Source: a virus. From it: a stretch of 64,000 bases of DNA. Shown here piece after piece: positions 1 to 64,000 of this stretch. A program made the position numbers and the translations under genes. The stretch lies in IMG/VR virus record IMGVR_UViG_3300022555_000024, positions 1-64,000 of that record. The stretch is one strand, 5' to 3'. Position 1 is the stretch's first letter, and the number at the start of each line of letters is the position of its first letter. The notes under the pieces were generated by a model. The model searched no databases. It saw only the letters and a program-made list of their open reading frames with translations, and was not told where the DNA came from.

Positions 1-123
1 GGAGAGACGCTAAGAAGAAAGAAATCTTGAGATATTTTTGTATGTTTTCTTTATCAAATCCATCCTGAATTGGGTGGTACACTTTCCTCCAGAATCAGTG
101 GTACAGTTTCCCCAGAATATTCA
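1..123 (+). mobile_element. istB: Right end of an IS21-family insertion sequence (3' end of istB plus terminal repeats)
   Basis: 1-30 reads GETLRRKKS*, like the IstB C-terminus (GESxRKK). Tandem repeats GTGGTACACTTTCCTCCAGAAT (74-95) and GTGGTACAGTTTCCCCAGAAT (98-118) end in CA at 122-123, as for IS21 ends. Confidence 0.75.
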
Positions 124-1910
124 ATCCAGCATCCAATCCATCAAATTTTATATCTGGGATAACATATAATAGCGTAGTAAACGCTTTAGGATTTAATCCA
201 GAAAACAACACGAACAAAAATGTTAATAATGGGTATTGTGGTCTGGATAGTGGTGGAAAAGTTCCTATCACAAATCTACCAACTACATTATTACAATATA
301 TTGGAGTTTGGAATGCCACAACAAACTCCCCAACACTAACTGCTGTGGATATTACAAAAGCAGGCTATGTTTATAATGTAACAGGTGTCGCGCCTTATCA
401 TACAGTAACTCAGTTTGGTATCTCTTTTCATCTCGGTGATTGGGCTATCTATAATAGTTCAGGTATGATCGAGAAATCCGATAACTCAGATGATGTTACT
501 AGTGTTAATGGACAAACAGGTACTGTAATAATATCACTTACAGATTTGGGTGGCCTTGCTGCTCGTACACCGATAACAGGGGGCACCCACACTAAGATAA
601 GTTACGGTGCTGATGGGTTGGTGACAGGCGGCAGTGATGCTACTACTGCTGATTTTGTGGACAGTTTGAATAAACGGTTTTGTACTGATGCTCAAAAAAC
701 TGTAATAGAAAATACTTCGGGGACGAATACGGGTGATACCTCAGACAATACATCTCTCGTAAAACTCGCAGGCCGGACAGGTGGACAAACATTGATCGGT
801 GGCACAGGTGTTACCGATACATTAACTATACAAGGCACAAGTGGTAACGGTACTCTAACAAGCCCTGCTATTAAAGCCTTAGTGGGGAATAATGGCGCAA
901 CGACGGCGATGACGGTGCTGAATAACGGCAACGTCGGCATCGGAACGCCGGGGCCGGCAGGAAAACTTGATGTTGTAGGCGGAAATATAAATATTGGTAG
1001 TCCGACTGATGCTACTGATAGGATTTTAACAATTTACGGAAGTGGCAATTCTGGTGCTGCAAATATGTATCTGAGAATGACTGGCACTAATGGAACTTGG
1101 CATTCTGGTTACGGAACTTTCACTTTGGAACCATCAATGTCGCTATCTTTCAGCACACAACCGGGAGGCACGGGCTCTTACATCCCGCATATGAGATTAA
1201 ACAATCTTGGCGGATTTTCTGTGGGCGATACTTATGTTTCAACTGACCCTGGAATGGGGAATATGATAATTCAAGGCAACGTCGGCATCGGGACGACGGG
1301 ACCGGCGTATAAAGTGGATGTAAGTGATAGTGTTGCTATTCTTGGTAAGTTTGAATCATCGGCGACAAATGCATGTTCAGCTATAAACTTAGGTGGAATT
1401 GGAGTAAGTAAAGGCAATTCATTCTTTGGCGGTTACTATGCTGGAGCGCCAACAAACTATTTTAGTTCTAATGTTTATATAAACTCAGCAGGGAATTACG
1501 TTAGGGGAATAAGCGGGACGGGTGATGTAAAATCAACGACTGCTTTTTATTTTATGCAGGGCGGTTGTTATTATTGGAATTCGGCTAATGCGACGGAAGA
1601 CCCGTATGGAACGAAAAAAATGGTGTTGAGCCAAGCGGGAGGATTATCGCTTGGTAACGCATATGCTGCAACAGACCCAGGTGCAGGGAATATGATAATA
1701 AGCGGCAACGTCGGTATCGGAACGCCGGGACCAACTGAAAGATGTCATGTCGTCGGTAACGGACTGTTTACAGGGTCTGTCCAGTTAGGTAGCTATACAA
1801 CAGCTACACGCCCAACACATAGCGCAGGTAAAGTGATATACGTGACAGATGGCAGCGCAGGCAGTAAATATCAAGGTAGTGACGGCTCTACATGGCTTTC
1901 ACTTGGATAG
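124..1910 (+). CDS. Tail fibre / virion structural protein with GNVGIGT repeats; 5' part cut off by the IS
   Basis: The frame of ORF 345-1910 stays open and fibre-like upstream to the IS end (PASNPSNFISGITYNSVVNALGFNPEN...GYCGLDSGGKVP). VTSVNGQTG motif, three GNVGIGT repeats, G/T/S-rich. Confidence 0.8.
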
Positions 1911-1932
1911 ATAAAATTAAAAGGTAATCAAA

Positions 1933-2295
1933 ATGACAATCAACGAGACACGACAGCCGTATGAATTTTTAGTACGGTGGAATGATGGTATACTTACAGG
2001 TTCACACGTAAAATTCAAAACAGTGCTTGACAGAGACGGAGTAGTCTTTCAAGAAACCGAAGGCCCTGCTTTACCAGTTGGAACTGAAGGGTTTCCATTG
2101 CTGGATATTATTAATTTGACGCTTCAAGAGGCATTGCAGTCTATTGACGTTCTGACGAACGAACTTTCCGCATCAAAGGCAGAGACGGAATCAGCAATAG
2201 CTACAATAGCAGAAAAAGACAGTGATTTGGAAGCAAAGCAGTTTGATCTTGATACTGCACTTGAGGAAATCACAAGGCTCACAGTCACAGAATAA
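1933..2295 (+). CDS. Hypothetical protein, possibly tail-fibre associated (C-terminal coiled coil)
   Basis: ORF directly after the fibre gene, AAGG upstream; acidic heptad-like C-terminus. Confidence 0.6.
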   Translation: MTINETRQPYEFLVRWNDGILTGSHVKFKTVLDRDGVVFQETEGPALPVGTEGFPLLDIINLTLQEALQSIDVLTNELSASKAETESAIATIAEKDSDLEAKQFDLDTALEEITRLTVTE

Positions 2296-2405
2296 GCGCA
2301 CACATGAGTACATAACCAAAACCATTGCCCGTAAAGCGTTGACTGGCGTATGAGTTCGTATCCTAACCTGAGTCTTACGGACTGACTCCCCGACAAGATC
2401 AGTTG

Positions 2406-2446
2406 AAACCTTGGCATTAATAGGTTGGTGTCAGGGTTTTTTATTT
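2406..2446 (+). terminator. Rho-independent terminator
   Basis: AAACCTTGGCATTAA/TTGGTGTCAGGGTTT stem (with GU pairs) followed by a T run. Confidence 0.6.
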
Positions 2447-2496
2447 GCCTTATTATTTATACATTGTTAAGAACGTAAAACTTTAAACCCAAAAAT

Positions 2497-2622
2497 ATGG
2501 CATACGTAGAGATAGCGGCAATCACAAAAGAGCTTAAGATAGACCGGATAGCGGTGTACTACCACATCGGAAAAAAGAGAATCCAGAAGGTAAGCGCAAA
2601 GTCAGGGCTTTCTACATTTTAA
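2497..2622 (+). CDS. Small basic ORF, possible truncated HTH/excisionase-like protein (41 aa)
   Basis: MAYVEIAAITKELKIDRIAVYYHIGKKRIQKVSAKSGLSTF*; HTH-like pattern by eye only. Confidence 0.3.
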   Translation: MAYVEIAAITKELKIDRIAVYYHIGKKRIQKVSAKSGLSTF

Positions 2623-2769
2623 TATCTCTTTCTGTTGCTTTACGTCTAATATCATATATCCCACTAATTTGGGATATTTTATAAGCTTAAATAATAGATC
2701 TGCTTGTTTTTTATTTCTAACTACTGGACAGTCTTTTCTTTATAATACAAAGCTATAAATTACATTCCT

Positions 2770-2777
2770 TATAAATA
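2770..2777 (+). promoter_or_regulatory. T4-type late promoter TATAAATA
   Basis: Exact gp55 consensus upstream of gp13. Confidence 0.8.
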
Positions 2778-2811
2778 AGTAAAATAATCAAAAAATTACT
2801 TATTTATTACA

Positions 2812-3591
2812 ATGGCAACAACTTACGGAACTTTAACAAATATACATTTACCTCAGAATATAATGGAACTTAAGGACTATGTTAAACGTCGCTTAGGGCA
2901 TCCTGTTGTAAAAATAGACGTCACTGATGAGCAGTTCTATGATAGAATAGCAGATACTCTTCAATTTTATCAAGATTTCCACTACAATGGATCACTTAGA
3001 ACATACTCAAAGTGGCAGGTAACTCCTCAAGATATTGTTAATAGATATCTAACAACTAGCCCTAATGTTTTGGGTGTAACGAGAATTCTTGATCCTAGAA
3101 GCGCTCAGAGTTCTATGTTTACTTCTGTAGAATTTTGGCTTCGTTCTCAAATAAACTTCTTTGACTTCTTTGGTTCTACTCAAGCATCGTTCGTAGATTA
3201 TTTTCTTACTCAGCAGAGAATAGCAGATATGGATATGTTATTTAGATCAAATCCTAATATTCTATTTAGTAGAAATGATCACAGACTTTTTATAGAATTT
3301 GACTGGCAAAATGATATTAGAGTTGGGGATTGGATTGTTGCAGAAGTACACACATTTCTCGATCCACAAACTAGTAAAGATGTACTTAATGAAAGATTTA
3401 TACTTGCTCACGTTACAGCTTCTGTTAAGATGCAATGGGGAGAGAATTTGAAGAAATTCGGGGGAGTCCCTCTTCCCGGTGGCCTTACTGTCAATGGCGA
3501 CAAAATTTGGCAAGAAGGTAAAGATGAAAAAGAAACAATAGAAAAAGAATATATGTCTATGATTTTACCACCTTTAGATTTGATTGGATAA
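2812..3591 (+). CDS. gp13: Neck protein gp13
   Basis: ELKDYVKRRLGHPVVKIDVT, QWGENLKKFGGVPLPGGLTVNG motifs; position in the block. Confidence 0.93.
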   Translation: MATTYGTLTNIHLPQNIMELKDYVKRRLGHPVVKIDVTDEQFYDRIADTLQFYQDFHYNGSLRTYSKWQVTPQDIVNRYLTTSPNVLGVTRILDPRSAQSSMFTSVEFWLRSQINFFDFFGSTQASFVDYFLTQQRIADMDMLFRSNPNILFSRNDHRLFIEFDWQNDIRVGDWIVAEVHTFLDPQTSKDVLNERFILAHVTASVKMQWGENLKKFGGVPLPGGLTVNGDKIWQEGKDEKETIEKEYMSMILPPLDLIG

Positions 3592-3592
3592 C

Positions 3593-4645
3593 ATGTTAAG
3601 TTTCAAATCATTTATTATAGAAGGGGTTTATCTCTTAGAGGACCGACTTGATTATTTAGAAAAGAAATATCCAATTATTTCTATAAAACATGATCATTTA
3701 GCAAAATTAGAGAAAGCAAAAGATATTATACAATATTTTGCAGAAAATGCCGACCCTACATTTTCCAAGAAGTATACAGATTGGATTATTATACAATATA
3801 AAAATGGGAACGTTAGGCAAGAAGATGCACCAAGAATTCATGCGACGCTTAAGAATTTTGACAAATTTAAATCAAAATTAAAAAATAAAGATATTAATTT
3901 TTACAAACATTTAGATGAATTAGAACAACAATTGGAATCTCATCTTGGAACAAAATCTAATAGAGAGGTTGTGAAAGAAATAAAACACAAAGGAGCAGAC
4001 AAAGTTCTAGATAAAAATGATATCGTTGTTTATAAAATAAAAAATAAGGAAGCTGCCTGTTATTATGGTAAGGGAACAAAATGGTGCACAGCAGCAGATA
4101 ATTACAATAGATTTGATAGTTATAACAATAAAGGTCCGTTGTATATAATATTCGCTAAAGATATGCATGGAAAATTAGCTAAATACCAATTTCATTTTGA
4201 AACAGACTCTTATATGGATGAAAATGATAGATCTATCAACTTAGAAGATTTAGTAAAGAAAAATCCTGAACTTAAAGAAGTTCCTAATTGGCAAGGTAAA
4301 TCTTTAATATTGACATCCGATAAAAATTTTGGTAAATATTTTAATGTATTGTTAAAAAGTACACCACGTTTAACTTTAGCCGATCCAAGAACTACACAAG
4401 AATTTGTTAATAATGCATTAAATTCTCCAGATTATATGGTTAAGTTTCAGGCTCTAGATTATGATAATATATCTAAACAACAACTGTCAATGGCATTAAA
4501 TGATCCACATGAATCTGTTAGATATATGGCTATAGTTCATCCAAATATTACTAAGGCTCTTCTTTTAAGAGCTTCAGAAGATTATGATAAAACAAATAAA
4601 GATACTGCTAAAAAAAGATTATCTTCAGGAGATTTCAAACAATAA
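3593..4645 (+). CDS. Putative capsid-internal protein with a KWCT domain and C-terminal HEAT-like repeats
   Basis: Probable start MLSFKSFIIE (CTS-like); GTKWCTA motif; ALNSPDYMVK/ALNDPHESVR repeats. Confidence 0.6.
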   Translation: MLSFKSFIIEGVYLLEDRLDYLEKKYPIISIKHDHLAKLEKAKDIIQYFAENADPTFSKKYTDWIIIQYKNGNVRQEDAPRIHATLKNFDKFKSKLKNKDINFYKHLDELEQQLESHLGTKSNREVVKEIKHKGADKVLDKNDIVVYKIKNKEAACYYGKGTKWCTAADNYNRFDSYNNKGPLYIIFAKDMHGKLAKYQFHFETDSYMDENDRSINLEDLVKKNPELKEVPNWQGKSLILTSDKNFGKYFNVLLKSTPRLTLADPRTTQEFVNNALNSPDYMVKFQALDYDNISKQQLSMALNDPHESVRYMAIVHPNITKALLLRASEDYDKTNKDTAKKRLSSGDFKQ

Positions 4646-4656
4646 CACATATAATT

Positions 4657-5673
4657 ATGAAACCATATTTAACTTTATTAGAAGAAATAAGTCAATCTAT
4701 ATTACAGAATCAGTTAAAAGAATCTTTATTTGAACTTATAGAAGATTCAGAATTGGAAGATCTCTATTATTTTCAGGAAGAATTTATAGAAGAGAGTTTA
4801 GGTAATCTTCAGGGTGTTCCGCCGGGACTATTAAAAACTATTACAGGAAAAGGATCATATGGCAGTACTATAAGAGGCGGCGCTTATTCTAAAAGAGAAG
4901 AAACTTCTTCTGCAAAGACTAAAAGCCAGTTAAAGAGCATGATAGCTAATGCTGTTGGTGAACATAAAATGGCAATCATTCATAAGAATGGAAAGCCAAT
5001 TGCTGCTGTAGCACACAACGATGGATCTATCGAATGGAATGAAAGACCAAATTATAGTGTACATACACCAAATTCATCTGATGTTAATTTTATAGTTAAA
5101 AATCAAAGAAGTGGAACGTATCAGTATGTAAAAAGAGAATCTGTTTCTGGTTTCCCTAAAGGTGAAGCTATAGATAGAGCGATGAATAAGATAAACCGAA
5201 ATATAAACTTAGATGAACCTGAAAAAGAACATTTTAAGAAAAACTCATATAATGTAGTTACTATAGGTGTAGATAAAAGACGTAAGGCGGCTCACGATGC
5301 GAGATTGGAAAGAAAAAGAGCGGGAACAGATTCTATTACAAGTAATGAGATTATTGCATCTAAAAAACTTGCAAATAAAAAGCTAGGATCTACAGGCAAT
5401 CCTTATTATGTAGCATCTTTACTTTATAAAAAACTAGGAGATGCTATAGAACATTCAGATAAAGAAGGAGCGATTATTGCTACTAAAAATTTAGAAAAAC
5501 ACCTTAGCGATTATTATGGTGGTTTATCAAAAGAAGATAAAGATGTAGAAAAGTATGCTAAATTATTAAGAGACCTTAAAAGTGATTATAAAAGAGATAG
5601 CGATAGAGATAGAGATTATTATATAAAAGTTCGTCGTGCAGATTTAAAAATACTAAGAGATATTAGAAAATAA
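4657..5673 (+). CDS. Hypothetical protein, putative head-internal protein
   Basis: MKPYLTLLEE start, acidic leader, basic body; lies in the late operon. Confidence 0.55.
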   Translation: MKPYLTLLEEISQSILQNQLKESLFELIEDSELEDLYYFQEEFIEESLGNLQGVPPGLLKTITGKGSYGSTIRGGAYSKREETSSAKTKSQLKSMIANAVGEHKMAIIHKNGKPIAAVAHNDGSIEWNERPNYSVHTPNSSDVNFIVKNQRSGTYQYVKRESVSGFPKGEAIDRAMNKINRNINLDEPEKEHFKKNSYNVVTIGVDKRRKAAHDARLERKRAGTDSITSNEIIASKKLANKKLGSTGNPYYVASLLYKKLGDAIEHSDKEGAIIATKNLEKHLSDYYGGLSKEDKDVEKYAKLLRDLKSDYKRDSDRDRDYYIKVRRADLKILRDIRK

Positions 5674-5885
5674 TGAAAAATCGTACTTTGCAGAAAACAG
5701 AACTTATTGGTATTAGAGTATCTCCAAAGGAACGTAAAATTATAGAAAGTAATGCTGCACAAAATGATATGAGCCTTTCGAATTTTATAAGAGCTTCTGC
5801 AATCAACACTAAAGAAGTACGTACTACTATAAAAACAGAAAGAATAGAAGATAGTATTTTTGACTTTACGGAAAATCCAAATTAA
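5673..5885 (+). CDS. Ribbon-helix-helix DNA-binding protein (MobC/DUF1778-like)
   Basis: KTELIGIRVSPKERKIIESNAAQNDMSLSNFIRASA fits the RHH pattern. Confidence 0.7.
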   Translation: MKNRTLQKTELIGIRVSPKERKIIESNAAQNDMSLSNFIRASAINTKEVRTTIKTERIEDSIFDFTENPN

Positions 5886-5887
5886 AA

Positions 5888-6568
5888 ATGGCAACTAACC
5901 CTTATATAGATTTTAGAAATTATACATCAGCTCAGGACTTAGAGAAGTCTTTAATGGCAGAATCTATCGCTTTCTTTGGATTTGATGTAAATTATTTGCC
6001 TAGAACATTATTCTCTATTGATACAGTATTTGGAGAAGCGGCTCATAGTTCATTTGAAAGTTCTATGGTAATAGAAGCATATATGGAACAGACAGATAGA
6101 TTTGAAGGTCCTGGAGATCTCTTATCTAAGTTCGGAGTAGAAATCCATGACTCTGCGAGAATATGGATTTCTATGGATAGATTTGCAGAAGAAGCATTAA
6201 ATGTAGGATATGCAAATACAGAACAAATGAGATCTTACTTCCCTAGAGAAGGTGATCTTGTTCAATTTCCTTTTAATGGAAATATATTCCAAATAATGTA
6301 TGTAGAACATGAAAAGCCGTTCTGGCCACAAGGTACAAGACTATGCTGGGAACTAAGTCTTGAATTGTTCCAATACACAGGAGAAACATTCTCTACTGGA
6401 GATTCTAATATAGATTCTGTTACGACAAAATATCATGTTGGTTCTTCAAATACAGATTTACAGATCCCAGCAGACAACGTTCAATTTGAAATAGATGCCG
6501 CACAAATTTGCGATTTTAGTGAACCTAATCAATTTTCTGTAGAAAATCCATTTGGAGAATTGTTCTAA
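5888..6568 (+). CDS. gp14: Neck protein gp14
   Basis: YLPR, GDLLSKFGVEI, PREGDLVQFP, DFSEPNQF motifs. Confidence 0.93.
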   Translation: MATNPYIDFRNYTSAQDLEKSLMAESIAFFGFDVNYLPRTLFSIDTVFGEAAHSSFESSMVIEAYMEQTDRFEGPGDLLSKFGVEIHDSARIWISMDRFAEEALNVGYANTEQMRSYFPREGDLVQFPFNGNIFQIMYVEHEKPFWPQGTRLCWELSLELFQYTGETFSTGDSNIDSVTTKYHVGSSNTDLQIPADNVQFEIDAAQICDFSEPNQFSVENPFGELF

Positions 6569-6586
6569 TATAAAAGATTACAATAA

Positions 6587-7051
6587 ATGAAAAGCTTTAA
6601 ACAACATAACGCAAACAATAATACAGACTTAGCAAAAATTCTTAATTTAGCATTGGCAAATGAATGGATTACAATTTTTCAATATGACAACGATGGAATG
6701 AATGCAGATAATCTAGATGTTCGTAGAGAGTTTATTCAACATGCTAGAGAGGAAAGCAGCCACGTTTTGTCTTTGGAAAAGATAATGTTAAACATTTCTA
6801 TTGCGATTACAATTACACCAGAAACGGTCTTTAAATTTTCATCAGAGAAGTTTGAAAAGCGAAATAATGTAGATAATAAAATGTTAAAAAGTAACCTAAG
6901 TGCAGAGCATAGAGCAGTTAAACTATATGCAAATATCTTACAGGATTATGAATTTTCTGAAAATAATAGACATTTATTACAGTTAATTTTAGATAAAGAA
7001 TTAGAACATGTAGCAGATTTGACAAGATTGTCAAAGGAGGTATTATCTTAG
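6587..7051 (+). CDS. Ferritin-like (bacterioferritin/Dps-type) di-iron protein
   Basis: Four-helix pattern ALANEW..QY, EESSH, AEHRAVKLY, KELEH. Confidence 0.75.
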   Translation: MKSFKQHNANNNTDLAKILNLALANEWITIFQYDNDGMNADNLDVRREFIQHAREESSHVLSLEKIMLNISIAITITPETVFKFSSEKFEKRNNVDNKMLKSNLSAEHRAVKLYANILQDYEFSENNRHLLQLILDKELEHVADLTRLSKEVLS

Positions 7052-7896
7052 GACAAGAATATTATTATTGGTCTAGCATAAGGAACTTTGTAAGTTGTTT
7101 TGGTTCTATATTCAGTAATATAACAATCAAAAGGTTAAATGGTGATCTTATTAAGATACCTATTTCTTATGGTCCAAAGGAGAAATTTCTTGCAAGGCTT
7201 TCCCAAAGAGAACAAAATGGTCTAGATAATCTTGTTGCTATGACTCTCCCTAGAATGGCGTTTGAAATGAATAGACTTTCCTATGATGCTACGAGAAAAT
7301 TAAATAAGACGTTTACAATAGTAAAAAATAATAACATTTCTGATCTTTCTGGTAATACTTCTATTGATATTACAAATAATAAAGTTCTTTCTACATTTAC
7401 TCCAGTTCCTTATGATATAGATTTTTCTTTGTTTGTACTTACCAATACAGAAACAGATGGATCTCTTATTATGGATAAGATAATGCCTATGTTTACACCT
7501 CAATTGGACATTGCCATTAAGATGGAACCTAATTTAGGAATTGCTTATAATTCTTCTATTCAAGATTATATTAATAGTTTTAGGAATAGCATGAACATTA
7601 TATTAGATACTCCTATTATATTGAAATCTATTTCGATGGAAGATAATTATGAGGGAGATTTTGAAACACGTAGGAGTCTTATATGGACATTTCAATTTAC
7701 TATGCGAGGAAGTTTTTTTGGACCAACTACAAAGTCAAGTGTAATAAAATTACCAGAAACTTCTATAAATCCGCATTTGGATTTATCTATAGAACATAAA
7801 AGAACACAGTTTGAGCCTTATACTCCTACAAAAAATTGGGTTCAGATATCAATCGACGATTCTTCAGATATTTTATGGAAGGAGAATGATTTATGA
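7045..7896 (+). CDS. gp15: Tail sheath stabiliser gp15, copy A (start probably non-canonical ATC/ATT)
   Basis: Frame open upstream of the ATG at 7240 with gp15 N-terminal motifs (LGQEYYYWSSIRNFVSCFGSIFSNI, IPISYGPKEKFLARL); TLPRMAFE and DNYEGDFETRR. Confidence 0.85.
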   Translation: MLGQEYYYWSSIRNFVSCFGSIFSNITIKRLNGDLIKIPISYGPKEKFLARLSQREQNGLDNLVAMTLPRMAFEMNRLSYDATRKLNKTFTIVKNNNISDLSGNTSIDITNNKVLSTFTPVPYDIDFSLFVLTNTETDGSLIMDKIMPMFTPQLDIAIKMEPNLGIAYNSSIQDYINSFRNSMNIILDTPIILKSISMEDNYEGDFETRRSLIWTFQFTMRGSFFGPTTKSSVIKLPETSINPHLDLSIEHKRTQFEPYTPTKNWVQISIDDSSDILWKENDL

Positions 7897-8648
7897 TAAC
7901 CCGCAAACTCGTTTCTGCGTTTGGTGCTCTTTTTTCTGATATTACCATTAGAGAATGGGACGCTAATATAAACAAATGGAAAAACTTTATAAAGGTTCCG
8001 GTGTCGTACGGTCCTAAGGAGAAGTTTCTTGCTAGAGTTAGACAGCGTGCAGAAGTTGGTTTTGGAGATGATGTTGCTATGGTTTTACCTAGAATTGCCT
8101 TTGAGTTGAATGGCACTTCTTACGATTCTGCTAGAGTTCTTAATAAAAGAAATTATTATGTAGAATCAATAGATACCGATGGAAACCGCGTTAGTAGACA
8201 GTGTGTTGGAGTTCCCTATGATTTTAGTTTCAGTCTTTATGTTATGGTAAAACAAGTCGAGCATGGAACAAAAATAATAGAACAGATTTTACCTTTTTTT
8301 ACACCTCAATTAAATGTTACGATAAAAATATCTGGAGAACATAATATATCATTAGACGTTCCCATTATTCTTAATTCTATATCTTTAGCGGATAATTATG
8401 AGGGAGATTTTACTACTAGAAGAGATATTGTTTGGACTTTAGATTTTACAATGAAAGCCTTTACGTTTGGTCCAGTTTCTACAGGAAAAATAATTAAAAC
8501 AGCAATAACTGAACTTGGTATTATGGACTTCGAAGGAAAACATTTATTTCAGAAAAATACTACTATTCCAGTTGTACCAGGAAAGACTTTAGATGAAATT
8601 TTTCTTACAGATGACTGGGGATTTTTAACTACAACAGAAACAATATGA
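7893..8648 (+). CDS. gp15: Tail sheath stabiliser gp15, copy B
   Basis: KVPVSYGPKEKFLAR, LPRIAFE, IIEQILPFFTP, DNYEGDFTTRR. Confidence 0.9.
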   Translation: MITRKLVSAFGALFSDITIREWDANINKWKNFIKVPVSYGPKEKFLARVRQRAEVGFGDDVAMVLPRIAFELNGTSYDSARVLNKRNYYVESIDTDGNRVSRQCVGVPYDFSFSLYVMVKQVEHGTKIIEQILPFFTPQLNVTIKISGEHNISLDVPIILNSISLADNYEGDFTTRRDIVWTLDFTMKAFTFGPVSTGKIIKTAITELGIMDFEGKHLFQKNTTIPVVPGKTLDEIFLTDDWGFLTTTETI

Positions 8649-9040
8649 AGGATAATATTTCTACAGCGTTTGGAGTTTCACCACTAGATTCGAGTAAGTC
8701 TTTGGTTAAATCTATTAAGACAGAAACTGCAATTATAAAAAAAATAAATACGGAAGACAAAGGAGACTATGAGTATGCTCGTAGTAATATCAAAGATTTA
8801 ATTTCTAAAGGAACAGAAGCTTTAGATAATTTGTTAGAATTAGCAAAAGCAACAGAACATCCCAATGTTTACGTTGTTCTTTCACAATTACTAAAAACTA
8901 TAGGTGATCAGAATATTTCTTTGATAGATATACAAGAGAAAATTAAACCTAATTTAGAAAAAGAAAGTTCAGGAAATACAAAAATAGAAAAAGCAGTATT
9001 TATTGGAAGTACTGCAGATCTTTTAAAGGCATTAAAATAA
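8645..9040 (+). CDS. gp16: Terminase small subunit gp16
   Basis: DYEYARSN, EHPNVYVVL, VFIGSTADLLK. Confidence 0.9.
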   Translation: MKDNISTAFGVSPLDSSKSLVKSIKTETAIIKKINTEDKGDYEYARSNIKDLISKGTEALDNLLELAKATEHPNVYVVLSQLLKTIGDQNISLIDIQEKIKPNLEKESSGNTKIEKAVFIGSTADLLKALK

Positions 9041-9076
9041 AAATTAATTTCGTTGTCGAATCTCAAATCATAATAT

Positions 9077-9451
9077 ATGGCAAAGTACAATAATTATACG
9101 AAGCCAAGTAAAAGAGCTAAACAGAACATAGAATACCCACAAAATAACGAAAACCAAGAATATATTCCATCACCAGAGAGAAAACCTAAGGTAGCAAAAA
9201 CCCCTACCAGGAAAAGAGACCCATTTTATTCTAGCCAGCAATGGAAAATCATTAGATTTGAAGTTTTAAAAGAAAATGATGGAAGATGTTCTTTGTGTGG
9301 TAAAACTAAAGATGATATTGATGATAATGGAAAAAAATTAAAAATGACTGTTGATCATATAATAACAAGAAAAAATAATAAAGATCTAGAATTAGATAAG
9401 ACAAATCTTAGAGTATTATGTGACTATTGTCATCAAGGAAGAATTCATTAA
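9077..9451 (+). CDS. HNH endonuclease
   Basis: FYSSQQW, CSLC, TVDHI, NLRVLCDYCH. Confidence 0.88.
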   Translation: MAKYNNYTKPSKRAKQNIEYPQNNENQEYIPSPERKPKVAKTPTRKRDPFYSSQQWKIIRFEVLKENDGRCSLCGKTKDDIDDNGKKLKMTVDHIITRKNNKDLELDKTNLRVLCDYCHQGRIH

Positions 9452-9460
9452 ATAAAAAAT

Positions 9461-11128
9461 ATGATAAAGAATGTAGGATATAATGGAAATCAGTTTGTTA
9501 AAAAGGCAAACATAGAACATAATTTCACGGGTGAGCAAGTAAAGGAATACCTTAAATGTAAAAACGATATAATTTATTTTATTAGAACTTATTGCAAAAT
9601 AGTTACTCTTGATAGAGGTTTGGAACTATTTCAGCCATTTGACTATCAAATTAGAATGATAGAAGCATTTGAAAATAATAAATTTGTTGTTAATCTATTG
9701 CCTCGTCAGATGGGAAAAACTGCAATTGTTGCGGCTTATTTACTTCATTACGCAATGTTTAATGAAGATAAAATGATTGGTATACTTGCTAATAAAGCTT
9801 TAGTTGCTAGAGAAATTCTATCTCGTATACAACGAATGTATGAAAATCTTCCTATGTGGATTCAACCTGGAGTAAAGGAATGGAATAAGGGATCGATGGA
9901 ACTAGGAAATGGAAGTATTTTAATGTCATCTGCAACATCTTCAAGTTCTATTCGTGGATTTGCCTTTAACATCATATATTTAGATGAATTTGCTCATATT
10001 TCTAATCAGATTCATTGGTGGGAATCAACATATCCTGTAATTTCGTCTGGTAGTGATTCTAAAGTTATAATTACCAGCACACCAAATGGTTTAGATCTAT
10101 TTTATAAAATATATACAGAAGCAGAACAGGGAATCAACAATTTTACACCTGTAAAAGTTGATTGGTGGGAACATCCTAAACGAGATGAAGCTTGGAAAGA
10201 AGAAACTTTACGCAATATAGGTTACGAACAATTTGAGCAAGAATTTCTCTGTCAATTCCTAGGATCTTCAGGTACTCTTATATCAGGAAATTCACTGAAA
10301 AATCTTGCGTCGATAAATCCATTAAAATTCTCTAACAATATCTCGGTTTATTCAGAAGTAGAAAAAGATAAAACGTATGTTGCAATTGTAGACGTTTCAC
10401 GTGGTAAAGGACTTGATTATTCTGCTATTCAGGTAATAGATGTAACTAAAATGCCTTATAAACAAGTCTGTGTTTTTAAAGATAATGGAATAACACCTGT
10501 AGAATTTACAGAAATAATTTATAGAGTTTGTAAGACTTATAATGAATGCGCAGTTCTTATAGAAATAAATGATATAGGAGCACAGGTATCAGATTTACTT
10601 CTATTTGATTATGAATATGAAAATATTCTTTATACTGAAACAAATGGTAGATCTGGAAAACAAATATCTACAGGATATAGTAATAATAAATCTATAGATA
10701 AAGGAATTAGAACAACAAAGACTGTAAAATCTGTTGGATGTTCTATCCTAAAACTTTTAATAGAACAAAATCAACTAATTATTAATGATGCTGATACTAT
10801 AAAGGAACTAACAACTTTTTCTAGAAAGGCAAACTCATACGAAGCAGAGCCTGGTTGTAATGATGATCTTGTAATGTGTCTAGTTTTATTTGCTTGGCTA
10901 TCAGATCAAAAATACTTTAAAGAGTTGACAGATATAAGCACACTTAGTGCGCTAAGAGAAAATAGTGTAGATTCTATAAATGATAGTATGTTATCCTTTG
11001 GATTTATGGACAATGGAATCCCAGAAGAATCTGTTGTTTCTTATGGTGATGAATGGGATATTGGTTTATTTGATAATGCAAAACCACTAAATTTGGCTCC
11101 AGATCGTTGGAAATCTGTTATTATATGA
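9461..11128 (+). CDS. gp17: Terminase large subunit gp17
   Basis: PRQMGKT Walker A, YLDEFAH Walker B, STPNG, DVSRGKGLDYS, NDDLVM. Confidence 0.97.
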   Translation: MIKNVGYNGNQFVKKANIEHNFTGEQVKEYLKCKNDIIYFIRTYCKIVTLDRGLELFQPFDYQIRMIEAFENNKFVVNLLPRQMGKTAIVAAYLLHYAMFNEDKMIGILANKALVAREILSRIQRMYENLPMWIQPGVKEWNKGSMELGNGSILMSSATSSSSIRGFAFNIIYLDEFAHISNQIHWWESTYPVISSGSDSKVIITSTPNGLDLFYKIYTEAEQGINNFTPVKVDWWEHPKRDEAWKEETLRNIGYEQFEQEFLCQFLGSSGTLISGNSLKNLASINPLKFSNNISVYSEVEKDKTYVAIVDVSRGKGLDYSAIQVIDVTKMPYKQVCVFKDNGITPVEFTEIIYRVCKTYNECAVLIEINDIGAQVSDLLLFDYEYENILYTETNGRSGKQISTGYSNNKSIDKGIRTTKTVKSVGCSILKLLIEQNQLIINDADTIKELTTFSRKANSYEAEPGCNDDLVMCLVLFAWLSDQKYFKELTDISTLSALRENSVDSINDSMLSFGFMDNGIPEESVVSYGDEWDIGLFDNAKPLNLAPDRWKSVII

Positions 11129-11172
11129 TATTCTGTTTATCAAACGTTAAACATTTTAGAACCTAGTATTTT

Positions 11173-11180
11173 TATAAATA
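11173..11180 (+). promoter_or_regulatory. Late promoter TATAAATA
   Basis: Consensus upstream of gp18. Confidence 0.8.
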
Positions 11181-11247
11181 TCATCAATAAGAATATTAGG
11201 GAAACTATACGTTTCAATAGAATTAATAACAATAATGGAGCAATAAT

Positions 11248-12963
11248 ATGTCATTTTCTGTAAGTCCCGGAGTTTTAATTTCCGAAGTGGACATAACAAC
11301 AACAGTATCTACTGGAGTTTCTACTTCAACAGGAGCTTTTGCAGGTAATTTTCAGTGGGGACCTGTAAATGAAAGAACTTTAATTGGTAGTGAAGTAGAA
11401 TTAGTTGATAATTTTGGAAAGCCAACCTCAGACACATATCAAGACTTTTTCTCTATCGCAAATTTTCTTTCTTATTCTAGTGCTGCTTGGGTAGTTAGAA
11501 TAGGAGATGCTAATAATCAAGTAAATTTAAACTCTACTTCCGGTTCTAGTGCAATAAGAATAGATAATAACGAAGACTATTTCGTAAAATCTAAACCAGT
11601 TGGAACTGGTTCATGGATAGCACGATATCCCGGTGCAAAAGGAAATTCGCTTGCGGTTGCTGCATGTGATAGTTCTGTTTCATTTAATAGTAATGTTACT
11701 ATTACAGGAAATACTGTTGGAACATGGTCAAGCAATTTCTCTATAGTTCCTTCAACTTCTTTAGCTGCATCTATAAATGGAGGTCAGAATGATGAGCTTC
11801 ATATTTTAGTTATAGATGAGGATGGTGCATTTTCAGGAACGCGTGGAACTATTTTAGAATCTTATGCACATCTATCAAAAGCAAAAGGTGCAAAGGCTGA
11901 AGATGGAACAAATAACTATTATGTAGATGTAATAAATAATTCTTCAAAATATGTTAGAGTTGGTGGAGCTTTTGTTTTAGGTGCTAATACGTCAGGAACA
12001 CTTTCTACAACTTGGACTCCTACTGGTTCTAATGTGGTATCATTGAGCAAAGGAACTGATCTTGATCCTCTTTCTTCACTAACCAACGAATATATTATAG
12101 GTTATTCGCTATTCTCTAACCCTGAAGCAGTTGATGTAGCACTTATTGTTTCTGGAGCAGCTTCTACTGTTGTAGCACAATCTGTTATTGATATAGCTAC
12201 CAATAGAAAAGATTCAATAGCATTTATCTCTCCTCTTTGGGCTAACGTTCAACCTGGACAAAGTATTTCTACTATAACAACAGCTGTTACTGGTTTTAGA
12301 AATTCATTGAATAGATCGTCTTCATATTTTGTTGTAGATTCGGGTTGGAAGTATCAATACGATAAATATAATGATGTTTATCGTTGGGTTCCTCTTAATG
12401 GAGATATTGCTGGACTTTGCGCTAGAACAGACTCTTCAAGAGATCCTTGGTGGTCACCAGCTGGATTTAACAGAGGAAACATTCTGAATATTATTAAATT
12501 GGCATGGAATCCAGGACAAGCAGAAAGAGATCTTCTTTATCCTGCTAATGTAAATCCGGTTGTTTCCTTCCCAGGTGAAGGTACAATTCTTTACGGCGAT
12601 AAAACAGGTCTTACAAAACCATCTGCATTTGACCGTATTAATGTGCGTAGATTGTTTATTTTACTCGAAAAAATTATTGCAAATTCTGCTAAATACAGTT
12701 TGTTTGAATTTAATGATGAATTTACTAGAGCTCAATTTAAATCTATGATAGAACCATTACTTCGTGACATTAAATCACGTAGAGGAGTTTATGACTTCCA
12801 AGTAATATGTGATGGTACTAATAATACCGCACAAGTAATTGATGCGAATCAGTTTGTTGGCGATATTTACATAAAACCAGCAAAATCAGTTTCTGTAATT
12901 AAATTAAATTTCGTTGCTGTCCGTACTGGTGTATCGTTTAATGAAATTATAGGTAAGTTTTAA
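11248..12963 (+). CDS. gp18: Tail sheath protein gp18
   Basis: SPGVLISEVD, FQWGP, WWSPAGFNRG, FDRINVRRLF. Confidence 0.97.
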   Translation: MSFSVSPGVLISEVDITTTVSTGVSTSTGAFAGNFQWGPVNERTLIGSEVELVDNFGKPTSDTYQDFFSIANFLSYSSAAWVVRIGDANNQVNLNSTSGSSAIRIDNNEDYFVKSKPVGTGSWIARYPGAKGNSLAVAACDSSVSFNSNVTITGNTVGTWSSNFSIVPSTSLAASINGGQNDELHILVIDEDGAFSGTRGTILESYAHLSKAKGAKAEDGTNNYYVDVINNSSKYVRVGGAFVLGANTSGTLSTTWTPTGSNVVSLSKGTDLDPLSSLTNEYIIGYSLFSNPEAVDVALIVSGAASTVVAQSVIDIATNRKDSIAFISPLWANVQPGQSISTITTAVTGFRNSLNRSSSYFVVDSGWKYQYDKYNDVYRWVPLNGDIAGLCARTDSSRDPWWSPAGFNRGNILNIIKLAWNPGQAERDLLYPANVNPVVSFPGEGTILYGDKTGLTKPSAFDRINVRRLFILLEKIIANSAKYSLFEFNDEFTRAQFKSMIEPLLRDIKSRRGVYDFQVICDGTNNTAQVIDANQFVGDIYIKPAKSVSVIKLNFVAVRTGVSFNEIIGKF

Positions 12964-12973
12964 GTAAATATCA

Positions 12974-13022
12974 TATAAATAAAAAATATAATAGAAAAGG
13001 CTAGTATTATAAAATACTAGCC
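12974..13022 (+). promoter_or_regulatory. Late promoter TATAAATA followed by a 5' leader hairpin
   Basis: TATAAATA at 12974-12981; GGCTAGTATT-ATAA-AATACTAGCC at 12999-13022. Confidence 0.7.
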
Positions 13023-13048
13023 AATTCTTAAACATAACAAGGAAAGAT

Positions 13049-13606
13049 ATGGCAAAAAGTTTTAATGTTTCTGATTTCAGAGGCAATTTTGTTGGGGATG
13101 GCGCAAGACCTACCCTATTTGGTGTTAATATAACATCTCCAGTAGGAGCACTTGACGGAAATGCACTTCAGTTTATTTGTAGCGCATCTCATTTACCTGC
13201 TTCTTCTGTATCTGCAAAAACTATATCGTATTATGGTCACGATGTTCATTTAGCAGGAAATAGAACATTTGATGATTGGAGTATTACGGTTTATAACGAT
13301 GAAAATTTTAAAATTCGTAATTCATTTGAAATTTGGCTAGATGCTATAGATAGACATTCTGGTGCTGGTAGAGGACAGGGGTTGGGAGTTGGACCAAGTG
13401 AGTATGTGGTAGATGCTTCTGTTCATCAATTTGGAAAAAACGGTGATATTTTAAAAGAATATGTATTTTATAATCTTTGGCCTTCTTCTATAGGACAGAT
13501 AACCGTTGATTGGAATAGTAAAGACGACATTGAGACCTTTGAAGTAACTATGAAATTTGATTGGTTTCACGCTGTTGATGCTTCTGCTAATATAATCACA
13601 TCTTAA
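13049..13606 (+). CDS. gp19: Tail tube protein gp19
   Basis: GARPTLF, AGNRTFDDWSITVYNDENFKIR, IETFEVT. Confidence 0.95.
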   Translation: MAKSFNVSDFRGNFVGDGARPTLFGVNITSPVGALDGNALQFICSASHLPASSVSAKTISYYGHDVHLAGNRTFDDWSITVYNDENFKIRNSFEIWLDAIDRHSGAGRGQGLGVGPSEYVVDASVHQFGKNGDILKEYVFYNLWPSSIGQITVDWNSKDDIETFEVTMKFDWFHAVDASANIITS

Positions 13607-13624
13607 TTATTACTTACTACATTA

Positions 13625-13654
13625 GGAGACTGTATATTGCAGTCTCCATTTTTT
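13625..13654 (+). terminator. Rho-independent terminator after gp19
   Basis: GGAGACTG...CAGTCTCC followed by ATTTTTT. Confidence 0.75.
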
Positions 13655-13690
13655 GTTAAACAAAATTATATTTGCATGTCTGAAGAAAAA

Positions 13691-15910
13691 ATGAGTTTAC
13701 TTGAATCTATTGGACAAAGGTTTGGATTTGTTTCTAAGCAAAAAGAACCATTGATATTGCCATCTATAGTAACACAAAAAGAAGATGATGGAGCAGTAGA
13801 AATTGCTGCTGCTGCCTCTGGTGTATATGGACATTATCTTGATATAGATGGCAAAATTGGAAATGACTTTGACCTTATATCTAGATATAGAGATCTCGCG
13901 TTACAACCAGAAATTGATTTTGCAATTGGTGATATTGTAAATGAAGCTATAGTTATAGATAATGATTTACACCCTGTTACGATTAATCTAGATGATTCCG
14001 AATATTCAGATAAAATAAAAGATTCCATTATTAAAGAGTTTGAAGAGATTATATCTATGCTCAATTTTAATAATAAAGGTAATGATATATTTAGACAATG
14101 GTATGTAGATGGTAGAATTTATTATCATACGATGATAGATGAAAAAAATCCTAAAAAAGGAATTCAAGAAATACGTAACATAGATCCTAGACGTATTAAA
14201 AAGATTAGAGAAGTAAAACAAGAAAAAAGTAATTCTGGAGTTAAAGTTGTAACCGGACATGAAGAATATTATCTTTATAGCGCTCAGGGGTTTGGTCCTA
14301 CAAGTTCTGCTAAAAGTCCTAATACTGAATTAGTAAAGCTCAGTCCTGATGTTATTAGTTATGTAACGTCTGGAATAACCGACTCTAATAATGTTACAGT
14401 GTTATCAAATCTTCATAAGGCAATAAAGCCAATGAATCAACTCAGAATGCTTGAAGATTCTGTTGTAATATATAGATTAGCTAGAGCTCCTGAAAGAAGA
14501 ATTTATTCTATAGAAGTTGGTAATTTGCCAAAAGCAAAGGCAGAAGAATATCTTGCTTCTGTTATGAATAAATACAGAAATAAGATGGTATACGATGCTT
14601 GTTTAGACTTAACTACAAGAATACCATTATTAGATGGAAGAACTTTATCTCTATCAGAAATAATAGGAGAGTATAATTCTGGAAAAGAACTTTGGGCTTA
14701 TTCATGTGATCCTATTACAGGTAAATTTGCACCCGGCATAATTTCATGGGCAGGTATCACTAGAAAATTGGAAAGCGTGCTAAAAATAACCTTAGATAAT
14801 GGAGAATCTATAACATGTACACATGATCATAAGTTCCCTGTTTGGGAGAAAGGAAAAGTAGAGGCAAGAAATCTTATTGTTGGAGATTCTATGATTCCAT
14901 TTAGTAAAGACATAAATACAACAGAATTTAATAATTGTAATATTTCTAGTATAGAATATCTCGCAGAAAAGATGGATGTTGGTACATTAACTATTGATAG
15001 AGAAGAAAAGTATCATGATTATCATACATTTGCACTGCAAGTAGGAATATATACCTGTAACAGTACAGGAGAACTTAGAGATGATAAACGTCACATGTCA
15101 ATGCTTGAAGATTTTTTTGTACCTAAGAGAAATGGTGTTGGTACCGAAATAACTACACTTCAACCTGGGCAGAATTTATCTGCTTTGGATGACGTTGACT
15201 ATTTTAGAAAAAAACTTATGAAATCACTTAACGTTCCTTATTCTAGATTAGATTCAGAGGCACAATGGACTCTTGGAAGAGCAACAGAAATAACTAGAGA
15301 TGAGGTTCGATTTGCTAGATTTATAGAAAAACTACAAAACAAATTTAGTGATTTATTTGATTCTATTTTAGAAAAACAGCTTATCTTTAAAGGAATAATT
15401 TCACATGACGAATGGAAAAAACTTAAGAGTATAATAAAATATAGGTTTGAATGTGATTCTTATTTTTCTGAAATGAAAAAGATGGAAGTGATTAAAACCC
15501 GGTTTGATCTTCTACAGACTGTTGAGGCATATTCGCCCAATGCTTTAGCACAAGATGCTTCTGCAAGACAGGCATATGTTTCTACAGATTGGATTTTTAA
15601 AAATATTCTTCAAAGAACAGAAGAACAGATTAAGGAAGATAAAAAGGAAATTAATAAAGAAGAAGAACAAATTAAGAAAAGGTCAGAAAAAGCAGAGAAT
15701 GTATCTACTAATGATGGTAATGTAGTAGACCCTTCGATAGATAGCGTAGATGATCTTCCTGCTGATGCAGAAAAGGTTCCAACAGATGATATAGATAATA
15801 TTCCTGTGGATAAGAAACCTGAACAAAAATCGAACTCTTCTTCTAGATTTGATCGCAAAAGAAAACCCTTTCAAGTAAAAGGGAATTTTAAAAAAAGTAC
15901 AGAAATTTGA
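13691..15910 (+). CDS. gp20: Portal protein gp20 containing a mini-intein
   Basis: FRQWYVDGR, LHKAIKPMNQLRMLED, YRLARAPERR, EITRDEVRF. Start taken at ATG 13691 (13676 also possible). Confidence 0.96.
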   Translation: MSLLESIGQRFGFVSKQKEPLILPSIVTQKEDDGAVEIAAAASGVYGHYLDIDGKIGNDFDLISRYRDLALQPEIDFAIGDIVNEAIVIDNDLHPVTINLDDSEYSDKIKDSIIKEFEEIISMLNFNNKGNDIFRQWYVDGRIYYHTMIDEKNPKKGIQEIRNIDPRRIKKIREVKQEKSNSGVKVVTGHEEYYLYSAQGFGPTSSAKSPNTELVKLSPDVISYVTSGITDSNNVTVLSNLHKAIKPMNQLRMLEDSVVIYRLARAPERRIYSIEVGNLPKAKAEEYLASVMNKYRNKMVYDACLDLTTRIPLLDGRTLSLSEIIGEYNSGKELWAYSCDPITGKFAPGIISWAGITRKLESVLKITLDNGESITCTHDHKFPVWEKGKVEARNLIVGDSMIPFSKDINTTEFNNCNISSIEYLAEKMDVGTLTIDREEKYHDYHTFALQVGIYTCNSTGELRDDKRHMSMLEDFFVPKRNGVGTEITTLQPGQNLSALDDVDYFRKKLMKSLNVPYSRLDSEAQWTLGRATEITRDEVRFARFIEKLQNKFSDLFDSILEKQLIFKGIISHDEWKKLKSIIKYRFECDSYFSEMKKMEVIKTRFDLLQTVEAYSPNALAQDASARQAYVSTDWIFKNILQRTEEQIKEDKKEINKEEEQIKKRSEKAENVSTNDGNVVDPSIDSVDDLPADAEKVPTDDIDNIPVDKKPEQKSNSSSRFDRKRKPFQVKGNFKKSTEI
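14600..15061 (+). mobile_element. Mini-intein (154 aa, no homing endonuclease) in the portal gene
   Basis: Begins CLDLTTRIPLLDG, has block B TCTHDHKF, ends HTFALQVGIYTCN before Ser. Removal restores KMVYDA|STGELRDD. Confidence 0.92.
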
Positions 15911-15915
15911 GCTTG

Positions 15916-15923
15916 TATAAATA
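15916..15923 (+). promoter_or_regulatory. Late promoter TATAAATA
   Basis: Consensus 5 nt before the ATG at 15928, so a nearly leaderless transcript. Confidence 0.7.
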
Positions 15924-15927
15924 GAAG

Positions 15928-17256
15928 ATGAAAACATTTAACGAATTTAGAAAGGAAATAGAAATTCAGCATGCGAATATTCATCTAGATGAAGGTTTGG
16001 GTGTAGTTTTAGCTGCTACTACAGCTGCAGCTGGATATGGTGCTTATAAAATAGGTAGAGCTGCTCTTCTAGTAATTAGTGCTATAGCAACTCAATTAAA
16101 TGATATTATTGCTGCAAAATGGAGACGTGCTAATGGCGTGTCTAAAGCAGCATCACAGAAATGTAAATATGCATCTGGATTTGACGGAGGAAGCAAACAA
16201 TATAAAAAATGCATTTTAAGCGCTTATATAGATGGTGCTAAAGATAAAATAGATATTTTGATGCAGATGAAATCAGAAGTATCTAATAAATTTGATGACG
16301 AAAAAGCAAATTTATATCATAAAACTATAGAAGCAGAAATTGTAAAGCTTAAAAATAAAATTGGGAAATGGGAAGGACAAATTGAATTTATAGATTCGCA
16401 TTTACAAAAATGGGAATCAGTAAAAATCGAAGGAGATATCTTAGAATCTAAAGATCCAGAAAGTTATCAAAAAGTAACATTACCAATTCATCCCTTGGAT
16501 CTAATAGATTTTGATAAACACGTTACATCTGTATCTAAGAAACATAAAATTTCTATAGAAAATTTGTTATCAAGAATAGGAAATTTAATATCAACTTATA
16601 AAAAAAGATCAATGAAATTACTTACAGAAACATTTATAGCAGAGGCTGTAAAGGACTCTAAAAAAGGATGGTTCATAGAAGGTGTTTATTTACAAGGAAA
16701 CTTAAAAAATAAAAATGGTCGTTATTATCCAAAACCAACCTTAGATGAAGAAGTTAATCGTTATATAAAGGAATATGTAGAAAAAAATAGAGCTGTAGGA
16801 GAGTTAAATCATCCAGCTACACCTTCTATAAATTTGGATAGAGTATCACATCGTATTATTGGATTGATAGAAGATGGGAATAATTGGATAGGGAGAGCAC
16901 AAATATTGCATACTCCTATGGGAAATGTTGTGATGGGTCTTTTAGAAGGAGATGTTAAGATTGGAGTTTCTTCAAGAGGTTTAGGTTCTCTTAGAGAAAG
17001 AAACGGTCTTCATGAAGTTCAAAATGATTTTAAATTATCTGCTGTCGACATCGTGTCTGACCCAAGTGCTCCAGACGCTTACGTAAATGGTCTCAACGAA
17101 TCTGCGGATTGGATTTTTTGCGAAGACGGTCACTGTTATGTTAAACAAGACTTAGTAGAACAACACGAGAAAATTGCTAAAGAACAATATAAGTCATTAA
17201 CACTTGAACAAAAAGCATTACTATTTTCTGACTTTTTAAATAACATTAAAGGATAA
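15928..17256 (+). CDS. gp21: Prohead protease gp21 with ~228-aa N-terminal extension
   Basis: From Met at 16612: IEGVYLQ, NKNGRYYP, GELNHP, GVSSRGLGSL, DIVSDPSAPDAYV. Confidence 0.92.
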   Translation: MKTFNEFRKEIEIQHANIHLDEGLGVVLAATTAAAGYGAYKIGRAALLVISAIATQLNDIIAAKWRRANGVSKAASQKCKYASGFDGGSKQYKKCILSAYIDGAKDKIDILMQMKSEVSNKFDDEKANLYHKTIEAEIVKLKNKIGKWEGQIEFIDSHLQKWESVKIEGDILESKDPESYQKVTLPIHPLDLIDFDKHVTSVSKKHKISIENLLSRIGNLISTYKKRSMKLLTETFIAEAVKDSKKGWFIEGVYLQGNLKNKNGRYYPKPTLDEEVNRYIKEYVEKNRAVGELNHPATPSINLDRVSHRIIGLIEDGNNWIGRAQILHTPMGNVVMGLLEGDVKIGVSSRGLGSLRERNGLHEVQNDFKLSAVDIVSDPSAPDAYVNGLNESADWIFCEDGHCYVKQDLVEQHEKIAKEQYKSLTLEQKALLFSDFLNNIKG

Positions 17257-17258
17257 AA

Positions 17259-17546
17259 ATGTTACCAAAAATAGAAAAACAATTGTTAGAAGACATTTCT
17301 AAGTTTCTCCTTGAAAAGAATGAAGAATCAATATATGAATTACCGTTTGGAAATGCTGGTCTTGAATATAGTTTTATTAAACTTGCATTAAAAGCAGGAA
17401 TTAAAGCAAAATTATCCGATAAAAAAGATAATGGAATATTTCCTATAGTTGAAATTAGATGTGTTGGCGATACTTCAAAAGTCGCTTCTTTCTTGAAGAA
17501 ACATTATGATTCTGAAATTGTAATAGATGATTATAAATTAGATTAA
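17259..17546 (+). CDS. Hypothetical protein (head region)
   Basis: Tightly packed ORF in the head operon. Confidence 0.6.
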   Translation: MLPKIEKQLLEDISKFLLEKNEESIYELPFGNAGLEYSFIKLALKAGIKAKLSDKKDNGIFPIVEIRCVGDTSKVASFLKKHYDSEIVIDDYKLD

Positions 17547-17636
17547 TCAAGGGAGATATTCTGAATATTTAAATTCTCTTATATTCCAGGAGATGAAGAA
17601 TTAAAAATAACACTAAAATAGAAAAAAGGAAGAAAA

Positions 17637-18104
17637 ATGACTTTATATAAAAGAGAATCAGAAATTCAGCAGGAAAATCAAATCTTAAATGATTTTGCAC
17701 AATTTCTTAAAGATAAAGCAGCAATAAAGGAAGAAGCTGACCTTAAAAAAGCTATTCAGACGTTGAAAGTTCAAGAAAGAAAAGAACTTATAGCAGAAGC
17801 ATATGATTCTGCAGATAAAAACGGTATTTATAAAGAAGAATGGAAACAATATAAATCTTCTGTTATAGAGATCAGAGATAAATCCCGTGAAAAGCATAGT
17901 GAATTAATTGAAAAATTAATAATGGATTCTTATTTGGATGGTGTTGTTAAAGATGAAGTTGTAGATCAATTATTTTCTGGTTATGATAAATCAGGTTTAG
18001 AAAAAGCACTAGAACATGCTAAAGATAGAAGAGGAACAGAACCTCGCGTTGCTATTGATTTAATTAATAGTATTTTATCAAGTATTCTTCGTAAAATAAA
18101 GTAA
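17637..18104 (+). CDS. Hypothetical protein (head region)
   Basis: ORF with AAGGA upstream; helical and charged. Confidence 0.6.
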   Translation: MTLYKRESEIQQENQILNDFAQFLKDKAAIKEEADLKKAIQTLKVQERKELIAEAYDSADKNGIYKEEWKQYKSSVIEIRDKSREKHSELIEKLIMDSYLDGVVKDEVVDQLFSGYDKSGLEKALEHAKDRRGTEPRVAIDLINSILSSILRKIK

Positions 18105-18107
18105 TAG

Positions 18108-18614
18108 ATGTCTTATAAATCTCTACTAGAAGAAATGCAGTTCATAGATTATGATAAGCAAATTAATGAAATGTTTTCTATTATGTTTTCTATAGAAGAT
18201 GCTTCTATATTGTTTAGGACTATTAGATTTTTTATTGATAAAGGTCTAATATCTTACACAGATGGTTCACTTCTTATAATAGGAACTCTTTTTGGTGCTA
18301 TATTCGGGTCTTCTGTTTTTCTTTTCGGTTCTTGGATTAAGAAAAATATAACCGATCCTATTAAGTTTATTCTTAACATGAAAACAGAAAAAAATATTCA
18401 ACCAAAAGATATTCAAAAATTATCTAAAGAGGTAAGAAGTTCATTTAATAGAATAGAAGAACCTGAAGTAAGAATTGCTATTCAAAATATGGTAATAAAA
18501 TATTCTAGAGAATTAGAAAAAAATCCAGATGATAGGCAGCTTTTAATAAAAATGCAGCAAGAATTATTAGATATTAAACAAGAATTTACAAAAAATAAAA
18601 TAAAATTACAATGA
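18108..18614 (+). CDS. Putative internal head protein with one hydrophobic helix
   Basis: MSYKSLLEE start; LLIIGTLFGAIFGSSVFLFGSW segment. Confidence 0.6.
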   Translation: MSYKSLLEEMQFIDYDKQINEMFSIMFSIEDASILFRTIRFFIDKGLISYTDGSLLIIGTLFGAIFGSSVFLFGSWIKKNITDPIKFILNMKTEKNIQPKDIQKLSKEVRSSFNRIEEPEVRIAIQNMVIKYSRELEKNPDDRQLLIKMQQELLDIKQEFTKNKIKLQ

Positions 18615-19096
18615 AAACTTACAAATCGTTACTAGAAGAGATTAACTCCATCAAAGAAGATTCTAATTATCTTGGTGAAGAAGTATCTTTTGAATTTTTA
18701 TTTGAAGAATTAGATAGAATTGATGAAGATTCTAATCTGTCTAGTAATAATCTGTCTAGTAATAATCTGTCTAGGAATATTACCGCAATGGGAGCGGTGG
18801 CGGCGGTTGCTCTTGCTGCACAGTCTGCGCTTGTGATTAGAGGTCTTTATCGTGCTGCACATGGAGTTACTTTAAACCAGATTAACGCTTGTCATGGCGA
18901 TTCAAAGTGTATCAAAACTGCTTATATTGCTGGTGCAAGAAAGAAAATTTCTATTCTGCAACAAGCTAAAGCAAAGAACCCTACAAAATCACAGGAATTT
19001 GATGCTAAGATACAAAAATTGAATGATCGTATTGCAAAATGGTCTAAGAGTAATGCAGATGCTAGAGCAGCTATTGCGCGCAGTTATAACGATTAA
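18611..19096 (+). CDS. Putative internal head protein (hydrophobic helix plus two-Cys domain family)
   Basis: MKTYKSLLEE start; paralogous to the gp21 N-extension and to 19278-19679. Confidence 0.65.
   Translation: MKTYKSLLEEINSIKEDSNYLGEEVSFEFLFEELDRIDEDSNLSSNNLSSNNLSRNITAMGAVAAVALAAQSALVIRGLYRAAHGVTLNQINACHGDSKCIKTAYIAGARKKISILQQAKAKNPTKSQEFDAKIQKLNDRIAKWSKSNADARAAIARSYND
18733..18774 (+). repeat. 15-bp tandem repeat x3 (encodes NLSSN)
   Basis: TAATCTGTCTAGTAA repeated in frame. Confidence 0.85.
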
Positions 19097-19105
19097 TAGA
19101 AAATA

Positions 19106-19679
19106 ATGTCGTATAAAATATTCAGAGAAACAATCTTAGATGATTTAAAATATAAGGTCTATGCTAGACTGCAATTAGAGAAACAAATTATTGCATCTAA
19201 TATATTTGAAGAAAATTTAAGTGAAGATTTTATTTTTGAATCAGAAAAATTTGATGTTTTATTTGAAGATTTATTGAATGAATATAATCAAGATGAAGCA
19301 CAAAAGAGTGTTTGATATAGGTTTTCGTGCAGGCACTAATGATAATAAACATTCAGTTTCACAAAATATAAATAAAGCTACTGGAAGTAGTATTGTTGCT
19401 GTAGGAGTAGGGGTAGCTTTAATGGCACTTAGAAATCAATGGAGAAAAGCTCACGGTGTTACTAAAGATCAAATTAAGAGATGTGACGGAAATCGTTCTT
19501 GTATTCTTAAGGCTTATATTGATAGTACAAACGCGAAAATTAAAATGTTAGGACAGATGAAAACAAAAGATCCTAAAAATTCTACAGAATATGATAAAAA
19601 AATAGTAACACTTAGAAATAATTTACAAAGATATAATCAAAAGAAGTCTGTCCTTACAGCAAACGGAATAACATCTTAA
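19106..19679 (+). CDS. Putative internal head protein split into two ORFs (19106-19315 and 19278-19679), probably one frameshifted gene
   Basis: gp67-like leader and acidic spacer in ORF1; two-Cys domain in ORF2; the same architecture is intact in 18611-19096. Confidence 0.55.
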
Positions 19680-19691
19680 ACAAAAAATGTA

Positions 19692-20078
19692 ATGTCATAC
19701 AAAAATTTTCGCGATAACATTATCGCAACACTACAAGAAAAAATTCTAAAAAGATTAGAAACAGAAACACAAACCATCACTTCTAGAACTTTTAATGAAT
19801 CTGCAAAATTACCTAAACCTCGTGTAGACTTGGGTGGTTTTGAAAAATCATTCACAGACTTTCTTAATAAGCACTATCAGAAGTTAATCTCATTAGCAGG
19901 TGATATAGATAAATTGATTGCATACGTAAAAGAAGAATCTAAAGATTATTATGTATCTTCAGAATATCTAAGAAAATTTGAATCTAATGTTAGATCTCAG
20001 AAAAATTTACTTGGTGTGCAAAAATATATTACTAATATAGTTCTTAAAGGTTCCGGATTATCATTGGAGGATAAATGA
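19692..20078 (+). CDS. Putative prohead core protein with gp67-like N-terminus
   Basis: MSYKNFRDNIIATLQEKILKRLETETQTITSRTFNE is shared in pattern with 19106 and 20728. Confidence 0.55.
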   Translation: MSYKNFRDNIIATLQEKILKRLETETQTITSRTFNESAKLPKPRVDLGGFEKSFTDFLNKHYQKLISLAGDIDKLIAYVKEESKDYYVSSEYLRKFESNVRSQKNLLGVQKYITNIVLKGSGLSLEDK

Positions 20079-20731
20079 ACGAAAACAATCCATTATTAAA
20101 TTTCGAACTGATAGATGATATCAATCTGTTCTTAGAAGATCAAAAAGCAGCTCAGTTAAAGGGTTTCATTGATGGAAAGGCTGGTAAACCACAGGATTCT
20201 AAAGAGCTAGTAGGAAAAAACCCTCGTGCTTACAAAAAGGGATATGAAATAGGTTCTAATCAACAAGGAATAAATAAAACCGACAAAATCTCTAAAGAAA
20301 AAATAGAAGAATCTGTGACACGAGCAGATTGGTTAGGCGGAACGTGGGACGGTGGTACTTGGAAAGATGGCACTTGGAAAGGTGGTACTTGGAAAGGCGG
20401 TATCTGGAACGGCGGCACCTGGCGAGGCGGTACTTGGAAAGGTGGAACTTGGAAAGATGGCACTTGGTTAGGTGGAACATGGGAAGACGGAATCTGGAAA
20501 GATGGTATTTGGAGAGGTGGCACTTGGTTAGGTGGGAATTGGTTGGGTGGTACTTGGTTAAGAGGAACATGGGAAGACGGAATCTGGAAAGATGGTCTCT
20601 GGAGAGGCGGCACTTGGTTAGGCGGCGATTGGAAAGGCGGAGATTGGTGGGGTGGTTATGATAAATACGGCAGTTATCATGCTGACGGCGATTCACCGGA
20701 TAAATGGAAACTAAAAAACAAACTAAAATGA
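20075..20731 (+). CDS. Trp/Gly pentapeptide-repeat protein (G-T/I-W-x-G/D)
   Basis: Over 20 repeats ending GGYDKYGSYHADGDSPDKWKLK. Confidence 0.8.
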   Translation: MNENNPLLNFELIDDINLFLEDQKAAQLKGFIDGKAGKPQDSKELVGKNPRAYKKGYEIGSNQQGINKTDKISKEKIEESVTRADWLGGTWDGGTWKDGTWKGGTWKGGIWNGGTWRGGTWKGGTWKDGTWLGGTWEDGIWKDGIWRGGTWLGGNWLGGTWLRGTWEDGIWKDGLWRGGTWLGGDWKGGDWWGGYDKYGSYHADGDSPDKWKLKNKLK

Positions 20732-22020
20732 AAACTTATAAAGAATTCAGAGAGAGTGTTTTCGAATCTCTTAAAGAAAAAATAGCTTCTCGTTTATCAG
20801 AAGAAAAACAGATCCTCGCTTCTTCTTTAATTGGTACAGAAAAAAATGTTAATGAAGTAAAGAAAAGCACTTTGATTTCTTATATAGACAAAGCAGCTAA
20901 TACTGATAAACTTAGGGATGCACATGATGATGAATATAGTTACATTGATGACTTTTGCGGGTCTCCATATTCCTGTATCGATGGAAAAGATGGAACTTGG
21001 AAAGAAATTGAACGACTAGATAAACGACACAAAGGTATTAAAACTGCTGCTAAGAAACTTGCAAAGGGAGATTATCAGAATGAGAATCTACATGATTTTG
21101 GACCTACCGAAGAACAAACGACTAATTATTCATTAAAGAAAGGTGCTTTTCATAAATGGTTAGGAAAACCTGAAGGTGAAAAAATTACAGATGAAGATAT
21201 TCAAAGGGGTTTAGATTCTAAAGATTCTCATGTCCGTAAAATGGCTCAGTTTGCTAAAAATTCTAAAAATTGGCATAAAGAGTCAATAGATTTAGATGAA
21301 TCAAAAAGCAGTAGGATAGCTAAACTTCATGATAAGAAAAGAACATTGCAAGATAGACTTCAGAAACTTAGTAGTGGTCCTGATAGAGATGAAAAAAGAT
21401 TGCGTGTAATAAGAGATGAGATGGCGCTTATAGATGATAGAATAGATCTTTATCAAAGTCTCAAAGAAGCTTCTTCACAAGAAACTATAGATGAATTGCA
21501 TAAAGAAACTCTTGCGTCTTATGTTAAAGGTGCGTCTTATGATAGAAAAAATATAGGATCAAAACAAGTAATGGATTTTGTTATAAATCGATCTTTAGCA
21601 TCAAAGAAACAGATAGAACTTCATGCTAAAGATGTTAAAAGAAAGAAAGGTATTGCCTTAGCTGTAGATAAAATTGTAAAGAAGGATTATCAGAACGAAT
21701 CCTTAGAAACTATAGATGAAGCAAGAGAAAAGTCGTTTCATGATAAAGTGAGAGCTCACTATAAAGAAGAGATTGATTCTTATGAGGACGGTTCTTTAGT
21801 AGGTAAAGATAAAGATAAAAATACATTAGTTAGAAAAGGATTTTTCTACACGCATGGAAAAACATCTAAGGATCATGCTAATAAAGTATCTCAACGTTTA
21901 AATGATGCTGGTATAGAACATGAGGTAGTTGATCATGGAGAAATAGACAAACCTTTTAGAGGAGGATCGAATACTAAGCAAGGCTCTCATTTCTGGGTTT
22001 CTCTAAGAGATAAAGGGTGA
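20728..22020 (+). CDS. Multi-module putative prohead core/internal protein
   Basis: Start MKTYKEFRE; internal repeat NEVKKSTLISYIDKA...KGIKTAAKKLAKGDYQNE / DELHKETLASYVKGA...KGIALAVDKIVKKDYQNE. Confidence 0.7.
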   Translation: MKTYKEFRESVFESLKEKIASRLSEEKQILASSLIGTEKNVNEVKKSTLISYIDKAANTDKLRDAHDDEYSYIDDFCGSPYSCIDGKDGTWKEIERLDKRHKGIKTAAKKLAKGDYQNENLHDFGPTEEQTTNYSLKKGAFHKWLGKPEGEKITDEDIQRGLDSKDSHVRKMAQFAKNSKNWHKESIDLDESKSSRIAKLHDKKRTLQDRLQKLSSGPDRDEKRLRVIRDEMALIDDRIDLYQSLKEASSQETIDELHKETLASYVKGASYDRKNIGSKQVMDFVINRSLASKKQIELHAKDVKRKKGIALAVDKIVKKDYQNESLETIDEAREKSFHDKVRAHYKEEIDSYEDGSLVGKDKDKNTLVRKGFFYTHGKTSKDHANKVSQRLNDAGIEHEVVDHGEIDKPFRGGSNTKQGSHFWVSLRDKG

Positions 22021-22033
22021 GAAAACGGGTTTA

Positions 22034-22041
22034 TATAAATA
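22034..22041 (+). promoter_or_regulatory. Late promoter TATAAATA
   Basis: Consensus upstream of gp22. Confidence 0.8.
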
Positions 22042-22095
22042 AAACAATAAAGATTTTTGCAAAAATCATTTAAAAAGTAAAAGGACTACAAAGTT

Positions 22096-23391
22096 ATGTT
22101 TAAAGAAACTATTATTTCAAAACTATCTGCTGGTTTAAATGGTGAAGAACTTTCACTATTTCAGGCAGCTGCAAAGTTAACAGAGGATGTGGAAGGTAAG
22201 TCTCTAGTAGAAACTCTCACCGAACTCCGTGAAAGTGGCTTAGAAGGTTATAAAGCTGTTATAGAAGAAGCAGGAGAATATCTTGATGAAGATATCAATG
22301 GCTCTGAAGAAGAAGCAAAACGTTATGGACCAGCTCCTAGTGGTTCTATAGCAAATGATTATAAAGCTCAGTATAAGAAAGAAAATGAAGATGCCGATGA
22401 AGTAGAAGAAGGACCTCAGGCAGATCAGGATGACAAAAGAAAGAAAGCAAAACCTGAAGGAGAAAAAACAAACACAACACCAGATGGATATGGTGTTGGT
22501 TCTACCGACGATGACGACGACGATAACGACGACGACAAAGAAGATGTAAAAGAAGAAAATGAATCTTATTCAAGTATTGTCAAAAGACGTCTAGATGATA
22601 TTATTAAGATTGATGAGACATATGGATCATGTTGTGATGAAAGTGAAATTAGTGTTTCTGAAGATGTTGATGCTATGTTTGCAGGAGCAGACCTAACAGA
22701 AGAATTTAAAGATAAAGCAACAATGATTTTTGAAGCTGCTGTTGCACGACAAGTAAATCTTCAGGTTTCTAATTACAAATCTCTTGTAGAAGAAGCAATT
22801 GATGATCTTGTTGAAGAAGAAGTAATAAAGGTGACAGAAGAATTGACAGGAAAAATTGATCAATATCTTGATTATGTAGTAGAAGAATGGATGGAAGAGA
22901 ATAAACTTGCTATAGAAACAGGAATTCGCACAGACGTAGCAGAAGGTTTCATCGCAGGTCTTAAGAATCTATTCATCGAGAATTATATAGAGGTACCAGA
23001 AGGAAAAGAAGATATTCTTGTTAAGGTATCAGAAGAAAAAATTGAAATAGAAGAAGAGTTTGAATTGGCTATTCAAAGAAATATTGAACTTGCTGCGGAA
23101 AACAAAGATCTTAAGAAAGGTATTATCATTTCTGAAATGACAAAGGGTCTTGCAGATACTCAAGCAGAAAAATTAACGCAACTATCAGAATCTGTAGATT
23201 TTGAAGGAACTCAGGATTTTGCGAAAAAGGTATCTCAAATCAGAGAATCGTATTTCAATACACCAGCTCCTCGTAAAAAAGAATCTATTTCTATAGATGA
23301 AGAACAATTTATCCTAGAAGAAGATTCTATGAAAGTTACAAATAAGAAGATGTCTACTTACGTTGACACATTATCAAAGTATCTTAAGTAA
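22096..23391 (+). CDS. gp22: Prohead core scaffold gp22
   Basis: LTEEFKDKATMIFEAAV, YLDYVVEEWMEENKLAIETGIR, IRESYF. Confidence 0.93.
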   Translation: MFKETIISKLSAGLNGEELSLFQAAAKLTEDVEGKSLVETLTELRESGLEGYKAVIEEAGEYLDEDINGSEEEAKRYGPAPSGSIANDYKAQYKKENEDADEVEEGPQADQDDKRKKAKPEGEKTNTTPDGYGVGSTDDDDDDNDDDKEDVKEENESYSSIVKRRLDDIIKIDETYGSCCDESEISVSEDVDAMFAGADLTEEFKDKATMIFEAAVARQVNLQVSNYKSLVEEAIDDLVEEEVIKVTEELTGKIDQYLDYVVEEWMEENKLAIETGIRTDVAEGFIAGLKNLFIENYIEVPEGKEDILVKVSEEKIEIEEEFELAIQRNIELAAENKDLKKGIIISEMTKGLADTQAEKLTQLSESVDFEGTQDFAKKVSQIRESYFNTPAPRKKESISIDEEQFILEEDSMKVTNKKMSTYVDTLSKYLK

Positions 23392-23431
23392 AAAGTAATA
23401 TTAGAAATAACAAAAACATAAAATTAAACAC

Positions 23432-24766
23432 ATGGAACATCTAACAGAGACTTTAGTTAAAAAGTGGACTCCTATATTGGATCATAAATCACTTGACCCA
23501 ATCAAAGATTCCTACAAAAAGAGTGTTGTAGCTACTATTTTAGAAACTACTGAAACTGTCTTAGGCAGCCAGGGTATGGTTTTTGAAGGTAACGTAGCTG
23601 GTGATAGCATGTCAGGTAACTATTCTGCGTCTAACAATTCAGATAATGGTTCGCTATCAAACTTCACCCCAGTTCTTATTTCACTTATCCGTCGTGCTAT
23701 TCCTCAGCTTATCGCTTTTGATATCTGTGGTGTTCAGCCGATGACAATGCCTACCGGACTTATCTTTGCTATGAGATCTGGATATGCTAATACAACTTCT
23801 GCTTTCCATAAGGAAGCATTGTTCAACGAAGCAAACTCTGCATTCTCAGGTGCTTCTTCTGGACATGGTGTAGCTGGTCTTCCAGGTACAGCAAATAATG
23901 CTCTTGCTCTATTTGATATTGGTATTGGTATTTCTACATCTACTGGTGAAGCAGATTCTGCATGGCCTCAGATGGGATTCACAATCGAAAAAGCAACAGT
24001 TGACGTTCAGACTCGTAGATTGAGAGCTGACTACACTTTAGAGCTTGCACAGGATCTTAAAGCAGTTCATAACCTTGATGCAGAATCAGAACTTTCTAAC
24101 ATCCTTTCACAGGAAATCTTAGGTGACATTAACCGTGAAGTTACTCGCCTTATTTATTCTGTAGCTAAAGCTGGTGGAACAAACAGCGTTGGTTCAGTTC
24201 AGCTTCAAGTAAAAGGTGGTATAAAAGCTGACATTGATGGTCGTTATTTTGCAGAACAGTGGAGAGGACTTCAGTTCTTAATCGAACGCGACGCTATTGG
24301 TATTGCAAAAGATACTCGTAGAGGAAAAGGTAACTTTATCATTGTTGATGCTGAAACCGCTTCTGCACTTTCACTTGCTGGTGTTCTTGATTACTCTACA
24401 GTAATTTCACCTAAAGCAACTCTTGCTGATGTGCCAGATGAAACTACATCAACCTTTGCCGGTACACTTGGTGGACGTCTTAAAGTATATGTAGATCCTT
24501 ACGTTACTCTTGGTGCTAACTTCTATTGCGTAGGTTATAAAGGAACATCTCCTTATGATGCTGGATTGTTCTATTGTCCTTACGTTCCTCTACAGTTGGT
24601 AAGAGCACAGGATCCTCATACATTCCAACCAGCAATCGGTTTCAAAACTAGATATGGTCTTGTAGAACATCCTTTCTCAGGTTCAACTTATTCACATAAG
24701 ATTAACCCAGGTGCATCTCACCAGAACAAATATTACAGAATTGCTGTAATCAATGGCTTAATATAA
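23432..24766 (+). CDS. gp23: Major capsid protein gp23
   Basis: LIRRAIPQLIAFDICGVQPM, ELAQDLKAVH, VGYKGTSPYDAGLFYCPYVPL, GFKTRYG. Confidence 0.98.
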   Translation: MEHLTETLVKKWTPILDHKSLDPIKDSYKKSVVATILETTETVLGSQGMVFEGNVAGDSMSGNYSASNNSDNGSLSNFTPVLISLIRRAIPQLIAFDICGVQPMTMPTGLIFAMRSGYANTTSAFHKEALFNEANSAFSGASSGHGVAGLPGTANNALALFDIGIGISTSTGEADSAWPQMGFTIEKATVDVQTRRLRADYTLELAQDLKAVHNLDAESELSNILSQEILGDINREVTRLIYSVAKAGGTNSVGSVQLQVKGGIKADIDGRYFAEQWRGLQFLIERDAIGIAKDTRRGKGNFIIVDAETASALSLAGVLDYSTVISPKATLADVPDETTSTFAGTLGGRLKVYVDPYVTLGANFYCVGYKGTSPYDAGLFYCPYVPLQLVRAQDPHTFQPAIGFKTRYGLVEHPFSGSTYSHKINPGASHQNKYYRIAVINGLI

Positions 24767-24783
24767 TATTTGATTGTAATAAC

Positions 24784-24814
24784 AAAAAAGAGCGCTTTAA
24801 AGCGCTCTTTTTTT
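24784..24814. terminator. Bidirectional terminator after gp23
   Basis: Palindrome AAAAAAGAGCGCTTTAAAGCGCTCTTTTTT. Confidence 0.88.
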
Positions 24815-24830
24815 CACTAAAAATATATTG

Positions 24831-24838
24831 TATAAATA
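24831..24838 (+). promoter_or_regulatory. Late promoter TATAAATA
   Basis: Consensus upstream of gp3. Confidence 0.75.
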
Positions 24839-24861
24839 ATACAATTAAAAATATTTTTTAA

Positions 24862-25416
24862 ATGCCATCGACACAGAAAGTAAATAATCTAAATTTTCTA
24901 TCAACTACAGGGTTTTCTTTTGCATTGGCAAGATGTCCTAATTTAACTTGGTTTGTTCAGGAAATTAACATGCCTGGTATATCTCTAGGTGATTCATCAA
25001 GAAATTATGCTACAGGTAAGGCAGCTATCCCTGGTGATAATTTGGAATACAACGAACTTACATTAACATTTGCTATTGATGAGTCTATGAATAATTGGAG
25101 AGAAATCTACAATTGGATGAGAAGTCTTGCCCCAACCCGTTTAGGAAAAGAAAATAATCAATATGCTACTTTAAGTAATTCTGATTTTGGTAGAATTTCT
25201 GATGGAACTCTTCTTATTATGACTAATTCTGTTAATGTTAATATAAGTGTAGATTTTAAAGATTTATTTCCCACTTCACTTTCTAATATTGAATTTAGAA
25301 CAACGGATACTGCTATAGAAGCAATAACATCTACAGTATCATTTAGATATAGTTATTATAATATAAGAGTAAACCCTGAGTATAATCTAACTTCAGTACC
25401 TGATAATATAGTATAA
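24862..25416 (+). CDS. gp3: Tail tube terminator / completion protein gp3
   Basis: NFLSTTGFSF, IPGDNLEY, IDESMNNWREIYNW, FKDLFPTSLS. Confidence 0.88.
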   Translation: MPSTQKVNNLNFLSTTGFSFALARCPNLTWFVQEINMPGISLGDSSRNYATGKAAIPGDNLEYNELTLTFAIDESMNNWREIYNWMRSLAPTRLGKENNQYATLSNSDFGRISDGTLLIMTNSVNVNISVDFKDLFPTSLSNIEFRTTDTAIEAITSTVSFRYSYYNIRVNPEYNLTSVPDNIV

Positions 25417-25657
25417 AAATAACATGTTCTGCGCGAGTTTCTTTTAATTAAAGGTAGTTATATCATCTATATTAAATAATATAAAATATATGAAATTATT
25501 TGTATGCCAGTATTAACTCTCTTCCCCTCATTTTAGAAATAACATGTTCTGTGCACTTCATAATCTTCTCTTTTTCTAGTAAATGTTACTATTTCTTTTT
25601 TAGCCCGACATTTCTATATTATTCTTATAAGAAAGATTGAACTAAAATAAAATTAAG

Positions 25658-26029
25658 ATGTCAACAAAGTCTTCAGAAGTTATAGTAGCATTATATAGAG
25701 ATTCATTTAATGGTGATCATGGTACATTTTATAACTATGATATAATTATGAAAAATGGTGATGATGGAATTTATACTTCTACCACCAAAAATCAAGATAG
25801 ATTTATAGTTGGTAAGGAGACAGAATATACCATATCTAGGTTTAATGGGAAAGTTAAAATAAAACCGATATATGGATTGCAAAAAGAAAAAAATGAATCT
25901 AATAAAATTATTGAACTTTTACAGGATATTCAATCTAAATTATACGATCAAGAGTATTTAATCTCTGAAATAAGAAAAGATATTAAGGGATTGAAAAATT
26001 TAAAACAACAAGTCGTTAATCTTACTTAA
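25658..26029 (+). CDS. Hypothetical protein, possible OB-fold ssDNA-binding domain plus coiled coil
   Basis: HGTFYNYDIIMKNGDDGIYTS...FIVGKETEYT...KIKP resembles small phage SSB-like proteins (recognition by eye). Confidence 0.45.
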   Translation: MSTKSSEVIVALYRDSFNGDHGTFYNYDIIMKNGDDGIYTSTTKNQDRFIVGKETEYTISRFNGKVKIKPIYGLQKEKNESNKIIELLQDIQSKLYDQEYLISEIRKDIKGLKNLKQQVVNLT

Positions 26030-26039
26030 CGAATGTAGT

Positions 26040-26860
26040 ACAAAAGAACAAAAGGTGGACCCATAGTAGTATTTGCGAAATATAGAAGAGAGCATCTAAA
26101 TATTATGGGAACAGAATATCTGAAAACCCGGGGCTTGCAGATGGAGAACAATAGTAAGAATTGTTGCTGAATACCGGAGTCGCAGAGAAAGAAACCACCA
26201 CCGCTAATGGCGGTTCCTTAGTCGAGGAGTCAACACCTATTGATTACACTTGAAAGAGTTGTCAGACAGCAAGGTGTGTAGGCAGTAAGAAATTACTGTT
26301 GAGATAAGGTCACGTTTTAGGAAGGACACGAAAGTGCCTAGAAATTCAGTGAGACTATGATTTACAGAATCAGAAATAATTTCTAAGATGAGAGAACTGT
26401 TTCTTCTCATTAAGACAAAAAAAAGAACACACGATCCAGTCTAGTAATGAAGTTACACGGCGCGCATCCCTAATCAGGTTAAAGGCGTTCACGAAAAACT
26501 GAGGGACAATTTGTATTTTTTATTTTTCTTGAACTTCACGTGAGATCCGACAAGGAGCCGTCTTGCGTGAAGACAGGAGCACTCTGGTAATCAGGGTTTG
26601 GATAATCTAAAAGCATTTAACCTTGATAAGCTAATAAGCTAGCAATCATCTAACCTTGATAATCCAATATTGATAAACTAGCAATCAAGCAATTATCTAA
26701 CCCTGGAAAACCCTAACCACATGGAGCCTTGCTCCAACAGAATTGGAAACCAATTCTGTAGAACATGATTATCAAGCATAACCATCATAACCATTAAAAT
26801 ACAAGTAGAGCCTAGTCAAGACGGGCTATTCAAGGGTTTAGTACTTGATTTCTTTTTGTC
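26040..26860 (+). ncRNA. Candidate large structured RNA and/or replication origin
   Basis: No ORF of 60 aa or more, GC above background, many stems (some GAAA-capped) and short direct repeats. Confidence 0.5.
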
Positions 26861-26906
26861 TAATCACTTGCTATATTATTAATCAAGAATAACTTAAAAA
26901 TAATTA

Positions 26907-27347
26907 ATGGCAAAGATAGAAGACATAGAAGAACTTTGGAATAATGATTGTGAAATAGATTCAGTCATGCTAGATGTAGCTGCTTTAGATATTCCTAAAT
27001 TACATAATAAATATCTTATTATTCATAACGAAGTAAGATTACTTTTATTACAACTAGAAGAAAAGTATAATGATCTTGCTATGATAAAAAGTTCATATTA
27101 TACCGGTAAAATGTCTAAGGAAGAATTAGATGAAAAAGGATGGGAACCATTTCAGATCAAGGTTCTTAGGAGTGATGTAAAATCTTATCTAGAAACTGAT
27201 CCTGACGTAAGAAAGATTAAAACAAGAATAGAATATAATAAGATAGTGCTAGAATACCTTAAATCTATAATAGAACAGATTAATAAAAGAAATTTTAGTA
27301 TATCTTCTGCAATTGCTTGGAGAAAGTTTACATCAGGAGAACATTAA
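26907..27347 (+). CDS. uvsY: Recombination mediator UvsY
   Basis: IPKLHNKY, YYTGK, INKRNFSISSAIAWRKFTSG. Confidence 0.93.
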   Translation: MAKIEDIEELWNNDCEIDSVMLDVAALDIPKLHNKYLIIHNEVRLLLLQLEEKYNDLAMIKSSYYTGKMSKEELDEKGWEPFQIKVLRSDVKSYLETDPDVRKIKTRIEYNKIVLEYLKSIIEQINKRNFSISSAIAWRKFTSGEH

Positions 27348-27350
27348 CGG

Positions 27351-28799
27351 ATGCCAGATGTAATTATCCATAAGGTAGATCAGGTTTGGTTGAAGGTAGA
27401 ATGTGAAAAAAGTATTCTTTATGAAATTTCAGACGCATTTTCTTTTTATGCTCCTAATTATAAATTCAATCCAAAATTTAAACATAAAATTTGGGATGGA
27501 AAGATTAGGTTAATTAATTTATCTTCATGTAAGATGTATTATGGTCTGCATTCTTCTTTAAAAAAGTTTTTAGAAAAATCAGATTATTCTGTAGAATATG
27601 CAGCTGGGTTCTTTAATAAATCTACTATTAGTTATGATCCTAAAGAAATTGAATCTGCTAATTTTGAACCTAGAAATTATCAAATAGAGGCAGTTAAATT
27701 TGCGTTAGAAAATAAAAGATGTATTCTTCTTTCTCCAACTGGGTCTGGAAAATCTTTTATTATCTACATGATAATGAAGCACATTAAAAAAAGAACATTA
27801 ATAATAGTTCCTACTATAGGTTTAGTTCATCAACTAGCGTCTGATTTTGTAGGATATAATCCAAAATGTGCCAATTGGATTCATAAAATAATGGCAGGAG
27901 AAGATAAGGACACAAAGAAACCTATAGTAATATCTACTTGGCAAAGTTTAACTAAACAAACAGATAGTTGGTTTAATCAATTTGATTGTATAGTAGGAGA
28001 TGAAGTTCATTTATTCGCTGCCACTTCTCTATGTGGAATTATGGAAAAAAATCATAATACAGAATGGAGAATAGGAACAACAGGAACTATATCTAATGTG
28101 GATGCTAAAGTTAATTCTCTTACATTAGAAGGTCTTTTTGGAACGATTTATAAAGTTTCTTCTACAAAGGAATTAATGGACGATAATTATTTGGCAAAAT
28201 TCAAAATAAACATTTTACTTTTAAAACACGACAAAGAGACTAGTATTAAAGTTCGTAAAATGAATTATCAAGAAGAAGTAGACTTCTTTGTTAGAAATGA
28301 AAAAAGAAACAAGTTTATTTGTAATTTAGCATTATCACAAAAAAAGAATACTTTAATTTTATTTCAGTTTGTAGAAAAACAAGGCAAAGTCCTTTATGAA
28401 ATGATAAAGGAGAAAGCTGGTAATAAAAAGATTTATTTCATATCTGGAGAAATTGATGGTGAAATTAGAGAAAAAATAAGAAATTCCGTCAATTCTAGTG
28501 AAGATAATATAATAATTGGAAGTTTTGGAACAGTTTCTACAGGTTTGGATATTCCTAATTTGCATGTGATAATATTTGCATCTACATATAAATCAAAGAT
28601 TAAAAATTTACAGTCTATAGGTAGAGGTTTAAGATTAAATGAAGGAAAAGATATTGCGGTTCTCTATGATATTGTAGATGATTGTTCTGTAAAATCTAAA
28701 AAAAATTATTCCATATTACATTTATTGGAAAGAATAAAAATATATAATGAAGAACAGTTTGATTTTAAAATAATAGATATTCCATTTAATAATAAATAA
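27351..28799 (+). CDS. uvsW: DNA helicase UvsW
   Basis: WDGKIRL, SPTGSGKS, GDEVH, LQSIGRGLR. Confidence 0.95.
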   Translation: MPDVIIHKVDQVWLKVECEKSILYEISDAFSFYAPNYKFNPKFKHKIWDGKIRLINLSSCKMYYGLHSSLKKFLEKSDYSVEYAAGFFNKSTISYDPKEIESANFEPRNYQIEAVKFALENKRCILLSPTGSGKSFIIYMIMKHIKKRTLIIVPTIGLVHQLASDFVGYNPKCANWIHKIMAGEDKDTKKPIVISTWQSLTKQTDSWFNQFDCIVGDEVHLFAATSLCGIMEKNHNTEWRIGTTGTISNVDAKVNSLTLEGLFGTIYKVSSTKELMDDNYLAKFKINILLLKHDKETSIKVRKMNYQEEVDFFVRNEKRNKFICNLALSQKKNTLILFQFVEKQGKVLYEMIKEKAGNKKIYFISGEIDGEIREKIRNSVNSSEDNIIIGSFGTVSTGLDIPNLHVIIFASTYKSKIKNLQSIGRGLRLNEGKDIAVLYDIVDDCSVKSKKNYSILHLLERIKIYNEEQFDFKIIDIPFNNK

Positions 28800-28812
28800 A
28801 ATAAAATACAAC

Positions 28813-29154
28813 ATGAGTAACAGTAGGTACAGTAAAGGTGCTATTAAGTATGATTTAAATCCAGTAGACACTACAGGAATGAATGATGAAGACACCGAAT
28901 TTTTTGGAGAAAAAAAGAATGCTAGATTTCAATTTAGATCAAATAACAATAAACCTGGTATTGGTGTAGCACTTCATAAAGAAGAGTCTGTAGATTCTTT
29001 GATAAAAAGATTTAAAAAGAGTATGTTAGAATCAGGTAAGATGAAAGAATACGCAGAAACTCAATTCTTTGAAAAACCTTCTATATTAGCTCGTAAGAAA
29101 AAGTCCAATAGAAGATATAAAGCAAAACTTGCATCAGAAATTACAAATAACTAG
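28813..29154 (+). CDS. rpsU: Ribosomal protein bS21 with N-terminal extension
   Basis: ESVDSLIKRFKKSMLESGKMKEYAETQFFEKPSILARKKK matches the bS21 signature. Confidence 0.85.
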   Translation: MSNSRYSKGAIKYDLNPVDTTGMNDEDTEFFGEKKNARFQFRSNNNKPGIGVALHKEESVDSLIKRFKKSMLESGKMKEYAETQFFEKPSILARKKKSNRRYKAKLASEITNN

Positions 29155-29170
29155 GCAAAACCGGGAGTAA

Positions 29171-29764
29171 ATGGCAGCAAAAAAGATTAATTATGTAGAC
29201 AATAAGAAACTATTTGCAGAGTTAGTGAAATATAAAGAAGCTCAGGCAAGATCATTAGCAGAAGATAAGAAAAGACCTCGAATCCCTGAATACGTCGGCG
29301 AATGTATTTTGTTGATTGCACAGAGATTGAGTTATAAATATCAATTTGCTAATTATATATTTAAGGAAGATATGCAAATGGACGGTGTAGAAAATTGTTT
29401 ACTTTATATAGACAATTTTGATCCAGAAAAGTCTCAGAATCCTTTTGCATATTTTACTCAAGTTATTTATTATGCATTTTTAAGAAGAATACAAGGCGAG
29501 AAAAAACATCTTTATTTGAAGTATAAACTACAACAGAATAATGATAATATGGACAATAATGTTACGTTTCAGTCTGGCGATACTTCTAGAGAAATGATTT
29601 ATACAGGACAATCCTTTTTGGACCTAGATAAAGTAGATTCTTTTATTACAGATTTTGAGAGTTACATGAGTAGAAAGAAAGAACCACCTAAGAACATATT
29701 ATTAGATGCAATAGAGCCTATTTTAGAAATAGAAAATGAACTAAAAGAACCTAATGACTTATAA
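29171..29764 (+). CDS. gp55: Late transcription sigma factor gp55
   Basis: YVDNKK, IPEYVGEC, NFDPEKSQNPFAYFTQVIYYAFLRRI. Confidence 0.95.
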   Translation: MAAKKINYVDNKKLFAELVKYKEAQARSLAEDKKRPRIPEYVGECILLIAQRLSYKYQFANYIFKEDMQMDGVENCLLYIDNFDPEKSQNPFAYFTQVIYYAFLRRIQGEKKHLYLKYKLQQNNDNMDNNVTFQSGDTSREMIYTGQSFLDLDKVDSFITDFESYMSRKKEPPKNILLDAIEPILEIENELKEPNDL

Positions 29765-30045
29765 TTACGATAAAAAATGAATTTCCTAAGTTAGATTTCG
29801 TAATAGAGAAAACTATTATTGAACCTAAAACAAGAAGATTTAGACCTGATTGGCATAAACATTCTTTTCTTAATGGTGATTTTATACTATTTAAGAAAAC
29901 TAAAAGGAATTTGATAAGCTTTTATCTTGAGAAATTTAAAAGAAAAGTATTTGGAGAACCTAATAGACGTTATGAGACAAGAAATAAATCTATAGTTTCA
30001 TTAACAAGAACTTTTACACCAAATAAATTGAAAATTGGAAAATAA
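29754..30045 (+). pseudogene. Small ORF with a major-capsid-like segment; frameshifted or with a non-ATG start
   Basis: Frame 29758-30045 encodes NEFPKLDFVIEKTIIEPKTRRFRPDW (compare gp23 WPQMGFTIEKATVDVQTRRLRADY). ATG 29754 joins it if one A is removed from the A6 run at 29772-29777. Confidence 0.55.
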
Positions 30046-30295
30046 CTTAATAGACAAATTTAGAAAAAGGCGTGAAGAAGAAGCTAGTCGTAGAAATAGC
30101 TATTATACTCTTCATGAAGTATCTATAGAAGGTATTAAAGATTTTAGAGAAAGATATAAAAGTTATGTTGGCTACAAAGGAAGATCTTCTTATGATGCTG
30201 GATTTTTCTATTGTCCTCACATTCCTTTAATTATATCATATAAATTGACTGAGGGAAAGAGAATAAAAGATTTAAACAAAAAAATAAAAGATTAG
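30035..30295 (+). CDS. Small protein containing a gp23 C-terminal motif
   Basis: VGYKGRSSYDAGFFYCPHIPL versus gp23 VGYKGTSPYDAGLFYCPYVPL. Confidence 0.7.
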   Translation: MENNLIDKFRKRREEEASRRNSYYTLHEVSIEGIKDFRERYKSYVGYKGRSSYDAGFFYCPHIPLIISYKLTEGKRIKDLNKKIKD

Positions 30296-30298
30296 ATA

Positions 30299-31375
30299 AT
30301 GGCATTTATTGCAATGATAACAGATCAACATTTTGGTGTGCGCGGTGATTCGCAAATATTTCTTGATTACCAAAGGAAGTTTTTTGAAGAAACCTTTTTC
30401 CCTTATTTAAAAGAACATAATATTGTTTCTGTTTTTGAACTGGGTGATACCTTTGACAGACGCAAGAATGTCAATTACAACACATTACATCATGTTAAGG
30501 AATTTTATTTTGATCATCTTCAAGCGTCAAATATACAATTACATTCTATAGTTGGAAATCACGATGCGTTTTTTGGCAATAGAATAGACATAAATTCCAT
30601 TCTCGCACTTCGCGAATATTCCAATATTAAGAGTTACGAAAACCCAGAAGATATAGAAATAGATGGGTGTAAATTTTTAATGATGCCTTGGATAAATTCG
30701 GAAAATTCTAAACCATGTGTTGATGCTATAAATAATACCGATGCTCATATAATGATTGGTCATTTTGAGTTATCTAACCAAATACTTCAGAGGAATTTTA
30801 AATTCTCAGGTGGAATAAATTTAGAAGATGTAAAAAAATTCGAAATTGTTCTTAGTGGACATTATCATCATAAAATCACAAAGAAAAATTTTAAATATCT
30901 AGGAACCCCATATCAAATGGCATGGGATGATACTGATAACGAAAAAGGTTTCCATGTCTTTAATACAGAAACTAGAGAAATAACTTTCATAAAGAATCCT
31001 CATGATATTTATATGAAGATTTTTTGGGAAGATAAAGGTGATTATGATATTACCGAAAAGTTAGATTTTGTTAATAATCATCAAGATGCTTTTAGAGATA
31101 AGTATATAAAGATTATAATAAAACAAGGAGCTAATCCATATATTTTAGATAGATATATTGATGCATTAGAGAATTGTGACCCGCATAGTGTTGTTACAGA
31201 AGATCCAATAATTCAATACAGTCAAGAAGAGTATATAGAACCTTTAGATAACATAGAAGACACTCTTACTATTCTTAGAAAACATATAAATTCAATTGAA
31301 AATTACTCTAATAAGAATAAGTTACTAAATTATATAGAAGATATCTATAACGAAGCACTACAAATAGAGGAGTAA
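30299..31375 (+). CDS. gp47: Recombination nuclease gp47 (Mre11/SbcD-like)
   Basis: TDQHFG, LGDTFDRR, GNHD, SGHYH. Confidence 0.95.
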   Translation: MAFIAMITDQHFGVRGDSQIFLDYQRKFFEETFFPYLKEHNIVSVFELGDTFDRRKNVNYNTLHHVKEFYFDHLQASNIQLHSIVGNHDAFFGNRIDINSILALREYSNIKSYENPEDIEIDGCKFLMMPWINSENSKPCVDAINNTDAHIMIGHFELSNQILQRNFKFSGGINLEDVKKFEIVLSGHYHHKITKKNFKYLGTPYQMAWDDTDNEKGFHVFNTETREITFIKNPHDIYMKIFWEDKGDYDITEKLDFVNNHQDAFRDKYIKIIIKQGANPYILDRYIDALENCDPHSVVTEDPIIQYSQEEYIEPLDNIEDTLTILRKHINSIENYSNKNKLLNYIEDIYNEALQIEE

Positions 31376-31380
31376 ATGAT

Positions 31381-33099
31381 TTGGTACTGTTTAAATATGT
31401 AAAATGGAAAAACTTTCTATCCACAGGAAATTATTTCAATGAAATAAATCTACAATCTCATGCTGTATCTGTAATTGTTGGTAAAAATGGAGCAGGCAAG
31501 TCAACTATGTTGGATGCTATTTGTTTCTGTTTATTCAATAAGGGATTTAGAAATGTTCCAAAAGGAAACTTTGTAAATTCTATTAATAATTCTGAACAAG
31601 AAACTGAAGTTGGTTTCTCCATTGGGAAAAAGGAATATATAGTAAGAAGAGGAACGAAACCTAGTTTTTTTGAGATTTATGTTAATGGTATCATTTTAGA
31701 TCAAGTTTCCAACGTAAGGGATCATCAATCCTATTTAGAGAAAACTGTTCTACATCTAAATTGGAAATCATTTACTCAGGTAGTAATGTTAGGTAGTGCA
31801 ATTCATCATCCATTTATGCAACTTCCAACTGGAAGTAGAAGAGAAATAATTGAAGATCTTCTTGATTTAAAAATATTCTCTATTATGAAGTCGTTGCTTA
31901 AAGATAAGTTTGATGTTTTGAAGCATGATATTGAGAACTTGAATACAGAAATATCTTCTTTAGAAAGTGAAATAGAATTAGAAAAAACATACAAGAAGAA
32001 GTCAACTCAAGATAATACAGAAAGGATAAAAAAAGATAAACTAGAGATTAAAAAGACTAAGGAAATTATATCAAAAGAATTAGAAGCAATAAAGATTCTA
32101 AAAGAAGATCTAGACTCTAGAGATGAAGTCTCTTTAAAAAAATCTCTATCTAATATACAGAAGAAAACACAAGAACTTAATAGACTAGAACAACAAATAG
32201 ATATTAAGATACAAAATCTTGAGACGGATATACATTTCTTTGGGGAAAATGATAAATGCCCAACTTGTAAACAGGAGATGAAGGAAAGCTGGAAAAAAGA
32301 TATTATAATAGAAAAAAAGAATAAGATAATAGAAACAAGAAAGGGTGTAGAACTTCTTACAGAGAAGACTACAGAACTTGATATAAACAAAGTAGATACT
32401 CTTACAAAGATTTCTGAAATTGATGATATAAGAAAAAGGATAAATGCTCATAAGAATACAATATTCTCCTATGAAAAATTTATAGAAAAATTGCAATCTG
32501 ATATAGATGATTTGATTTCTAATAAACACTCTATAAAAACAAAGGATATAAAAATACAGGAAAATACTCTCGCAAATAAGATATCAGATAAAGATAAATT
32601 ATTAGAATTACGCGATATTTATAATATTGCATCTGTTCTTCTGAAAGATAATGGAATTAAGGCTAATGTAATCAAACAATATATCCCCATTATAAATTCA
32701 TCGATAAATAAGTATCTTTCTTATATGGATTTCTTTGTCAAGTTTAATTTAGACGAAAATTTTGAGGAGACTATAAAATCGCGACACTTAGATAATTTTA
32801 AATATTATAATTTTTCAGAAGGGGAAAAACAGAGAATAAATCTATCGATTTTATTTGCTTGGAGAGATGTTTCAAAGAAAAAAAATTCTATGAGTACAAA
32901 TCTTCTCATTTTAGATGAAATTTTTGATAGTGCAATGGATATAGATGGCTCAGATGCCTTTATTAAAATTATAAAATCTTTAACAAATCAAAATGTGTTT
33001 ATAATCACACATAAACAAGAAATTGCAGATAAATTAGAATCTGATAAAAATAGAATTATAAAATTTGAAAAAATTAAAAACTTTTCACAAATAATATGA
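31381..33099 (+). CDS. gp46: Recombination ATPase gp46 (Rad50/SbcC-like)
   Basis: WKNFLSTGN, GKNGAGKS, CPTC hook, FSEGEKQR, LDEIFD. Confidence 0.96.
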   Translation: MVLFKYVKWKNFLSTGNYFNEINLQSHAVSVIVGKNGAGKSTMLDAICFCLFNKGFRNVPKGNFVNSINNSEQETEVGFSIGKKEYIVRRGTKPSFFEIYVNGIILDQVSNVRDHQSYLEKTVLHLNWKSFTQVVMLGSAIHHPFMQLPTGSRREIIEDLLDLKIFSIMKSLLKDKFDVLKHDIENLNTEISSLESEIELEKTYKKKSTQDNTERIKKDKLEIKKTKEIISKELEAIKILKEDLDSRDEVSLKKSLSNIQKKTQELNRLEQQIDIKIQNLETDIHFFGENDKCPTCKQEMKESWKKDIIIEKKNKIIETRKGVELLTEKTTELDINKVDTLTKISEIDDIRKRINAHKNTIFSYEKFIEKLQSDIDDLISNKHSIKTKDIKIQENTLANKISDKDKLLELRDIYNIASVLLKDNGIKANVIKQYIPIINSSINKYLSYMDFFVKFNLDENFEETIKSRHLDNFKYYNFSEGEKQRINLSILFAWRDVSKKKNSMSTNLLILDEIFDSAMDIDGSDAFIKIIKSLTNQNVFIITHKQEIADKLESDKNRIIKFEKIKNFSQII

Positions 33100-33311
33100 A
33101 AACATTTAGATCTAGAGTACCAGGATATGTTGATGCAGATCCAATTTTTATAAAATACGATACTATAGATGAACTGTTAACACATAATTTCTTCGATAAC
33201 AGAAGAATACATGGAGGAATTTTCTATGTAAATTCAATAGGAGATTTGCTTATGTGTAGATATGAAAATGGAGAAAGATTTGTAGTTGGATATCTAAATT
33301 CTAAAGTATAG
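33096..33311 (+). CDS. Hypothetical protein
   Basis: ATGA overlap with gp46. Confidence 0.55.
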   Translation: MKTFRSRVPGYVDADPIFIKYDTIDELLTHNFFDNRRIHGGIFYVNSIGDLLMCRYENGERFVVGYLNSKV

Positions 33312-33314
33312 CAT

Positions 33315-33644
33315 ATGAAAATTGTAAATAGAAAAACATTCCTTGAATTACCTAATAATATATTATTTTGCGAATTTGATCCAAATATTTTTGGAGATTT
33401 TTGTATAAAAACAAGAACATTAGAAAATGATTTTTGTTACATTTCACTAATGGACTTTAATGATGACGGTTCTAGTAAATATGGCTGTTATGATATTTTC
33501 GATGCTTCTTTGGAAAAAGGTGTTATAGTACCTTTAGATTTGGATATAGAAAATAGAGATGGATGCTTTGATGACAATCAATTGTTTGCTGTGTTTGATG
33601 CAAATGATATAAATTCATTAATTAATAAATTAAAAACTTTATAA
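33315..33644 (+). CDS. Hypothetical phage protein
   Basis: Tightly packed ORF. Confidence 0.6.
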   Translation: MKIVNRKTFLELPNNILFCEFDPNIFGDFCIKTRTLENDFCYISLMDFNDDGSSKYGCYDIFDASLEKGVIVPLDLDIENRDGCFDDNQLFAVFDANDINSLINKLKTL

Positions 33645-33645
33645 A

Positions 33646-33857
33646 ATGAGTACTAAACAAATAGTAACAGATGCATATCATAAGGTAATAACAAATGCCG
33701 ATGGATCTGTCGAGATAAAATTGATAATTTTGAAAAAAATTCTGTAGGATCTTGGTATACAGAATATGAATTACCTTTTTTAAAAATAAGTGCAGACTCA
33801 TTAGAAAGACTATCCAAACAAGGCCCAGAAGAACATAAAATAATAGAAATACTATGA
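33646..33857 (+). pseudogene. Small hypothetical gene with an apparent 1-nt deletion near 33720
   Basis: ATG 33646 frame stops early; adding one base to the A/T run gives an ORF ending in an ATGA overlap with thyX. Confidence 0.45.
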
Positions 33858-34456
33858 AACTTGTAGAACCATCATTTGAAATATTAAATATTTCTGGAGA
33901 TTTAAAAACTATAGAACAAGCAGCAAGAACCTGTTACAAGTCAGAAGATAAAATTACAGAAGGATCTTCAGAAAAGCTTGTTCAAAATTTAATAAGTAGA
34001 GGACATGGAGCAATGTTAGAATTTGTTTCAGTTTCTGTTAGAATAATTACAGATCGTGGAGTTTCGCATGAATTAGTAAGACATAGAATTGCATCGTTTG
34101 CGCAGGAAAGTACGCGTTACGTTAATTATAAAGGAGGCGTCGAATTTATAGAACCATTATCTATTATTGAAGGTCCTAAAGATTGCCAACAAACATTTAG
34201 AAAGACATGTAGTGATATAGAGAAAGCTTACGTATACTTTATAGCAAACGGACTAAAACCACAAGATGCTAGATCAATACTCCCATGCTGTACAAAAACT
34301 GAAATAGTTATTATGATGAATGTTCGGGAATGGAGACATTTCTTTAGTTTACGTTGTTCTAAGGCTGCACATCCAGAAATGCGGCGCATAACCATTCCTA
34401 TGCTAGCAGAATTTCAAAAAAGAATCCCAATAGTTTTTGAAAATCTTTCACTTTGA
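33854..34456 (+). CDS. thyX: Flavin-dependent thymidylate synthase
   Basis: RGVSHELVRHRIASFAQESTRY, ARSILP, LRCSKAAHPEMR. Confidence 0.96.
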   Translation: MKLVEPSFEILNISGDLKTIEQAARTCYKSEDKITEGSSEKLVQNLISRGHGAMLEFVSVSVRIITDRGVSHELVRHRIASFAQESTRYVNYKGGVEFIEPLSIIEGPKDCQQTFRKTCSDIEKAYVYFIANGLKPQDARSILPCCTKTEIVIMMNVREWRHFFSLRCSKAAHPEMRRITIPMLAEFQKRIPIVFENLSL

Positions 34457-34507
34457 TTAAATTTTATTTTATATTATCTTAGTATAATTATAAAATAATT
34501 TTCTATT

Positions 34508-35548
34508 ATGTTATTAAGTAGAGAAAAATTTAGAGAAGAAGTTTTTAGTAGAGATAACAACCAGTGTGTTGTCTGTGGAAGGAAAATCTCTGATGGTATA
34601 TCACTCGATGCTCATCATATCATAGAAAGAAGACTATGGAATGATGGGGGTTACTACGTCGATAATGGCGCAACTTTGTGTGATGATGGTAAAAACGGTT
34701 GTCACTACAAAGCAGAAACAACTGAGTTGAGTGTTGAAGATATCAGAATTGCAGCGAAAATAGAATCGATATGTCTTCCTGATGATATGTATTCAGACCA
34801 TATTTACGATAAATGGGGAAATATAATACTGGGAAATGGTAATCGAACTAAAGGACCATTATTTAACGATGAATCTGTGCAAAGGGTTATTGAGTCAAGA
34901 TTATACCTATTCACCGATTATGTAAAATATCCAAGAACATACCATTTACCTTGGTCACCAGGAATAACAGATGATGATAGGGTTATGGCAGATACATCTG
35001 TGTTTGAAGGTAAAAGGGTTATCGTTACCAGGAAAATGGACGGAGAAAACTTTTCTGGGTATACAGATTATTGCCACGCCAGGTCGGTCGATGGTCGTTC
35101 ACATTATACAAGAGACTGGGCAAAAAATTTCTGGATGCAGAGGTCATACCAACTACCTAAGGGATGGAGAGTTTGTGCTGAGAATATGTACGCCGAACAT
35201 TCTTTGTCTTATAATGACTTGGAAGGATATCTTCTTGGTTTTTCTATATGGAACGACAAGAACGAATGTCTTTCATGGGATGATACTGTAGAGTGGTTCC
35301 AACTTCTGGCGTTTCCTATGGTTCCAATACTTTATGATGGTATTTGGGATGAAGATATTATAAGGCAACTGTATAATGAAAAAACAGACAGAGATGTACA
35401 TGAAGGTTATGTTGTAAGAACTGCGTCAAAATTCTCTTATATCGAGTTTAGGAAGAGTATAGCAAAATATGTTAGACCGAACCATGTAGCAACACAGAAG
35501 CATTGGTTCTACGGTTCGTCTAATCACAAAATCAATAAATTATGTTGA
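34508..35548 (+). CDS. HNH-domain / RNA ligase fusion
   Basis: N-terminal CVVC...DAHHI...NGATLC...CH; C-terminal KYPRTYHLPWS, KMDGEN, EGYVVR, AKYVR. Confidence 0.85.
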   Translation: MLLSREKFREEVFSRDNNQCVVCGRKISDGISLDAHHIIERRLWNDGGYYVDNGATLCDDGKNGCHYKAETTELSVEDIRIAAKIESICLPDDMYSDHIYDKWGNIILGNGNRTKGPLFNDESVQRVIESRLYLFTDYVKYPRTYHLPWSPGITDDDRVMADTSVFEGKRVIVTRKMDGENFSGYTDYCHARSVDGRSHYTRDWAKNFWMQRSYQLPKGWRVCAENMYAEHSLSYNDLEGYLLGFSIWNDKNECLSWDDTVEWFQLLAFPMVPILYDGIWDEDIIRQLYNEKTDRDVHEGYVVRTASKFSYIEFRKSIAKYVRPNHVATQKHWFYGSSNHKINKLC

Positions 35549-35558
35549 ATTAAATATT

Positions 35559-36374
35559 ATGAAATTTAAAACTTTAGGTGATTGGTGTAAATGGTTGGAA
35601 CGTAATTTTTCAACAGAAGTGATGATTCCAACTCTTCCCGTTATAATCAGATTAGATGGTAATAATTTTCATTCTTGGACAAAGGGACTTAATAGACCAT
35701 TCGATGAAAATTTGAACAACTTAATGATTGATACTACTAAGTTTTTAGTAGAAGAAACTAATGCTGTTATTGGTTATACACAAAGCGATGAGATTACTCT
35801 TATTCTTTACAGTGATGATAAAAAGTCATCATTATATAACGACGGAAAAAAACAAAAAATTCTTTCTAAGCTAACTGCTAAATGTGTAAATCATTTCAAT
35901 TCTGTTAGGGAATCATATTTACCAGAACATAATAAAATAGCTACATTTGATTGTCGAATATACCAGACTCCGACTTTACATGATGCGTGTGTTCAATTAC
36001 TATGGATAGAAAACGATGCTACAAAAAATAGCATTTCCAGCGTTGCACAAAGTTTATTTTCACATAAAGAGTTGCAGGGTCTTAGTGGTTCTGAAATGCA
36101 GGATAAGATGATGTTAGAAAAATCTGTAAATTGGAATGATTTACCTACAAAAAATAAAAGAGGTTCATATGTAAAACGCGTCAAAGTTTTTAATGAATTC
36201 ACAGAAGATGAATTAAAAGATCTACCAGTAAAACATAGAGCACATAAAGATCCTCAGATGTCATTTGAACGTCATATAATCAAATCTATAGAATATCCTA
36301 TTTTTCATAAAATCACGAATAAAGTTGATGTTATTTTTAATAATGCAGAACCGATAGTAACAATTTGTAAATAA
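35559..36374 (+). CDS. tRNA(His) guanylyltransferase Thg1-like 3'-5' polymerase
   Basis: IIRLDGNNFH, YTQSDEI, FDCR, DATKNSI. Confidence 0.9.
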   Translation: MKFKTLGDWCKWLERNFSTEVMIPTLPVIIRLDGNNFHSWTKGLNRPFDENLNNLMIDTTKFLVEETNAVIGYTQSDEITLILYSDDKKSSLYNDGKKQKILSKLTAKCVNHFNSVRESYLPEHNKIATFDCRIYQTPTLHDACVQLLWIENDATKNSISSVAQSLFSHKELQGLSGSEMQDKMMLEKSVNWNDLPTKNKRGSYVKRVKVFNEFTEDELKDLPVKHRAHKDPQMSFERHIIKSIEYPIFHKITNKVDVIFNNAEPIVTICK

Positions 36375-36817
36375 AATTTCTTTTTTGTTGCATTTTGTTG
36401 TATATTATACTATAAGAAAAATAACTAAATATTATATATCATGATGATAGCAACCGTTATTCATAAAGCATTCGAAAAAGAAGAAAAAATTGTAGCAATG
36501 ATTGCTGTTGATGCTGAAGTAGTAACTGATGCGCTGGAATATGTTTATGAAAAGACTCAGAATCTTTATGACGCGTGGACAGAAAATGAAGACATTGCAG
36601 TTTTTAATTTAAAAGATTCACATCGTAGCACTTCTGTTGGAGATATTATAGTATTGGATGGTACTTCTTTTGAAGTGGAAGCAATGGGTTTTTCAATTAT
36701 AATGTAATATTCAAACAGAATTTGCTACAGTAGAAACTTTCAGAAAATAAAATTTCTTTTTTGTTGCATTTTGTTGTATATTATATTATAAGAAAAATAA
36801 CTAAATATTATATTATG
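36369..36817 (+). repeat. ~70-bp direct repeat (36369-36443 and 36745-36817): duplicated promoter and leader
   Basis: AAATAAAATTTCTTTTTTGTTGCATTTTGTTGTATATTATA(C/T)TATAAGAAAAATAACTAAATATTATAT precedes the ATG of two consecutive genes. Confidence 0.9.
36441..36707 (+). CDS. Hypothetical protein (RSTSVGD motif, YodL-like)
   Basis: HRSTSVGDIIVLDG...VEAMGF. Confidence 0.65.
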   Translation: MMIATVIHKAFEKEEKIVAMIAVDAEVVTDALEYVYEKTQNLYDAWTENEDIAVFNLKDSHRSTSVGDIIVLDGTSFEVEAMGFSIIM

Positions 36818-37249
36818 AAAGATGCACTTGTAACATTTGATACAGAAATTCTTGCTAAAAATGCAGGATTTGATGTTCCTACTGCACCTGTTTATTATCT
36901 TCCTGATACAGAAAAGTTAGAAGGAACAGAACTAGGTGTAATTCCACAGAATCATAATTTTTATAAGCCTCGGGTTTCTGTTCCTACTCAAAATTTACTT
37001 CAAAAATGGTTAAGGGAAAATCATGATATTCACCTTGTAATTTCAAGACAATACGAATGGCACCTTGAACCATCACCAATATTTGAAGGGTGGAATGTTC
37101 ATATTGACGTGCCAATTGGTCATAACGAACTCTCCAATACCGTTAATAAATATTATTTTTATGCTATTTTTGATACTTACGAAGATGCTATAGAAGCTGG
37201 GTTGCTGCAAGCATTAAGATATATTGTGAATTGTTGGATCATAAAATAA
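36815..37249 (+). CDS. Conserved hypothetical phage protein
   Basis: Start MKDALVTFDTEILAKNAGF; PTQNLLQKWLRENH and YEDAIEAGL, a pattern I associate with Bacteroidota phages. Confidence 0.65.
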   Translation: MKDALVTFDTEILAKNAGFDVPTAPVYYLPDTEKLEGTELGVIPQNHNFYKPRVSVPTQNLLQKWLRENHDIHLVISRQYEWHLEPSPIFEGWNVHIDVPIGHNELSNTVNKYYFYAIFDTYEDAIEAGLLQALRYIVNCWIIK

Positions 37250-37265
37250 AATTCAAATAATACAA

Positions 37266-37505
37266 ATGAAAAAAGGATATTTAAAAAGAGTTGCTAAGAA
37301 ATTCTTTTCTACTATAGGTATACTAATTTTACTAATTCTATGTTTAGTATTATTTTTTGGAAGTTTGTCATATTTAACAATTATACTAGCAACTTTGATT
37401 GGTAAGGAATTAGCATTAATTTCTGTCATAATATTGTTCATTTGCATTTTACTTTTAATTGCATGTATTAAAGAAGTTAATTTTGAAGATAAGGAAAAAC
37501 AATAA
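37266..37505 (+). CDS. Small membrane protein (two TM helices)
   Basis: Two long hydrophobic stretches. Confidence 0.6.
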   Translation: MKKGYLKRVAKKFFSTIGILILLILCLVLFFGSLSYLTIILATLIGKELALISVIILFICILLLIACIKEVNFEDKEKQ

Positions 37506-37684
37506 TGGATATAAAGGTAAATTTTAAAGAAGAAGATTCTTTAATGTCATTTACATGCATAGTAGATGTTCCAGACGCATTCGAACATTTAGATAGCAAA
37601 GAAAAAGAAGAACATCTTATTAATATATTGTTTGAAAACTTTCATCAGAAATATACTATAACAGCATTTGAAGAAGAAGTATGA
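37505..37684 (+). CDS. Hypothetical protein (59 aa)
   Basis: ATG overlaps the previous stop; TGA overlaps the next ATG. Confidence 0.5.
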   Translation: MDIKVNFKEEDSLMSFTCIVDVPDAFEHLDSKEKEEHLINILFENFHQKYTITAFEEEV

Positions 37685-38187
37685 GGGTTATTAATTTTTT
37701 CGGCGGCCCTGGCTCTGGTAAATCAACAGCTGCTGCAGGGCTTTTCTATTTAATGAAAAAGAAAAAGTTTAACGTAGAACTCGTTACAGAATTTGCTAAG
37801 GATTTAGTATACGAGGGATCTAATCATGCACTTTCTCAACAGAATTATGTATTCGCAAATCAAGAATACCGCATAGCAAGACTCATCGATAAAGTGGATA
37901 TTGCGATAACAGATTCACCACTTATTTTATCTACATTTTATGCAAAAGACAGTTATCCTAAAAGTTTTACACAACTTTGCATTGATTTGTTTAATGGATA
38001 TGATAACGTGAATTATTTTATAAAAAGAAATTTTGAATATTCACCTCTAGGTAGAAATCAAACGATAGAAGAAGCGATATTAATTGATAAAAAAATTATT
38101 TCTTTTCTTATTACAGAAGGATTTCATTTTGAAATAATAACTGCAGGTGATGATATTCCAGAATTAATTTATAACAAACTTTACTGA
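37681..38187 (+). CDS. P-loop ATPase/kinase (NadR/AAA_28-like)
   Basis: GGPGSGKS, ELVTEFAKD, ITDSPL, GRNQT. Confidence 0.8.
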   Translation: MRVINFFGGPGSGKSTAAAGLFYLMKKKKFNVELVTEFAKDLVYEGSNHALSQQNYVFANQEYRIARLIDKVDIAITDSPLILSTFYAKDSYPKSFTQLCIDLFNGYDNVNYFIKRNFEYSPLGRNQTIEEAILIDKKIISFLITEGFHFEIITAGDDIPELIYNKLY

Positions 38188-38191
38188 TACT

Positions 38192-38410
38192 ATGAAAAAA
38201 TTATTACTCTCCTTGATGTTAGTATCTTCAATTTGGTATAACCTTGACGATAATACATCTTATATGCAGGTGCCTGGTGGATGGATTTATAGATATATTT
38301 CTGTTACTAATATAAGTACCGGTCCAGTATCTATGGTATTTGTTCCATATGCAAAAACTCCAGATCACACCGAATATTACATTAAAACTACGCCAACTAA
38401 GCCACGATAA
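38192..38410 (+). CDS. Hypothetical protein
   Basis: Signal-peptide-like start; VPGGWIY...VFVP. Confidence 0.55.
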   Translation: MKKLLLSLMLVSSIWYNLDDNTSYMQVPGGWIYRYISVTNISTGPVSMVFVPYAKTPDHTEYYIKTTPTKPR

Positions 38411-38971
38411 TGAGTGAACAGCAATATATAGATTTTGACGACAAGATTGAAACAATCATATCTGATATTTTATCAGAGGCATTTGGAGAGTCAAAGAGAT
38501 ACCGTACAACCGAAGGTATGATAAGGTGGGGGATACGTACAAGAAGATATTAAAAATAAAATAAGTGATTTACATAAATCAGAAATTCTTGATGTTAGAA
38601 GAATGATTGGAGATCAACTTCTATTATCAAATATTGAAAATCGGGTAAAGTCTAATAGAATTAAAGATTTAGAAAAACTATTTAAATTTAATCAAAGAAT
38701 TGCATTTATTACAGATGAACAATTGTTAGTATTGAATGAGAGGTATGGTTACTTTGAACATGGAGATGCACAAGGAGATATTAGTAGAGCTTTTGCTGAT
38801 GATGTTTCACAATTCGGTTATTCAAATACGATTGCACAAACTGAATTGGATTTTGAACAAGCTAAAACAAATGCGGAAATAAATGCAATTCTTTTGAATG
38901 ATGCTTATAAAAGAATTGAAATACTAAAAGCATTTACCGATGAACAGATGAGCGATGAACTAAATTCGTAA
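38410..38971 (+). CDS. Hypothetical protein; probably one gene with an extra G at 38528-38532
   Basis: ATG 38410 frame joins ORF 38603-38971 if G5 becomes G4. Confidence 0.45.
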
Positions 38972-38995
38972 AAACATTTATTTTTTTTAAACAAC

Positions 38996-39274
38996 ATGAT
39001 TTTCCAAAAACTAAGTGTTCCTGATTTGTCTAGAAACATCTTTGTAGAAGAATTAAAGAGGATTAAAGGGATATTTAAGGGTTCAGATGATGCAGATGTA
39101 ATTGAACATGTTGTTAGTCAATTATATAAAGTGCATCAAGATGTAATATGCGAGAAGGATAAGATTATAGAAGAATTAACTGAAAGTTTAAGAGCGCCTG
39201 TTGTGTTTCATTATTGTACAGAAGGAAAAATAAGATCGTATCCTTCTCAATTTTGTTCATTATGCACAAAATGA
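38996..39274 (+). CDS. Hypothetical protein
   Basis: ORF track; C-terminal CxxC. Confidence 0.5.
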   Translation: MIFQKLSVPDLSRNIFVEELKRIKGIFKGSDDADVIEHVVSQLYKVHQDVICEKDKIIEELTESLRAPVVFHYCTEGKIRSYPSQFCSLCTK

Positions 39275-39334
39275 AATGATTTTAATCCTATAGATAAGAT
39301 TAAAGAACTTCAAAATAAAATAAAAGTGTAAATT

Positions 39335-39607
39335 ATGATAGTCTATAAAATATACAATGAGAATAGTGCACTCTGGATGAAAGAGGGAGGAGATTGGGTC
39401 GAAAAAGAAGAACTAGGAAAGGTATGGAAAAAGAAAAATCATGCAACTAGTGCATTAACAAATGCTTTTCCTAAACCAGATTTATATCTTAAAAAGGCAA
39501 ATCCTGGTCAATATGCATTACAAGCAGCACAAAGAGTAGCAAAAAATAAAGGAATAAAAATTGTAACTTATAAATTGAGTGAAGTTGGGAGAATTGATTA
39601 TGTCTGA
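39335..39607 (+). CDS. Hypothetical protein
   Basis: ORF track; GKVW motif. Confidence 0.55.
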   Translation: MIVYKIYNENSALWMKEGGDWVEKEELGKVWKKKNHATSALTNAFPKPDLYLKKANPGQYALQAAQRVAKNKGIKIVTYKLSEVGRIDYV

Positions 39608-40691
39608 GAGAAAATTAGCAACAGTAAGAAGAATTTTAGAAATCAATCCCATCGAAGGTGCAGATTCTATTGAGGTCGTTACCGTCGATGGATGGAAGGT
39701 CGTCTCGCAAAAAGGATTATACCAGCCAGGCGATCTTGTAATTTATTTAGAGGTAGATTCCTGGGTTCCCACAGAGATAGCATCTTTTCTTTCAAAGGGA
39801 AAAGAACCGCGTGAATATAATGGTGTTAAAGGAGAAAGACTAAGAACAATTAAATTGAGAGGACAAATTTCTCAGGGTCTTTTGCTTCCACTTACATGCA
39901 TTAAAAATTATTCTCTTGATGTATTACATGGACCGTATCCTGTTCTTGATTTATTGGATGATTTAATTGCAGTATTAGGTAAAACACAAGGAGAAGAAGA
40001 AATAACAAAATTAGATTTTACTGATCTTTTGGGTATTCTTAAATATGAAGCACCTATTCCAGCATGTCTAGCAGGTGAGGTTATTGGTATGTTTCCTTCT
40101 TTTATTCCACGGACAGACGAAGAAAGATGTCAAAATCTTACTAATGAATGGGATAATCTGAAGAAATTATCATATATTGTTACGGAAAAGCTCGACGGCA
40201 CATCTTGTACCATCTATAAAAACAATGACTATTTTGGTGTATGTTCAAGAAATCTTGACTTGAAGGAAATAGAAGGTAATACTCTTTGGTCTATTGCTAG
40301 AAGATATTCTTTAGAAGAAAAATTTAAGAATATTGGAAGAAATATAGCCATTCAGGGTGAAGTGATTGGTGAAGGTATTCAAAAAAATCCATACAAAATT
40401 AAAGGTCAAGATATTTATATATTTAATGGATATGATATTGATAAACAAAAATATCTTTCTGTGAATGAATTGGATGATATATGTCAAATTTTTGAACTTA
40501 AACAAGTACCGTTCATAGATATGTTGAATAGTATTGAATTACTTACAATAGAAAATATTTTATCTTTAGCTGATGGTAAATCTATATTGAACTCCAATAT
40601 AAATCGTGAAGGTATTATTTTTAAGACTTTAAAGAGAGAGAAGTCATTCAAGGCAATCTCAAACATCTTTCTTGTTAAGGAGAAAGATTAA
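39600..40691 (+). CDS. RNA ligase, DRB0094 family
   Basis: RKLATVRRI, PIEGADSIE, LRGQISQG, TEKLDGTS, REGIIFK, SFKAISN. Confidence 0.92.
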   Translation: MSERKLATVRRILEINPIEGADSIEVVTVDGWKVVSQKGLYQPGDLVIYLEVDSWVPTEIASFLSKGKEPREYNGVKGERLRTIKLRGQISQGLLLPLTCIKNYSLDVLHGPYPVLDLLDDLIAVLGKTQGEEEITKLDFTDLLGILKYEAPIPACLAGEVIGMFPSFIPRTDEERCQNLTNEWDNLKKLSYIVTEKLDGTSCTIYKNNDYFGVCSRNLDLKEIEGNTLWSIARRYSLEEKFKNIGRNIAIQGEVIGEGIQKNPYKIKGQDIYIFNGYDIDKQKYLSVNELDDICQIFELKQVPFIDMLNSIELLTIENILSLADGKSILNSNINREGIIFKTLKREKSFKAISNIFLVKEKD

Positions 40692-40816
40692 CGAATATAA
40701 AAAGAGAAAATTCTTTTTAGAAATTTTTGTTTAGTATGATGTACTATAAATATACAATAATATTTCTATATTAATACTATGTTTATTTTTACATCATATT
40801 TAAACCATAAAATAGA

Positions 40817-41812
40817 ATGTCAAGTGAAAAAGAATTTAAAGTATTTGATCCAACAGTTGAAAATCAAGAACCTCAAAGAACATCAGCTGAACAACAGGAA
40901 GCCCAATTAAAATCCCAAAAAGAATATTTAGATTTATTGTCATTAAGACTTAAAGGTAAGTCTTTGATGGTTGCGACTCCGATGTTTGGGGGTCAATGTC
41001 TAGGCTCTTATACAAAGTCATGTATAGATCTTGCAATGATTTGTATGAAAATAGGATTGCCTATAAAATTTAAATATCTCTTCAATGAATCACTGATACA
41101 AAGAGCAAGAAATTATCTTGTTGACGAATTTTATCGTTCGGATTCTACACATCTTCTTTTCATAGATGCAGATATCACTTTCGATGCTAGGGATGCTATT
41201 GCATTACTATCTCTATGTGGTATTCAAGAACCAGGAAAACCTAAATATGATATTATAGGTGCTCCATATCCAAAAAAATCTATAGCATGGGAAAAGGTTT
41301 ATGATGCAGCCAAATCGGGTATAGTAGATGGGAATCCGATGGAACTTGGAAACTTTGTTGGCGATTTTGTATTTAATCCAATAACTTCAGAGAATAGCTC
41401 TTTCAAATTAAATGAACCTTTAGAAGTTATGGAAACGGGTACTGGTTTCATGTGTATTTCTAAAGAAGCTATAGAGACATTTAGGAAGAAATATCCAAAA
41501 CAGAAGTACATACCAGACCATGCAAGAACCGCTAATTTTGATGGTTCAAGACCTGTTTATGCAATATTTGATTGTGGAATAGATCCAGAAACAGGTCGGT
41601 ATTTGAGTGAAGATTATCAATTTTGTAAGATGTCTAGGAAAATCGGCTTACATATATGGATTACACCATGGATTTCATTAGGTCATACAGGGACGTATAC
41701 TTTTGGAGGGTCAATTGCTCATCATGCACAATTAGGTAAGCCTATAAATCCTTCAGGAATCGATCCAAGTCATAACGATTCTGTAAAAGCCCATATGAAT
41801 AAAGGAAAGTGA
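40817..41812 (+). CDS. Glycosyltransferase-like protein (GT-A fold)
   Basis: ATPMFGGQC, NESLIQRARN, LFIDADI, GTGFM, YLSEDY; TATAAATA at 40745. Confidence 0.75.
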   Translation: MSSEKEFKVFDPTVENQEPQRTSAEQQEAQLKSQKEYLDLLSLRLKGKSLMVATPMFGGQCLGSYTKSCIDLAMICMKIGLPIKFKYLFNESLIQRARNYLVDEFYRSDSTHLLFIDADITFDARDAIALLSLCGIQEPGKPKYDIIGAPYPKKSIAWEKVYDAAKSGIVDGNPMELGNFVGDFVFNPITSENSSFKLNEPLEVMETGTGFMCISKEAIETFRKKYPKQKYIPDHARTANFDGSRPVYAIFDCGIDPETGRYLSEDYQFCKMSRKIGLHIWITPWISLGHTGTYTFGGSIAHHAQLGKPINPSGIDPSHNDSVKAHMNKGK

Positions 41813-41869
41813 ATTATTTTATAAAAGTCAAATATTTTGCTATATTTATTATAAACAGTTAATGATACT

Positions 41870-42538
41870 ATGAAGATTTCAAAACAAACACTTGATATTT
41901 TAAAAAACTTCTCTATTATTAATCAGTCTATGTTAATTAGACCTGGTAATACTCAAAGAACAATACGAATCCCTCAAAGAAATGTTTTAGCAGAAGCTTT
42001 TTTATCAGAAGAATTTCCTGTAGAATGCGGAATATACGAATTACCAAAATTTCTGGCTGCAATAACTCTTTTTGAAGAACCTGAATTAGAATTTGGTTCA
42101 TGTTATGTAGATATAAATGATACTAATTCAGAAAATAAAATAAGATATTATTATGCAGCAGCTAATCTTTTTAAAGATACCCAACCACCAGACAAAAGAT
42201 TTGTTTTAGATGAAGTAATGGATGAATTTACTTTAGACAATTCATCCCTTACAAAATTAAACAAAGCTGCTATGATTATGTCTATACCAGATTTTGTTAT
42301 TAATAGAAAAGATAATAAGAGAACAATTTCAGTGTGTAATATTAAAAGTAAAAGTTCCAATACATTTACAGTAACTCAAAAGTCAGATATTAAGGGTGAT
42401 TATAATGTGATTCTTAATAATGATAATCTGAAATGTATACCTGATTCTTATGCTGTTACAGTTGGAATAAGAAAAGGAATAACTATATGTCAATTTTCGA
42501 GTAACAATATTACTTATTGGTTCGGTCCTGAAATTTAA
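41870..42538 (+). CDS. gp45: Sliding clamp gp45
   Basis: MKISKQTLDILKNFSIINQS, GIYELPKFL. Confidence 0.92.
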   Translation: MKISKQTLDILKNFSIINQSMLIRPGNTQRTIRIPQRNVLAEAFLSEEFPVECGIYELPKFLAAITLFEEPELEFGSCYVDINDTNSENKIRYYYAAANLFKDTQPPDKRFVLDEVMDEFTLDNSSLTKLNKAAMIMSIPDFVINRKDNKRTISVCNIKSKSSNTFTVTQKSDIKGDYNVILNNDNLKCIPDSYAVTVGIRKGITICQFSSNNITYWFGPEI

Positions 42539-42788
42539 AATTATATATTATGAAATTTTTTGAATATTTTGGAAACCCAGAACAATACCCAATGGGTTTG
42601 AAAGCAATATTGAATGTTTATGACGATAGACACGCTGCAGATGACTAAAAATATGATAGAGTTAATACCTCTCTGAACAAAATAACAAAATTTACTCGAC
42701 ATCCTCAAATTTTGTGTTATTAGAACCTTTTGGTGAAATGGCTAAGAATAATGTTTTATAATTAAAAATAAATAAAGGTTATTAAATC

Positions 42789-43730
42789 ATGGAAGAATTC
42801 TTGTGGGTAGAAAAATATAGACCCAAGTTAGTAAAAGATATCATATTACCTACTTCTATAAAATCTCAATTCGAATCGTTTATAGAAGTAGGTAATATTC
42901 CTACACTTTTGTTAGCAGGACCTTCTGGTTGTGGAAAAACTACAGCAGCTCGTGCTATGTTAGAAGAACTTGGAAACGATTACATTGTAATTAATGGTTC
43001 TATGGATGCTAATATTCAAAATCTACGAGGAGATATAAGAGACTTTGCTAGTAGTATGAGTTTTAATGGAGGTAGAAAATATGTTTTGTTAGATGAGGCT
43101 GATCAATTGTTAAGTACAGGAGTCTCTCCAGTGCAACAAGCTCTTAGAAATTTTACAGAAGAATATTCTTCTAATTGTGGTTTTATTCTTACCTGTAATT
43201 TCCCAGAAAAAATAATCGATGCTCTTCATTCTAGATGTACTAGAATAGATTTTAAGATATCAAAATCAGAATCGGCTAAATTGGCAGGACAGTTTTTATC
43301 TAGAGTAAAGATGATTTTAGACGCCGAAAATGTTACTTATGATGTTAAGGTTTTGGTGGAATATATAACATTATATTTTCCAGATTGGAGAAAAATCCTT
43401 AATGAACTTCAGGGATATGGAATGTCAGGTAGGATAGATACTGGAATTCTTGCAACAGTTTCTGATGCAGAAATAAAAAATTTAGTTTCGCTCTTAAAAC
43501 AAAAAAATTTTAAAGGAATGAGAACTTGGGTCGCTAAAAGTGACATAAATCATTCTTTATTATGCAGAAGACTCTTTGATTTATCGTATGAATTTATTTT
43601 ACCAGAATCTATTCCTCCTTTGGTAATCATTTTAGCAGACTATTCTTACAAAAATTGTTTCTCTATAGATGAAGAAATAAATACTGTTGCGATGTTAACA
43701 TCTATAATGGCAGAGATTAATTTTATTTAG
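42789..43730 (+). CDS. gp44: Clamp loader large subunit gp44
   Basis: LWVEKYRP, GPSGCGKT, LDEAD, LHSRC. Confidence 0.96.
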   Translation: MEEFLWVEKYRPKLVKDIILPTSIKSQFESFIEVGNIPTLLLAGPSGCGKTTAARAMLEELGNDYIVINGSMDANIQNLRGDIRDFASSMSFNGGRKYVLLDEADQLLSTGVSPVQQALRNFTEEYSSNCGFILTCNFPEKIIDALHSRCTRIDFKISKSESAKLAGQFLSRVKMILDAENVTYDVKVLVEYITLYFPDWRKILNELQGYGMSGRIDTGILATVSDAEIKNLVSLLKQKNFKGMRTWVAKSDINHSLLCRRLFDLSYEFILPESIPPLVIILADYSYKNCFSIDEEINTVAMLTSIMAEINFI

Positions 43731-43763
43731 AATTCGAATAACTATAAATAATTATACTAGATA

Positions 43764-44159
43764 ATGATAAGCCCATTTGATTTCTTAAATGAAATAAATT
43801 ATGGAAAACATAATATTATGCGAGGTACTACAAATACCGATGCTATAGAAAAAATGTATTCCCCTTTTATTGCAAATAAAACCCTAAGCTATTTCGCTGA
43901 TACTATTCTCTTTGCAAATGAGATGAATATTAGAGTTATTGATAACAGTATGCAATTTGCATATTTATTGAATGTTGTTAGGCAAAAGAAAAGATACACA
44001 AAATGGGAAAAACGTGAAAAATCGGATAAAATATCACTCATACAAAAGCATTATAAATATTCTTATAAGAAGGCTAAAGATGTTGTGAAACTTTTATCGG
44101 ATGATCAATTTAAACTAATTTCAAACCTGTATTACGAGGGCGGACAAAATGGACATTGA
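43764..44159 (+). CDS. gp62: Clamp loader small subunit gp62
   Basis: YSPFIANKTLSYFADTILFANEMN. Confidence 0.9.
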   Translation: MISPFDFLNEINYGKHNIMRGTTNTDAIEKMYSPFIANKTLSYFADTILFANEMNIRVIDNSMQFAYLLNVVRQKKRYTKWEKREKSDKISLIQKHYKYSYKKAKDVVKLLSDDQFKLISNLYYEGGQNGH

Positions 44160-44583
44160 AGAAATTATAGAAAATTTGGTAGAGGTAGAATTGATTTTAC
44201 CCGACAATTTTCTAAAAATTAAGGAATCTTTAACACGTATTGGCGTATCGTCGAAGCACAAAAAAACTCTTTACCAAAGCTGTCATATTTTGCATAAACG
44301 TGGTAAATATTACATCGTAAACTTTAAAGAGTTATTTAAATTAGATGGAAAACCATCTAATATTGATGAAACGGATATTAGACGTAGAAATACTATAGTT
44401 AGACTTCTTTCTGATTGGAAATTATTATCGGTAGTTAGACCAGATCAAATACAAGATCAATTGCCAATGAATCAAATTAAAGTATTAAGTTTTAAAGAAA
44501 AAGGAGAATGGGAACTTATAGAAAAATATTCTATTGGGAAATTTCATTCTAATAAGGAAGAAGATAACTGGAATAAAATTTAA
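44149..44583 (+). CDS. regA: Translational repressor RegA
   Basis: FLKIKESLTRIG, LYQSCHILHKRGKYYIV. Confidence 0.95.
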   Translation: MDIEEIIENLVEVELILPDNFLKIKESLTRIGVSSKHKKTLYQSCHILHKRGKYYIVNFKELFKLDGKPSNIDETDIRRRNTIVRLLSDWKLLSVVRPDQIQDQLPMNQIKVLSFKEKGEWELIEKYSIGKFHSNKEEDNWNKI

Positions 44584-44587
44584 AAAT

Positions 44588-45178
44588 ATGAAAATTAACA
44601 TTATTAAAGCAGGAATGAGAATAGATCCTTATACGTTTCAACCAGCTTTTCATGCGGAATTTGAGTGGCCTTTAGAACTTGTTCAAAAATTAGATGGACC
44701 TTCAAAGGGAACAGACGAATATTATATTATAATTGGTAAATCTATTATGGATGCAATCGATTCCTACGAAGCACCTATTCTTACTTGGAAAATTCCTTTT
44801 ACAGAAAAAGAATTAAAAGATGAGTTGGAATTAAATGGAATTAAAGTTTGGGATAACATGACAGAGCCAGTTACTTTTCCTCATTTTAATGGAGTTATTT
44901 ATGATATGTTAGATCCAATTATTGCACATACAATAAAAATAGATAATGGTTCGTCTCTATCTGATATTGTTGAAACTATCAAATCTTCTGGAAAAAACTT
45001 TTCACTTTATAAACTATTAATTCCTCATTATCATAAGAAAAGTAAAAATTATATATGCGTTTCTGATGAAGAATATGATGCTATGCAAGATTTATCAAAT
45101 AATACAATTGGTAATTTTTATAATCAGCAAATACATGATTATGATTTATTTGGAAAAATTAGATTTTCTTCTTGGTAA
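44588..45178 (+). CDS. Hypothetical protein
   Basis: ORF track; start taken at ATG 44588. Confidence 0.55.
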   Translation: MKINIIKAGMRIDPYTFQPAFHAEFEWPLELVQKLDGPSKGTDEYYIIIGKSIMDAIDSYEAPILTWKIPFTEKELKDELELNGIKVWDNMTEPVTFPHFNGVIYDMLDPIIAHTIKIDNGSSLSDIVETIKSSGKNFSLYKLLIPHYHKKSKNYICVSDEEYDAMQDLSNNTIGNFYNQQIHDYDLFGKIRFSSW

Positions 45179-45183
45179 TTTTA

Positions 45184-45300
45184 TATAAATATATTTTAGA
45201 TACACGGAGTGCTGCTTGCAGACTCCGAATTAACAAACAACAGGAATCGCCTTATAGGGATTCTATATTTACAAACTCTAGCCTAAAAGGGGAGAGACTT
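45184..45300 (+). promoter_or_regulatory. Late promoter and structured 5' leader of hsp20
   Basis: TATAAATA at 45184; stems CGGAGT/ACTCCG, GAATC..CC/GGGATTC and CTCT..CC/GGGGAGAG, the last covering the SD. Confidence 0.55.
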
Positions 45301-45855
45301 ATGACACGCATCTCAGAACGAACACTCACAACATTCGAAGAATTGGACAGACTAAATAAAGCATTCAGTCCGTTTTCAATTGGATTATTCGATAACCTTA
45401 TCAACAAATCATCAAATCGATTCATTGAATTTCAGAAACCTATTGGTTTTCCACCATATAATATACTGAAAAAAGATGATGTTTACAATATTGTTATTGC
45501 TATAGCCGGTTTTACAAAGGAAGCAATAGAAATAGAGTATTTTGATAAGACGTTGACAGTTAAAGGTAATTCAGAACAGGAACATAATGACGATGTTGAA
45601 GTAGTCTACAATGGTATTGCTAATCGAGCATTTACAAGAACATTTACATTAGCAGATAATATCGAAGTAACAGGAGCTGATCTAAAAAATGGGCTTTTAA
45701 CTATAACATGTCGTCAATGGATACCAGAGAGACTTCAAAAAAGACAAATTCTTATCAATCAAACCAACACAGATCCTGTCACTGGAGGTGATTTAGCGGG
45801 ATCTAAAACAGATTCAATAAAAGGTGACTCGAAACAGTTATTATGTGAATCTTAA
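45301..45855 (+). CDS. Small heat-shock protein Hsp20
   Basis: FPPYNI, IAIAGF, GIANRAFTRTFTLAD, NGLL. Confidence 0.92.
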   Translation: MTRISERTLTTFEELDRLNKAFSPFSIGLFDNLINKSSNRFIEFQKPIGFPPYNILKKDDVYNIVIAIAGFTKEAIEIEYFDKTLTVKGNSEQEHNDDVEVVYNGIANRAFTRTFTLADNIEVTGADLKNGLLTITCRQWIPERLQKRQILINQTNTDPVTGGDLAGSKTDSIKGDSKQLLCES

Positions 45856-45865
45856 ACATATCTAG

Positions 45866-45940
45866 TGGGAAGAGACAAGAGGAAAATTGCTGATTCGACA
45901 CGGATCATACGCAGTTTTACTCCTCTTCCCATTTTTATTT
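45866..45940 (+). terminator. Long hairpin terminator after hsp20
   Basis: TGGGAAGAG...CTCTTCCCA with nested AAAATTGC/GCAGTTTT, then a T-rich run. Confidence 0.65.
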
Positions 45941-45989
45941 TACAACTTCATTGCTATATTATTAACATAATGAAAATTAAGAATTACTA

Positions 45990-47462
45990 ATGGGTTTCTT
46001 TTATACAAATTCACAATATCATAGAGGTTCTATTTATGTTCGTGGTTACGACACAAATGGAAAATATGTTTCTAAAAAAGTTGATTACCAGCCAACAATA
46101 TTTGTACCTACAAATAAAATAGAAGAATCAGATGGTTGGAGAACTATTTACGGAGATCCAGTAAAGCCCGTAAAAATGCGTTCTGTATTTGATATGAAAG
46201 AATATGTGAATGGATTAGATAATATTTGTGGACTTATAGATACTCGTGATCAAAAATATGCATTTATCAACGACATCATCCCTGGTGAAGTTGAACATAA
46301 AATGGATCTCATAAAGACTTTAATATTTGATATAGAAATAGAAACAGAAGGTGGTCATGAGGATATTAAAAAATTAGTTTGGGGAAATCCTCATCAGAAA
46401 ATAAATGCAATCTGTGTGTGGATAAATAATATAGAATATGTTTCTTGGGGACTCGGTAAGTTTGAAGCAGAAAGAGAAGATCATGAATATAGAGAATTTA
46501 CCGATGAATTAGAAATGTTGCATGACTTTTTTAAGTTTGTTCAACACGAAAAACCGGATATCATATCGGGATGGAATATTAATGGATTTGATATTCCATA
46601 TTTATTCAATAGAGTTTCATTTTTAGGTAAAAGAGAATATGCAAATTTAATGTCTCCTTGGAGACATGCACCAGAATTAGTAGGAAATGAAATTCAACAG
46701 TATACTATTCCAGGAATTGCTATTTTAGATTATATGGAGACATATAAGAAATTTAATATGACGCCTAGAGAATCATATTCTCTTAATAATATTTGTTATG
46801 AAGAACTTGGAGAGAAAAAACTAGACTATTCCGAATTCGATTCTCTCATGGACCTTTATAAAAAAGATTGGAAAACTTTTATTAGATACAATTTACGTGA
46901 TACAGAATTGGTTAAAAAACTAGATGATAAACTTAAATATTTTGATTTAGTAGTTACATATGCATACCTCGGAAAAGTAAATTACGAGGATGTATTTGGC
47001 ACTGTGAAATATTGGGATATTAAGATATATAATCATCTTTACAAAAAGAAAATAGCAATTCCACCAAAACCTAAAGATACAAGAAAAGAAGAATATCCAG
47101 GTGGTTTTGTAAAAGATCCAATCGTAGGTATGCATAAATGGGTATCAACGTTTGATTTGAATTCGCTATATCCATCTGTACTTATTCAGTGGAACATTTC
47201 TCCAGAAACTTTAATTAATGGAAAACATTCTCAGGTTACTGTAGATTCTATATTAAATAAAGAGTATGATAATTCAGAATTGCTTAAAGAAGATATTACT
47301 TTAGCAGCAAACGGGGTATATTTTTCTAAGAAAAAACAAGGGTTTATTCCAGAAATTCTAGAAGAACTTTACGAGACTAGAACAAAATATAAAAAGAAGA
47401 TGCTTGCAGGTGAAGCTAAATTGCAGAAAGTACTAGAAGAAATAAAAAGAAGAAAATTATAA
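45990..47462 (+). CDS. gp43: Family B DNA polymerase, N-terminal subunit (gp43A)
   Basis: FDIEIE, SGWNINGFDIPY, YNLRD, FDLNSLYPS. Confidence 0.95.
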   Translation: MGFFYTNSQYHRGSIYVRGYDTNGKYVSKKVDYQPTIFVPTNKIEESDGWRTIYGDPVKPVKMRSVFDMKEYVNGLDNICGLIDTRDQKYAFINDIIPGEVEHKMDLIKTLIFDIEIETEGGHEDIKKLVWGNPHQKINAICVWINNIEYVSWGLGKFEAEREDHEYREFTDELEMLHDFFKFVQHEKPDIISGWNINGFDIPYLFNRVSFLGKREYANLMSPWRHAPELVGNEIQQYTIPGIAILDYMETYKKFNMTPRESYSLNNICYEELGEKKLDYSEFDSLMDLYKKDWKTFIRYNLRDTELVKKLDDKLKYFDLVVTYAYLGKVNYEDVFGTVKYWDIKIYNHLYKKKIAIPPKPKDTRKEEYPGGFVKDPIVGMHKWVSTFDLNSLYPSVLIQWNISPETLINGKHSQVTVDSILNKEYDNSELLKEDITLAANGVYFSKKKQGFIPEILEELYETRTKYKKKMLAGEAKLQKVLEEIKRRKL

Positions 47463-48559
47463 TGAAAGCAATAGAGGAGATGAGTGATGAGGAACTTATT
47501 TCATATAAAAAGAATTTGGAAGATGAAATAGGAGCTAATAATTCTACTCAAAATGCGTTAAAGGTAGCTTTGAATATGTTATACGGAGCCCTAGCTAATA
47601 GATATTTTAGGTATTTTGATGTAAGAATGGCTTCTGCAGTAACTTTAACAGGTCAGAGTGTTGTTAAATGGTGCGAAAAGTCTACCAATGAATATATGAA
47701 TAAGGTTTTAAAGACAGATAAAGACTATATTATTGCCATTGATACTGATTCAGTGTTTATAACAATGGAGGATATGATTAATAAATATTTTCCAGATGTA
47801 AATGATACTTCTACTGTTATATCAACAATGCAAAAAATAACAGAAAAGAAAATACTTCCTAATATGGCAAAATCATTTGCCGAGCTTTATGAATATTTGA
47901 ATTGTTATAAACCAAGAATGGTTATCAAATCAGAATCTTTGGCAAGTGCAGGTATATTTTTATGTAGAAAGAAATATGCTCTTATGGTTCATTCTAACGA
48001 AGGAATTGTTTATGCAAAACCAAAAATGAAAGTTAAAGGAATAGAGATAATAAGATCATCTACTCCCGAAATATGTAGATCTTCTCTTAAAGAAGCCGTT
48101 CAAATAATATTTGATTCTGGTGAAAAAGCTGTTCAAGAACATATTAAACAATTTAAGAATAAATTTATATCTAGCGGAGTTAATTCTACATCTTTTCCTA
48201 GAGGAATTAACGAACTTAAAAAATGGATAGATATAAATGGAAATCTTAACAAAGGATGCCCAATACATGTAAGAGGAGCTTTAAACTTCAATAGATATGT
48301 AGATAAATTAGGATTAGATAAGAAGTATGAGCATATTCATGAAGGCGATAAAATAAGATTTACATATCTTAAGATGCCTAATCCTTTAAATTCAAATGTA
48401 ATAGGGTTTGTTTCTTTAATGCCAAAAGAATTTGAGTTAGAGGAGTATATAGATTATGAATTGCAGTTTCAAAAGGCGTTTGTTGCACCTATTTCTAATA
48501 TTCTTGATGCAGTAGGATGGCAAGTAAAACCAAGTGTGAATTTGATAGATTTATTTTAA
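47462..48559 (+). CDS. gp43: Family B DNA polymerase, C-terminal subunit (gp43B)
   Basis: KVALNMLYG, IDTDS, KGIEIIRSSTP, CPIHVRGAL; clamp-binding-like NLIDLF end. Confidence 0.95.
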   Translation: MKAIEEMSDEELISYKKNLEDEIGANNSTQNALKVALNMLYGALANRYFRYFDVRMASAVTLTGQSVVKWCEKSTNEYMNKVLKTDKDYIIAIDTDSVFITMEDMINKYFPDVNDTSTVISTMQKITEKKILPNMAKSFAELYEYLNCYKPRMVIKSESLASAGIFLCRKKYALMVHSNEGIVYAKPKMKVKGIEIIRSSTPEICRSSLKEAVQIIFDSGEKAVQEHIKQFKNKFISSGVNSTSFPRGINELKKWIDINGNLNKGCPIHVRGALNFNRYVDKLGLDKKYEHIHEGDKIRFTYLKMPNPLNSNVIGFVSLMPKEFELEEYIDYELQFQKAFVAPISNILDAVGWQVKPSVNLIDLF

Positions 48560-48578
48560 TTAAAAACGAGGAAAAACA

Positions 48579-48815
48579 ATGGCAATAGTAGAAAAGACAT
48601 CTTATGAGGTAACAGTAAGGATCCCGAACACCAATAGCGAGAAAGGTGTAGAAGTTTTGCCTAATTCTTTAGGCATTGTTTCTGGAAATTTATCTGAATA
48701 TAAGTGGGAAACTTATTTAGTAGTTGGAAGCAGTATTGTCAAAATACTTAAGCATTTTGGCGAAGACAACATAGAAAATATTTCTGTTAGAGGAAAAGGA
48801 ATCTATATTTCATAA
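48579..48815 (+). CDS. Hypothetical protein
   Basis: Leader CGAGGAAAAACAATGGCAATA. Confidence 0.6.
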   Translation: MAIVEKTSYEVTVRIPNTNSEKGVEVLPNSLGIVSGNLSEYKWETYLVVGSSIVKILKHFGEDNIENISVRGKGIYIS

Positions 48816-48841
48816 ATAAATAATTAAACCGAGGAAAAACA

Positions 48842-49030
48842 ATGGCAATAACAATTGAACAAGTAGAATCGAGACTAAAGGAAATTCAAAATGAGGTTGC
48901 AAAAGAGAATCAGACGATCAACAATTTGTCTACAGAGTTTCAACAGTTGCTGGGCTATAAGCAAGCATTGATAGATAATTCAACCGTAGCAGAAGAAAAC
49001 TCATCTGATAAAACTCTTTTAACTGAGTAA
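48842..49030 (+). CDS. Hypothetical coiled-coil protein
   Basis: Same leader CGAGGAAAAACAATGGCAATA as the previous gene. Confidence 0.6.
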   Translation: MAITIEQVESRLKEIQNEVAKENQTINNLSTEFQQLLGYKQALIDNSTVAEENSSDKTLLTE

Positions 49031-49044
49031 CTAGTTGTAATAAT

Positions 49045-49410
49045 GGGGGTGACGGGATTTTGCCAGTCAAATAGTTAAATAGGAGTGCAGTTCGAGTTTC
49101 AGCATGGATGGACTCGTTAAAGAAGTCTATGTAAACAATAAATGCAGACACTTTCGAGTATCGCATGGCTGCTTGATCTTAACAGACAAACACCAAATTT
49201 GATAACTATATAGACGCTGAGTAGTTATCATCTAAAAATATTAGCAGTCGTCTTTGGTCCGAAGTTTCATCTCACCAATGTACTAAATTTGAAACTAGGT
49301 ATATCTCTTCCTGTTTGTGGGAAGTCAATTACCGAACAATAACACAAACATGACTGTAACACTTTTATTTTTCGTTTGGTTGTACGAGGGTTCGACTCCC
49401 TCCACTTCCA
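49045..49410 (+). ncRNA. ssrA: tmRNA; tag (A)ADTFEYRMAA*
   Basis: Acceptor GGGGGTG/CACTTCC-A with G3.U; T-arm GAGGG-TTCGACT-CCCTC; ATAAAT precedes resume codon GCA at 49144; stop at 49174-49176. Confidence 0.92.
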
Positions 49411-49416
49411 CAAAAT

Positions 49417-49561
49417 GGGGTAACACAGGTTAGAAATAATTAGCGAAAAACAGAACTGGTTATAACTCTACAATGATCGCAACATTGGAGGACTTGATGA
49501 ACAGAGAATGTTCTTTAGTAATACCGTGATTATTTATTGGGTTCGAACCCCATTTACTCCA
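49417..49561 (+). ncRNA. 145-nt tRNA/tmRNA-like RNA (mini tmRNA-like)
   Basis: Acceptor GGGGTAA/TTACTCC-A with G3.U; T-arm TGGG-TTCGAAC-CCCA; no D-stem; helix AAATAATTA/TGATTATTT closes an ~85-nt insert. Confidence 0.75.
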
Positions 49562-49606
49562 CAAATTAATATATAACATCCTTCCTAATAATACAAATAC
49601 TACACA

Positions 49607-50722
49607 ATGGCAAAAGCAGAAGTAACAAAAAATAGCAAAGCATATGATATCCTAAAAAGAATGAAGAAGACGTCTTCTGTTGAAGAATCGTCAGTTTTTT
49701 CAGATTCTGATCTTTATATGATAAAGGAATCCATCCCAACTCCTATCCCAGTAATAAATTTAGCACTATCTGGTAAATTTTTTGAAGGAGGAATAACACG
49801 AGGTTTAACTGTATTTGCGGGACTGTCAAAAACCTTTAAGACTAACATTTGCCTTCTTTGTTTAAAGGCATATATGGACGCACATGAAGACGCGATAGGA
49901 ATGCTTTATGATTCAGAGTTCTCATTTACCCCAGAGTATTTAGCTTCATTTGGGATAGATATTAACAGAATATTCATAACACCTATAGTTGATATAGACA
50001 AACTTAAGAACGATATTATAAGTCAGGTAGATTCCATTAATAATGGAGAACACATCTTCATTTTAATAGATAGTATTGGAAATTTGGCATCTCTTAAAGA
50101 AGTATCTGATGCACAGGATGGAAAATCAACTCAAGATATGTCCCGCGCAAAAATGTTAAAAAGCTTTTTTAGAATGATAACGCCAAGAGTAAATCTGAAA
50201 AATATTCCACTTTTTGTTGTTAATCACATTTATATGACTCAGGAAATCTATAGCAAAGCAGTAATAAGTGGTGGAACAGGAGTACTCCTATCTGCAAATT
50301 CTGCACTCATCATGTCTCGTCGTAAGAATGATAATAAGGAAGAAGCTGGGTTCGATTTTATGATTAAAGCAGAGAAATCTAGATTTATAAAAGAAGGAAT
50401 TAAATTTCCAATTACAATACCTGAAGGTGGACAGATTAAGAAATATTCAGGCCTGTTTGATCTTGCATTAGAGACTGGCTTTTTAATGAAAGAAGGAATG
50501 ATGTATGCTGTCCCTGAATTACCAGAATTTAAAAAGGCATGGAAAAAAGATATAGAGGATTCTGAAGAATTCTGGACAAATATTTTTGAGAATACTACAT
50601 TTGTTAAAACTATAGAGGAAGGACTTAAAGTATCTGTAGATCAATCAGAATTATTTAAAATAGGTGCTAATGTTAGTGATATCTCCAATACAGTTGAAGA
50701 TTTCAAAGAGTTTGAAGAATAA
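49607..50722 (+). CDS. uvsX: RecA-like recombinase UvsX
   Basis: INLALSG, GLSKTFKT, YDSEF, IDSIGNLAS, DMSRAK, ISGGTG. Confidence 0.95.
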   Translation: MAKAEVTKNSKAYDILKRMKKTSSVEESSVFSDSDLYMIKESIPTPIPVINLALSGKFFEGGITRGLTVFAGLSKTFKTNICLLCLKAYMDAHEDAIGMLYDSEFSFTPEYLASFGIDINRIFITPIVDIDKLKNDIISQVDSINNGEHIFILIDSIGNLASLKEVSDAQDGKSTQDMSRAKMLKSFFRMITPRVNLKNIPLFVVNHIYMTQEIYSKAVISGGTGVLLSANSALIMSRRKNDNKEEAGFDFMIKAEKSRFIKEGIKFPITIPEGGQIKKYSGLFDLALETGFLMKEGMMYAVPELPEFKKAWKKDIEDSEEFWTNIFENTTFVKTIEEGLKVSVDQSELFKIGANVSDISNTVEDFKEFEE

Positions 50723-50782
50723 AATGTGAAAATTGTTGTTATATATTATTTTATACTATCAAATAAAGGATTAAACAAAAAA

Positions 50783-52186
50783 ATGAATCGAATTGAAATA
50801 ATTATACTTTCCGGATTAATTACACAAGCAGAATTTTCTAGAAAAGTTCTCCCATTTATAAAAACAGAATATTTTGCTTCTTTGGAGGAACGTTATCTCT
50901 TTGACACAATACACAAATATATAACAACATATGGACAATTACCATCTATTTCAGCTTTATCGATAGAGATAGAAAATATCGTAGATATTAATGAAAGTGC
51001 TTTCAAATCGTTGAAAGAACTTCTTATTACAGTCGGGGATTCTACTGTAGATAATAAAGAGTTAGAATGGCTGTTAATAAATACAGAGAAATTTTGTCAG
51101 GATAAAGCACTCTATAATGCAATTATGGAGTCTATAGAGATCATGAATGCAGACAAAAATTCTACAACACACAAAAACCTTTCTAAAACTTCCATTCCAT
51201 CAGTTCTCACAAAGGCTCTAGCTGTTACTTTTGATAGTAAGGTAGGTCATGATTACATAGGTGATTCTGATTCTAGATATGAACATTATCATGAGAAAGA
51301 TGAGAAGATCCCATTTGACATAGAACTACTCAATACCATAACTAATGGTGGACTTCCAAAGAAAGCACTTTCTATTATTCTTGGTGGAACTGGAACTGGA
51401 AAGTCTATGGTAATGTGTCATTTTGCTGCTAACAATCTAATGGATGGTAATAACGTTCTCTATATAACTTTAGAAATGTCTGAGTTAGAGACAGCAAAAA
51501 GAATAGATGCAAATGTCTTTGACGTTGACATTAAAGATATATCTTCTATGTCTAAAACTGAATATCATAATCATGTAGATGATATAAAAAGAAAAACTAT
51601 GGGTAGACTTATTATTAAGGAATACCCAACTGCATCAGCACATGCCGGTCATTTTAGATTTCTCTTAGATGAATTGAAATTAAAAGAGAAGTTTATACCA
51701 GATATTATCTATATAGATTATATAAACATATGTCTAAGTATGAGAATGAAAATGGATGGAAATTCTTATTCATACATAAAATCTATAGCAGAAGAAATAA
51801 GAGGAATGGCAGTAGAATTCAATGTACCAATAGTTTCTGCTACTCAAACTAATAGAAATGCGCAAAATTCATCTGATGTAGATCTTACCAACGTTTCAGA
51901 ATCGACAGGCCTCTCTTCAACGTGTGATCTTATGCTCGCAATCATATCTTCAGAGCAATTGTCAGAACTTGGACAGCTTCAGTTCAAACAACTTAAAAAT
52001 AGATATAATGATGTTAATTCACCAACAAGGTTTTTAGTTGGTGTCAACAAATCAAAGATGAAACTTTTTGATTTAGAAACAAGTGTTCAAAACACTATCA
52101 TTCAATCAGGGCAAAGTCAAGTAACAAAACCAGCTGGAGGATTTTTTGGTACATCTAAAAACAAATTTTCTTCTATAAACGTCTAA
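50783..52186 (+). CDS. gp41: Replicative helicase gp41
   Basis: GGTGTGKS, YITLEMSE, IKEYPT, IDYINIC, SATQTNR, QLKNRY. Confidence 0.96.
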   Translation: MNRIEIIILSGLITQAEFSRKVLPFIKTEYFASLEERYLFDTIHKYITTYGQLPSISALSIEIENIVDINESAFKSLKELLITVGDSTVDNKELEWLLINTEKFCQDKALYNAIMESIEIMNADKNSTTHKNLSKTSIPSVLTKALAVTFDSKVGHDYIGDSDSRYEHYHEKDEKIPFDIELLNTITNGGLPKKALSIILGGTGTGKSMVMCHFAANNLMDGNNVLYITLEMSELETAKRIDANVFDVDIKDISSMSKTEYHNHVDDIKRKTMGRLIIKEYPTASAHAGHFRFLLDELKLKEKFIPDIIYIDYINICLSMRMKMDGNSYSYIKSIAEEIRGMAVEFNVPIVSATQTNRNAQNSSDVDLTNVSESTGLSSTCDLMLAIISSEQLSELGQLQFKQLKNRYNDVNSPTRFLVGVNKSKMKLFDLETSVQNTIIQSGQSQVTKPAGGFFGTSKNKFSSINV

Positions 52187-52249
52187 TTGGTATAAATATT
52201 TTTTTAATTTTGGGAAAAAGATTATATTTAATAAGTAATAAAATAAGCA

Positions 52250-52525
52250 ATGCTAAGTACAAAACATTTCGAATATCAAAAAAATCCTCCAACTCTTTTC
52301 GCTTATAAATCAGATTTGAGCAACGTAGATAAAGGATTTATAACATCTGTTAATAAGAATTTTGAAAAAGGATTATTAATCCAAAGTCACGTTACGGGAA
52401 AAAAGATGCACTTCTTACTTCATGAATTTGAATTTGAAGAAGGTACTAATAAAATTCAATCGTGGATTCTTAATTCTAGGTCAAAAGATAATAAGCTTAT
52501 AACAATAATTATATACAACAAATGA
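52250..52525 (+). CDS. Hypothetical protein
   Basis: ORF track; TATAAATA at 52191. Confidence 0.55.
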   Translation: MLSTKHFEYQKNPPTLFAYKSDLSNVDKGFITSVNKNFEKGLLIQSHVTGKKMHFLLHEFEFEEGTNKIQSWILNSRSKDNKLITIIIYNK

Positions 52526-52800
52526 CAAATAAACAAAAGGAAGCAGTAGAACATCCTGCACATTATGCCGAGGGTAGATCGTATGAACCAATTGATGTTA
52601 TTAGAGATTGGGATCTCAATTTTAACCTTGGAAGTTCTTTAAAATATATTGCTCGTATGGGAAGAAAAGATGATGCAGTTCAGGATTTAAAAAAAGCTGT
52701 ATATTATATTCAACATGAAATAAAATCAATAGAAAAAATAAAAAATGAAACAAGTGAAACGAAAAAAATTACAAGCTCCACACAGCAGGAAACTTACTGA
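52522..52800 (+). CDS. DUF3310-family protein
   Basis: VEHPAHY, EPIDVI, FNLGSSLKYIAR, QDLKKA. Confidence 0.85.
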   Translation: MTNKQKEAVEHPAHYAEGRSYEPIDVIRDWDLNFNLGSSLKYIARMGRKDDAVQDLKKAVYYIQHEIKSIEKIKNETSETKKITSSTQQETY

Positions 52801-53173
52801 CCCTGATCATTACCCACAAGTAGATTCTCCATTTTTATTAGATAGAATACCAGAGAAGAAGACAAAGTATATACCAATTCCAGCAGATCAAAGAAAATTT
52901 GTTAATTATAAGCATCCCGGTAATAATGAAAATTCTAAAAAACCTGTTTACGAAGATGTAGATAAATTTTTTGAATGTCCTCATTGTGGTAGTACTATAG
53001 ACAATTATACTTGGAGATGTTATATGTGTAGATATGAAGCTTCAGTTTATAATGAACCAATAGATGGAGTTATTGATTATAGACATTGGACAAACATCGA
53101 AGAAACGAAGGAATTGAGAAAAAATTTAATTCGTGTTAATCCTTGGACTGGAGAAAAGTGGAATGGAAAATAA
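52745..53173 (+). CDS. Hypothetical zinc-ribbon protein
   Basis: CPHC...CYMC. Confidence 0.55.
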   Translation: MKQVKRKKLQAPHSRKLTDPDHYPQVDSPFLLDRIPEKKTKYIPIPADQRKFVNYKHPGNNENSKKPVYEDVDKFFECPHCGSTIDNYTWRCYMCRYEASVYNEPIDGVIDYRHWTNIEETKELRKNLIRVNPWTGEKWNGK

Positions 53174-53354
53174 AGAAATTATAAATAATACAGAACCTTT
53201 AGAATGGTGGCAAACATTTCAAGGTATACTTGATAAAATGCAAGAAATAAAAGACGAAAATGATTTTATAAAGGCAGAAAATGCAAAATTAATGGAGGAT
53301 TTAGTTGAAAAGAAATCAGTTCGAAGAAGTAATGGAAGATCTAAGAAAATTTGA
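53163..53354 (+). CDS. Hypothetical protein
   Basis: ORF track; start at ATG 53163. Confidence 0.45.
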   Translation: MENKEIINNTEPLEWWQTFQGILDKMQEIKDENDFIKAENAKLMEDLVEKKSVRRSNGRSKKI

Positions 53355-53532
53355 TCCTCTTAGTGCAAATTGTATAGAATCTAGTATAGAAGGTATTATT
53401 CTAGCAATAGAAAGAGATCTTACAGAAGATGAAAAGATGATAGCATACAGTATGTTTTTATCTGGACTTATATTCGAAAAATTTAATCAAGTACAAGAAT
53501 CATTAACGTTTTCTAAGATATCATTAAATTAA
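53332..53532 (+). CDS. Hypothetical protein
   Basis: ORF track; start uncertain. Confidence 0.45.
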   Translation: MEDLRKFDPLSANCIESSIEGIILAIERDLTEDEKMIAYSMFLSGLIFEKFNQVQESLTFSKISLN

Positions 53533-53549
53533 ATTTGTCAACACTGTAA

Positions 53550-53579
53550 AATGGCCCTGGTGAATTCACCAGGGCCATT
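53550..53579. terminator. Perfect 30-bp palindrome, probable terminator
   Basis: AATGGCCCTGGTGAATTCACCAGGGCCATT at the boundary between replication and late genes. Confidence 0.75.
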
Positions 53580-53636
53580 GTTGTTTATTAAATAAGTCTC
53601 CGATATATCATAAATAAGTTTATAAACCTCTCTTTT

Positions 53637-53644
53637 TATAAATA
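53637..53644 (+). promoter_or_regulatory. Late promoter TATAAATA
   Basis: Consensus at the head of the 53657-61031 cluster. Confidence 0.75.
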
Positions 53645-53656
53645 TTCTTATGATAA

Positions 53657-54049
53657 ATGACAATCGAATTATTAAACGAAGATAATTTTGAACCATATGC
53701 TATGCGAAATTATCGAAATGACTTTTGTTTTGATTTAACAGAATTTCACGATGATCTTAGAAGTATACGGTACATTAAAATTTTAATTAATCGCTACAAA
53801 AATACAGGATCTTTACAAGAAAGATTAATCTTGAATCATCTTATAACTATGAGTAACGTGTTTACTGTTGATGCTGTGGTAAAAATGTTATTTTATAAAT
53901 TAGATGAAATGGATTATCCTATTCTAAAATCATTTCTATCGTACCTTAATTATATGCCTGATATAATATATGGCATTAGAGGTCATAATATATGGAGTTC
54001 AGAAATTAAAGAAGATACATTAATTACACAAAGACTAAAACAATTATGA
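53657..54049 (+). CDS. Conserved T4-like phage protein
   Basis: LNEDNF..YAMRNY, EFHDDL, ERLILNHLI..NVF pattern. Confidence 0.75.
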   Translation: MTIELLNEDNFEPYAMRNYRNDFCFDLTEFHDDLRSIRYIKILINRYKNTGSLQERLILNHLITMSNVFTVDAVVKMLFYKLDEMDYPILKSFLSYLNYMPDIIYGIRGHNIWSSEIKEDTLITQRLKQL

Positions 54050-55197
54050 CAATAAATTTCAAAAATGTCTGGGAAACTATAGACAAAAAGGCATCTGAAC
54101 CTTTACAAGAACTTTTTATAAGACCAGATGGAGATTTGGAACAGGGAGCAGCAGAAGTTGCATCAGATATAGCAGTTCTTTTTGTAAGAACAATAAGTCC
54201 TTACATCTCTAATTTAATGACGAAGAGAAGAGTTAAAAGAGAAGAAATACAGAAAGCTCATACAATATTAACAGGAGCAGAGGAACAAATAGCTACCATT
54301 ATAAACAAAAGTGTTCAAGATAGATATCAACATCAGTGCGATGTGTGGGAAACTGAACTAGAAAAACTCGAAAGAAATTTAAAAGAAAGTAAAGATGTAG
54401 ATACCCTTATTGGTAATATTACAGAATCTTTAAAAAAGGGATCTGAATATAGAACATTCTTTAAGAATGCGCTAAAAAAATTCGGTGTTGAATCACAAGA
54501 TGAATTAACAGGAGATAAAAAGAAAAAATTCTTTGATTATGTTGATTCTAATTGGGAATCTGATGACGAAATCGAAGAATCGATTTCAGAGGAATCGTTA
54601 GATGAATTATTTATGACTCCCGAAAACAAGAAAGAAGAATTAGTTGCAGATGCTGCTATATTTTTAGTTAGAGTTGTTGGACCATATATTAGTAAATTGA
54701 TTAAAGAATTTAATGAAAGACGTTGTGTTGAAAAGAAAGAATTGATTACTGCTACTAGATATCTTAATAAAGCAGAACATGAAATAGAACTGATTAAAGA
54801 ACCCGCTACACAACTCGTTTTTAAGAAAATTCTATCTAAATGGTGGTCTCAAATCAAAAAATTCAAAAATTGTGGAATTAACGAAGAATCTGGCACAGCA
54901 TCTAAAGAATTTGTTGACTCAGAGGTCGAAGGACTTACAGGCGGTGCAAAAAAGGCATACGATATGGGCTTAAACCATGGTATGAATAATAGAAAACCAT
55001 TAGATAGTCCTGACGCTTCATTTGGTAGATTTGGCGATCACTATACGTATGGTTATAATGTTGGTAAGAATCATAGAAAAATAGATTCTGATGGTGTAGA
55101 ATGGCACAATAAGCAGAAAGGTAGAGTAAACTCATCTTATAGACCACTTCAACATGAGAGTGTTGATATTATAAAATCAAAGAAGAATTCTAACTAA
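54046..55197 (+). CDS. Multi-module putative head protein with an internal duplication
   Basis: ELF...(S/A)D(I/A)A(V/I)..VR..(S/G)PYIS.L occurs twice; EYRTFFKNALKKFGV...KKKFFDYVDSNW module. Confidence 0.65.
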   Translation: MTINFKNVWETIDKKASEPLQELFIRPDGDLEQGAAEVASDIAVLFVRTISPYISNLMTKRRVKREEIQKAHTILTGAEEQIATIINKSVQDRYQHQCDVWETELEKLERNLKESKDVDTLIGNITESLKKGSEYRTFFKNALKKFGVESQDELTGDKKKKFFDYVDSNWESDDEIEESISEESLDELFMTPENKKEELVADAAIFLVRVVGPYISKLIKEFNERRCVEKKELITATRYLNKAEHEIELIKEPATQLVFKKILSKWWSQIKKFKNCGINEESGTASKEFVDSEVEGLTGGAKKAYDMGLNHGMNNRKPLDSPDASFGRFGDHYTYGYNVGKNHRKIDSDGVEWHNKQKGRVNSSYRPLQHESVDIIKSKKNSN

Positions 55198-56033
55198 TGA
55201 CTCAGTTTTTATTTGAAGGGAAATACTGGGATTTGCTATATGCATATCAATTTATTAAACGTCTTGTTATTCCATTTGATAAAACAGACGCATTTAAACT
55301 TGGTATTATAGATAAATATGGCAATAATTTAATTCCTAGAAAAGATTTCACAACAGATGAGCAAAAAAATGCATATACCTATTTTACAGTGATGGTATTT
55401 AACTTAAAGAAACTTTTAGGTAAACTTCCTGCGGGCAAAACGATGATGGCTTCTTTAATTGCAGCATTGCTTTTACTTAAAGAGGAAAAGAATAGAACTT
55501 TTCATATAGAACAAGAAAATGATGAAAAACTTCTTATAGAAAAATATAAACAAATATACGATAAAGTTCATTCATCTAATACAAATTTCATACCAATATT
55601 AACAGAGATTCATTGTCTCATTAAAGAAGATAAAATGATAAATGAAGAAGTAACTGGAGATCTGCCTACGTTACAAATACCAACTTCAACTGTTGGTGCA
55701 TTAAGAAGAAAACAGAAAAAGGATGCTATGATTAGAAGAGCTCCAGTTGTTTATGCAATACCAGAAGGCAATGGAGTCGAATCACATGGTGATTTTAAAG
55801 TTTTCACTGTTGATACCCCAACATTTATAGAAGCAAAGTCTGCAAAGAATAGATATAACAAATATGATAAATATGTAGGAAGAGCTGAGTTGGGAGAACA
55901 AATTAGATCATATGCAATTAGTAACCCAAACATGCCAGTTATCTTGAAGTGTGAGACTACAGGTCAAATATGTTTTTTAAAATATGGTAAAGTATCATTA
56001 GATTCTATAACAGAATTTAAAAATAAAAAATGA
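55197..56033 (+). CDS. Conserved T4-like protein (gp61.1-like)
   Basis: DLLYAYQFIKRLVIPFDKTDAFKLGIIDKYG; upstream of primase. Confidence 0.65.
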   Translation: MTQFLFEGKYWDLLYAYQFIKRLVIPFDKTDAFKLGIIDKYGNNLIPRKDFTTDEQKNAYTYFTVMVFNLKKLLGKLPAGKTMMASLIAALLLLKEEKNRTFHIEQENDEKLLIEKYKQIYDKVHSSNTNFIPILTEIHCLIKEDKMINEEVTGDLPTLQIPTSTVGALRRKQKKDAMIRRAPVVYAIPEGNGVESHGDFKVFTVDTPTFIEAKSAKNRYNKYDKYVGRAELGEQIRSYAISNPNMPVILKCETTGQICFLKYGKVSLDSITEFKNKK

Positions 56034-57166
56034 AATCATTTAAGACATACATAACAGAGAAGAAGGACCACCTGATAGATAAGCTAGCGATTACCGATCA
56101 CCAAAAGAAGGAACTTAAGGATTTTTTTGCAAAGAAACCAAACCTAGAGAACAAGATTGACTGGCAAAAGAAGGGTCTTGCCTTTAAGGATTTTGCGGAT
56201 GTCATGGCCACGACGAAGACCGAAAGAACCAGGATGGTAAAGAAGCAGGGCATCGCCGGGCTCAAAGATGGCAAGGATTATCTTGAACTAAAGGTACCTG
56301 CAGATTTTCCATTCCAGGCCTACATCCCACTTACCTGGGAAGCTAGCAAACTAATCGCATCAAACAAGATAGGTAAAGGTACTGCCAAGTGGTGCACTGC
56401 CCATCATAGCTTATATAAACATTGGTATGAATATGCAGATAATCTAGATGTTCTCATTTATCTCATAGGAAAAGATACCAAAATAGCAATGGTACTAGAT
56501 GGTAATTATATAGATGATGTTTATGATATAGAAGACAATACTATTGAGATTGAAGCCGAATATCGTATTCTAGTGGATATCAACAAATCTTTAATAAATA
56601 AAGCCAGAGGTATTATAGAGAAAGGTTTAAAGGACAGAGTTTGGGATGGAGGCACGTGGCTAGGCGGCACTTGGACTGGTAGATTATGGAAAGGCGGAAA
56701 CTGGAAAGATGGCAACTGGAAAGATGGAACATGGGAAGCCGGCAGTTGGGACCATGGAACATGGGAAGGTGGAATTTGGGAAGGCGGACTTTGGAGAAAC
56801 GGCACCTGGGAAAAGGGTATTTGGCAAAACGGAATTTGGAAAGATGGCAACTGGAAAGGCGGCACTTGGAAAAACGGTGTCTGGGAAGGCGGAACCTGGC
56901 AATACGGGCTTTGGCGAAATGGCATCTGGAAAGGAGGTGATTGGTGGGACGGCACTTGGTGGAACGGCACTTGGGAAGCAGGCACCTGGCAAGGCGGTAC
57001 TTGGCAAGCAGGCACCTGGCAAGGCGGTACCTGGGAAGCCGGCCTCTGGGAACGCGGAGATTGGTTGGGTGGAACTTGGAAAGGCGGAGATTGGTGGGGT
57101 GGTTATGATATAAATGGCAATTATCATGAAATGGGTGATTCACCAGATAAATGGAAACTAAAATGA
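56030..57166 (+). CDS. KWCT-domain plus Trp/Gly pentapeptide-repeat protein (paralogue 1)
   Basis: MKSFKTYITE; GTAKWCTAH; over 30 GxWxx repeats; GDSPDKWKLK cap. Confidence 0.8.
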   Translation: MKSFKTYITEKKDHLIDKLAITDHQKKELKDFFAKKPNLENKIDWQKKGLAFKDFADVMATTKTERTRMVKKQGIAGLKDGKDYLELKVPADFPFQAYIPLTWEASKLIASNKIGKGTAKWCTAHHSLYKHWYEYADNLDVLIYLIGKDTKIAMVLDGNYIDDVYDIEDNTIEIEAEYRILVDINKSLINKARGIIEKGLKDRVWDGGTWLGGTWTGRLWKGGNWKDGNWKDGTWEAGSWDHGTWEGGIWEGGLWRNGTWEKGIWQNGIWKDGNWKGGTWKNGVWEGGTWQYGLWRNGIWKGGDWWDGTWWNGTWEAGTWQGGTWQAGTWQGGTWEAGLWERGDWLGGTWKGGDWWGGYDINGNYHEMGDSPDKWKLK

Positions 57167-57735
57167 AATCATTCAAGACATTTATAATAGAATCAAAAAT
57201 AAGAAAAAGTTACTTCGATTCATCCATTCCAGTTGTCATTCTTTATAAAACAGACGAGGAATATAACATTTGGGAACCGCGTTTTAAGAAATATGGATGG
57301 GCAATAGGTATCCTAGATAAGAAAATTATTATAGAAGATGGCGAGATTATAAAAAATTTAACAAAAACACAAATCTTATTTGTAGAATCTCATGAATGTT
57401 CTCATTTTATACTTGGGGAAAAAGCTACAGAAGTAGAATGTGATTGGCTTGCTATAGCAAATCTTTGGAAAAAAGGATTTAAAAACGCAGCAAAATTAGG
57501 AATAGACACCTTTGAGGAAAGAAATAATGTACTATTTGATACTTCAGATCTTCCGGGTTATGATTCTTGGATAAAAAGAAATAAACATTTGGGCGAATGC
57601 TTTATTTTAGAATGCAAAGAAAAAAATATAGAGATATTAAAAGCTTTAAAGAATTCACAAAAATTTAATATTTACCCATCAAAAAGCACTTTAGAAAGTG
57701 CTTGGGAAATATACACAGAATCTATTATACATTAA
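57163..57735 (+). CDS. Putative zinc metallopeptidase (HExxH) with CTS-like start
   Basis: MKSFKTFIIE; ESHECSHF...EVECD. Confidence 0.65.
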   Translation: MKSFKTFIIESKIRKSYFDSSIPVVILYKTDEEYNIWEPRFKKYGWAIGILDKKIIIEDGEIIKNLTKTQILFVESHECSHFILGEKATEVECDWLAIANLWKKGFKNAAKLGIDTFEERNNVLFDTSDLPGYDSWIKRNKHLGECFILECKEKNIEILKALKNSQKFNIYPSKSTLESAWEIYTESIIH

Positions 57736-57770
57736 AATTTTAAATTTATAATACTTTAATTATATTAAAA

Positions 57771-58661
57771 ATGAAAACGTATAAACATTTATTAGAAGAA
57801 ATATCAATGTTTGAAAATAATGGTGAAGGTGGTGGAACTTGGAAAGATGGTATTTGGAGAGGTGGCACTTGGTTAGGCGGCACCTGGAAATACGGAATTT
57901 GGAAAGATGGAATTTGGAAAGACGGAATTTGGAAAGACGGAATTTGGAAAGATGGAACATGGAAACGCGGAGTATGGAGTGGCGGTACTTGGAAAGATGG
58001 AACTTGGATTAGTGGCACTTGGAAAGGCGGAAATTGGTGGGACGGTACTTGGAAAGGTGGCATCTGGGAAAATGGTACTTGGAATAAAGGAACTTGGATT
58101 AGTGGCACTTGGAAAGGTGGAACATGGTTTGACGGTATCTGGAACGGCGGAACATGGGAAAAGGGTATTTGGAAAGGTGGAACATTGGAACGCGGTGATT
58201 GGTGGGACGGTACTTGGCAAGGTGGTACTTGGAAAGATGGCACTTGGAAAGGCGGAACCTGGCAATACGGGCTTTGGCGAAATGGCAAATGGAATGGTGG
58301 CAAATGGAATGGTGGAACCTGGGAAGGCGGAACCTGGGAAGGCGGTACCTGGGAAGGCGGAACCTGGGAAAAGGGTATTTGGAAAGGTGGAACATGGGAA
58401 CGCGGTGATTGGTGGGACGGTACTTGGCAAGGTGGCACTTGGAAAGGCGGCATCTGGAAAGGTGGAACATGGGAACGCGGTGATTGGTGGGACGGTATCT
58501 GGAAAGGCGGCACTTGGGAACGCGGCATCTGGAAAGGAGGTGATTGGTGGGACGGTACTTGGGAAGGCGGAGATTGGTGGGGTGGTTATGATAAATACGG
58601 CCGTTATCATGCAGCAGGCGATTCACCGGATAAATGGAAACTAAAAAACAAACTAAAATGA
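57771..58661 (+). CDS. Trp/Gly pentapeptide-repeat protein (almost entirely repeat)
   Basis: MKTYKHLLEE followed by about 50 GxWxx repeats and the same cap. Confidence 0.8.
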   Translation: MKTYKHLLEEISMFENNGEGGGTWKDGIWRGGTWLGGTWKYGIWKDGIWKDGIWKDGIWKDGTWKRGVWSGGTWKDGTWISGTWKGGNWWDGTWKGGIWENGTWNKGTWISGTWKGGTWFDGIWNGGTWEKGIWKGGTLERGDWWDGTWQGGTWKDGTWKGGTWQYGLWRNGKWNGGKWNGGTWEGGTWEGGTWEGGTWEKGIWKGGTWERGDWWDGTWQGGTWKGGIWKGGTWERGDWWDGIWKGGTWERGIWKGGDWWDGTWEGGDWWGGYDKYGRYHAAGDSPDKWKLKNKLK

Positions 58662-58936
58662 AAACGTATAAAGAATTTCGTACAGAAATAGGGTCTAAAA
58701 CTTGGGACGATATTGCTGAAAATCCTAAATTAGTAGGACATATTCCTAGTAATATAAATAAAGAAATTTTAGATGATCCTAAAGATAGAAAATATTTGAA
58801 GTCTATTGGAAAAGCAAGGTTAAAGAAAGCAGAAGATCAATGGAAAAAGATTATAGATGATCCAGAAGAAGTAGGTAGTATTCCAAGTAACTATCCTGGG
58901 AAATTTAAAGGTGGTAATTTTGCAAACACAATTTGA
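58658..58936 (+). CDS. Small protein with CTS-like start and an internal repeat
   Basis: MKTYKEFRTE; WDDIAENPKLVGHIPSN / WKKIIDDPEEVGSIPSN. Confidence 0.6.
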   Translation: MKTYKEFRTEIGSKTWDDIAENPKLVGHIPSNINKEILDDPKDRKYLKSIGKARLKKAEDQWKKIIDDPEEVGSIPSNYPGKFKGGNFANTI

Positions 58937-60057
58937 TGAAATCATTCAAGACATACATAACGGAGAAGAAGGACCATCTTATAGATAAGCTAGCGATTAC
59001 CGATCACCAGAAGAAGGAATTGAAGTCGTTTTTTGCAAAGAAGCCAAACCTAGAGAACAAGATTGACTGGCAAAAGAAGGGCCTGGCATTTGCCGATTTT
59101 GCAGATGTCATGGCCACGACGAAGACCGAAAGAACTAGGATGGTAAAGAAGCAGGGTATTGCCGGGCTCAAAGATGGCAAGGATTATCTTGAATTGAAGT
59201 CACCTGCAGATTTTCCATTCCATGCCTACATCCCACTTACCTGGGAAGCTAGCAAACTAATCGCATCAAACAAGATAGGTAACGGAACAGCCAAGTGGTG
59301 CACAGCACACCACAGCTTATATAAACATTGGTATGAATATGCCGAGAATTTTCGTGTTCTCATTTATCTCATAGGAAAAGATACCAAAATAGCAATGGTA
59401 CTAGATGGTAATTATATAGATGATGTTTATGATATAGAAGACAATATCACCACGGTTAAACCAGAATACCATACCCTAGTGGATATCAACAAATCTTTAA
59501 TAAATAAAGCCAGGGGTATTATAGAGAAAGGTTTAAAGGACAGAGTTTGGGATGGAGGCACGTGGCTAGGCGGCACTTGGACTGGTAGATTATGGAAAGA
59601 TGGAACATGGTATCGCGGAACCTGGGAAGCCGGAATTTGGAAAGATGGAATTTGGAAAGACGGAATTTGGAAAGACGGAATTTGGAAAGATGGAACATGG
59701 GAAGCCGGCCTCTGGGAACGCGGAGATTGGTTGGGTGGAACTTGGAAAGGCGGAGTCTGGGAAGATGGTGTTTGGGCCAGAGGTAGATGGGAAAGTGGTA
59801 TTTGGCGAGGCGGCACTTGGGAAGACGGTCATTGGTATAGTGGCACTTGGATTAGTGGCACTTGGTTGGACGGCACTTGGGACGGCGGAACCTGGCGAAA
59901 TGGCAACTGGAAAGGAGGTGATTGGTGGGACGGCACTTGGGAACGCGGTACCTGGAGAGGTGGCACTTGGTTAGGCGGCACCTGGTATGGTGGTTATGAC
60001 ATAGATGGCAATTATCATGTAGCGGGCGATTCACCAGATAAATGGAAACTAAAATGA
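58936..60057 (+). CDS. KWCT-domain plus Trp/Gly pentapeptide-repeat protein (paralogue 2)
   Basis: N-terminal ~210 aa nearly identical to 56030; repeat region rearranged. Confidence 0.8.
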   Translation: MKSFKTYITEKKDHLIDKLAITDHQKKELKSFFAKKPNLENKIDWQKKGLAFADFADVMATTKTERTRMVKKQGIAGLKDGKDYLELKSPADFPFHAYIPLTWEASKLIASNKIGNGTAKWCTAHHSLYKHWYEYAENFRVLIYLIGKDTKIAMVLDGNYIDDVYDIEDNITTVKPEYHTLVDINKSLINKARGIIEKGLKDRVWDGGTWLGGTWTGRLWKDGTWYRGTWEAGIWKDGIWKDGIWKDGIWKDGTWEAGLWERGDWLGGTWKGGVWEDGVWARGRWESGIWRGGTWEDGHWYSGTWISGTWLDGTWDGGTWRNGNWKGGDWWDGTWERGTWRGGTWLGGTWYGGYDIDGNYHVAGDSPDKWKLK

Positions 60058-61031
60058 AATCATTCAAGACGTGCATAACGGAGAAGAAGGATCACCTGAT
60101 AGATAAATTGAAAATGACTGATTTTGAAAAAGCACAATTAAAAGACTTTTTCAAAAGGAAACCAAACCTAGAAAACAAGATTGACTGGCAAAAGAAAGAT
60201 CTGGCCTTTAAGGATTTTGCGGATGTCATGTCCACAACGAAGACCGAAAGAACCAGGGCAGTCAGGAAGTCTGGCATCACAGGTCTCAAGAAAGGCATAG
60301 ACTATCTAGAGGTCAAAACTCCAGCAGATTCGCCGTTCCAGGCCTACATCCCACTTACCTGGAAGCTAGCAAACTAATTGCATCCAACAAGATAGGACCC
60401 TGTACAGGTGAATGGTGCATATCTCATCATAGTGAAAACAATGATTGGAATGTATATACAAAAGAAGGAGATGTATTTATTATGCTTATAGGACAAAGAA
60501 CAAAATTAGCAATAAAAATAAATAAAAAAGATGTATTTCATGTCTGGGATAGTGATGATAATCACTTAATTAAACATAATAGAGTTTGGGACTCAAACAT
60601 ATTTGGTGATAGTGCTGGTCATCATTTAGATATAGATAAATTAATATCGGATAATAAGAATATTATAGATAATGCAAGAAAAATTGTAACACCTCAGATT
60701 AGAACAACTCCGATAAGAATTACACCTTATTTTGAGATATAACGAAGATAGTACTATCAATGAAGTAGATTATCCACGTGCAATAGAAGAATGTATAGAT
60801 CTCGGCTTGGGTTGGAGATTACCTACATATGATGAACTTAATAAATTGCGTTTGATATATCAAAATACCGATATTGTTGATAATTTTGATTTGCATCCAT
60901 ATGGTTTGTATTGGTCTTCGTCTTATGATAATAAAAGACAATCTGTTAGATGTATTATAATGCGGGGTGTAGTTGAATGGTCTAATATAACAATGGGTTT
61001 AGCTAGAGTAAGAGCAGTAAGAAGTGTCTAA
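60054..61031 (+). pseudogene. KWCT-family paralogue 3 with a C-terminal DUF1566/Lcl-like domain, broken into three ORFs
   Basis: ACCTGGAAG at ~60360 versus ACCTGGGAAG in paralogues; the shifted frame reads EASKLIASNKIGPCTGEWCISHH into 60482-60742; 60732-61031 has GWRLPTYDEL, YWSSS, VRAVR. Confidence 0.65.
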
Positions 61032-61059
61032 ATCACTAATTTTTTGTTATATTTTTATT

Positions 61060-62103
61060 ATGAATTACATTGATCAAAAATTTATTTCTACTCTATCTTC
61101 ACGTTTAGAAGGATTTCATAGAGTTGGCGCGAATGTGAATTTTCGATGTCCAGTATGTGGGGACTCAAAGGAAAATAAATCAAAACGAAGAGGTTGGCTT
61201 CTAGCAGGAAAATCTCATCCCGTATTTTTCTGTCATAATTGCCCAGTATCTATGTCTTTTAGCAACTTTATAAAATTTATAGATCCAACTCTTTATAGGG
61301 AATATATTTTTGAGCTTATGCAGGAGAAAAATCAATCTTCTCCAGAAAAAACAGTACAAAAAGTAAAGGTAGAAATAGAAGAAATACCAGAAGTAAATGA
61401 TTATATAAAAGATTTTTTAGATGCATTTACACCAATTTTATCTTTACAAGAAGATCATCCAGCAAGAACGTATCTTCTTGATAGAAAAATACCAGAAGAT
61501 AAACTAAAATATTTATATTTTGCAGAAAATATGCAAGATGTACATAAGATTGATAAATTAGGGAAGTATAAAAAAAGAATCTTAGATAAAGATTCTAGAA
61601 TTATTCTTCCAATATGGGGTAAAAATTCTCTTATAGGAATATCATGTAGATCATTAGATCCTTGTTCTTCAAAAAGATATCTAATCTATAAGTTTGAGGA
61701 AGAAATGCCTCTTGTTTTCGGACTTTATGATATTAATGGGAACTTGATAATAGATCCAAAGAAACCTATTATTGTAGTGGAAGGAGCTATAGATTCTCTT
61801 TTTCTAGACAATGGTATTTCTGTAAATGGGGCGGACTTAAAGAGAGTTATGAAAATGCTTTCGGGTTTGCAATTAATTTTTAGTCCAGATAATGAACCCC
61901 GCAATAAACAAATTTGTAAAGTGTATAAGCAAATAATTCAATCTAATAACAATATTGTCATTTTTCCAGATTTTATAGAACAGAAGGACATTAATGATAT
62001 GGTAAAGAATATGGGACTTGATAAAGTAAAAGAATTGATAAATAGTAGTATATATAAAGGACCTGCAAGTATGTTAAGGTTCAATTCATGGAAGAAATGT
62101 TAA
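61060..62103 (+). CDS. gp61: DNA primase gp61
   Basis: NFRCPVCGDS, CHNC, VEGAIDSLFL, DNEPRN, KDINDM. Confidence 0.95.
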   Translation: MNYIDQKFISTLSSRLEGFHRVGANVNFRCPVCGDSKENKSKRRGWLLAGKSHPVFFCHNCPVSMSFSNFIKFIDPTLYREYIFELMQEKNQSSPEKTVQKVKVEIEEIPEVNDYIKDFLDAFTPILSLQEDHPARTYLLDRKIPEDKLKYLYFAENMQDVHKIDKLGKYKKRILDKDSRIILPIWGKNSLIGISCRSLDPCSSKRYLIYKFEEEMPLVFGLYDINGNLIIDPKKPIIVVEGAIDSLFLDNGISVNGADLKRVMKMLSGLQLIFSPDNEPRNKQICKVYKQIIQSNNNIVIFPDFIEQKDINDMVKNMGLDKVKELINSSIYKGPASMLRFNSWKKC

Positions 62104-62113
62104 TAACATAAAA

Positions 62114-62332
62114 ATGTCAATAATAACACCACCCGAAGAACAACAAATTAGGATGCAGATTTGTAAAACCTGTTCTAATTTTAATCCAATAGGCAAGCGA
62201 TGTAAACTTTGCGGATGTATAATGCCAGTAAAAAGTAGATTGGCTTCAGCTACATGCAAAATAGGTCTTTGGAAAAATCCTGAAGTAGTAGAAAATGCGA
62301 AGGAAAGTATAAAAAGAGATTATATGGGTTAA
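62114..62332 (+). CDS. Small Cys-rich protein (DUF6171-like)
   Basis: RMQICKTC...CKLCGC...K...CKIGLW. Confidence 0.7.
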   Translation: MSIITPPEEQQIRMQICKTCSNFNPIGKRCKLCGCIMPVKSRLASATCKIGLWKNPEVVENAKESIKRDYMG

Positions 62333-62859
62333 GTACATCTTGCTATAAAGAATGCATCTATCAAATCAGAGTAAGGAGACTTCCCGATTTTATTTTCTTT
62401 GGGAACTAATTTAATTTTAGTTTGTTCTTCAAATGCCGTATTCATAATGATTTTGTTAGCGTTTCCTTTACCAGAAGCAAATTTTTTTATAGTGCCAGGT
62501 GATAGTATATTATATTCTATATGATTTTTATGTAACAAATACTTTAAGATTCCAGTATGTTCTGCTATAGTGAAAACTCTACCAGATGCAGCAAACGCAT
62601 ACCCTTCTAAATTTACACTTTTAATATTATATTCAATCAGTTTATTAATAAAAAACATAGCAATAGTTTCAAATCTTGTTATATCTGTTTCATAATCTAT
62701 TGGAAGTTCCTCTACAGTTATATTTGAAAATGTTCTAAGATGATCAGAATCTTTTGATTCCTTTGTCATAGTAAAGAGTTTACATTCTTCAAAAGAACCA
62801 TTACCAATACATAATGCCGGTCCACTTATTGAATAATCAATTCCTGCAGAAATATACAT
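62329..62859 (-). CDS. RuvC-like Holliday junction resolvase
   Basis: GIDYS, LEGYAF, IAEHTGILK, KKFASGKGNA.K, DLIDA; minus-strand TATAAATA at 62880-62887. Confidence 0.85.
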   Translation of the reverse strand: MYISAGIDYSISGPALCIGNGSFEECKLFTMTKESKDSDHLRTFSNITVEELPIDYETDITRFETIAMFFINKLIEYNIKSVNLEGYAFAASGRVFTIAEHTGILKYLLHKNHIEYNILSPGTIKKFASGKGNANKIIMNTAFEEQTKIKLVPKENKIGKSPYSDLIDAFFIARCT

Positions 62860-62902
62860 AAATATTTTTAATTTTTTATTATTTATAACAAAAATCAATA
62901 TT

Positions 62903-63313
62903 ATGTTCGAAGAACCAGCAAAATTTAAACTAGTATATGAAGTTCCCAGTGTAGAAAGCATATATTCATTTATAGTTAAAACTTCTTCTTATAATGTATA
63001 TTTCAAACATATAGGGAATAATGTATATACTTCTAATTTTTTATTATATAGTCATAATGGTGAAATATTGATTACTATGGATAAGATAGATGTCGGCTTA
63101 GATGTTTCTATAGTTGTGTTTATAACATTCATAAATATAATGAAAGATTTTGCTTCTAGAATAAACCCTAGCGCAATAGAATTTAGAGCAAATGATGCAG
63201 ATAGTGAGAAACGAGCGTCTTTATATAAAACATTAACAAAGAAATTTATACCAGATGAGTATGAATTTTCTACAGTTTACATAATAACACCAAAAAATAA
63301 AATACATGAATAA
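62903..63313 (+). CDS. Hypothetical protein
   Basis: ORF track. Confidence 0.5.
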   Translation: MFEEPAKFKLVYEVPSVESIYSFIVKTSSYNVYFKHIGNNVYTSNFLLYSHNGEILITMDKIDVGLDVSIVVFITFINIMKDFASRINPSAIEFRANDADSEKRASLYKTLTKKFIPDEYEFSTVYIITPKNKIHE

Positions 63314-64000
63314 GTTATCAAAAAATGAAGTCAATGCAACAGCAAGAGGCGGTTCTGAGTTACAAGCAGAGTATTTACAAAAATATGTTGCAAAAGAACT
63401 TCTAGATCAATTTCAAATAATAATAACAAGAGTTAGAGAACTCGAAGACAAACCACGTTTACTCTGGTGTAAGGAAGTTGTTTCTGAACCAGAATCTCAG
63501 AGGTTAAAAGAACCTGCATTCCGTGATAATTTTAGATATATCATACACAATTCTGATTATCAGAGAAATCAGTTTAGAGATTATCTTGGAGTTCCATTTG
63601 AAAAATCACACGTCTTGAAAAATGCAATAGAACCATCGAATATAGACATTTCTAAAAAATTTTTTCCAGAGAAGGTAAAACTTATTTATTCTTCTACTCC
63701 ACAAAGGGGCCTTAATATTTTATATTCTGTTTTTGACGAGCTTTATAAGGATGACAAAAACATAGAACTAAATGTGTATTCTTCTTTTGATATCTATGGT
63801 CATCATGAAAGAAATAAACCATTTTTGCCACTGTTTGATCAATGTAAATCTCATCCAGGGATAAATTATTATGGTTCAGTTTCTCATGAAGAATTGAAAG
63901 ATGCTACAAAAGAAAATCACATTTTAGCATACCCTTCAATCTGGGAAGAAAGTAGTTGCACTACTATCATGGAAAACATGAGTGCAGGAAATCTTATAGT
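63306..64000 (+). CDS. Glycosyltransferase (GT4/GT-B), partial
   Basis: Open to the window end: ARGGSEL, IYSSTPQRGL, YPSIWEESSC. Confidence 0.8.
   Translation, partial: MNKLSKNEVNATARGGSELQAEYLQKYVAKELLDQFQIIITRVRELEDKPRLLWCKEVVSEPESQRLKEPAFRDNFRYIIHNSDYQRNQFRDYLGVPFEKSHVLKNAIEPSNIDISKKFFPEKVKLIYSSTPQRGLNILYSVFDELYKDDKNIELNVYSSFDIYGHHERNKPFLPLFDQCKSHPGINYYGSVSHEELKDATKENHILAYPSIWEESSCTTIMENMSAGNLI

Follow-up and report, generated by a model that had tools for sequence, protein, structure and literature searches.

A GC-rich, ORF-free spacer beside uvsY in a marine T4-like phage as a candidate structured RNA

Between a small OB-fold gene and uvsY, the genome of an uncultured marine T4-like phage carries an 877-nt spacer that is non-coding, unusual in composition and furnished with stable local hairpins, in a neighbourhood where the genes share one orientation and a promoter-like motif is repeated. 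We tentatively read this spacer as one or more structured RNA modules of the + strand, folding as a chain of separate hairpin domains, and hold this reading with a little less than even confidence, since the spacer is an orphan, its core cannot be told from shuffled sequence by folding, and the two strands reach similar scores. In a compact genome, and with the same position empty in a more distant relative, the retention of an insert of this length suggests a function. An earlier note had proposed an unclassified large phage ncRNA or a ribozyme derivative at this site; the non-coding nature was borne out and a + strand RNA product is the most plausible one from composition and context, while the ribozyme derivative found no backing. 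Since the case for an RNA is drawn from composition and context only, its present value is that of a lead. The better-supported discovery of the analysis is the RNA that sister phages carry in the same slot.

Genomic setting and coding status of the spacer

The window analysed here covers the opening 64 kb of a 112-kb IMG/VR record with a GC content of 31.6%, from a myophage whose major capsid protein is ~50% identical to its counterparts in marine cyanomyophages and in Pelagibacter phage HTVC008M. The + strand carries essentially all genes of the genome, and the following features (coordinates of the window) are used throughout.

23432-24766: major capsid protein (MCP) gene
24862-25416: tail-tube-like gene, with a TATAAATA late-type motif in front, at 24831
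25592-25622, + strand: promoter-like motif in front of the 123-aa gene
25658-26029, + strand: 123-aa gene, stop codon at 26027-26029
26030-26906, + strand: ORF-free spacer of 877 nt, GC 0.38
26040-26600, + strand: GC-rich core as delimited in the earlier note, GC 0.41, with G>C and A>T on the + strand
26849-26879, + strand: further copy of this motif, 28 nt before the uvsY ATG
26907-27347, + strand: uvsY (recombination mediator), PF11056 at E 6.5e-30, PHROG 231
27351-28799: uvsW, with UvsW_N, ResIII and Helicase_C domains
49045-49413: one-piece tmRNA (Rfam 104.8 bits; ARAGORN), GC 0.39

The naming of the downstream gene as uvsY was confirmed by its PF11056 match. The proteins that flank the spacer were present unchanged on 109-118 independent contigs, which makes this a stable gene arrangement in an abundant population.

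The spacer had been described as ORF-free and GC-enriched, and both descriptions hold. On the - strand its longest ORF reaches 57 aa and on the + strand 30 aa, the translated + strand frame contains 25 stops in 292 codons, and nowhere in the 112-kb genome is there a longer stretch without an ORF of at least 60 aa. The GC content is 0.375-0.435 over 26000-26600 vs. 0.25-0.27 in the flanks, and in a map of ORFs of at least 90 aa the spacer is the GC-richest of 32 gaps, followed by a stretch of 344 nt where the contig begins (0.36) and by the gap that holds the tmRNA (0.35). The 3-nt periodicity is absent in the spacer (z -1.1), the values for the neighbouring genes being 4.7 (123-aa gene), 5.8 (uvsY), 16 (tail-tube gene) and 28 (capsid gene). 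Six-frame read-through translations of the spacer (X at stops) gave no Pfam or PHROG match at E <= 1, and on this and the lack of periodicity we rejected a decayed gene. None of seven spurious ORF translations tried from it was found as a called protein in a collection of 15 billion proteins, and no paralogues of the spacer were found in its own genome. The non-coding status of the spacer is firmly supported.

The upstream gene had been called SSB-like, which is reasonable at the level of the fold. An AlphaFold model of the 123-aa protein, built from a 40-sequence alignment (the single-sequence fold reached a pLDDT of only 63), has a pLDDT of 86 overall, with blocks of 95-98 over residues 1-70, and consists of a five-stranded barrel followed by a long C-terminal helix (80-122). 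The N-terminal domain (first 72 residues) is common to 141 representative proteins. The best Foldseek matches were OB domains of RPA, SSB, PrgE and Teb1, with probabilities of 0.99-1.0 but E-values of at least 0.013, and VIA with residues 1-72 matched the RecO OB domain (Z 7.5, rmsd 2.1, 61 aligned), LEF-3 (6.7), PriB (6.5) and SSBs (~6). As Z-scores below 8 are only middling, these matches speak for the fold and not for homology, and it is reasonable to predict from the model that residues 1-72 adopt the OB fold of ssDNA-binding/recombination proteins. The protein had no match among Pfam (including the SSB family) or PHROG families, and no homologues of it were found in viral contigs.

A bipartite promoter-like motif, TTTCTTTTT-N14/15-TATATTAT, occurs in four copies in the window vs. 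0.02 expected, all of them on the + strand and each just upstream of a gene. The copies at 25592 and 26849 would bracket a + strand unit with the spacer in its interior, and the motif at 25592-25622 is the probable start of a transcription unit running into the spacer. No promoter was found immediately 5' of the GC-rich part, nor did a convincing terminator turn up before uvsY; the DNA downstream of the motif at 26849-26879 has a GC content of 25%. A candidate promoter at 26100 was discarded: the ATATTATGGG found there is common to the promoter region of the sister phage L002 but comes without a matching upstream element, and the match is close to what chance would give when sequences are compared post hoc.

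Known RNA families were searched with Rfam at two levels. Over the whole window at the gathering score the tmRNA was the sole match, and over 25900-27000 on both strands, with permissive filters and E <= 10, only snoRNA-type chance matches (E at least 1.2) appeared in the spacer; 11 related loci likewise gave no match. The families that the earlier note had brought up (group I/II introns, ROOL, GOLLD, RNase P) did not match even at E <= 10, which leaves these, as well as HEARO, OLE, 6S and small self-cleaving ribozymes, unsupported. A degenerate self-splicing intron, of group I or another kind, is therefore an extremely improbable explanation of the spacer, and so is a ribozyme derivative. The P-Q-R-S-like words on which the suggestion was built are present, albeit only as loose words; RF00028 gave no match at E <= 10, nor did any other Rfam intron or ribozyme model at the gathering score or at that threshold, and no flanking exons were found. 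The upstream gene ends at a normal stop, the translated + frame is full of stops, and uvsY is complete by itself, starting at its own ATG and aligning with its homologues from residue 1-2. Without exons, the intron idea fails on anatomy too. For a group II intron, there was no Rfam match and no RT-like ORF nearby. With respect to a ToxI-like type III toxin-antitoxin RNA, Tandem Repeats Finder gave only 8- and 9-nt two-copy repeats, and the neighbours are the OB-fold gene and uvsY.

The search for homologues of the spacer, suggested in the earlier note, came back empty: blastn against 50,697 phage genomes (E 1e-5 and E 10) and blastn together with nhmmer among 75 fetched loci returned none, and exact-word scans of viral and prokaryote collections with four 18-20-mers gave chance matches only, in GC-rich DNA. 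At the protein level, UvsY relatives (P0002-P0010) were 66-79% identical. Among the viral contigs examined, the closest were L002 and L003 (UvsY 65% identical) and L013 (capsid protein 75% identical), a contig that ends before the slot. A UvsY alignment search of metagenome contigs using general peptide patterns retrieved distant phages only (33-47% identity), and no UvsY was found in prokaryote genomes.

Folding of the spacer and the question of strand

Minimum free energies (MFE) were compared with those of shuffled sequences for the spacer, its parts and two control RNAs, with the following z-scores.

26030-26906, whole spacer: -3.1 to -3.25 on the + strand, -3.4 to -3.9 on the - strand
26045-26525, bulk of the claimed region: -1.24 on the + strand (10/100 shuffles fold equally well)
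26040-26600: -2.4 on the + strand, -3.1 on the - strand
26525-26850: -4.29 on the + strand (0/100 shuffles), -3.07 on the - strand
26650-26799, 150-nt window: -5.3 on the + strand, -3.3 on the - strand
49045-49413, control, tmRNA: -1.99 on the + strand
Control, covarying sister-phage RNA of L003: -0.36 on the + strand

Since the genuine tmRNA and the sister RNA score poorly, folding energy is not decisive here in either direction. The earlier note had called 26040-26600 densely structured; this is borne out weakly, as the core (26045-26525) does not stand out from its shuffles, thereby failing the comparison with shuffled controls that the note had named as its first refuting condition, and the clear excess lies in 26525-26850, mostly beyond the end given in that note. 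The folding energy of 50-nt segments, averaged over the claimed region, is marginally low for either strand (p ~0.03). High ensemble diversity speaks against a well-defined global fold for the spacer, and the long-range helix GGTGG/CCACC appears in one sub-fold only and is missing from the full-length fold.

Individual hairpins can be told apart more clearly. The paired words quoted in the earlier note all lie where it had placed them, e.g., GGTGG 26054-26058 / CCACC 26195-26199, CCCATAGTA 26060 / TATTATGGG 26101 and CTTCACGTGAGA 26534 / TCTTGCGTGAAG 26561. The elements of the spacer are given below, with pair probabilities from the partition function of the full-length spacer.

26060-26109, + strand: hairpin CCCATAGTA / TATTATGGG, 9 bp with one G.U and an inner 3-bp helix; pair probability 0.99
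26249-26260, + strand: small hairpin ACTT-GAAA-GAGT with a GAAA cap; missing from the MFE fold
26281-26300, + strand: 8-bp hairpin GGCAGTAA-GAAA-TTACTGTT with two G.U (A-C mismatches on the - strand); pair probability 0.95
26323-26339, + strand: hairpin AGG-A-CAC-GAAA-GTG-CCT with a GAAA cap; pair probability 0.82-0.97
26527-26578, + strand: 20-bp composite hairpin with a 5-bp base, a 12-bp stem CTTCACGTGAGA / TCTTGCGTGAAG (two adjacent G.U) and a 3-bp tip; pair probability 0.81-0.99, within the segment of z -4.29
26590-26712: G-poor, C/A-rich tract (GC skew -0.29) with the repeated motif TAACCYTG and TTGATAA on the + strand; it also contains a direct repeat of 43 nt (77% identity)
26655-26776, + strand: domain closed by the perfect 10-bp inverted repeat CTTGATAATC / GATTATCAAG
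26722-26736 and 26737-26759, + strand: two adjacent perfect hairpins inside that domain; pair probabilities 0.96 and 0.99
26802-26858, + strand: branched hairpin (-13 kcal/mol, z -0.7) followed by ATTTCTTTTTG, a T run that doubles as the upstream half of the uvsY promoter motif

The last of these could be a weak terminator-like end of the unit, but a terminator function is doubtful for the T run at 26849, as the other copies of the promoter motif are not preceded by a hairpin.

GAAA loops and G.U pairs had been taken as favouring the + strand. Three GAAA-capped hairpins occur on the + strand and none on the - strand, and by hand inspection four of the strongest stems contain G.U pairs, which become A-C mismatches if read on the - strand. 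Shuffles, however, reach at least three GAAA-capped hairpins in 16-29% of cases, the number of GNRA-capped hairpins is no higher than in shuffles, and a systematic count of G.T vs. A.C positions in imperfect stems (26 vs. 46 in the spacer, with similar controls) reveals no strand bias. We considered as highly improbable an RNA from the - strand that would start near 26890-26913 and end at a terminator-like hairpin at 26214-26197 with its T-rich tail. This site drew two overlapping terminator predictions on the - strand vs. 0.4 expected, the same strand has a weak sigma-70-like site at 26913-26886, and both MFE and z are as good there as on the + strand; yet nearly all genes and every copy of the phage promoter motif are on the + strand, no GNRA-capped hairpin is found on the - strand, the product would be C-rich across the GC-rich core, and a GG separates the terminator stem from the T run.

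The 3' part of the spacer bears on another explanation, namely that the spacer is a DNA-level control region beside uvsY, either a replication origin or an array of protein-binding sites, which we regard as unlikely. The TAACCYTG and TTGATAA motifs and the perfect inverted repeats (26590-26780) would then be protein sites, the uvsY promoter motif and the AT-rich start of uvsY the firing point, and a spacer RNA could serve as a pre-primer like ColE1 RNA II. Four of the window's 14 CARGGTTW sites (the other-strand reading of the TAACCYTG motif) are clustered within 114 nt (26592-26705), in both orientations, in a tract that also holds the 43-nt direct repeat; two 10-bp inverted repeats, both perfect, are present as well, and where the excess of structure is strongest the two strands are alike (z -4.3 / -3.1), as for DNA palindromes. 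The position between the SSB-like OB-fold gene and uvsY-uvsW, with the promoter motif at 26849-26879, also fits an origin, and in T4 the origin oriF is sited at uvsY. Such a region would nevertheless leave the GC-rich body (26040-26590) unexplained; origins of the T4 type lack iterons and do not require a long spacer, the cumulative GC skew has no inflection at the spacer, relatives without a spacer (L004) do without it, and the repeats could be a simple tandem duplication. Within the preferred reading as a structured RNA, the repeats of 26590-26712 may be alternative partners of ATCAGGGTT at 26590; in DNA, they may be binding sites.

The same slot in sister phages

The gene order MCP, tail-tube-like gene, element, uvsY and uvsW is shared by the window phage and two sister phages (L002 and L003). 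In both of the latter, the slot between the tail-tube gene and uvsY holds a GC-rich, ORF-free element of ~350 nt, at the following positions.

L003, ~3518-3869: sister-phage slot RNA
L002, ~687-1019: sister-phage slot RNA, 75% identical to that of L003

The sister element starts just after a TATATTAT-type promoter, a module that recurs elsewhere in L003, and in L002 a hairpin with a T run, which we read as a terminator, comes after it. The consensus fold contains 90 predicted pairs, of which 10 are compensatory, 14 are one-sided changes to or from G.U and none is broken, in a comparison of two sequences only with a structure derived from the same two; in slid controls, with the partner moved by 1-3 columns, 0-1 compensatory pairs were counted. 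This pattern is suggestive of a structured RNA in L002 and L003, and would be hard to explain otherwise. With a covarying RNA in the sister slot, the lineage would appear to keep structured RNAs at the tail-tube/uvsY site.

The spacer of the window is not a diverged copy of this element as far as similarity can tell: blastn, nhmmer and an HMM of the L002/L003 pair detected none between the two. Covariance models of two sub-domains of the sister element (R1 and R2) gave a best spacer match of 10.8 bits (E 0.039), which is motif-poor, and their other best matches fell in coding DNA. The two elements are alike in position, + strand orientation, GC-richness in an AT-rich phage, the absence of ORFs and of Rfam matches, and a TATATTAT-type promoter upstream. 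They differ in that the sister element directly follows its promoter and has a closing helix, whereas the element of the window is twice as long and comes after a protein gene.

The variability of the slot is what would be expected if the spacer were inert or decaying acquired DNA, i.e., what is left of a mobile element, or of a gene whose source was richer in GC, lodged without an RNA function in a known insertion hot spot where the block of late genes gives way to that of recombination genes. In the more distant relative L004 the tail-tube gene abuts uvsY with no spacer, L002 and L003 have a different element, and L013 has an extra 228-aa ORF one gene upstream of the slot; moreover, the spacer is an orphan in every database searched and its core folds like shuffled sequence. 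We nonetheless rate this explanation as rather unlikely, given that no protein remnant is found in any frame and no residual periodicity is left, that phage genomes are compact and yet this is the largest non-coding stretch, that more than 100 independent contigs carry the flanking genes in identical form, and that the 3' part is clearly non-random.

Proposed role and comparison with known systems

If the spacer is a structured RNA, as we prefer to read it, the unit would start at the motif of 25592-25622, pass through the small OB-fold gene and include the spacer as its non-coding part. The GC-rich body (~26040-26590) and the 3' domain (26525-26850) would act as RNA, in the manner of a chain of hairpin domains and not of one globular ribozyme. 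The product might be a long structured 3' tail of the mRNA of the OB-fold gene, or an RNA processed from that mRNA, and it would most likely bind or titrate a protein, for which the neighbouring OB-fold protein and a host factor are candidates. We infer the transcription of the spacer, the RNA as its functional product and the binding partner.

A more specific proposal, which we consider decidedly unlikely, is that a lineage-specific spacer RNA of ~550-800 nt has the OB-fold/coiled-coil protein next door as its partner, either in a ribonucleoprotein or in the role of an RNA II-like pre-primer loaded at an origin on the uvsY side. It would then be the counterpart of the sister RNA, and the tail-tube/uvsY junction would be a fast-evolving "RNA slot" tied to recombination-dependent replication.

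A functional spacer RNA would rank among the largest ncRNAs of T4-like phages and belong to no assigned family, and the marine phage that carries it is abundant. Taken with the sister RNA, it would mean that the clade swaps large unrelated structured RNAs at a fixed site beside recombination genes (the SSB-like OB-fold gene, uvsY and uvsW), a pattern that, to our knowledge, has not been described for T4-like phages. That a single slot is repeatedly taken by large RNAs unrelated to one another would be the most interesting aspect.

Several known systems offer points of comparison. In T4, ori(uvsY)/oriF consists of a middle promoter and an unwinding element and fires through an R-loop. Like these origins and those of the ColE1 RNA II type, the spacer adjoins uvsY, with a promoter and AT-rich DNA downstream, and a long structured transcript could prime as RNA II does; oriF, however, has no long GC-rich spacer, and the resemblance is positional only. 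The group I introns of T4-like phages (td, nrdB, nrdD) are also GC-enriched structured inserts in a T4-like genome, but the spacer has no covariance-model match, exons or homing endonuclease, and is situated between genes and not within one. The GC-rich ncRNA islands of T4-like phages (T4 rnaC/rnaD, pseudo-ToxI-type modules) share with the spacer the form of a short GC-rich ORF-free island in an AT-rich genome, made up of a chain of hairpin modules. Those islands measure 100-400 nt, often stand beside tRNA genes or rIII and are conserved in many phages, whereas the present one measures 560-880 nt, stands beside uvsY, is an orphan and has no ToxI-like tandem repeats. ROOL and GOLLD have a conserved multi-domain fold and usually occur near tRNA genes, and the spacer matches neither of their Rfam models, but they are comparable in size class (500-800 nt), in their phage context and in having had no assigned function at discovery. 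If real, the spacer RNA would add one more unclassified phage ncRNA, large and oddly placed, of a kind already known to exist.

Proteins and candidate RNA elements beside uvsY

The 123-aa protein (window 25658-26029) was screened against Pfam and PHROG families and none was matched, while its N-terminal 72 residues belong to a widespread viral family with 141 representatives (E < 1e-3). Structure prediction gives an OB fold nearest to the RecO, LEF-3, PriB and SSB barrels, followed by a 43-residue helix. Adjoining uvsY/uvsW, the gene may encode a small protein, so far unrecognised, that binds ssDNA or serves as a mediator.

In two sister phage contigs, a GC-rich, ORF-free element of approximately 350 nt lies between a tail-tube-like gene and uvsY:

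L003:3518-3869, contig IMGVR_UViG_3300033064_001327
L002:687-1019, contig IMGVR_UViG_3300009469_000031

The two copies share 75% identity, start immediately 3' of a promoter and are closed by an 8-bp terminal helix; among 90 predicted pairs, 10 carry compensatory changes and 0 are broken. No match was found in Rfam, and IMG/VR contains no copies beyond these two. The element looks like a new structured RNA. Within the spacer upstream of uvsY in the window, the sole terminator-like site of its kind in 25300-27100 is found on the opposite strand:

window 26214-26197, - strand, terminator-like hairpin ACCGCC...GGTGGT, then GGTTTCTTTC

The closest relative judged by the capsid protein (75% identity), contig L013, carries an additional ORF that may be a free-standing homing endonuclease, and its presence shows this neighbourhood to be an insertion hot spot:

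L013:5253-5939, ORF of 228 aa, between capsid and tail-tube genes

Promoter-like motifs, strand pattern and population

A bipartite promoter-like motif, TTTCTTTTT-N14/15-TATATTAT, occurs in 4 copies in the window (0.02 expected), together with a looser one:

window 25592-25622, copy
window 26849-26879, copy
window 36377-36408, copy
window 36753-36784, copy
window ~45930-45962, looser copy

Its upstream box is T-rich, and it differs from the T4-type late motif TATAAATA, which precedes structural genes (e.g., at 24831); the bipartite motif is likely an early or middle promoter class of the phage. Across the whole 112-kb record (G000), the + strand carries essentially all long ORFs, and the climb of the cumulative GC skew is monotonic over the entire contig. 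Letter-for-letter copies of the capsid, tail tube, 123-aa and UvsY proteins were present on 109-118 public contigs and, judging from these unchanged sequences, the phage population is abundant and nearly clonal.

tmRNA and host

The window also encodes a complete tmRNA, for which ARAGORN gave the tag peptide ADTFEYRMAA:

window 49045-49413, one-piece tmRNA (Rfam 104.8 bits; ARAGORN)

This one-piece form argues against an alphaproteobacterial host, as the tmRNAs reported for pelagimyophage and Melnitz-type phages differ from that of the window in being two-piece (PMC9004378).

Follow-up and report, generated by a model that had tools for sequence, protein, structure and literature searches.

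An IMG/VR virus record encodes, six nucleotides downstream of a full-length tmRNA, a second and much smaller RNA of 145 nt (positions 49417-49561, + strand), which, judged from its sequence, is a real feature with a tmRNA-type tRNA-like domain (TLD). Our preferred interpretation, held with slightly less than even confidence, is that this mini-tmRNA (hereafter the mini) would be a tmRNA paralogue cut down to the TLD and an 84-nt insert that is not a pseudoknot, that is, an alanine-chargeable, tag-less mimic of tmRNA, co-transcribed with it, released by RNase P, completed with CCA, and acting on SmpB or on stalled ribosomes. Little work has been done on TLD-only tmRNAs, a curiosity for which the literature offers one phage example (DS6A), yet they proved common in the viral contigs that we examined. 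The locus amounts to a natural experiment, in which one phage has both a complete tmRNA and, 6 nt away, a mini, presumably on one transcript, and it sets against each other the ideas that a mini merely replaces a lost tmRNA and that it merely poisons trans-translation.

The locus and its full-length tmRNA

The window analysed here is the first 64 kb of a linear, 112,339-bp IMG/VR virus record that is about 62% complete. The locus is housed in the replication module, where a split DNA polymerase (45990-48559) is followed by two small ORFs, the tmRNA, the mini, a UvsX-like recombinase (49607-50722) and a DnaB-like helicase. The coordinates of both RNAs are collected in Table 1; for the tmRNA, ARAGORN reports the range 49045-49411, and direct reading places the discriminator A at 49410. 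No promoter or terminator consensus was found between the tmRNA, the mini and uvsX, which makes co-transcription of the three plausible. No ORF of at least 40 aa overlaps the mini on either strand, and a search for an SmpB gene (PF01668) found none in the record at its present completeness.

The 5' third of the phage tmRNA is nearly identical to Chlorobiaceae ssrA. The PK1 region (~49086-49140) is almost identical to that of ssrA genes in Chlorobium and Pelodictyon MAGs (L320-L350, L338:1935-2334), outside it the sequence has diverged, and the phage tag compares with ADDYSYAMAA in Chlorobiaceae. By sequence, the phage tmRNA looks like a host-derived one, taken from Chlorobiaceae. Because of the near-identity in PK1, and because an organism with Chlorobiaceae-type ssrA is present at 160-390x depth in the same lake runs as the phage, the locus points to a green sulfur bacterium (Chlorobiaceae) as the probable host of what is probably a large, T4-like lake phage. 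CCA is unencoded in both the tmRNA and the mini; as it is also missing from some Chlorobiaceae ssrA genes, CCA addition is plausible in such a host.

Descriptor and covariance searches single out the tmRNA and the mini

A strict descriptor, requiring the T arm, a fully paired acceptor (7/7) with G1-C, G2-C and G3.U, and A73, has exactly two matches in the whole 112-kb record, the tmRNA and the mini; in 100 random genomes of the same size it yields 0.01 matches per genome. When the interior is shuffled, with 30 registers allowed, 0.36% of the shuffles form a P2-placed helix of 9 bp or longer (p=0.0036).

We also used R2, a covariance model derived from 36 other mini-tmRNAs of phages with the present one left out, and searched both strands of the 64-kb window exhaustively. 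R2 scored the tmRNA at 33.1 bits (E 2.6e-5) and the mini at 32.0 bits (E 4.7e-5), with the next match at 13.5 bits, and its alignment of the mini uses the same P2 that the first-pass annotation had proposed. A second model, R1, was built from an alignment of 23 distinct short minis only and could not span 145 nt; it gave a partial match of just 10.4 bits to the mini, compared with 45-87 bits for its training members. Of the 30 columns that are (near-)invariant among the aligned short minis, 22 are kept by the mini and 25 by the TLD of the phage's genuine tmRNA; the mini retains the GG and UUCGA motifs and A73.

The unconstrained MFE of the mini is -31.7 kcal/mol (z=-1.8 against shuffles). This fold keeps the acceptor, but joins mini positions 20-27 to 40-47 and 56-64 to 110-118. 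Constraining the acceptor and T arm raises the energy by 1.3 kcal/mol, and with P2 constrained too it stands at -25.8 kcal/mol. P2 is not thermodynamically preferred, being 4.6-5.9 kcal/mol worse than competing folds. Between the two models we favour the TLD fold over the MFE fold, because the place of P2 was fixed in advance, whereas the rival helices are post hoc and expected by chance in AU-rich sequence.

Anatomy of the mini

All of the features that had been described on first inspection for a 145-nt element behind the tmRNA are present, whether judged by direct reading, the descriptor or R2. The alanine identity elements G3.U70 and A73 occur in the mini, as had been claimed, and the insert holds just two small hairpins, with no anticodon arm and no detectable pseudoknot, in agreement with the earlier view that the pseudoknot ring is missing. 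The T arm fits the 5-7-5 pattern with a UUCGAnn loop and abuts the acceptor; its U.U is the sole non-canonical pair flagged by R2. In the D-loop analogue, the GG is as far from the acceptor as it is in other members of the mini-tmRNA family, and the family consensus GG..UU.GA is matched as CACAGG-UUAGA, 1 nt shorter than the consensus owing to a single deletion.

Table 1. Features of the phage tmRNA and the adjoining mini-tmRNA in the 64-kb window
Feature	Position	Strand	Basis or remark
Full-length phage tmRNA, tag ADTFEYRMAA*	49045-49410	+	ARAGORN; Rfam RF00023, 104.8 bits
Spacer CAAAAT, 6 nt, from tmRNA discriminator to G1 of the mini	49411-49416	+	Direct reading
Acceptor 5' strand GGGGUAA, with G3 of G3.U	49417-49423	+	7/7 pairing with 49554-49560
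Stemless 10-nt D-loop analogue CACAGGUUAG	49424-49433	+	R2 alignment: one 1-nt deletion after GG
P2-like helix, 5' strand AAAUAAUUA	49434-49442	+	9 bp with 49527-49535; R2 aligns 7 pairs to the family P2
84-nt insert replacing pseudoknots and mRNA-like domain	49443-49526	+	Direct reading, folding
Insert hairpin CAAUG/CAUUG	49471-49487	+	5 bp
Insert hairpin GAACA/UGUUC	49499-49513	+	5 bp
P2-like helix, 3' strand UGAUUAUUU; contains the UGA ending the open GCG frame	49527-49535	+	
Linker A, then T arm: stem UUGGG/CCCAU (closing pair U.U), loop UUCGAAC	49536-49553	+	
Acceptor 3' strand UUACUCC and discriminator A (49561)	49554-49561	+	No encoded CCA; trailer CAAAUU

Several positions that are near-invariant in the family TLD have changed in the mini: C17 is A, an A.G pair is A-U, the GAC linker is shortened (R2 needs a second 1-nt deletion there), and the T stem contains the U.U. 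These deviations make SmpB binding by the mini uncertain.

The mini and the tmRNA share the leader AAU and the trailer ACAAA, which suggests that the mini may have originated in an old tandem duplication of the tmRNA unit. Relative to the adjacent tmRNA, acceptor pairs 5-7 and one pair of the T stem are changed on both strands and still pair; if the two RNAs are paralogues, this argues for selection on the helices. Their 3' regions share 19 of 31 bases in a by-eye comparison, and when the mini was aligned locally with the phage tmRNA, with the tmRNA of the closest relative (L002) and with the spacer following the latter, the score was at noise level, 17 each time. Antisense duplexes between the insert and the tmRNA were no better than those of shuffles.

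Other identities were considered and rejected. The claim that the element is a tmRNA-type TLD and not a tRNA holds up: besides the missing anticodon arm, ARAGORN with introns allowed and thresholds lowered returned nothing credible, and an Rfam search of the mini alone returned no tRNA, tmRNA or mt-tmRNA match at E<=10, so that it scores as neither an ordinary nor an intron-containing tRNA. With a standard one-piece tmRNA (RF00023) the mini shares the TLD layout, the alanine identity elements and genomic adjacency; unlike such a tmRNA, it has no pseudoknots, no recognisable tag frame, no RF00023 match at E<=10 and no ARAGORN tmRNA call, and an 84-nt insert with two hairpins in their stead. Half of a permuted tmRNA is an equally poor description: the Rfam tmRNA_permuted model reaches 15.7 bits across the junction, and the GGGGUAA of the mini pairs with its own 3' end and not with CACUUCC of the tmRNA. 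Nor does the element look like an att-site duplication, since only TCCACAAA (8 nt) is repeated exactly and the mini has its own compensated 5' acceptor strand. Finally, independent per-run assemblies from four lake-metagenome runs span the tmRNA, the mini and uvsX without rearrangement or joint, which argues against an assembly artefact.

The mini belongs to a widespread kind of phage RNA

Pattern scans of IMG/VR recovered minis of 59-76 nt at 34 viral loci, 32 of them with a perfect G3.U acceptor, and minis of 102-123 nt at a further 12 (perfect acceptor in 10/12); minis of 133-137 nt occur in two complete phage genomes. The lengths form a continuum from 59 to 137 nt (L096, L109, L118, L154-L186, L307-L318) in which ARAGORN calls none, and the present mini, at 145 nt, is the longest among those examined. 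All have the same architecture, with a variable insert in the P2 loop, and their inserts have no sequence similarity to that of the present mini. The alignment of the 23 distinct short minis has compensatory changes at 13 of 19 pairs. The Rfam tmRNA cut-off is passed by 36 of 41 other minis; the TLD of the present mini is the weakest of all those examined. As side observations within the family, a subgroup of ~75-nt minis has a conserved, GUAAAAUUAAUUUAGC-like P2 loop, and three mid-size minis share a GAAGCGAcGaAAGGCCCA motif.

TLD-only phage tmRNAs are an established kind. Mycobacterium phage DS6A is listed as having a "TLD only" tmRNA (Hudson, Lau & Williams 2014, PMC4131195), and R1 recovers it at JN698994 28478-28557 with 49.3 bits, so that DS6A and the present mini each match one of the mini-tmRNA models. 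The two are alike in being phage-encoded and in having a G3.U acceptor, a stemless D-analogue, P2 and a T arm, with no tag frame called. DS6A, at about 80 nt, is 'little more than the TLD', whereas the present mini has its long insert, is AT-rich, has no encoded CCA, deviates at near-invariant TLD positions and lies 6 nt behind a complete tmRNA. The novelty of kind that the first-pass annotation had implied does not stand, given this precedent and more than 45 further examples in viral contigs; what is new is the placement beside a full tmRNA, itself apparently derived from Chlorobiaceae, the divergent TLD and the length of the insert.

The co-residence of the two RNAs appears to be unusual. 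Of the other viral records with a mini (46, of which six are estimated to be complete), none has a full tmRNA, their sole RF00023 matches being the minis themselves, and an R1 search near 86 tmRNA-bearing loci found no separate mini. This comparison is suggestive, many of the records compared being fragments; permuted tmRNA genes dominated the output of a pattern scan for tandem tmRNA-mini pairs. Of the other phage minis, most are solitary or lie in tRNA clusters, not behind a tmRNA.

A possible route of action through SmpB and stalled ribosomes

If the mini is a tag-less mimic, it would be transcribed together with the tmRNA, cut by RNase P at its G1, trimmed at the 3' end and completed by CCA addition, and then charged by the host alanyl-tRNA synthetase through G3.U70 and A73. 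With host SmpB and EF-Tu, it could compete with full tmRNAs for SmpB or stalled ribosomes; alternatively, the charged mini might accept the stalled peptide without adding a degradation tag. Both outcomes had been put forward on first inspection, and they find a parallel in what has been published on the one phage precedent: a DS6A-like molecule strongly inhibits tmRNA, perhaps by titrating SmpB (PMC4131195; repeated in PMC11915505, citing Mao et al. 2009). Against such a mimic, a complete tmRNA in the same phage leaves no obvious need for an inhibitor of trans-translation.

Reduction to a TLD is also seen outside phages. CDS-less tmRNAs occur in jakobid mitochondria and, at ~65 bp, in Mallomonadaceae plastids (PMC11915505); like the mini, they are reduced to an alanine-accepting TLD, and they are thought still to act with SmpB. 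The organellar RNA is the sole tmRNA of a reduced organelle genome, whereas the mini is a second copy beside a complete viral tmRNA.

Population variation and the possibility of a decaying duplicate

The strongest competitor to the mimic, which we nonetheless consider unlikely, is a decaying relic: an old tandem tmRNA duplicate that lost its interior and survives as a TLD-like remnant no longer in use. Were this so, the finding would be of minor interest. The shared leader and trailer are what a tandem duplication would give, and the weak TLD, with its U.U in the T stem and its failure to match Rfam where most other minis succeed, would fit decay. The finding of 0 full tmRNAs in 46 other mini-bearing records could likewise mean that the pair is transient.

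Variation within the population bears on this reading from both sides. The locus is present in nine DNA runs from three freshwater lake studies (2016, 2017, 2020), and the contigs of four runs contained no form without the mini. Over 49102-49900, contigs of 2020 differ from the window at two sites only, both inside the mini. That two of two SNPs fall in 145 of 799 nt (p ~0.03, by-hand arithmetic) may be a sign that the mini is less constrained than the sequence around it. Neither SNP breaks a helix: 49524 C>T lies in the insert and is unpaired in every fold model, and 49548 C>T affects the last T-loop base, a variable position, where it yields the family-consensus U.

Homologue searches returned little. 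Searching 50,697 phage records by blastn with the locus and with the mini gave no real match, and exact 17- and 23-mers were absent from viral contigs. A degenerate pattern for the tmRNA tag matched, among viral contigs, only the one relative already known, and it had no match in metagenome contigs; the 28 matches to a mini-specific degenerate pattern in metagenome contigs were all ordinary tRNAs with a chance upstream match. Among 64 uvsX relatives examined, only L002 carries this tmRNA, and none carries the mini. The first-pass annotation had said that a lack of conserved homologues or covariation would count against the element, and at the sequence level that is what we see: no orthologue of the mini was found in the collections searched, and hence there is no covariation for the mini itself.

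The closest relative, L002 (uvsX 72% identical), has a tmRNA with the same tag and an encoded CCA, and no mini at the site, an absence that also fits a relic. Its tmRNA-uvsX gap (1979-3001) is occupied by a hairpin-rich spacer of ~100 nt and a 305-aa ORF (2084-3001), which by eye we take to resemble a GIY-YIG homing endonuclease. The position that follows the tmRNA looks like a hot spot for insertions. In another relative (L003:2977-4620, uvsX 70% identical), on a contig without tmRNA, the recombinase is split into two ORFs (2977-3246 and 3364-4620), which suggests an intron, an intein or a frameshift.

Against the relic stands the preservation of structure. The acceptor is fully paired although three of its pairs differ from the tmRNA on both strands, P2 is intact at a length rarely reached in shuffles, the GG and UUCGA motifs and A73 are kept, the two SNPs leave every helix whole, and the R2 score of the mini is like that of the functional TLD of the phage's own tmRNA.

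A possible processing element or T4 rnaC-like stable RNA

Somewhat less probable than the relic is a role in processing, in which the mini would be punctuation or a stable RNA like T4 rnaC, a substrate for RNase P and 3' trimming with no role in translation. Once cut, it would leave the tmRNA, 6 nt upstream, with a free CCA-less 3' end and detached from the uvsX message. The plausible co-transcription of tmRNA, mini and uvsX would suit such a role, as would the contrast with L002, in which the tmRNA encodes CCA and no mini follows, whereas here CCA is missing and a mini follows (n=2).

T4 offers a partial precedent. Its tRNA cluster ends with tRNA-Arg, rnaD and rnaC at spacings of 1 and 6 nt, so that rnaC (species 1, 139 nt, NC_000866 70908-71046), like the mini, lies a few nucleotides behind the last tRNA-type gene. 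It is similar in size to the mini and has a T arm (CCGGG-UUCGAAU-CCCGG) and an acceptor-like closing helix round a large insert. It differs from the mini in having no G3.U, an imperfect acceptor with two U.U, and no tmRNA-type D-analogue or P2; R1 gives it only 16.8 bits, and the two have no sequence similarity. More generally, a processing signal would have no need of the alanine identity set, a tmRNA-type D-analogue or the P2 geometry, the tmRNA already provides its own RNase P substrate, and most other phage minis do not follow a tmRNA at all.

A possible two-RNA system and the question of a tag

A more elaborate reading, which we regard as doubtful, is that the phage deploys two RNAs on host ribosome rescue: a host-derived tmRNA with an altered tag and a co-transcribed, tag-less mini that enters by the same SmpB, AlaRS and EF-Tu route, together setting the balance between tagging and tag-free release of stalled ribosomes. 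If true, such a system would, for example, spare phage proteins or out-compete the host tmRNA. In its stronger version, the mini would itself be a pseudoknot-free tagging tmRNA.

That the mini is a compact tagging tmRNA strikes us as improbable in its own right. Translation of the insert, as an mRNA-like domain free of pseudoknots, would then start at GCG (49443) and stop at UGA (49527-49529) to give a 28-residue tag, with the short resume frame of the first-pass annotation as an alternative. The frame does stay open from one end of the insert to the other and stops within the 3' strand of P2, and the A at -4 before GCG resembles a tmRNA resume context, in which an upstream A has a role (PMC2481249). 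A comparable arrangement exists in the 134-nt mini of a complete 172-kb phage (L098:8395-8528; L118:1504-1637, - strand), where AUAAAU|GCU, the context of the resume site in the 49045-49410 tmRNA, opens a 12-codon frame that ends at UAA in the P2 3' strand, and in which the two variants differ by a synonymous GGA/GGG change; that RNA may be a very small tag-coding tmRNA. For the present mini, neither of the two resume frames proposed earlier gained support. An open frame of 28 codons is expected by chance at about 0.1 to 1/8 per frame in such AT-rich composition (a rough estimate), the putative tag has no C-terminal hydrophobic degron of the Ala-Ala type, ARAGORN calls no tag, and translation would have to open the one helix by which the TLD is held in one piece.

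Phage tRNAs counter anticodon nucleases, and by analogy the mini might be a decoy target for tRNA- or tmRNA-cleaving nucleases of host defence, but this is highly improbable, as the general tRNA-like shape is all that speaks for it, the anticodon loop, which is the usual target, is missing, and no such system is indicated in the gene neighbourhood.

Other unusual tRNA-like elements

A second odd tRNA-like element occurs in the same record outside the window, at G000:C1:66067-66130 (+), ~570 nt upstream of the record's only tRNA (tRNA-Asp, 66697-66770). Its acceptor is UUUCUUG/CAAGAAA, its D arm GCGU/ACGC and its T arm GCAGG-UUCGAAU-CCUGC, and a 12-nt linker replaces the anticodon arm; it scores 20.8 bits with R2 and is not called by ARAGORN. 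Elsewhere, L107:4449-4603 (also L110) contains two tandem tRNA-like elements of 70-78 nt, 7 nt apart, with G3.U-type acceptors and Rfam tmRNA scores of 24.5 and 29.5 bits, one of which has an anticodon-loop-like CUUAUAAUC. In a distant relative (G017), two tRNAs (L074:449-520 and 1501-1575, - strand) are assigned the anticodons UCA and CUA by ARAGORN, and these suppressor-type tRNAs hint at stop-codon recoding.

Follow-up and report, generated by a model that had tools for sequence, protein, structure and literature searches.

The T4 internal protein IPI* inhibits GmrSD, and T4 Alt ADP-ribosylates RNA polymerase. IPI, IPII, IPIII and Alt all begin with a 10-residue leader that has the same key positions as the one described here, while the mature internal proteins are unrelated and have only this leader in common. 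In T-even phages their genes lie in clusters, differ from phage to phage and look dispensable, and T4 encodes a protease of the gp21 type and a scaffold of the gp22 type. Experiments on the capsid-targeting sequence of IPIII established that positions 4 and 7 control targeting while positions 8 and 10 control processing, and leaders of this kind are confined in T4 to internal proteins (PMC9026906). Reviews have already proposed the capsid-targeting sequence as an evolutionary device to load diverse proteins into heads (PMC9026906, PMC3012670). Here we describe genes of an uncultured T4-like marine phage, a T4-like myovirus, that resemble the T4 system in each of these features of leader, protease, scaffold and gene clustering, and that share no sequence homology with IPI-III or Alt apart from the leader. 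The proposed principle is that of the T4 internal proteins, whereas the leader-tagged family of N-domain and repeat proteins appears to be new.

A row of leader-bearing genes

The window analysed is 64,000 nucleotides long, the first part of a 112-kb record (IMGVR_UViG_3300022555_000024) that is a linear metagenome assembly, 62% complete. A tightly packed row of + strand genes begins at 53657. Upstream, a terminator-like hairpin (53550..53579, + strand; 13-bp stem with 8 G-C pairs and a T-rich tail) closes the preceding unit, and a T4 late-promoter-like box, TATAAATA (53637..53644, + strand), lies 13 nt 5′ of the ATG at 53657. No + strand terminators were found inside the row, in agreement with a preliminary description that placed it behind one late promoter. 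The word TATAAATA is also found 5′ of the sheath, protease and scaffold genes and, at 58753, within the gene at 58658; its enrichment in the window is only mild (25 found, 15.6 expected). The surroundings of the array are replication genes; it lies between helicase and primase, outside the tail module.

The leader-bearing cluster had been placed at 53657-61031; the leader is present from 56030 onwards. The three genes before that point (all + strand) lack it: a DUF7207 gene (53657-54049), an ORF of 383 aa (54046-55197) and an ORF of 278 aa with a phrog_18642 match (55197-56033). Six adjacent + strand genes, 56030-61031, start with the leader, 10 residues of the pattern MK(S/T)(F/Y)K..(I/L).E. 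Paralogue 1 (56030..57166, 378 aa) consists of the leader MKSFKTYITE (56030-56059), a KKDH...WCT N-domain that ends near 56630, W-x-x-G-x repeats (about 56639-57124) and the conserved cap GGYD..G.YH..GDSPDKWKLK. It is followed by a small HExxH (HECSH) protein, a candidate zincin peptidase (57163..57735; leader MKSFKTFIIE) with native AT-rich codon usage (GC3 0.20) and a match to Peptidase_M48 at E 0.033 only, and by a W-x-x-G-x repeat-only protein (57771..58661; leader MKTYKHLLEE) with the same C-terminal cap, so that the interleaving reported earlier is real. Next come a protein of 92 aa that contains an internally duplicated motif (58658..58936), whose leader MKTYKEFRTE departs from the pattern by an R at position 8 in place of I/L, paralogue 2 (58936..60057, 373 aa), again composed of leader, N-domain, W-x-x-G-x repeats and cap, and paralogue 3 (60054..61031), a chimera broken by two frame changes.

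Six-frame translation of the 112-kb record gave 13 matches to the strict leader pattern, all at + strand ORF starts, and three more close variants. At least 16 ORFs in 112 kb, in two arrays, bear the leader, a repertoire much larger than that of T4. Within the leader, positions 4 and 7 hold aromatic residues, position 8 holds I/L and position 10 holds E, and these four coincide with the positions that are functional in the T4 capsid-targeting sequence. The leader is common to unrelated proteins, and near-identical leader DNA lies 5′ of unrelated genes. In the structure models it is disordered (pLDDT 57 and 43). Leaders in other phages are lineage-specific and likewise common to adjacent unrelated genes.

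The genome also encodes head machinery of the T4 type. A prohead protease (15928..17256, + strand; Peptidase_S77 at residues 233-390, E 3.7e-36) has a 230-residue N-terminal extension that itself opens with a leader-type sequence, MKTFNEFRKE. The T4-type capsid assembly scaffolding protein (22096..23391, + strand; T4_CASP, E 5.4e-62) is the protein on which a capsid-targeting leader would be expected to dock, and small ORFs between protease and scaffold also bear the leader. Together with the matched T4 positions, the presence of protease and scaffold supports the earlier assignment of the leader as a putative capsid-targeting sequence.

A modular protein family

The N-domain (KKDHLI...WCT) spans 190 residues and is common to the genes at 56030, 58936 and 60054, as first proposed: the N-domain of paralogue 2 has about 91-92% and that of paralogue 3 has 77% amino acid identity to paralogue 1. 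It has no Pfam family; its AlphaFold model is confident (pLDDT 93.5) and alpha/beta, with no fold match in the PDB. PcfJ-like proteins (PF14284) resemble it weakly in fold (BFVD E 1e-2 to 1e-1), and a language model placed it near a cluster with 26% PcfJ members (Atlas score 0.89). The Pfam PcfJ model, searched against this genome, finds nothing even at E<=10. The domain is basic (pI 8.4-9.4), and the mature proteins are of about 40 kDa with pI 6.5-8.9.

A search for the family returned 534 representatives at E<=1e-3, hence at least 534 clusters, from uncultured viruses, and tandem arrays also occur in independent records, complete ones among them. The domain lies at the N-terminus in 163/168 members. 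It is preceded by leaders of 5 to 33 residues that nearly always end in (L/I/F)-x-E: the residue before the domain (P1) is E in 151/164 members, and P3 is L, I or F in 154 of the 164. Among 10 related virus records a single one gave a Peptidase_S77 match, and neither S77 nor a gp23-like capsid gene was found in two complete family-bearing genomes (139.8 kb and 329 kb). Because of this, (L/I/F)-x-E may belong to the domain and not represent a gp21 site; alternatively, other proteases may share the specificity. C-termini in the family are varied, with LRR, BspA-LRR or ankyrin repeats in relatives, and are mostly unrecognised; none of the C-terminal modules shows a recognisable enzyme or inhibitor signature that would point directly to the anti-defence or host-takeover activity suggested earlier.

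The Trp/Gly pentapeptides noted at the ends of two paralogues (56030 and 58936) are tandem repeats of 15 nt, or 5 aa. W-x-x-G-x units number 180 over five proteins of the genome, and 175 of them have G at +3. The predicted fold of the repeats is a mildly acidic beta-solenoid (pI about 5) whose best fold matches are the passenger beta-helices of Ag43 and TibA (Z 14.9 and 14.1). These fit better than the pentapeptide-repeat proteins Np275/276 (Z 10.7) and AlbG (Z 9.8), although that group (A(D/N)LXX; Qnr, MfpA, AlbG, Np275/276) shares the strict 5-residue period. W-x-x-G-x units differ from the pentapeptide-repeat consensus in having Trp for Leu/Phe and Gly for Ala, the surface is not strongly DNA-like, the module has its own conserved cap (GGYD..G.YH..GDSP.KW), and Pfam pentapeptide models give no match to the repeats at E<=0.1. 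Elsewhere the W-x-x-G-x module is joined to at least five other N-domains. Modularity thus runs both ways, the N-domain occurring with many C-termini and the W/G module with many N-domains, which bears out the earlier idea of exchangeable domains; unlike in the T4 internal proteins, either half of the mature protein can be exchanged.

Polymorphic toxins and effectors (Rhs, CDI, T6SS) likewise attach interchangeable C-terminal modules to a conserved N-terminal region, and share with this family tandem paralogues, decaying copies and recombination at conserved junctions. In contrast to those systems, the variable modules here are repeats or binding folds rather than recognisable toxins, no immunity genes are apparent beside the family, the N-terminal domains are exchangeable too, and delivery would be by phage head ejection.

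A distant relative and its homologue in PA5oct

The gene at 3593..4645 (+ strand), between gp13-like and gp14-like neck genes, begins with the leader MLSFKSFIIE, contains a GTKWCTA motif and is helical at its C-terminus. It had been taken for a distant family member ending in HEAT-like repeats; the HEAT match is weak (E 0.034), and by sequence the relation to the 56030-type domain is weak too (hhalign E 7e-4, probability 27%). Its protein is 35% identical over 213 residues (E 1e-26) to EST35_0205 (QCG76086.1) of the jumbo phage PA5oct, whose predicted structure is also matched by the N-domain model (BFVD E 1.1e-3). EST35_0205 and its relatives in CcrBL9 and SCTP-2 (phrog_28193, phrog_17056) belong to jumbo phages, have other C-termini and are distant from the 56030-type domain; the EST35_0205 leader ends L-Y-E and is accompanied by a GTRWCTAADN motif, both of which resemble the window family. 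EST35_0205 is annotated 'structural protein, ESI-MS/MS', with its place within the virion not given, and this annotation of a distant homologue is the sole experimental support for packaging.

Mosaicism, composition and a candidate exchange point

The cluster is not unique: a second array at 107.7-112.3 kb of the record contains three further paralogues (108766, 110094 and 112107), the last with an in-frame TAG. The suggestion of a recombination-shuffled set is upheld by mosaicism among the paralogues (PHI permutation p<0.0002, 0/5000 permutations reaching the observed value; 466 of 1275 site pairs incompatible) and by close relatives, in which N-domain and repeat identities are uncoupled. The repeats of paralogues 1 and 2 are 64% identical.

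Paralogue DNA had been described as more GC-rich than its surroundings. Array GC is indeed 0.43-0.47 against about 0.30, though not over all of 60054. GC3 is 0.40-0.52 in the GC-rich paralogue genes and 0.15-0.23 elsewhere, including the major capsid gene. Since synonymous sites and the N-domain are also GC-raised, the excess is not merely due to Trp/Gly codons; synonymous GC about twice that of the genome suggests recent import. No GC3 excess was seen in relatives.

In paralogue 3 the first 310 nt are GC-rich and partly 99% identical to the copy at 110094. A -1 shift follows at 60361-60363 (GG, against GGG in other paralogues), the remaining N-domain, to 60742, is AT-rich and diverged, and a second shift lies within 60717-60739, at a T run. 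The Lcl_C/DUF1566-like end noted earlier is present as a tail (60732-61031, + strand), with E 9.4e-6 and 26.3 bits, below the Pfam cut-off of 34.9; it occurs as a fusion only in this broken gene, and no intact fusion of N-domain and DUF1566 was found among homologues.

A conserved junction (57118..57192, + strand) comprises the cap end ...GDSPDKWKLK, a stop overlapping the ATG, and the leader DNA ATGAAATCATTCAAGAC. Further copies lie at 60009-60083 and, beyond the window, before 110094 and 111230, where unrelated genes follow. The stop/start arrangement makes it a candidate site for the exchange of cassettes.

Proposed function and alternative explanations

We infer that the leader-bearing genes probably encode cargo proteins of the phage head, injected with the DNA. 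The leader would dock each protein on the scaffolding core during prohead assembly, and the S77 prohead protease would cleave after Glu10, freeing the mature protein inside the head, from which it would exit with the DNA upon infection. The mature protein would have two parts, the alpha/beta N-domain and an exchangeable C-terminal module (Trp/Gly beta-solenoid or DUF1566-like), and its most likely role would be to interact with the host early on, by means of the variable binding module. The family would have grown by gene duplication into tandem arrays and diversified by gene conversion between paralogues and by cassette swaps at the junction of repeat-cap stop and leader start. The GC-rich copies probably came recently from a higher-GC phage and were then amplified, and one may have replaced the 5′ end of an older native copy, breaking it to give paralogue 3.

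Several observations argue against head cargo. Unlike the T4 internal proteins, the family reaches phages without a recognisable T4-type head, as in the related records mostly lacking S77 and the two complete genomes also lacking a gp23-like capsid gene. The near-neutral, two-domain proteins are unlike the small basic T4 proteins, and the C-terminal modules are devoid of enzyme or inhibitor signatures; beta-solenoid, LRR, BspA-LRR and DUF1566 modules are typical of surface adhesins. A conserved N-terminal anchor with a variable binding C-terminus is the usual layout of receptor-binding proteins. The proteins could then be fibres, whiskers or decoration/adhesin proteins on the virion exterior, the N-domain anchoring them to neck, tail or capsid and the repeat binding surfaces of the host or the environment. 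The Ag43/TibA-like repeat, the BspA-LRR, LRR or Lcl_C of relatives and the detection of the PA5oct homologue in virions accord with this, as do the position of the 3593-type member between neck genes, at the edge of the pelagimyophage 'host recognition cluster' (PMC7029224), and the family arrays in L009 and L023, which adjoin the same neck-gene type. We nevertheless consider an external location unlikely: the prohead protease, the small ORFs between it and the scaffold gene, the HExxH protein and other small unrelated proteins bear the same leader, the main array is not in the tail module, and no trimerisation or fibre signature was seen.

Packaged proteins might also serve only assembly or DNA condensation, as accessories of the core or scaffold like T4 gp67, gp68 and IPIII, with no host role and with diversity arising by drift in multicopy genes that are dispensable. 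For T4 IPII and IPIII no target in the host is known, and head assembly is affected by IPIII (PMC9026906); the N-domain is basic, and two copies are pseudogenised (60054 and 112107). Such a limited role is quite unlikely, as scaffolding needs no rigid binding-type repeat modules and the N-domain is kept over at least 534 clusters from unrelated phage lineages while C-termini are swapped, which fits selection on a C-terminal binding target. It is distinctly improbable that the leader is a translation-initiation region or recombination linker on cytoplasmic proteins of late infection. Conservation at the DNA level, starts overlapping the upstream stop (ATGA) as in translational coupling, the exchange junction and the scarcity of S77 in related records would suit this, yet MKTYKEF.., MKSFKTY.. 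and MISFKSF.. differ in DNA and in sequence while keeping the peptide pattern and the distance to Glu, head-module proteins show the same pattern, the experimentally defined T4 positions are matched, and family leaders vary in length while nearly all end in hydrophobic-x-E. Finally, collapsed or chimeric paralogue joins in a linear, incomplete metagenome assembly could in part have generated the mosaics, frameshifts and GC jumps, given long near-identical stretches among paralogues and one frame change exactly at a composition breakpoint. This is very improbable, because 1-nt indels do not arise from graph-based mis-joins, the AT-rich genes with leaders that lie in between are in good frame, their stops and starts overlapping, independent records, including complete ones, hold tandem arrays, and proteins identical or 96-99% identical to that of 56030 occur on several other contigs of up to 121.8 kb.

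Gene row and head machinery

The row of genes at 53657-61031 is closely packed on the plus strand. Upstream of it lie a strong, perfect 13-bp terminator-like hairpin (53550-53579) and, 58 nt after the hairpin and 13 nt before the first ATG, the octamer TATAAATA (53637). The octamer recurs directly 5' of the genes for sheath, protease and scaffold, which makes a T4-like late promoter in front of the row, as proposed in the preliminary description, plausible, although in such AT-rich DNA its enrichment is mild (25 observed against 15.6 expected). No plus-strand terminator was found inside the row. As a separate observation, hairpin and octamer together (53550-53644) form a composite terminator/promoter unit that recalls PeSL cassettes, to which modular shuffling in T4-type phages has been attributed (PMC2839356, PMC4122927).

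The ten-residue leader MK(S/T)(F/Y)K..(I/L).E is absent from the first three genes of the row (DUF7207, a 383-aa ORF and a 278-aa ORF belonging to phrog_18642), so the leader-bearing set is narrower than the cluster first delimited. It begins each of the six ORFs that follow: 56030 and 58936 (both MKSFKTYITE), 57163 (MKSFKTFIIE), 57771 (MKTYKHLLEE), 58658 (MKTYKEFRTE) and 60054 (MKSFKTCITE). The interleaved proteins therefore do carry leaders, as had been claimed, although that of 58658 departs from the pattern with R at position 8. The protein encoded at 58658-58936 has 92 aa and an internal duplication (P.LVGHIPSN / P.EVGSIPSN). The 57163 protein contains the HExxH motif as HECSH, matches Peptidase_M48 weakly (E 0.033, 14.5 bits, below the cut-off of 20.3) and has Atlas neighbours in which 15-57% of members are assigned to M48 or M78; on its sequence it is a candidate zincin only.

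The record, of which the window is the first 64 kb, is 112,339 bp long, linear and 62% complete (CheckV) and has a GC content of 0.316, and its sole DNA-level match among GenBank phages covers 71 nt of Pelagibacter phage HTVC008M. It encodes a T4-type terminase, tail sheath, portal, prohead protease, scaffold and gp23-type capsid protein. Both the gp21-type prohead protease (Peptidase_S77, E 3.7e-36, 124.9 bits, cut-off 27) and the gp22-type scaffolding core (T4_CASP, E 5.4e-62, 210 bits) are thus present. Unlike T4 gp21, which lacks a long N-terminal extension, the protease (15928-17256) has one of 230 residues that starts with the leader MKTFNEFRKE, resembling a capsid-targeting sequence (CTS), and includes a hydrophobic stretch. 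Between protease and scaffold (17637-22020), several ORFs without an assigned family start with leader variants, among them MSYKSLLEE (18108), MKTYKSLLEE (18611), MSYKIFRE (19106) and MSYKNFRD (19692); in position they resemble T4 gp67/gp68, and they are probably prohead core proteins.

Likeness of the leader to a capsid-targeting sequence

In a six-frame translation of the whole record the strict leader pattern was matched 13 times, in all 13 cases at an ORF start on the plus strand, and close variants occur at 3593, 107708 and 111667; a loose regular expression proved unspecific and was not used. Leader-type starts were also seen on the ORFs at 84577, 107708, 111230 and 111667, on the protease at 15928 and on the small ORFs between protease and scaffold. 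The T4 leader sequence is MKTYQEFIAE, and the leaders found here are aromatic at positions 4 and 7, with I/L at position 8 and E at position 10. The first 10 residues of T4 IPIII are enough for packaging, with residues 4 and 7 serving targeting and residues 8 and 10 processing, and gp21 itself has an LIE motif close to its N-terminus (PMC9026906). MKSFKTYITE, MKSFKTFIIE, MKTYKHLLEE and related leaders agree with a CTS in length (about 10 residues) and at these positions, apart from the R at position 8 in 58658. In the DNA, ATGAAATCATT(C/T)AAGAC stands before the HExxH gene and the N-domain genes, and likewise before the gene at 111230, which is unrelated. The leader is also the least confident portion of both AlphaFold models.

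The N-terminal domain defines a large family

The three paralogues (56030, 58936 and 60054) share an N-terminal domain (KKDHLI...WCT, hereafter KKDH-WCT), as first described, with 91% and 77% identity to the 56030 copy for 58936 and 60054, respectively. At E<=1e-3 an exhaustive HMMER search retrieved 534 cluster representatives, of which 313 also pass E<=1e-10, so that the family comprises at least 534 clusters at 50% identity. It has no counterpart in Pfam, PHROGs or NCBIfam, and tblastn of the domain against 50,697 GenBank phage records gave zero matches. Related loci were retrieved with a 16-sequence alignment; the same search with a single protein as query returned nothing.

Of 168 members examined, 163 have the domain at the N-terminus, behind a leader of variable sequence that is 5-33 residues long. 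Cys122, Asp83, Ser106 and Lys151 of the domain are invariant. More than 90% of these leaders end in L/I/F-x-E (P1 is E in 151/164 and P3 is L/I/F in 154/164), and adjoining unrelated ORFs at related loci carry the leader type of their own lineage.

Structural comparison, one of the checks proposed at the outset, yielded a confident AlphaFold model of the domain (pLDDT 93.5, pTM 0.81) but no convincing counterpart in the PDB, where the best Foldseek match had E 0.38 and the best VIA match a Z score of 4.7, under the noise level of the tool. GNAT-like matches at Z ~4 were dismissed as chance. In BFVD the model matched uncharacterised viral proteins (E down to 1e-7) and the PA5oct 'structural protein' (E 1.1e-3); its matches to PcfJ-like proteins were weaker. 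Membership in PcfJ was rejected, since the Pfam model (PF14284) has no match in the whole record even at E<=10.

Repeat modules and exchange of both protein halves

The proteins encoded at 56030 and 58936 continue into tandem repeats with a 15-nt period that encode W-x-x-G-x units, which bears out the description of Trp/Gly pentapeptide repeats. Five proteins of the genome contain 180 such units with a W-W spacing of 5; Gly stands at +3 in 175 of them, positions +1, +2 and +4 are variable, the consensus is W-[KE..]-[GD..]-G-[TI..], and a conserved cap (GGYD..G.YH..GDSPDKWKLK) was recognised. The repeat region of 56030 is confidently predicted to form a beta-solenoid (pLDDT 91-98). In fold it comes closest to Ag43b (Z 14.9, with an rmsd of 2.7 Å for 172 residues) and TibA (Z 14.1); the pentapeptide-repeat proteins Np275/276 and AlbG score Z 10.7 and Z 9.8. 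These matches to the predicted structure support the solenoid class only, a right-handed quadrilateral beta-helix being one candidate form. The repeats share a tandem five-residue period with the pentapeptide-repeat proteins of the Pfam Pentapeptide clan, but do not follow their A(D/N)LXX consensus with its central Leu/Phe, and no Pfam family matched them at E<=0.1. Weak matches in a PDB sequence-profile search, to the SV2C pentapeptide domain (E 0.05) and the RSP1 MORN repeats (E 1.5e-4), were read as likeness of G-x-W motifs and dismissed as homology. A DNA-mimic role is unlikely, as the repeats have a pI of ~5 with nearly balanced charges.

Across the family the tails have a median length of 241 residues. 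W-x-x-G-x repeats make up 27 of 168 and DUF285/BspA-like tails 10, while 12 members have no tail or one of <60 residues and 119 tails are unclassified, so that the label 'binding repeats' fits the recognisable minority only. Pfam matches in the 78 members scanned were to DUF285, LRR_5, LRR_4, LRR_8, FNIP and ankyrin.

Conversely, the W-x-x-G-x module was found in 342 proteins at E<=1e-5, and 83 of 101 newly retrieved matches follow N-domains other than KKDH-WCT. These comprise at least five families, many with leader-like starts and none with a Pfam family. Both halves of the protein are thus exchangeable. One such N-domain, E.IYGN.A.VYHRT...GF.PG.G.MYG.GFYSTY (P0183, P0189, P0193, P0201 and other related proteins; loci L021:6779-8005 and L009:2458-2691), is often encoded next to KKDH-WCT genes. 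Its R / S-T pattern recalls ADP-ribosyltransferases such as T4 Alt, a possible identity that found no support in Pfam or PDB sequence searches.

Recombination and a probable recent import

A second array lies outside the window at the contig end (G000:C1:107708-112339). It contains two intact N-domain/W-G genes (108766 and 110094), a further N-domain copy at 112107 with an in-frame TAG, at about 112240, where its paralogues read TGG, a gene at 107708 encoding the leader MISFKSFITE and a 353-aa protein of phrog_4687, and two mutually paralogous, leader-bearing genes of 146-147 aa (111230 and 111667). Mosaicism is evident in the five N-domain DNAs that can be aligned: blocks that follow one another back incompatible groupings, the four-gamete test fails for 466 of 1275 informative site pairs, and the observed clustering was reached in 0 of 5000 permutations, in agreement with the proposal of a recombination-shuffled set. 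N-domain identity does not go together with repeat identity in close relatives sampled elsewhere (88% and 99% for P0006; 85-87% and ~60% for P0007-P0012). The 45 nt 5' of 57163, 60054, 110094 and 111230 are a conserved repeat-cap end whose stop overlaps the next ATG. Different genes come after this cap/leader junction of ~75 nt, which is probably a point of exchange.

The paralogue DNA is indeed richer in GC than its surroundings. GC3 is 0.40-0.52 in N-domains and 0.40-0.47 in repeats, against 0.15-0.23 in the rest of the genes, among them those for portal, capsid and helicase and the interleaved leader-bearing ones. A pure Trp/Gly codon effect was ruled out because GC3 and the N-domain are raised as well, and expression-linked codon bias because the major capsid gene has a GC3 of 0.23. 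Nor is the bias family-wide, as relatives in other phages match their own background; together with the anomaly here, this composition argues for recent import from a phage of higher GC, followed by amplification.

The third paralogue, 60054, is broken. One G is lost from a GGG run at 60361-60363, within the most conserved stretch of the family, after which the ORF runs on in another frame to 60742, and a second shift within 60717-60739, round a T run, is needed to reach the Lcl_C/DUF1566-like tail. The tail, in which a DUF1566/Lcl-like ending had been proposed, has a GWRLPTYDEL motif and matches PF07603 at E 9.4e-6, but the match (26.3 bits) is below the Pfam cut-off of 34.9 and covers profile positions 44-117 only, and no intact fusion of the N-domain to a DUF1566 tail was found. 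The only longer relatives of the tail are cellular DUF1566 proteins (PF07603, E 6.5e-5). The tail ORF has no ATG start, which makes a former fusion the natural reading. The first frame change coincides exactly with a drop in GC3 from 0.52 to 0.17, and the 5' part of the gene shares 92-99% identity with the copy at 110094. It follows that an older native gene was overwritten at its 5' end by conversion from a GC-rich copy and was broken in the process.

Probable head cargo and alternative readings

On balance we consider it rather probable that the leader-bearing proteins are phage head cargo. The leader would load them into the head and be removed, and the proteins would be ejected into the host with the DNA. 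A distant PA5oct homologue was found in virions by ESI-MS/MS. The mature parts have no sequence homology to T4 IPI, IPII, IPIII or Alt and belong to no family of Pfam, PHROG or NCBIfam; the T4 internal proteins themselves have only the leader in common, so homology of mature parts does not define the functional class. An external location on the virion may also be considered, given that the recognisable C-terminal folds are typical of adhesins too. Polymorphic toxin systems combine a variable C-terminal toxin with an adjacent immunity gene, whereas no toxin family was found in the C-termini, the recognisable ones being repeats, and no pattern of paired small immunity-like genes was seen.

That all phages bearing the family are T4-like was not borne out, as Peptidase_S77 was matched in only one of ten related virus records, and neither S77 nor a gp23-like capsid gene was found in two complete genomes with family members, so that the family is not confined to T4-like phages. 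One of these two, the 139.8-kb phage of loci L009-L012 (IMGVR_UViG_3300033141_003726 and relatives), which has direct terminal repeats, encodes five tandem N-domain/W-G genes, one of them split, and a W-G protein with another N-terminus. The conserved Glu may have a structural role, or a preference for Glu may be common to other head proteases; such a preference has been noted for phiKZ and SPN3US (PMC9026906).

That a short leader loads diverse, fast-evolving proteins for delivery is an established principle in T-even phages (PMC3012670, PMC9026906). What is new here is how large and broad the family is, together with its N-domain of uncharacterised fold, the class of solenoids built from W-x-x-G-x units, the two-sided modularity and the explicit dynamics of junction-mediated exchange and gene conversion. 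A bolder and distinctly tentative reading is that a combinatorial cargo system, so far undescribed, is widespread in large marine phages. In it, a head-targeting leader specific to the lineage would stand in front of an N-domain drawn from at least six unrelated types (KKDH-WCT, 'IYGN..YHRT', 'NPELNPK', 'PSEFR' and others), and to this would be attached a slender repeat module of one of many kinds, among them the new Trp/Gly pentapeptide beta-solenoid class. Shuffling of the parts would take place at conserved junctions, and the proteins would be injected along with the DNA to bind and neutralise host factors; the bias towards solenoids would reflect the need to pass the tail channel.

Proteins injected with phage DNA act ahead of any phage gene expression, and those of T4 include an anti-restriction inhibitor and an RNA-polymerase modifier; to our knowledge, almost nothing is known of such proteins beyond a few model phages. 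The locus draws attention to a large family without annotation, of at least 534 clusters at 50% identity, among abundant marine phages that are uncultured. Its predicted fold is confident and has no solved equivalent, it includes a new class of repeats, and the way in which it diversifies can be seen. Should packaging be confirmed, leader and Glu junction would provide a sequence rule predicting head cargo in metagenomes, the tails would be natural binding modules under arms-race selection, and the leaders would be candidates for loading foreign proteins into non-model phages.

A divergent member between the neck genes

The gene at 3593, previously described as a more distant member of the family, is situated between gp13-like and gp14-like neck genes. 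Its product is 35% identical (E 1e-26) to EST35_0205 of PA5oct, annotated in GenBank as a structural protein (ESI-MS/MS); 93 virion-associated proteins are reported in the PA5oct paper. Sequence ties it only weakly to the 56030-type domain (hhalign E 7e-4, with a probability of 27%), and the link passes mainly through this PA5oct protein, a structural neighbour of both. Upstream of the gp13-like gene, a 521-aa ORF (345-1910) assigned to no PHROG family is rich in Gly/Thr/Ser, has a GC content of 0.42-0.44 and, with its repeated 'GNVGIGT.GP' motifs, has the look of a fibre protein.
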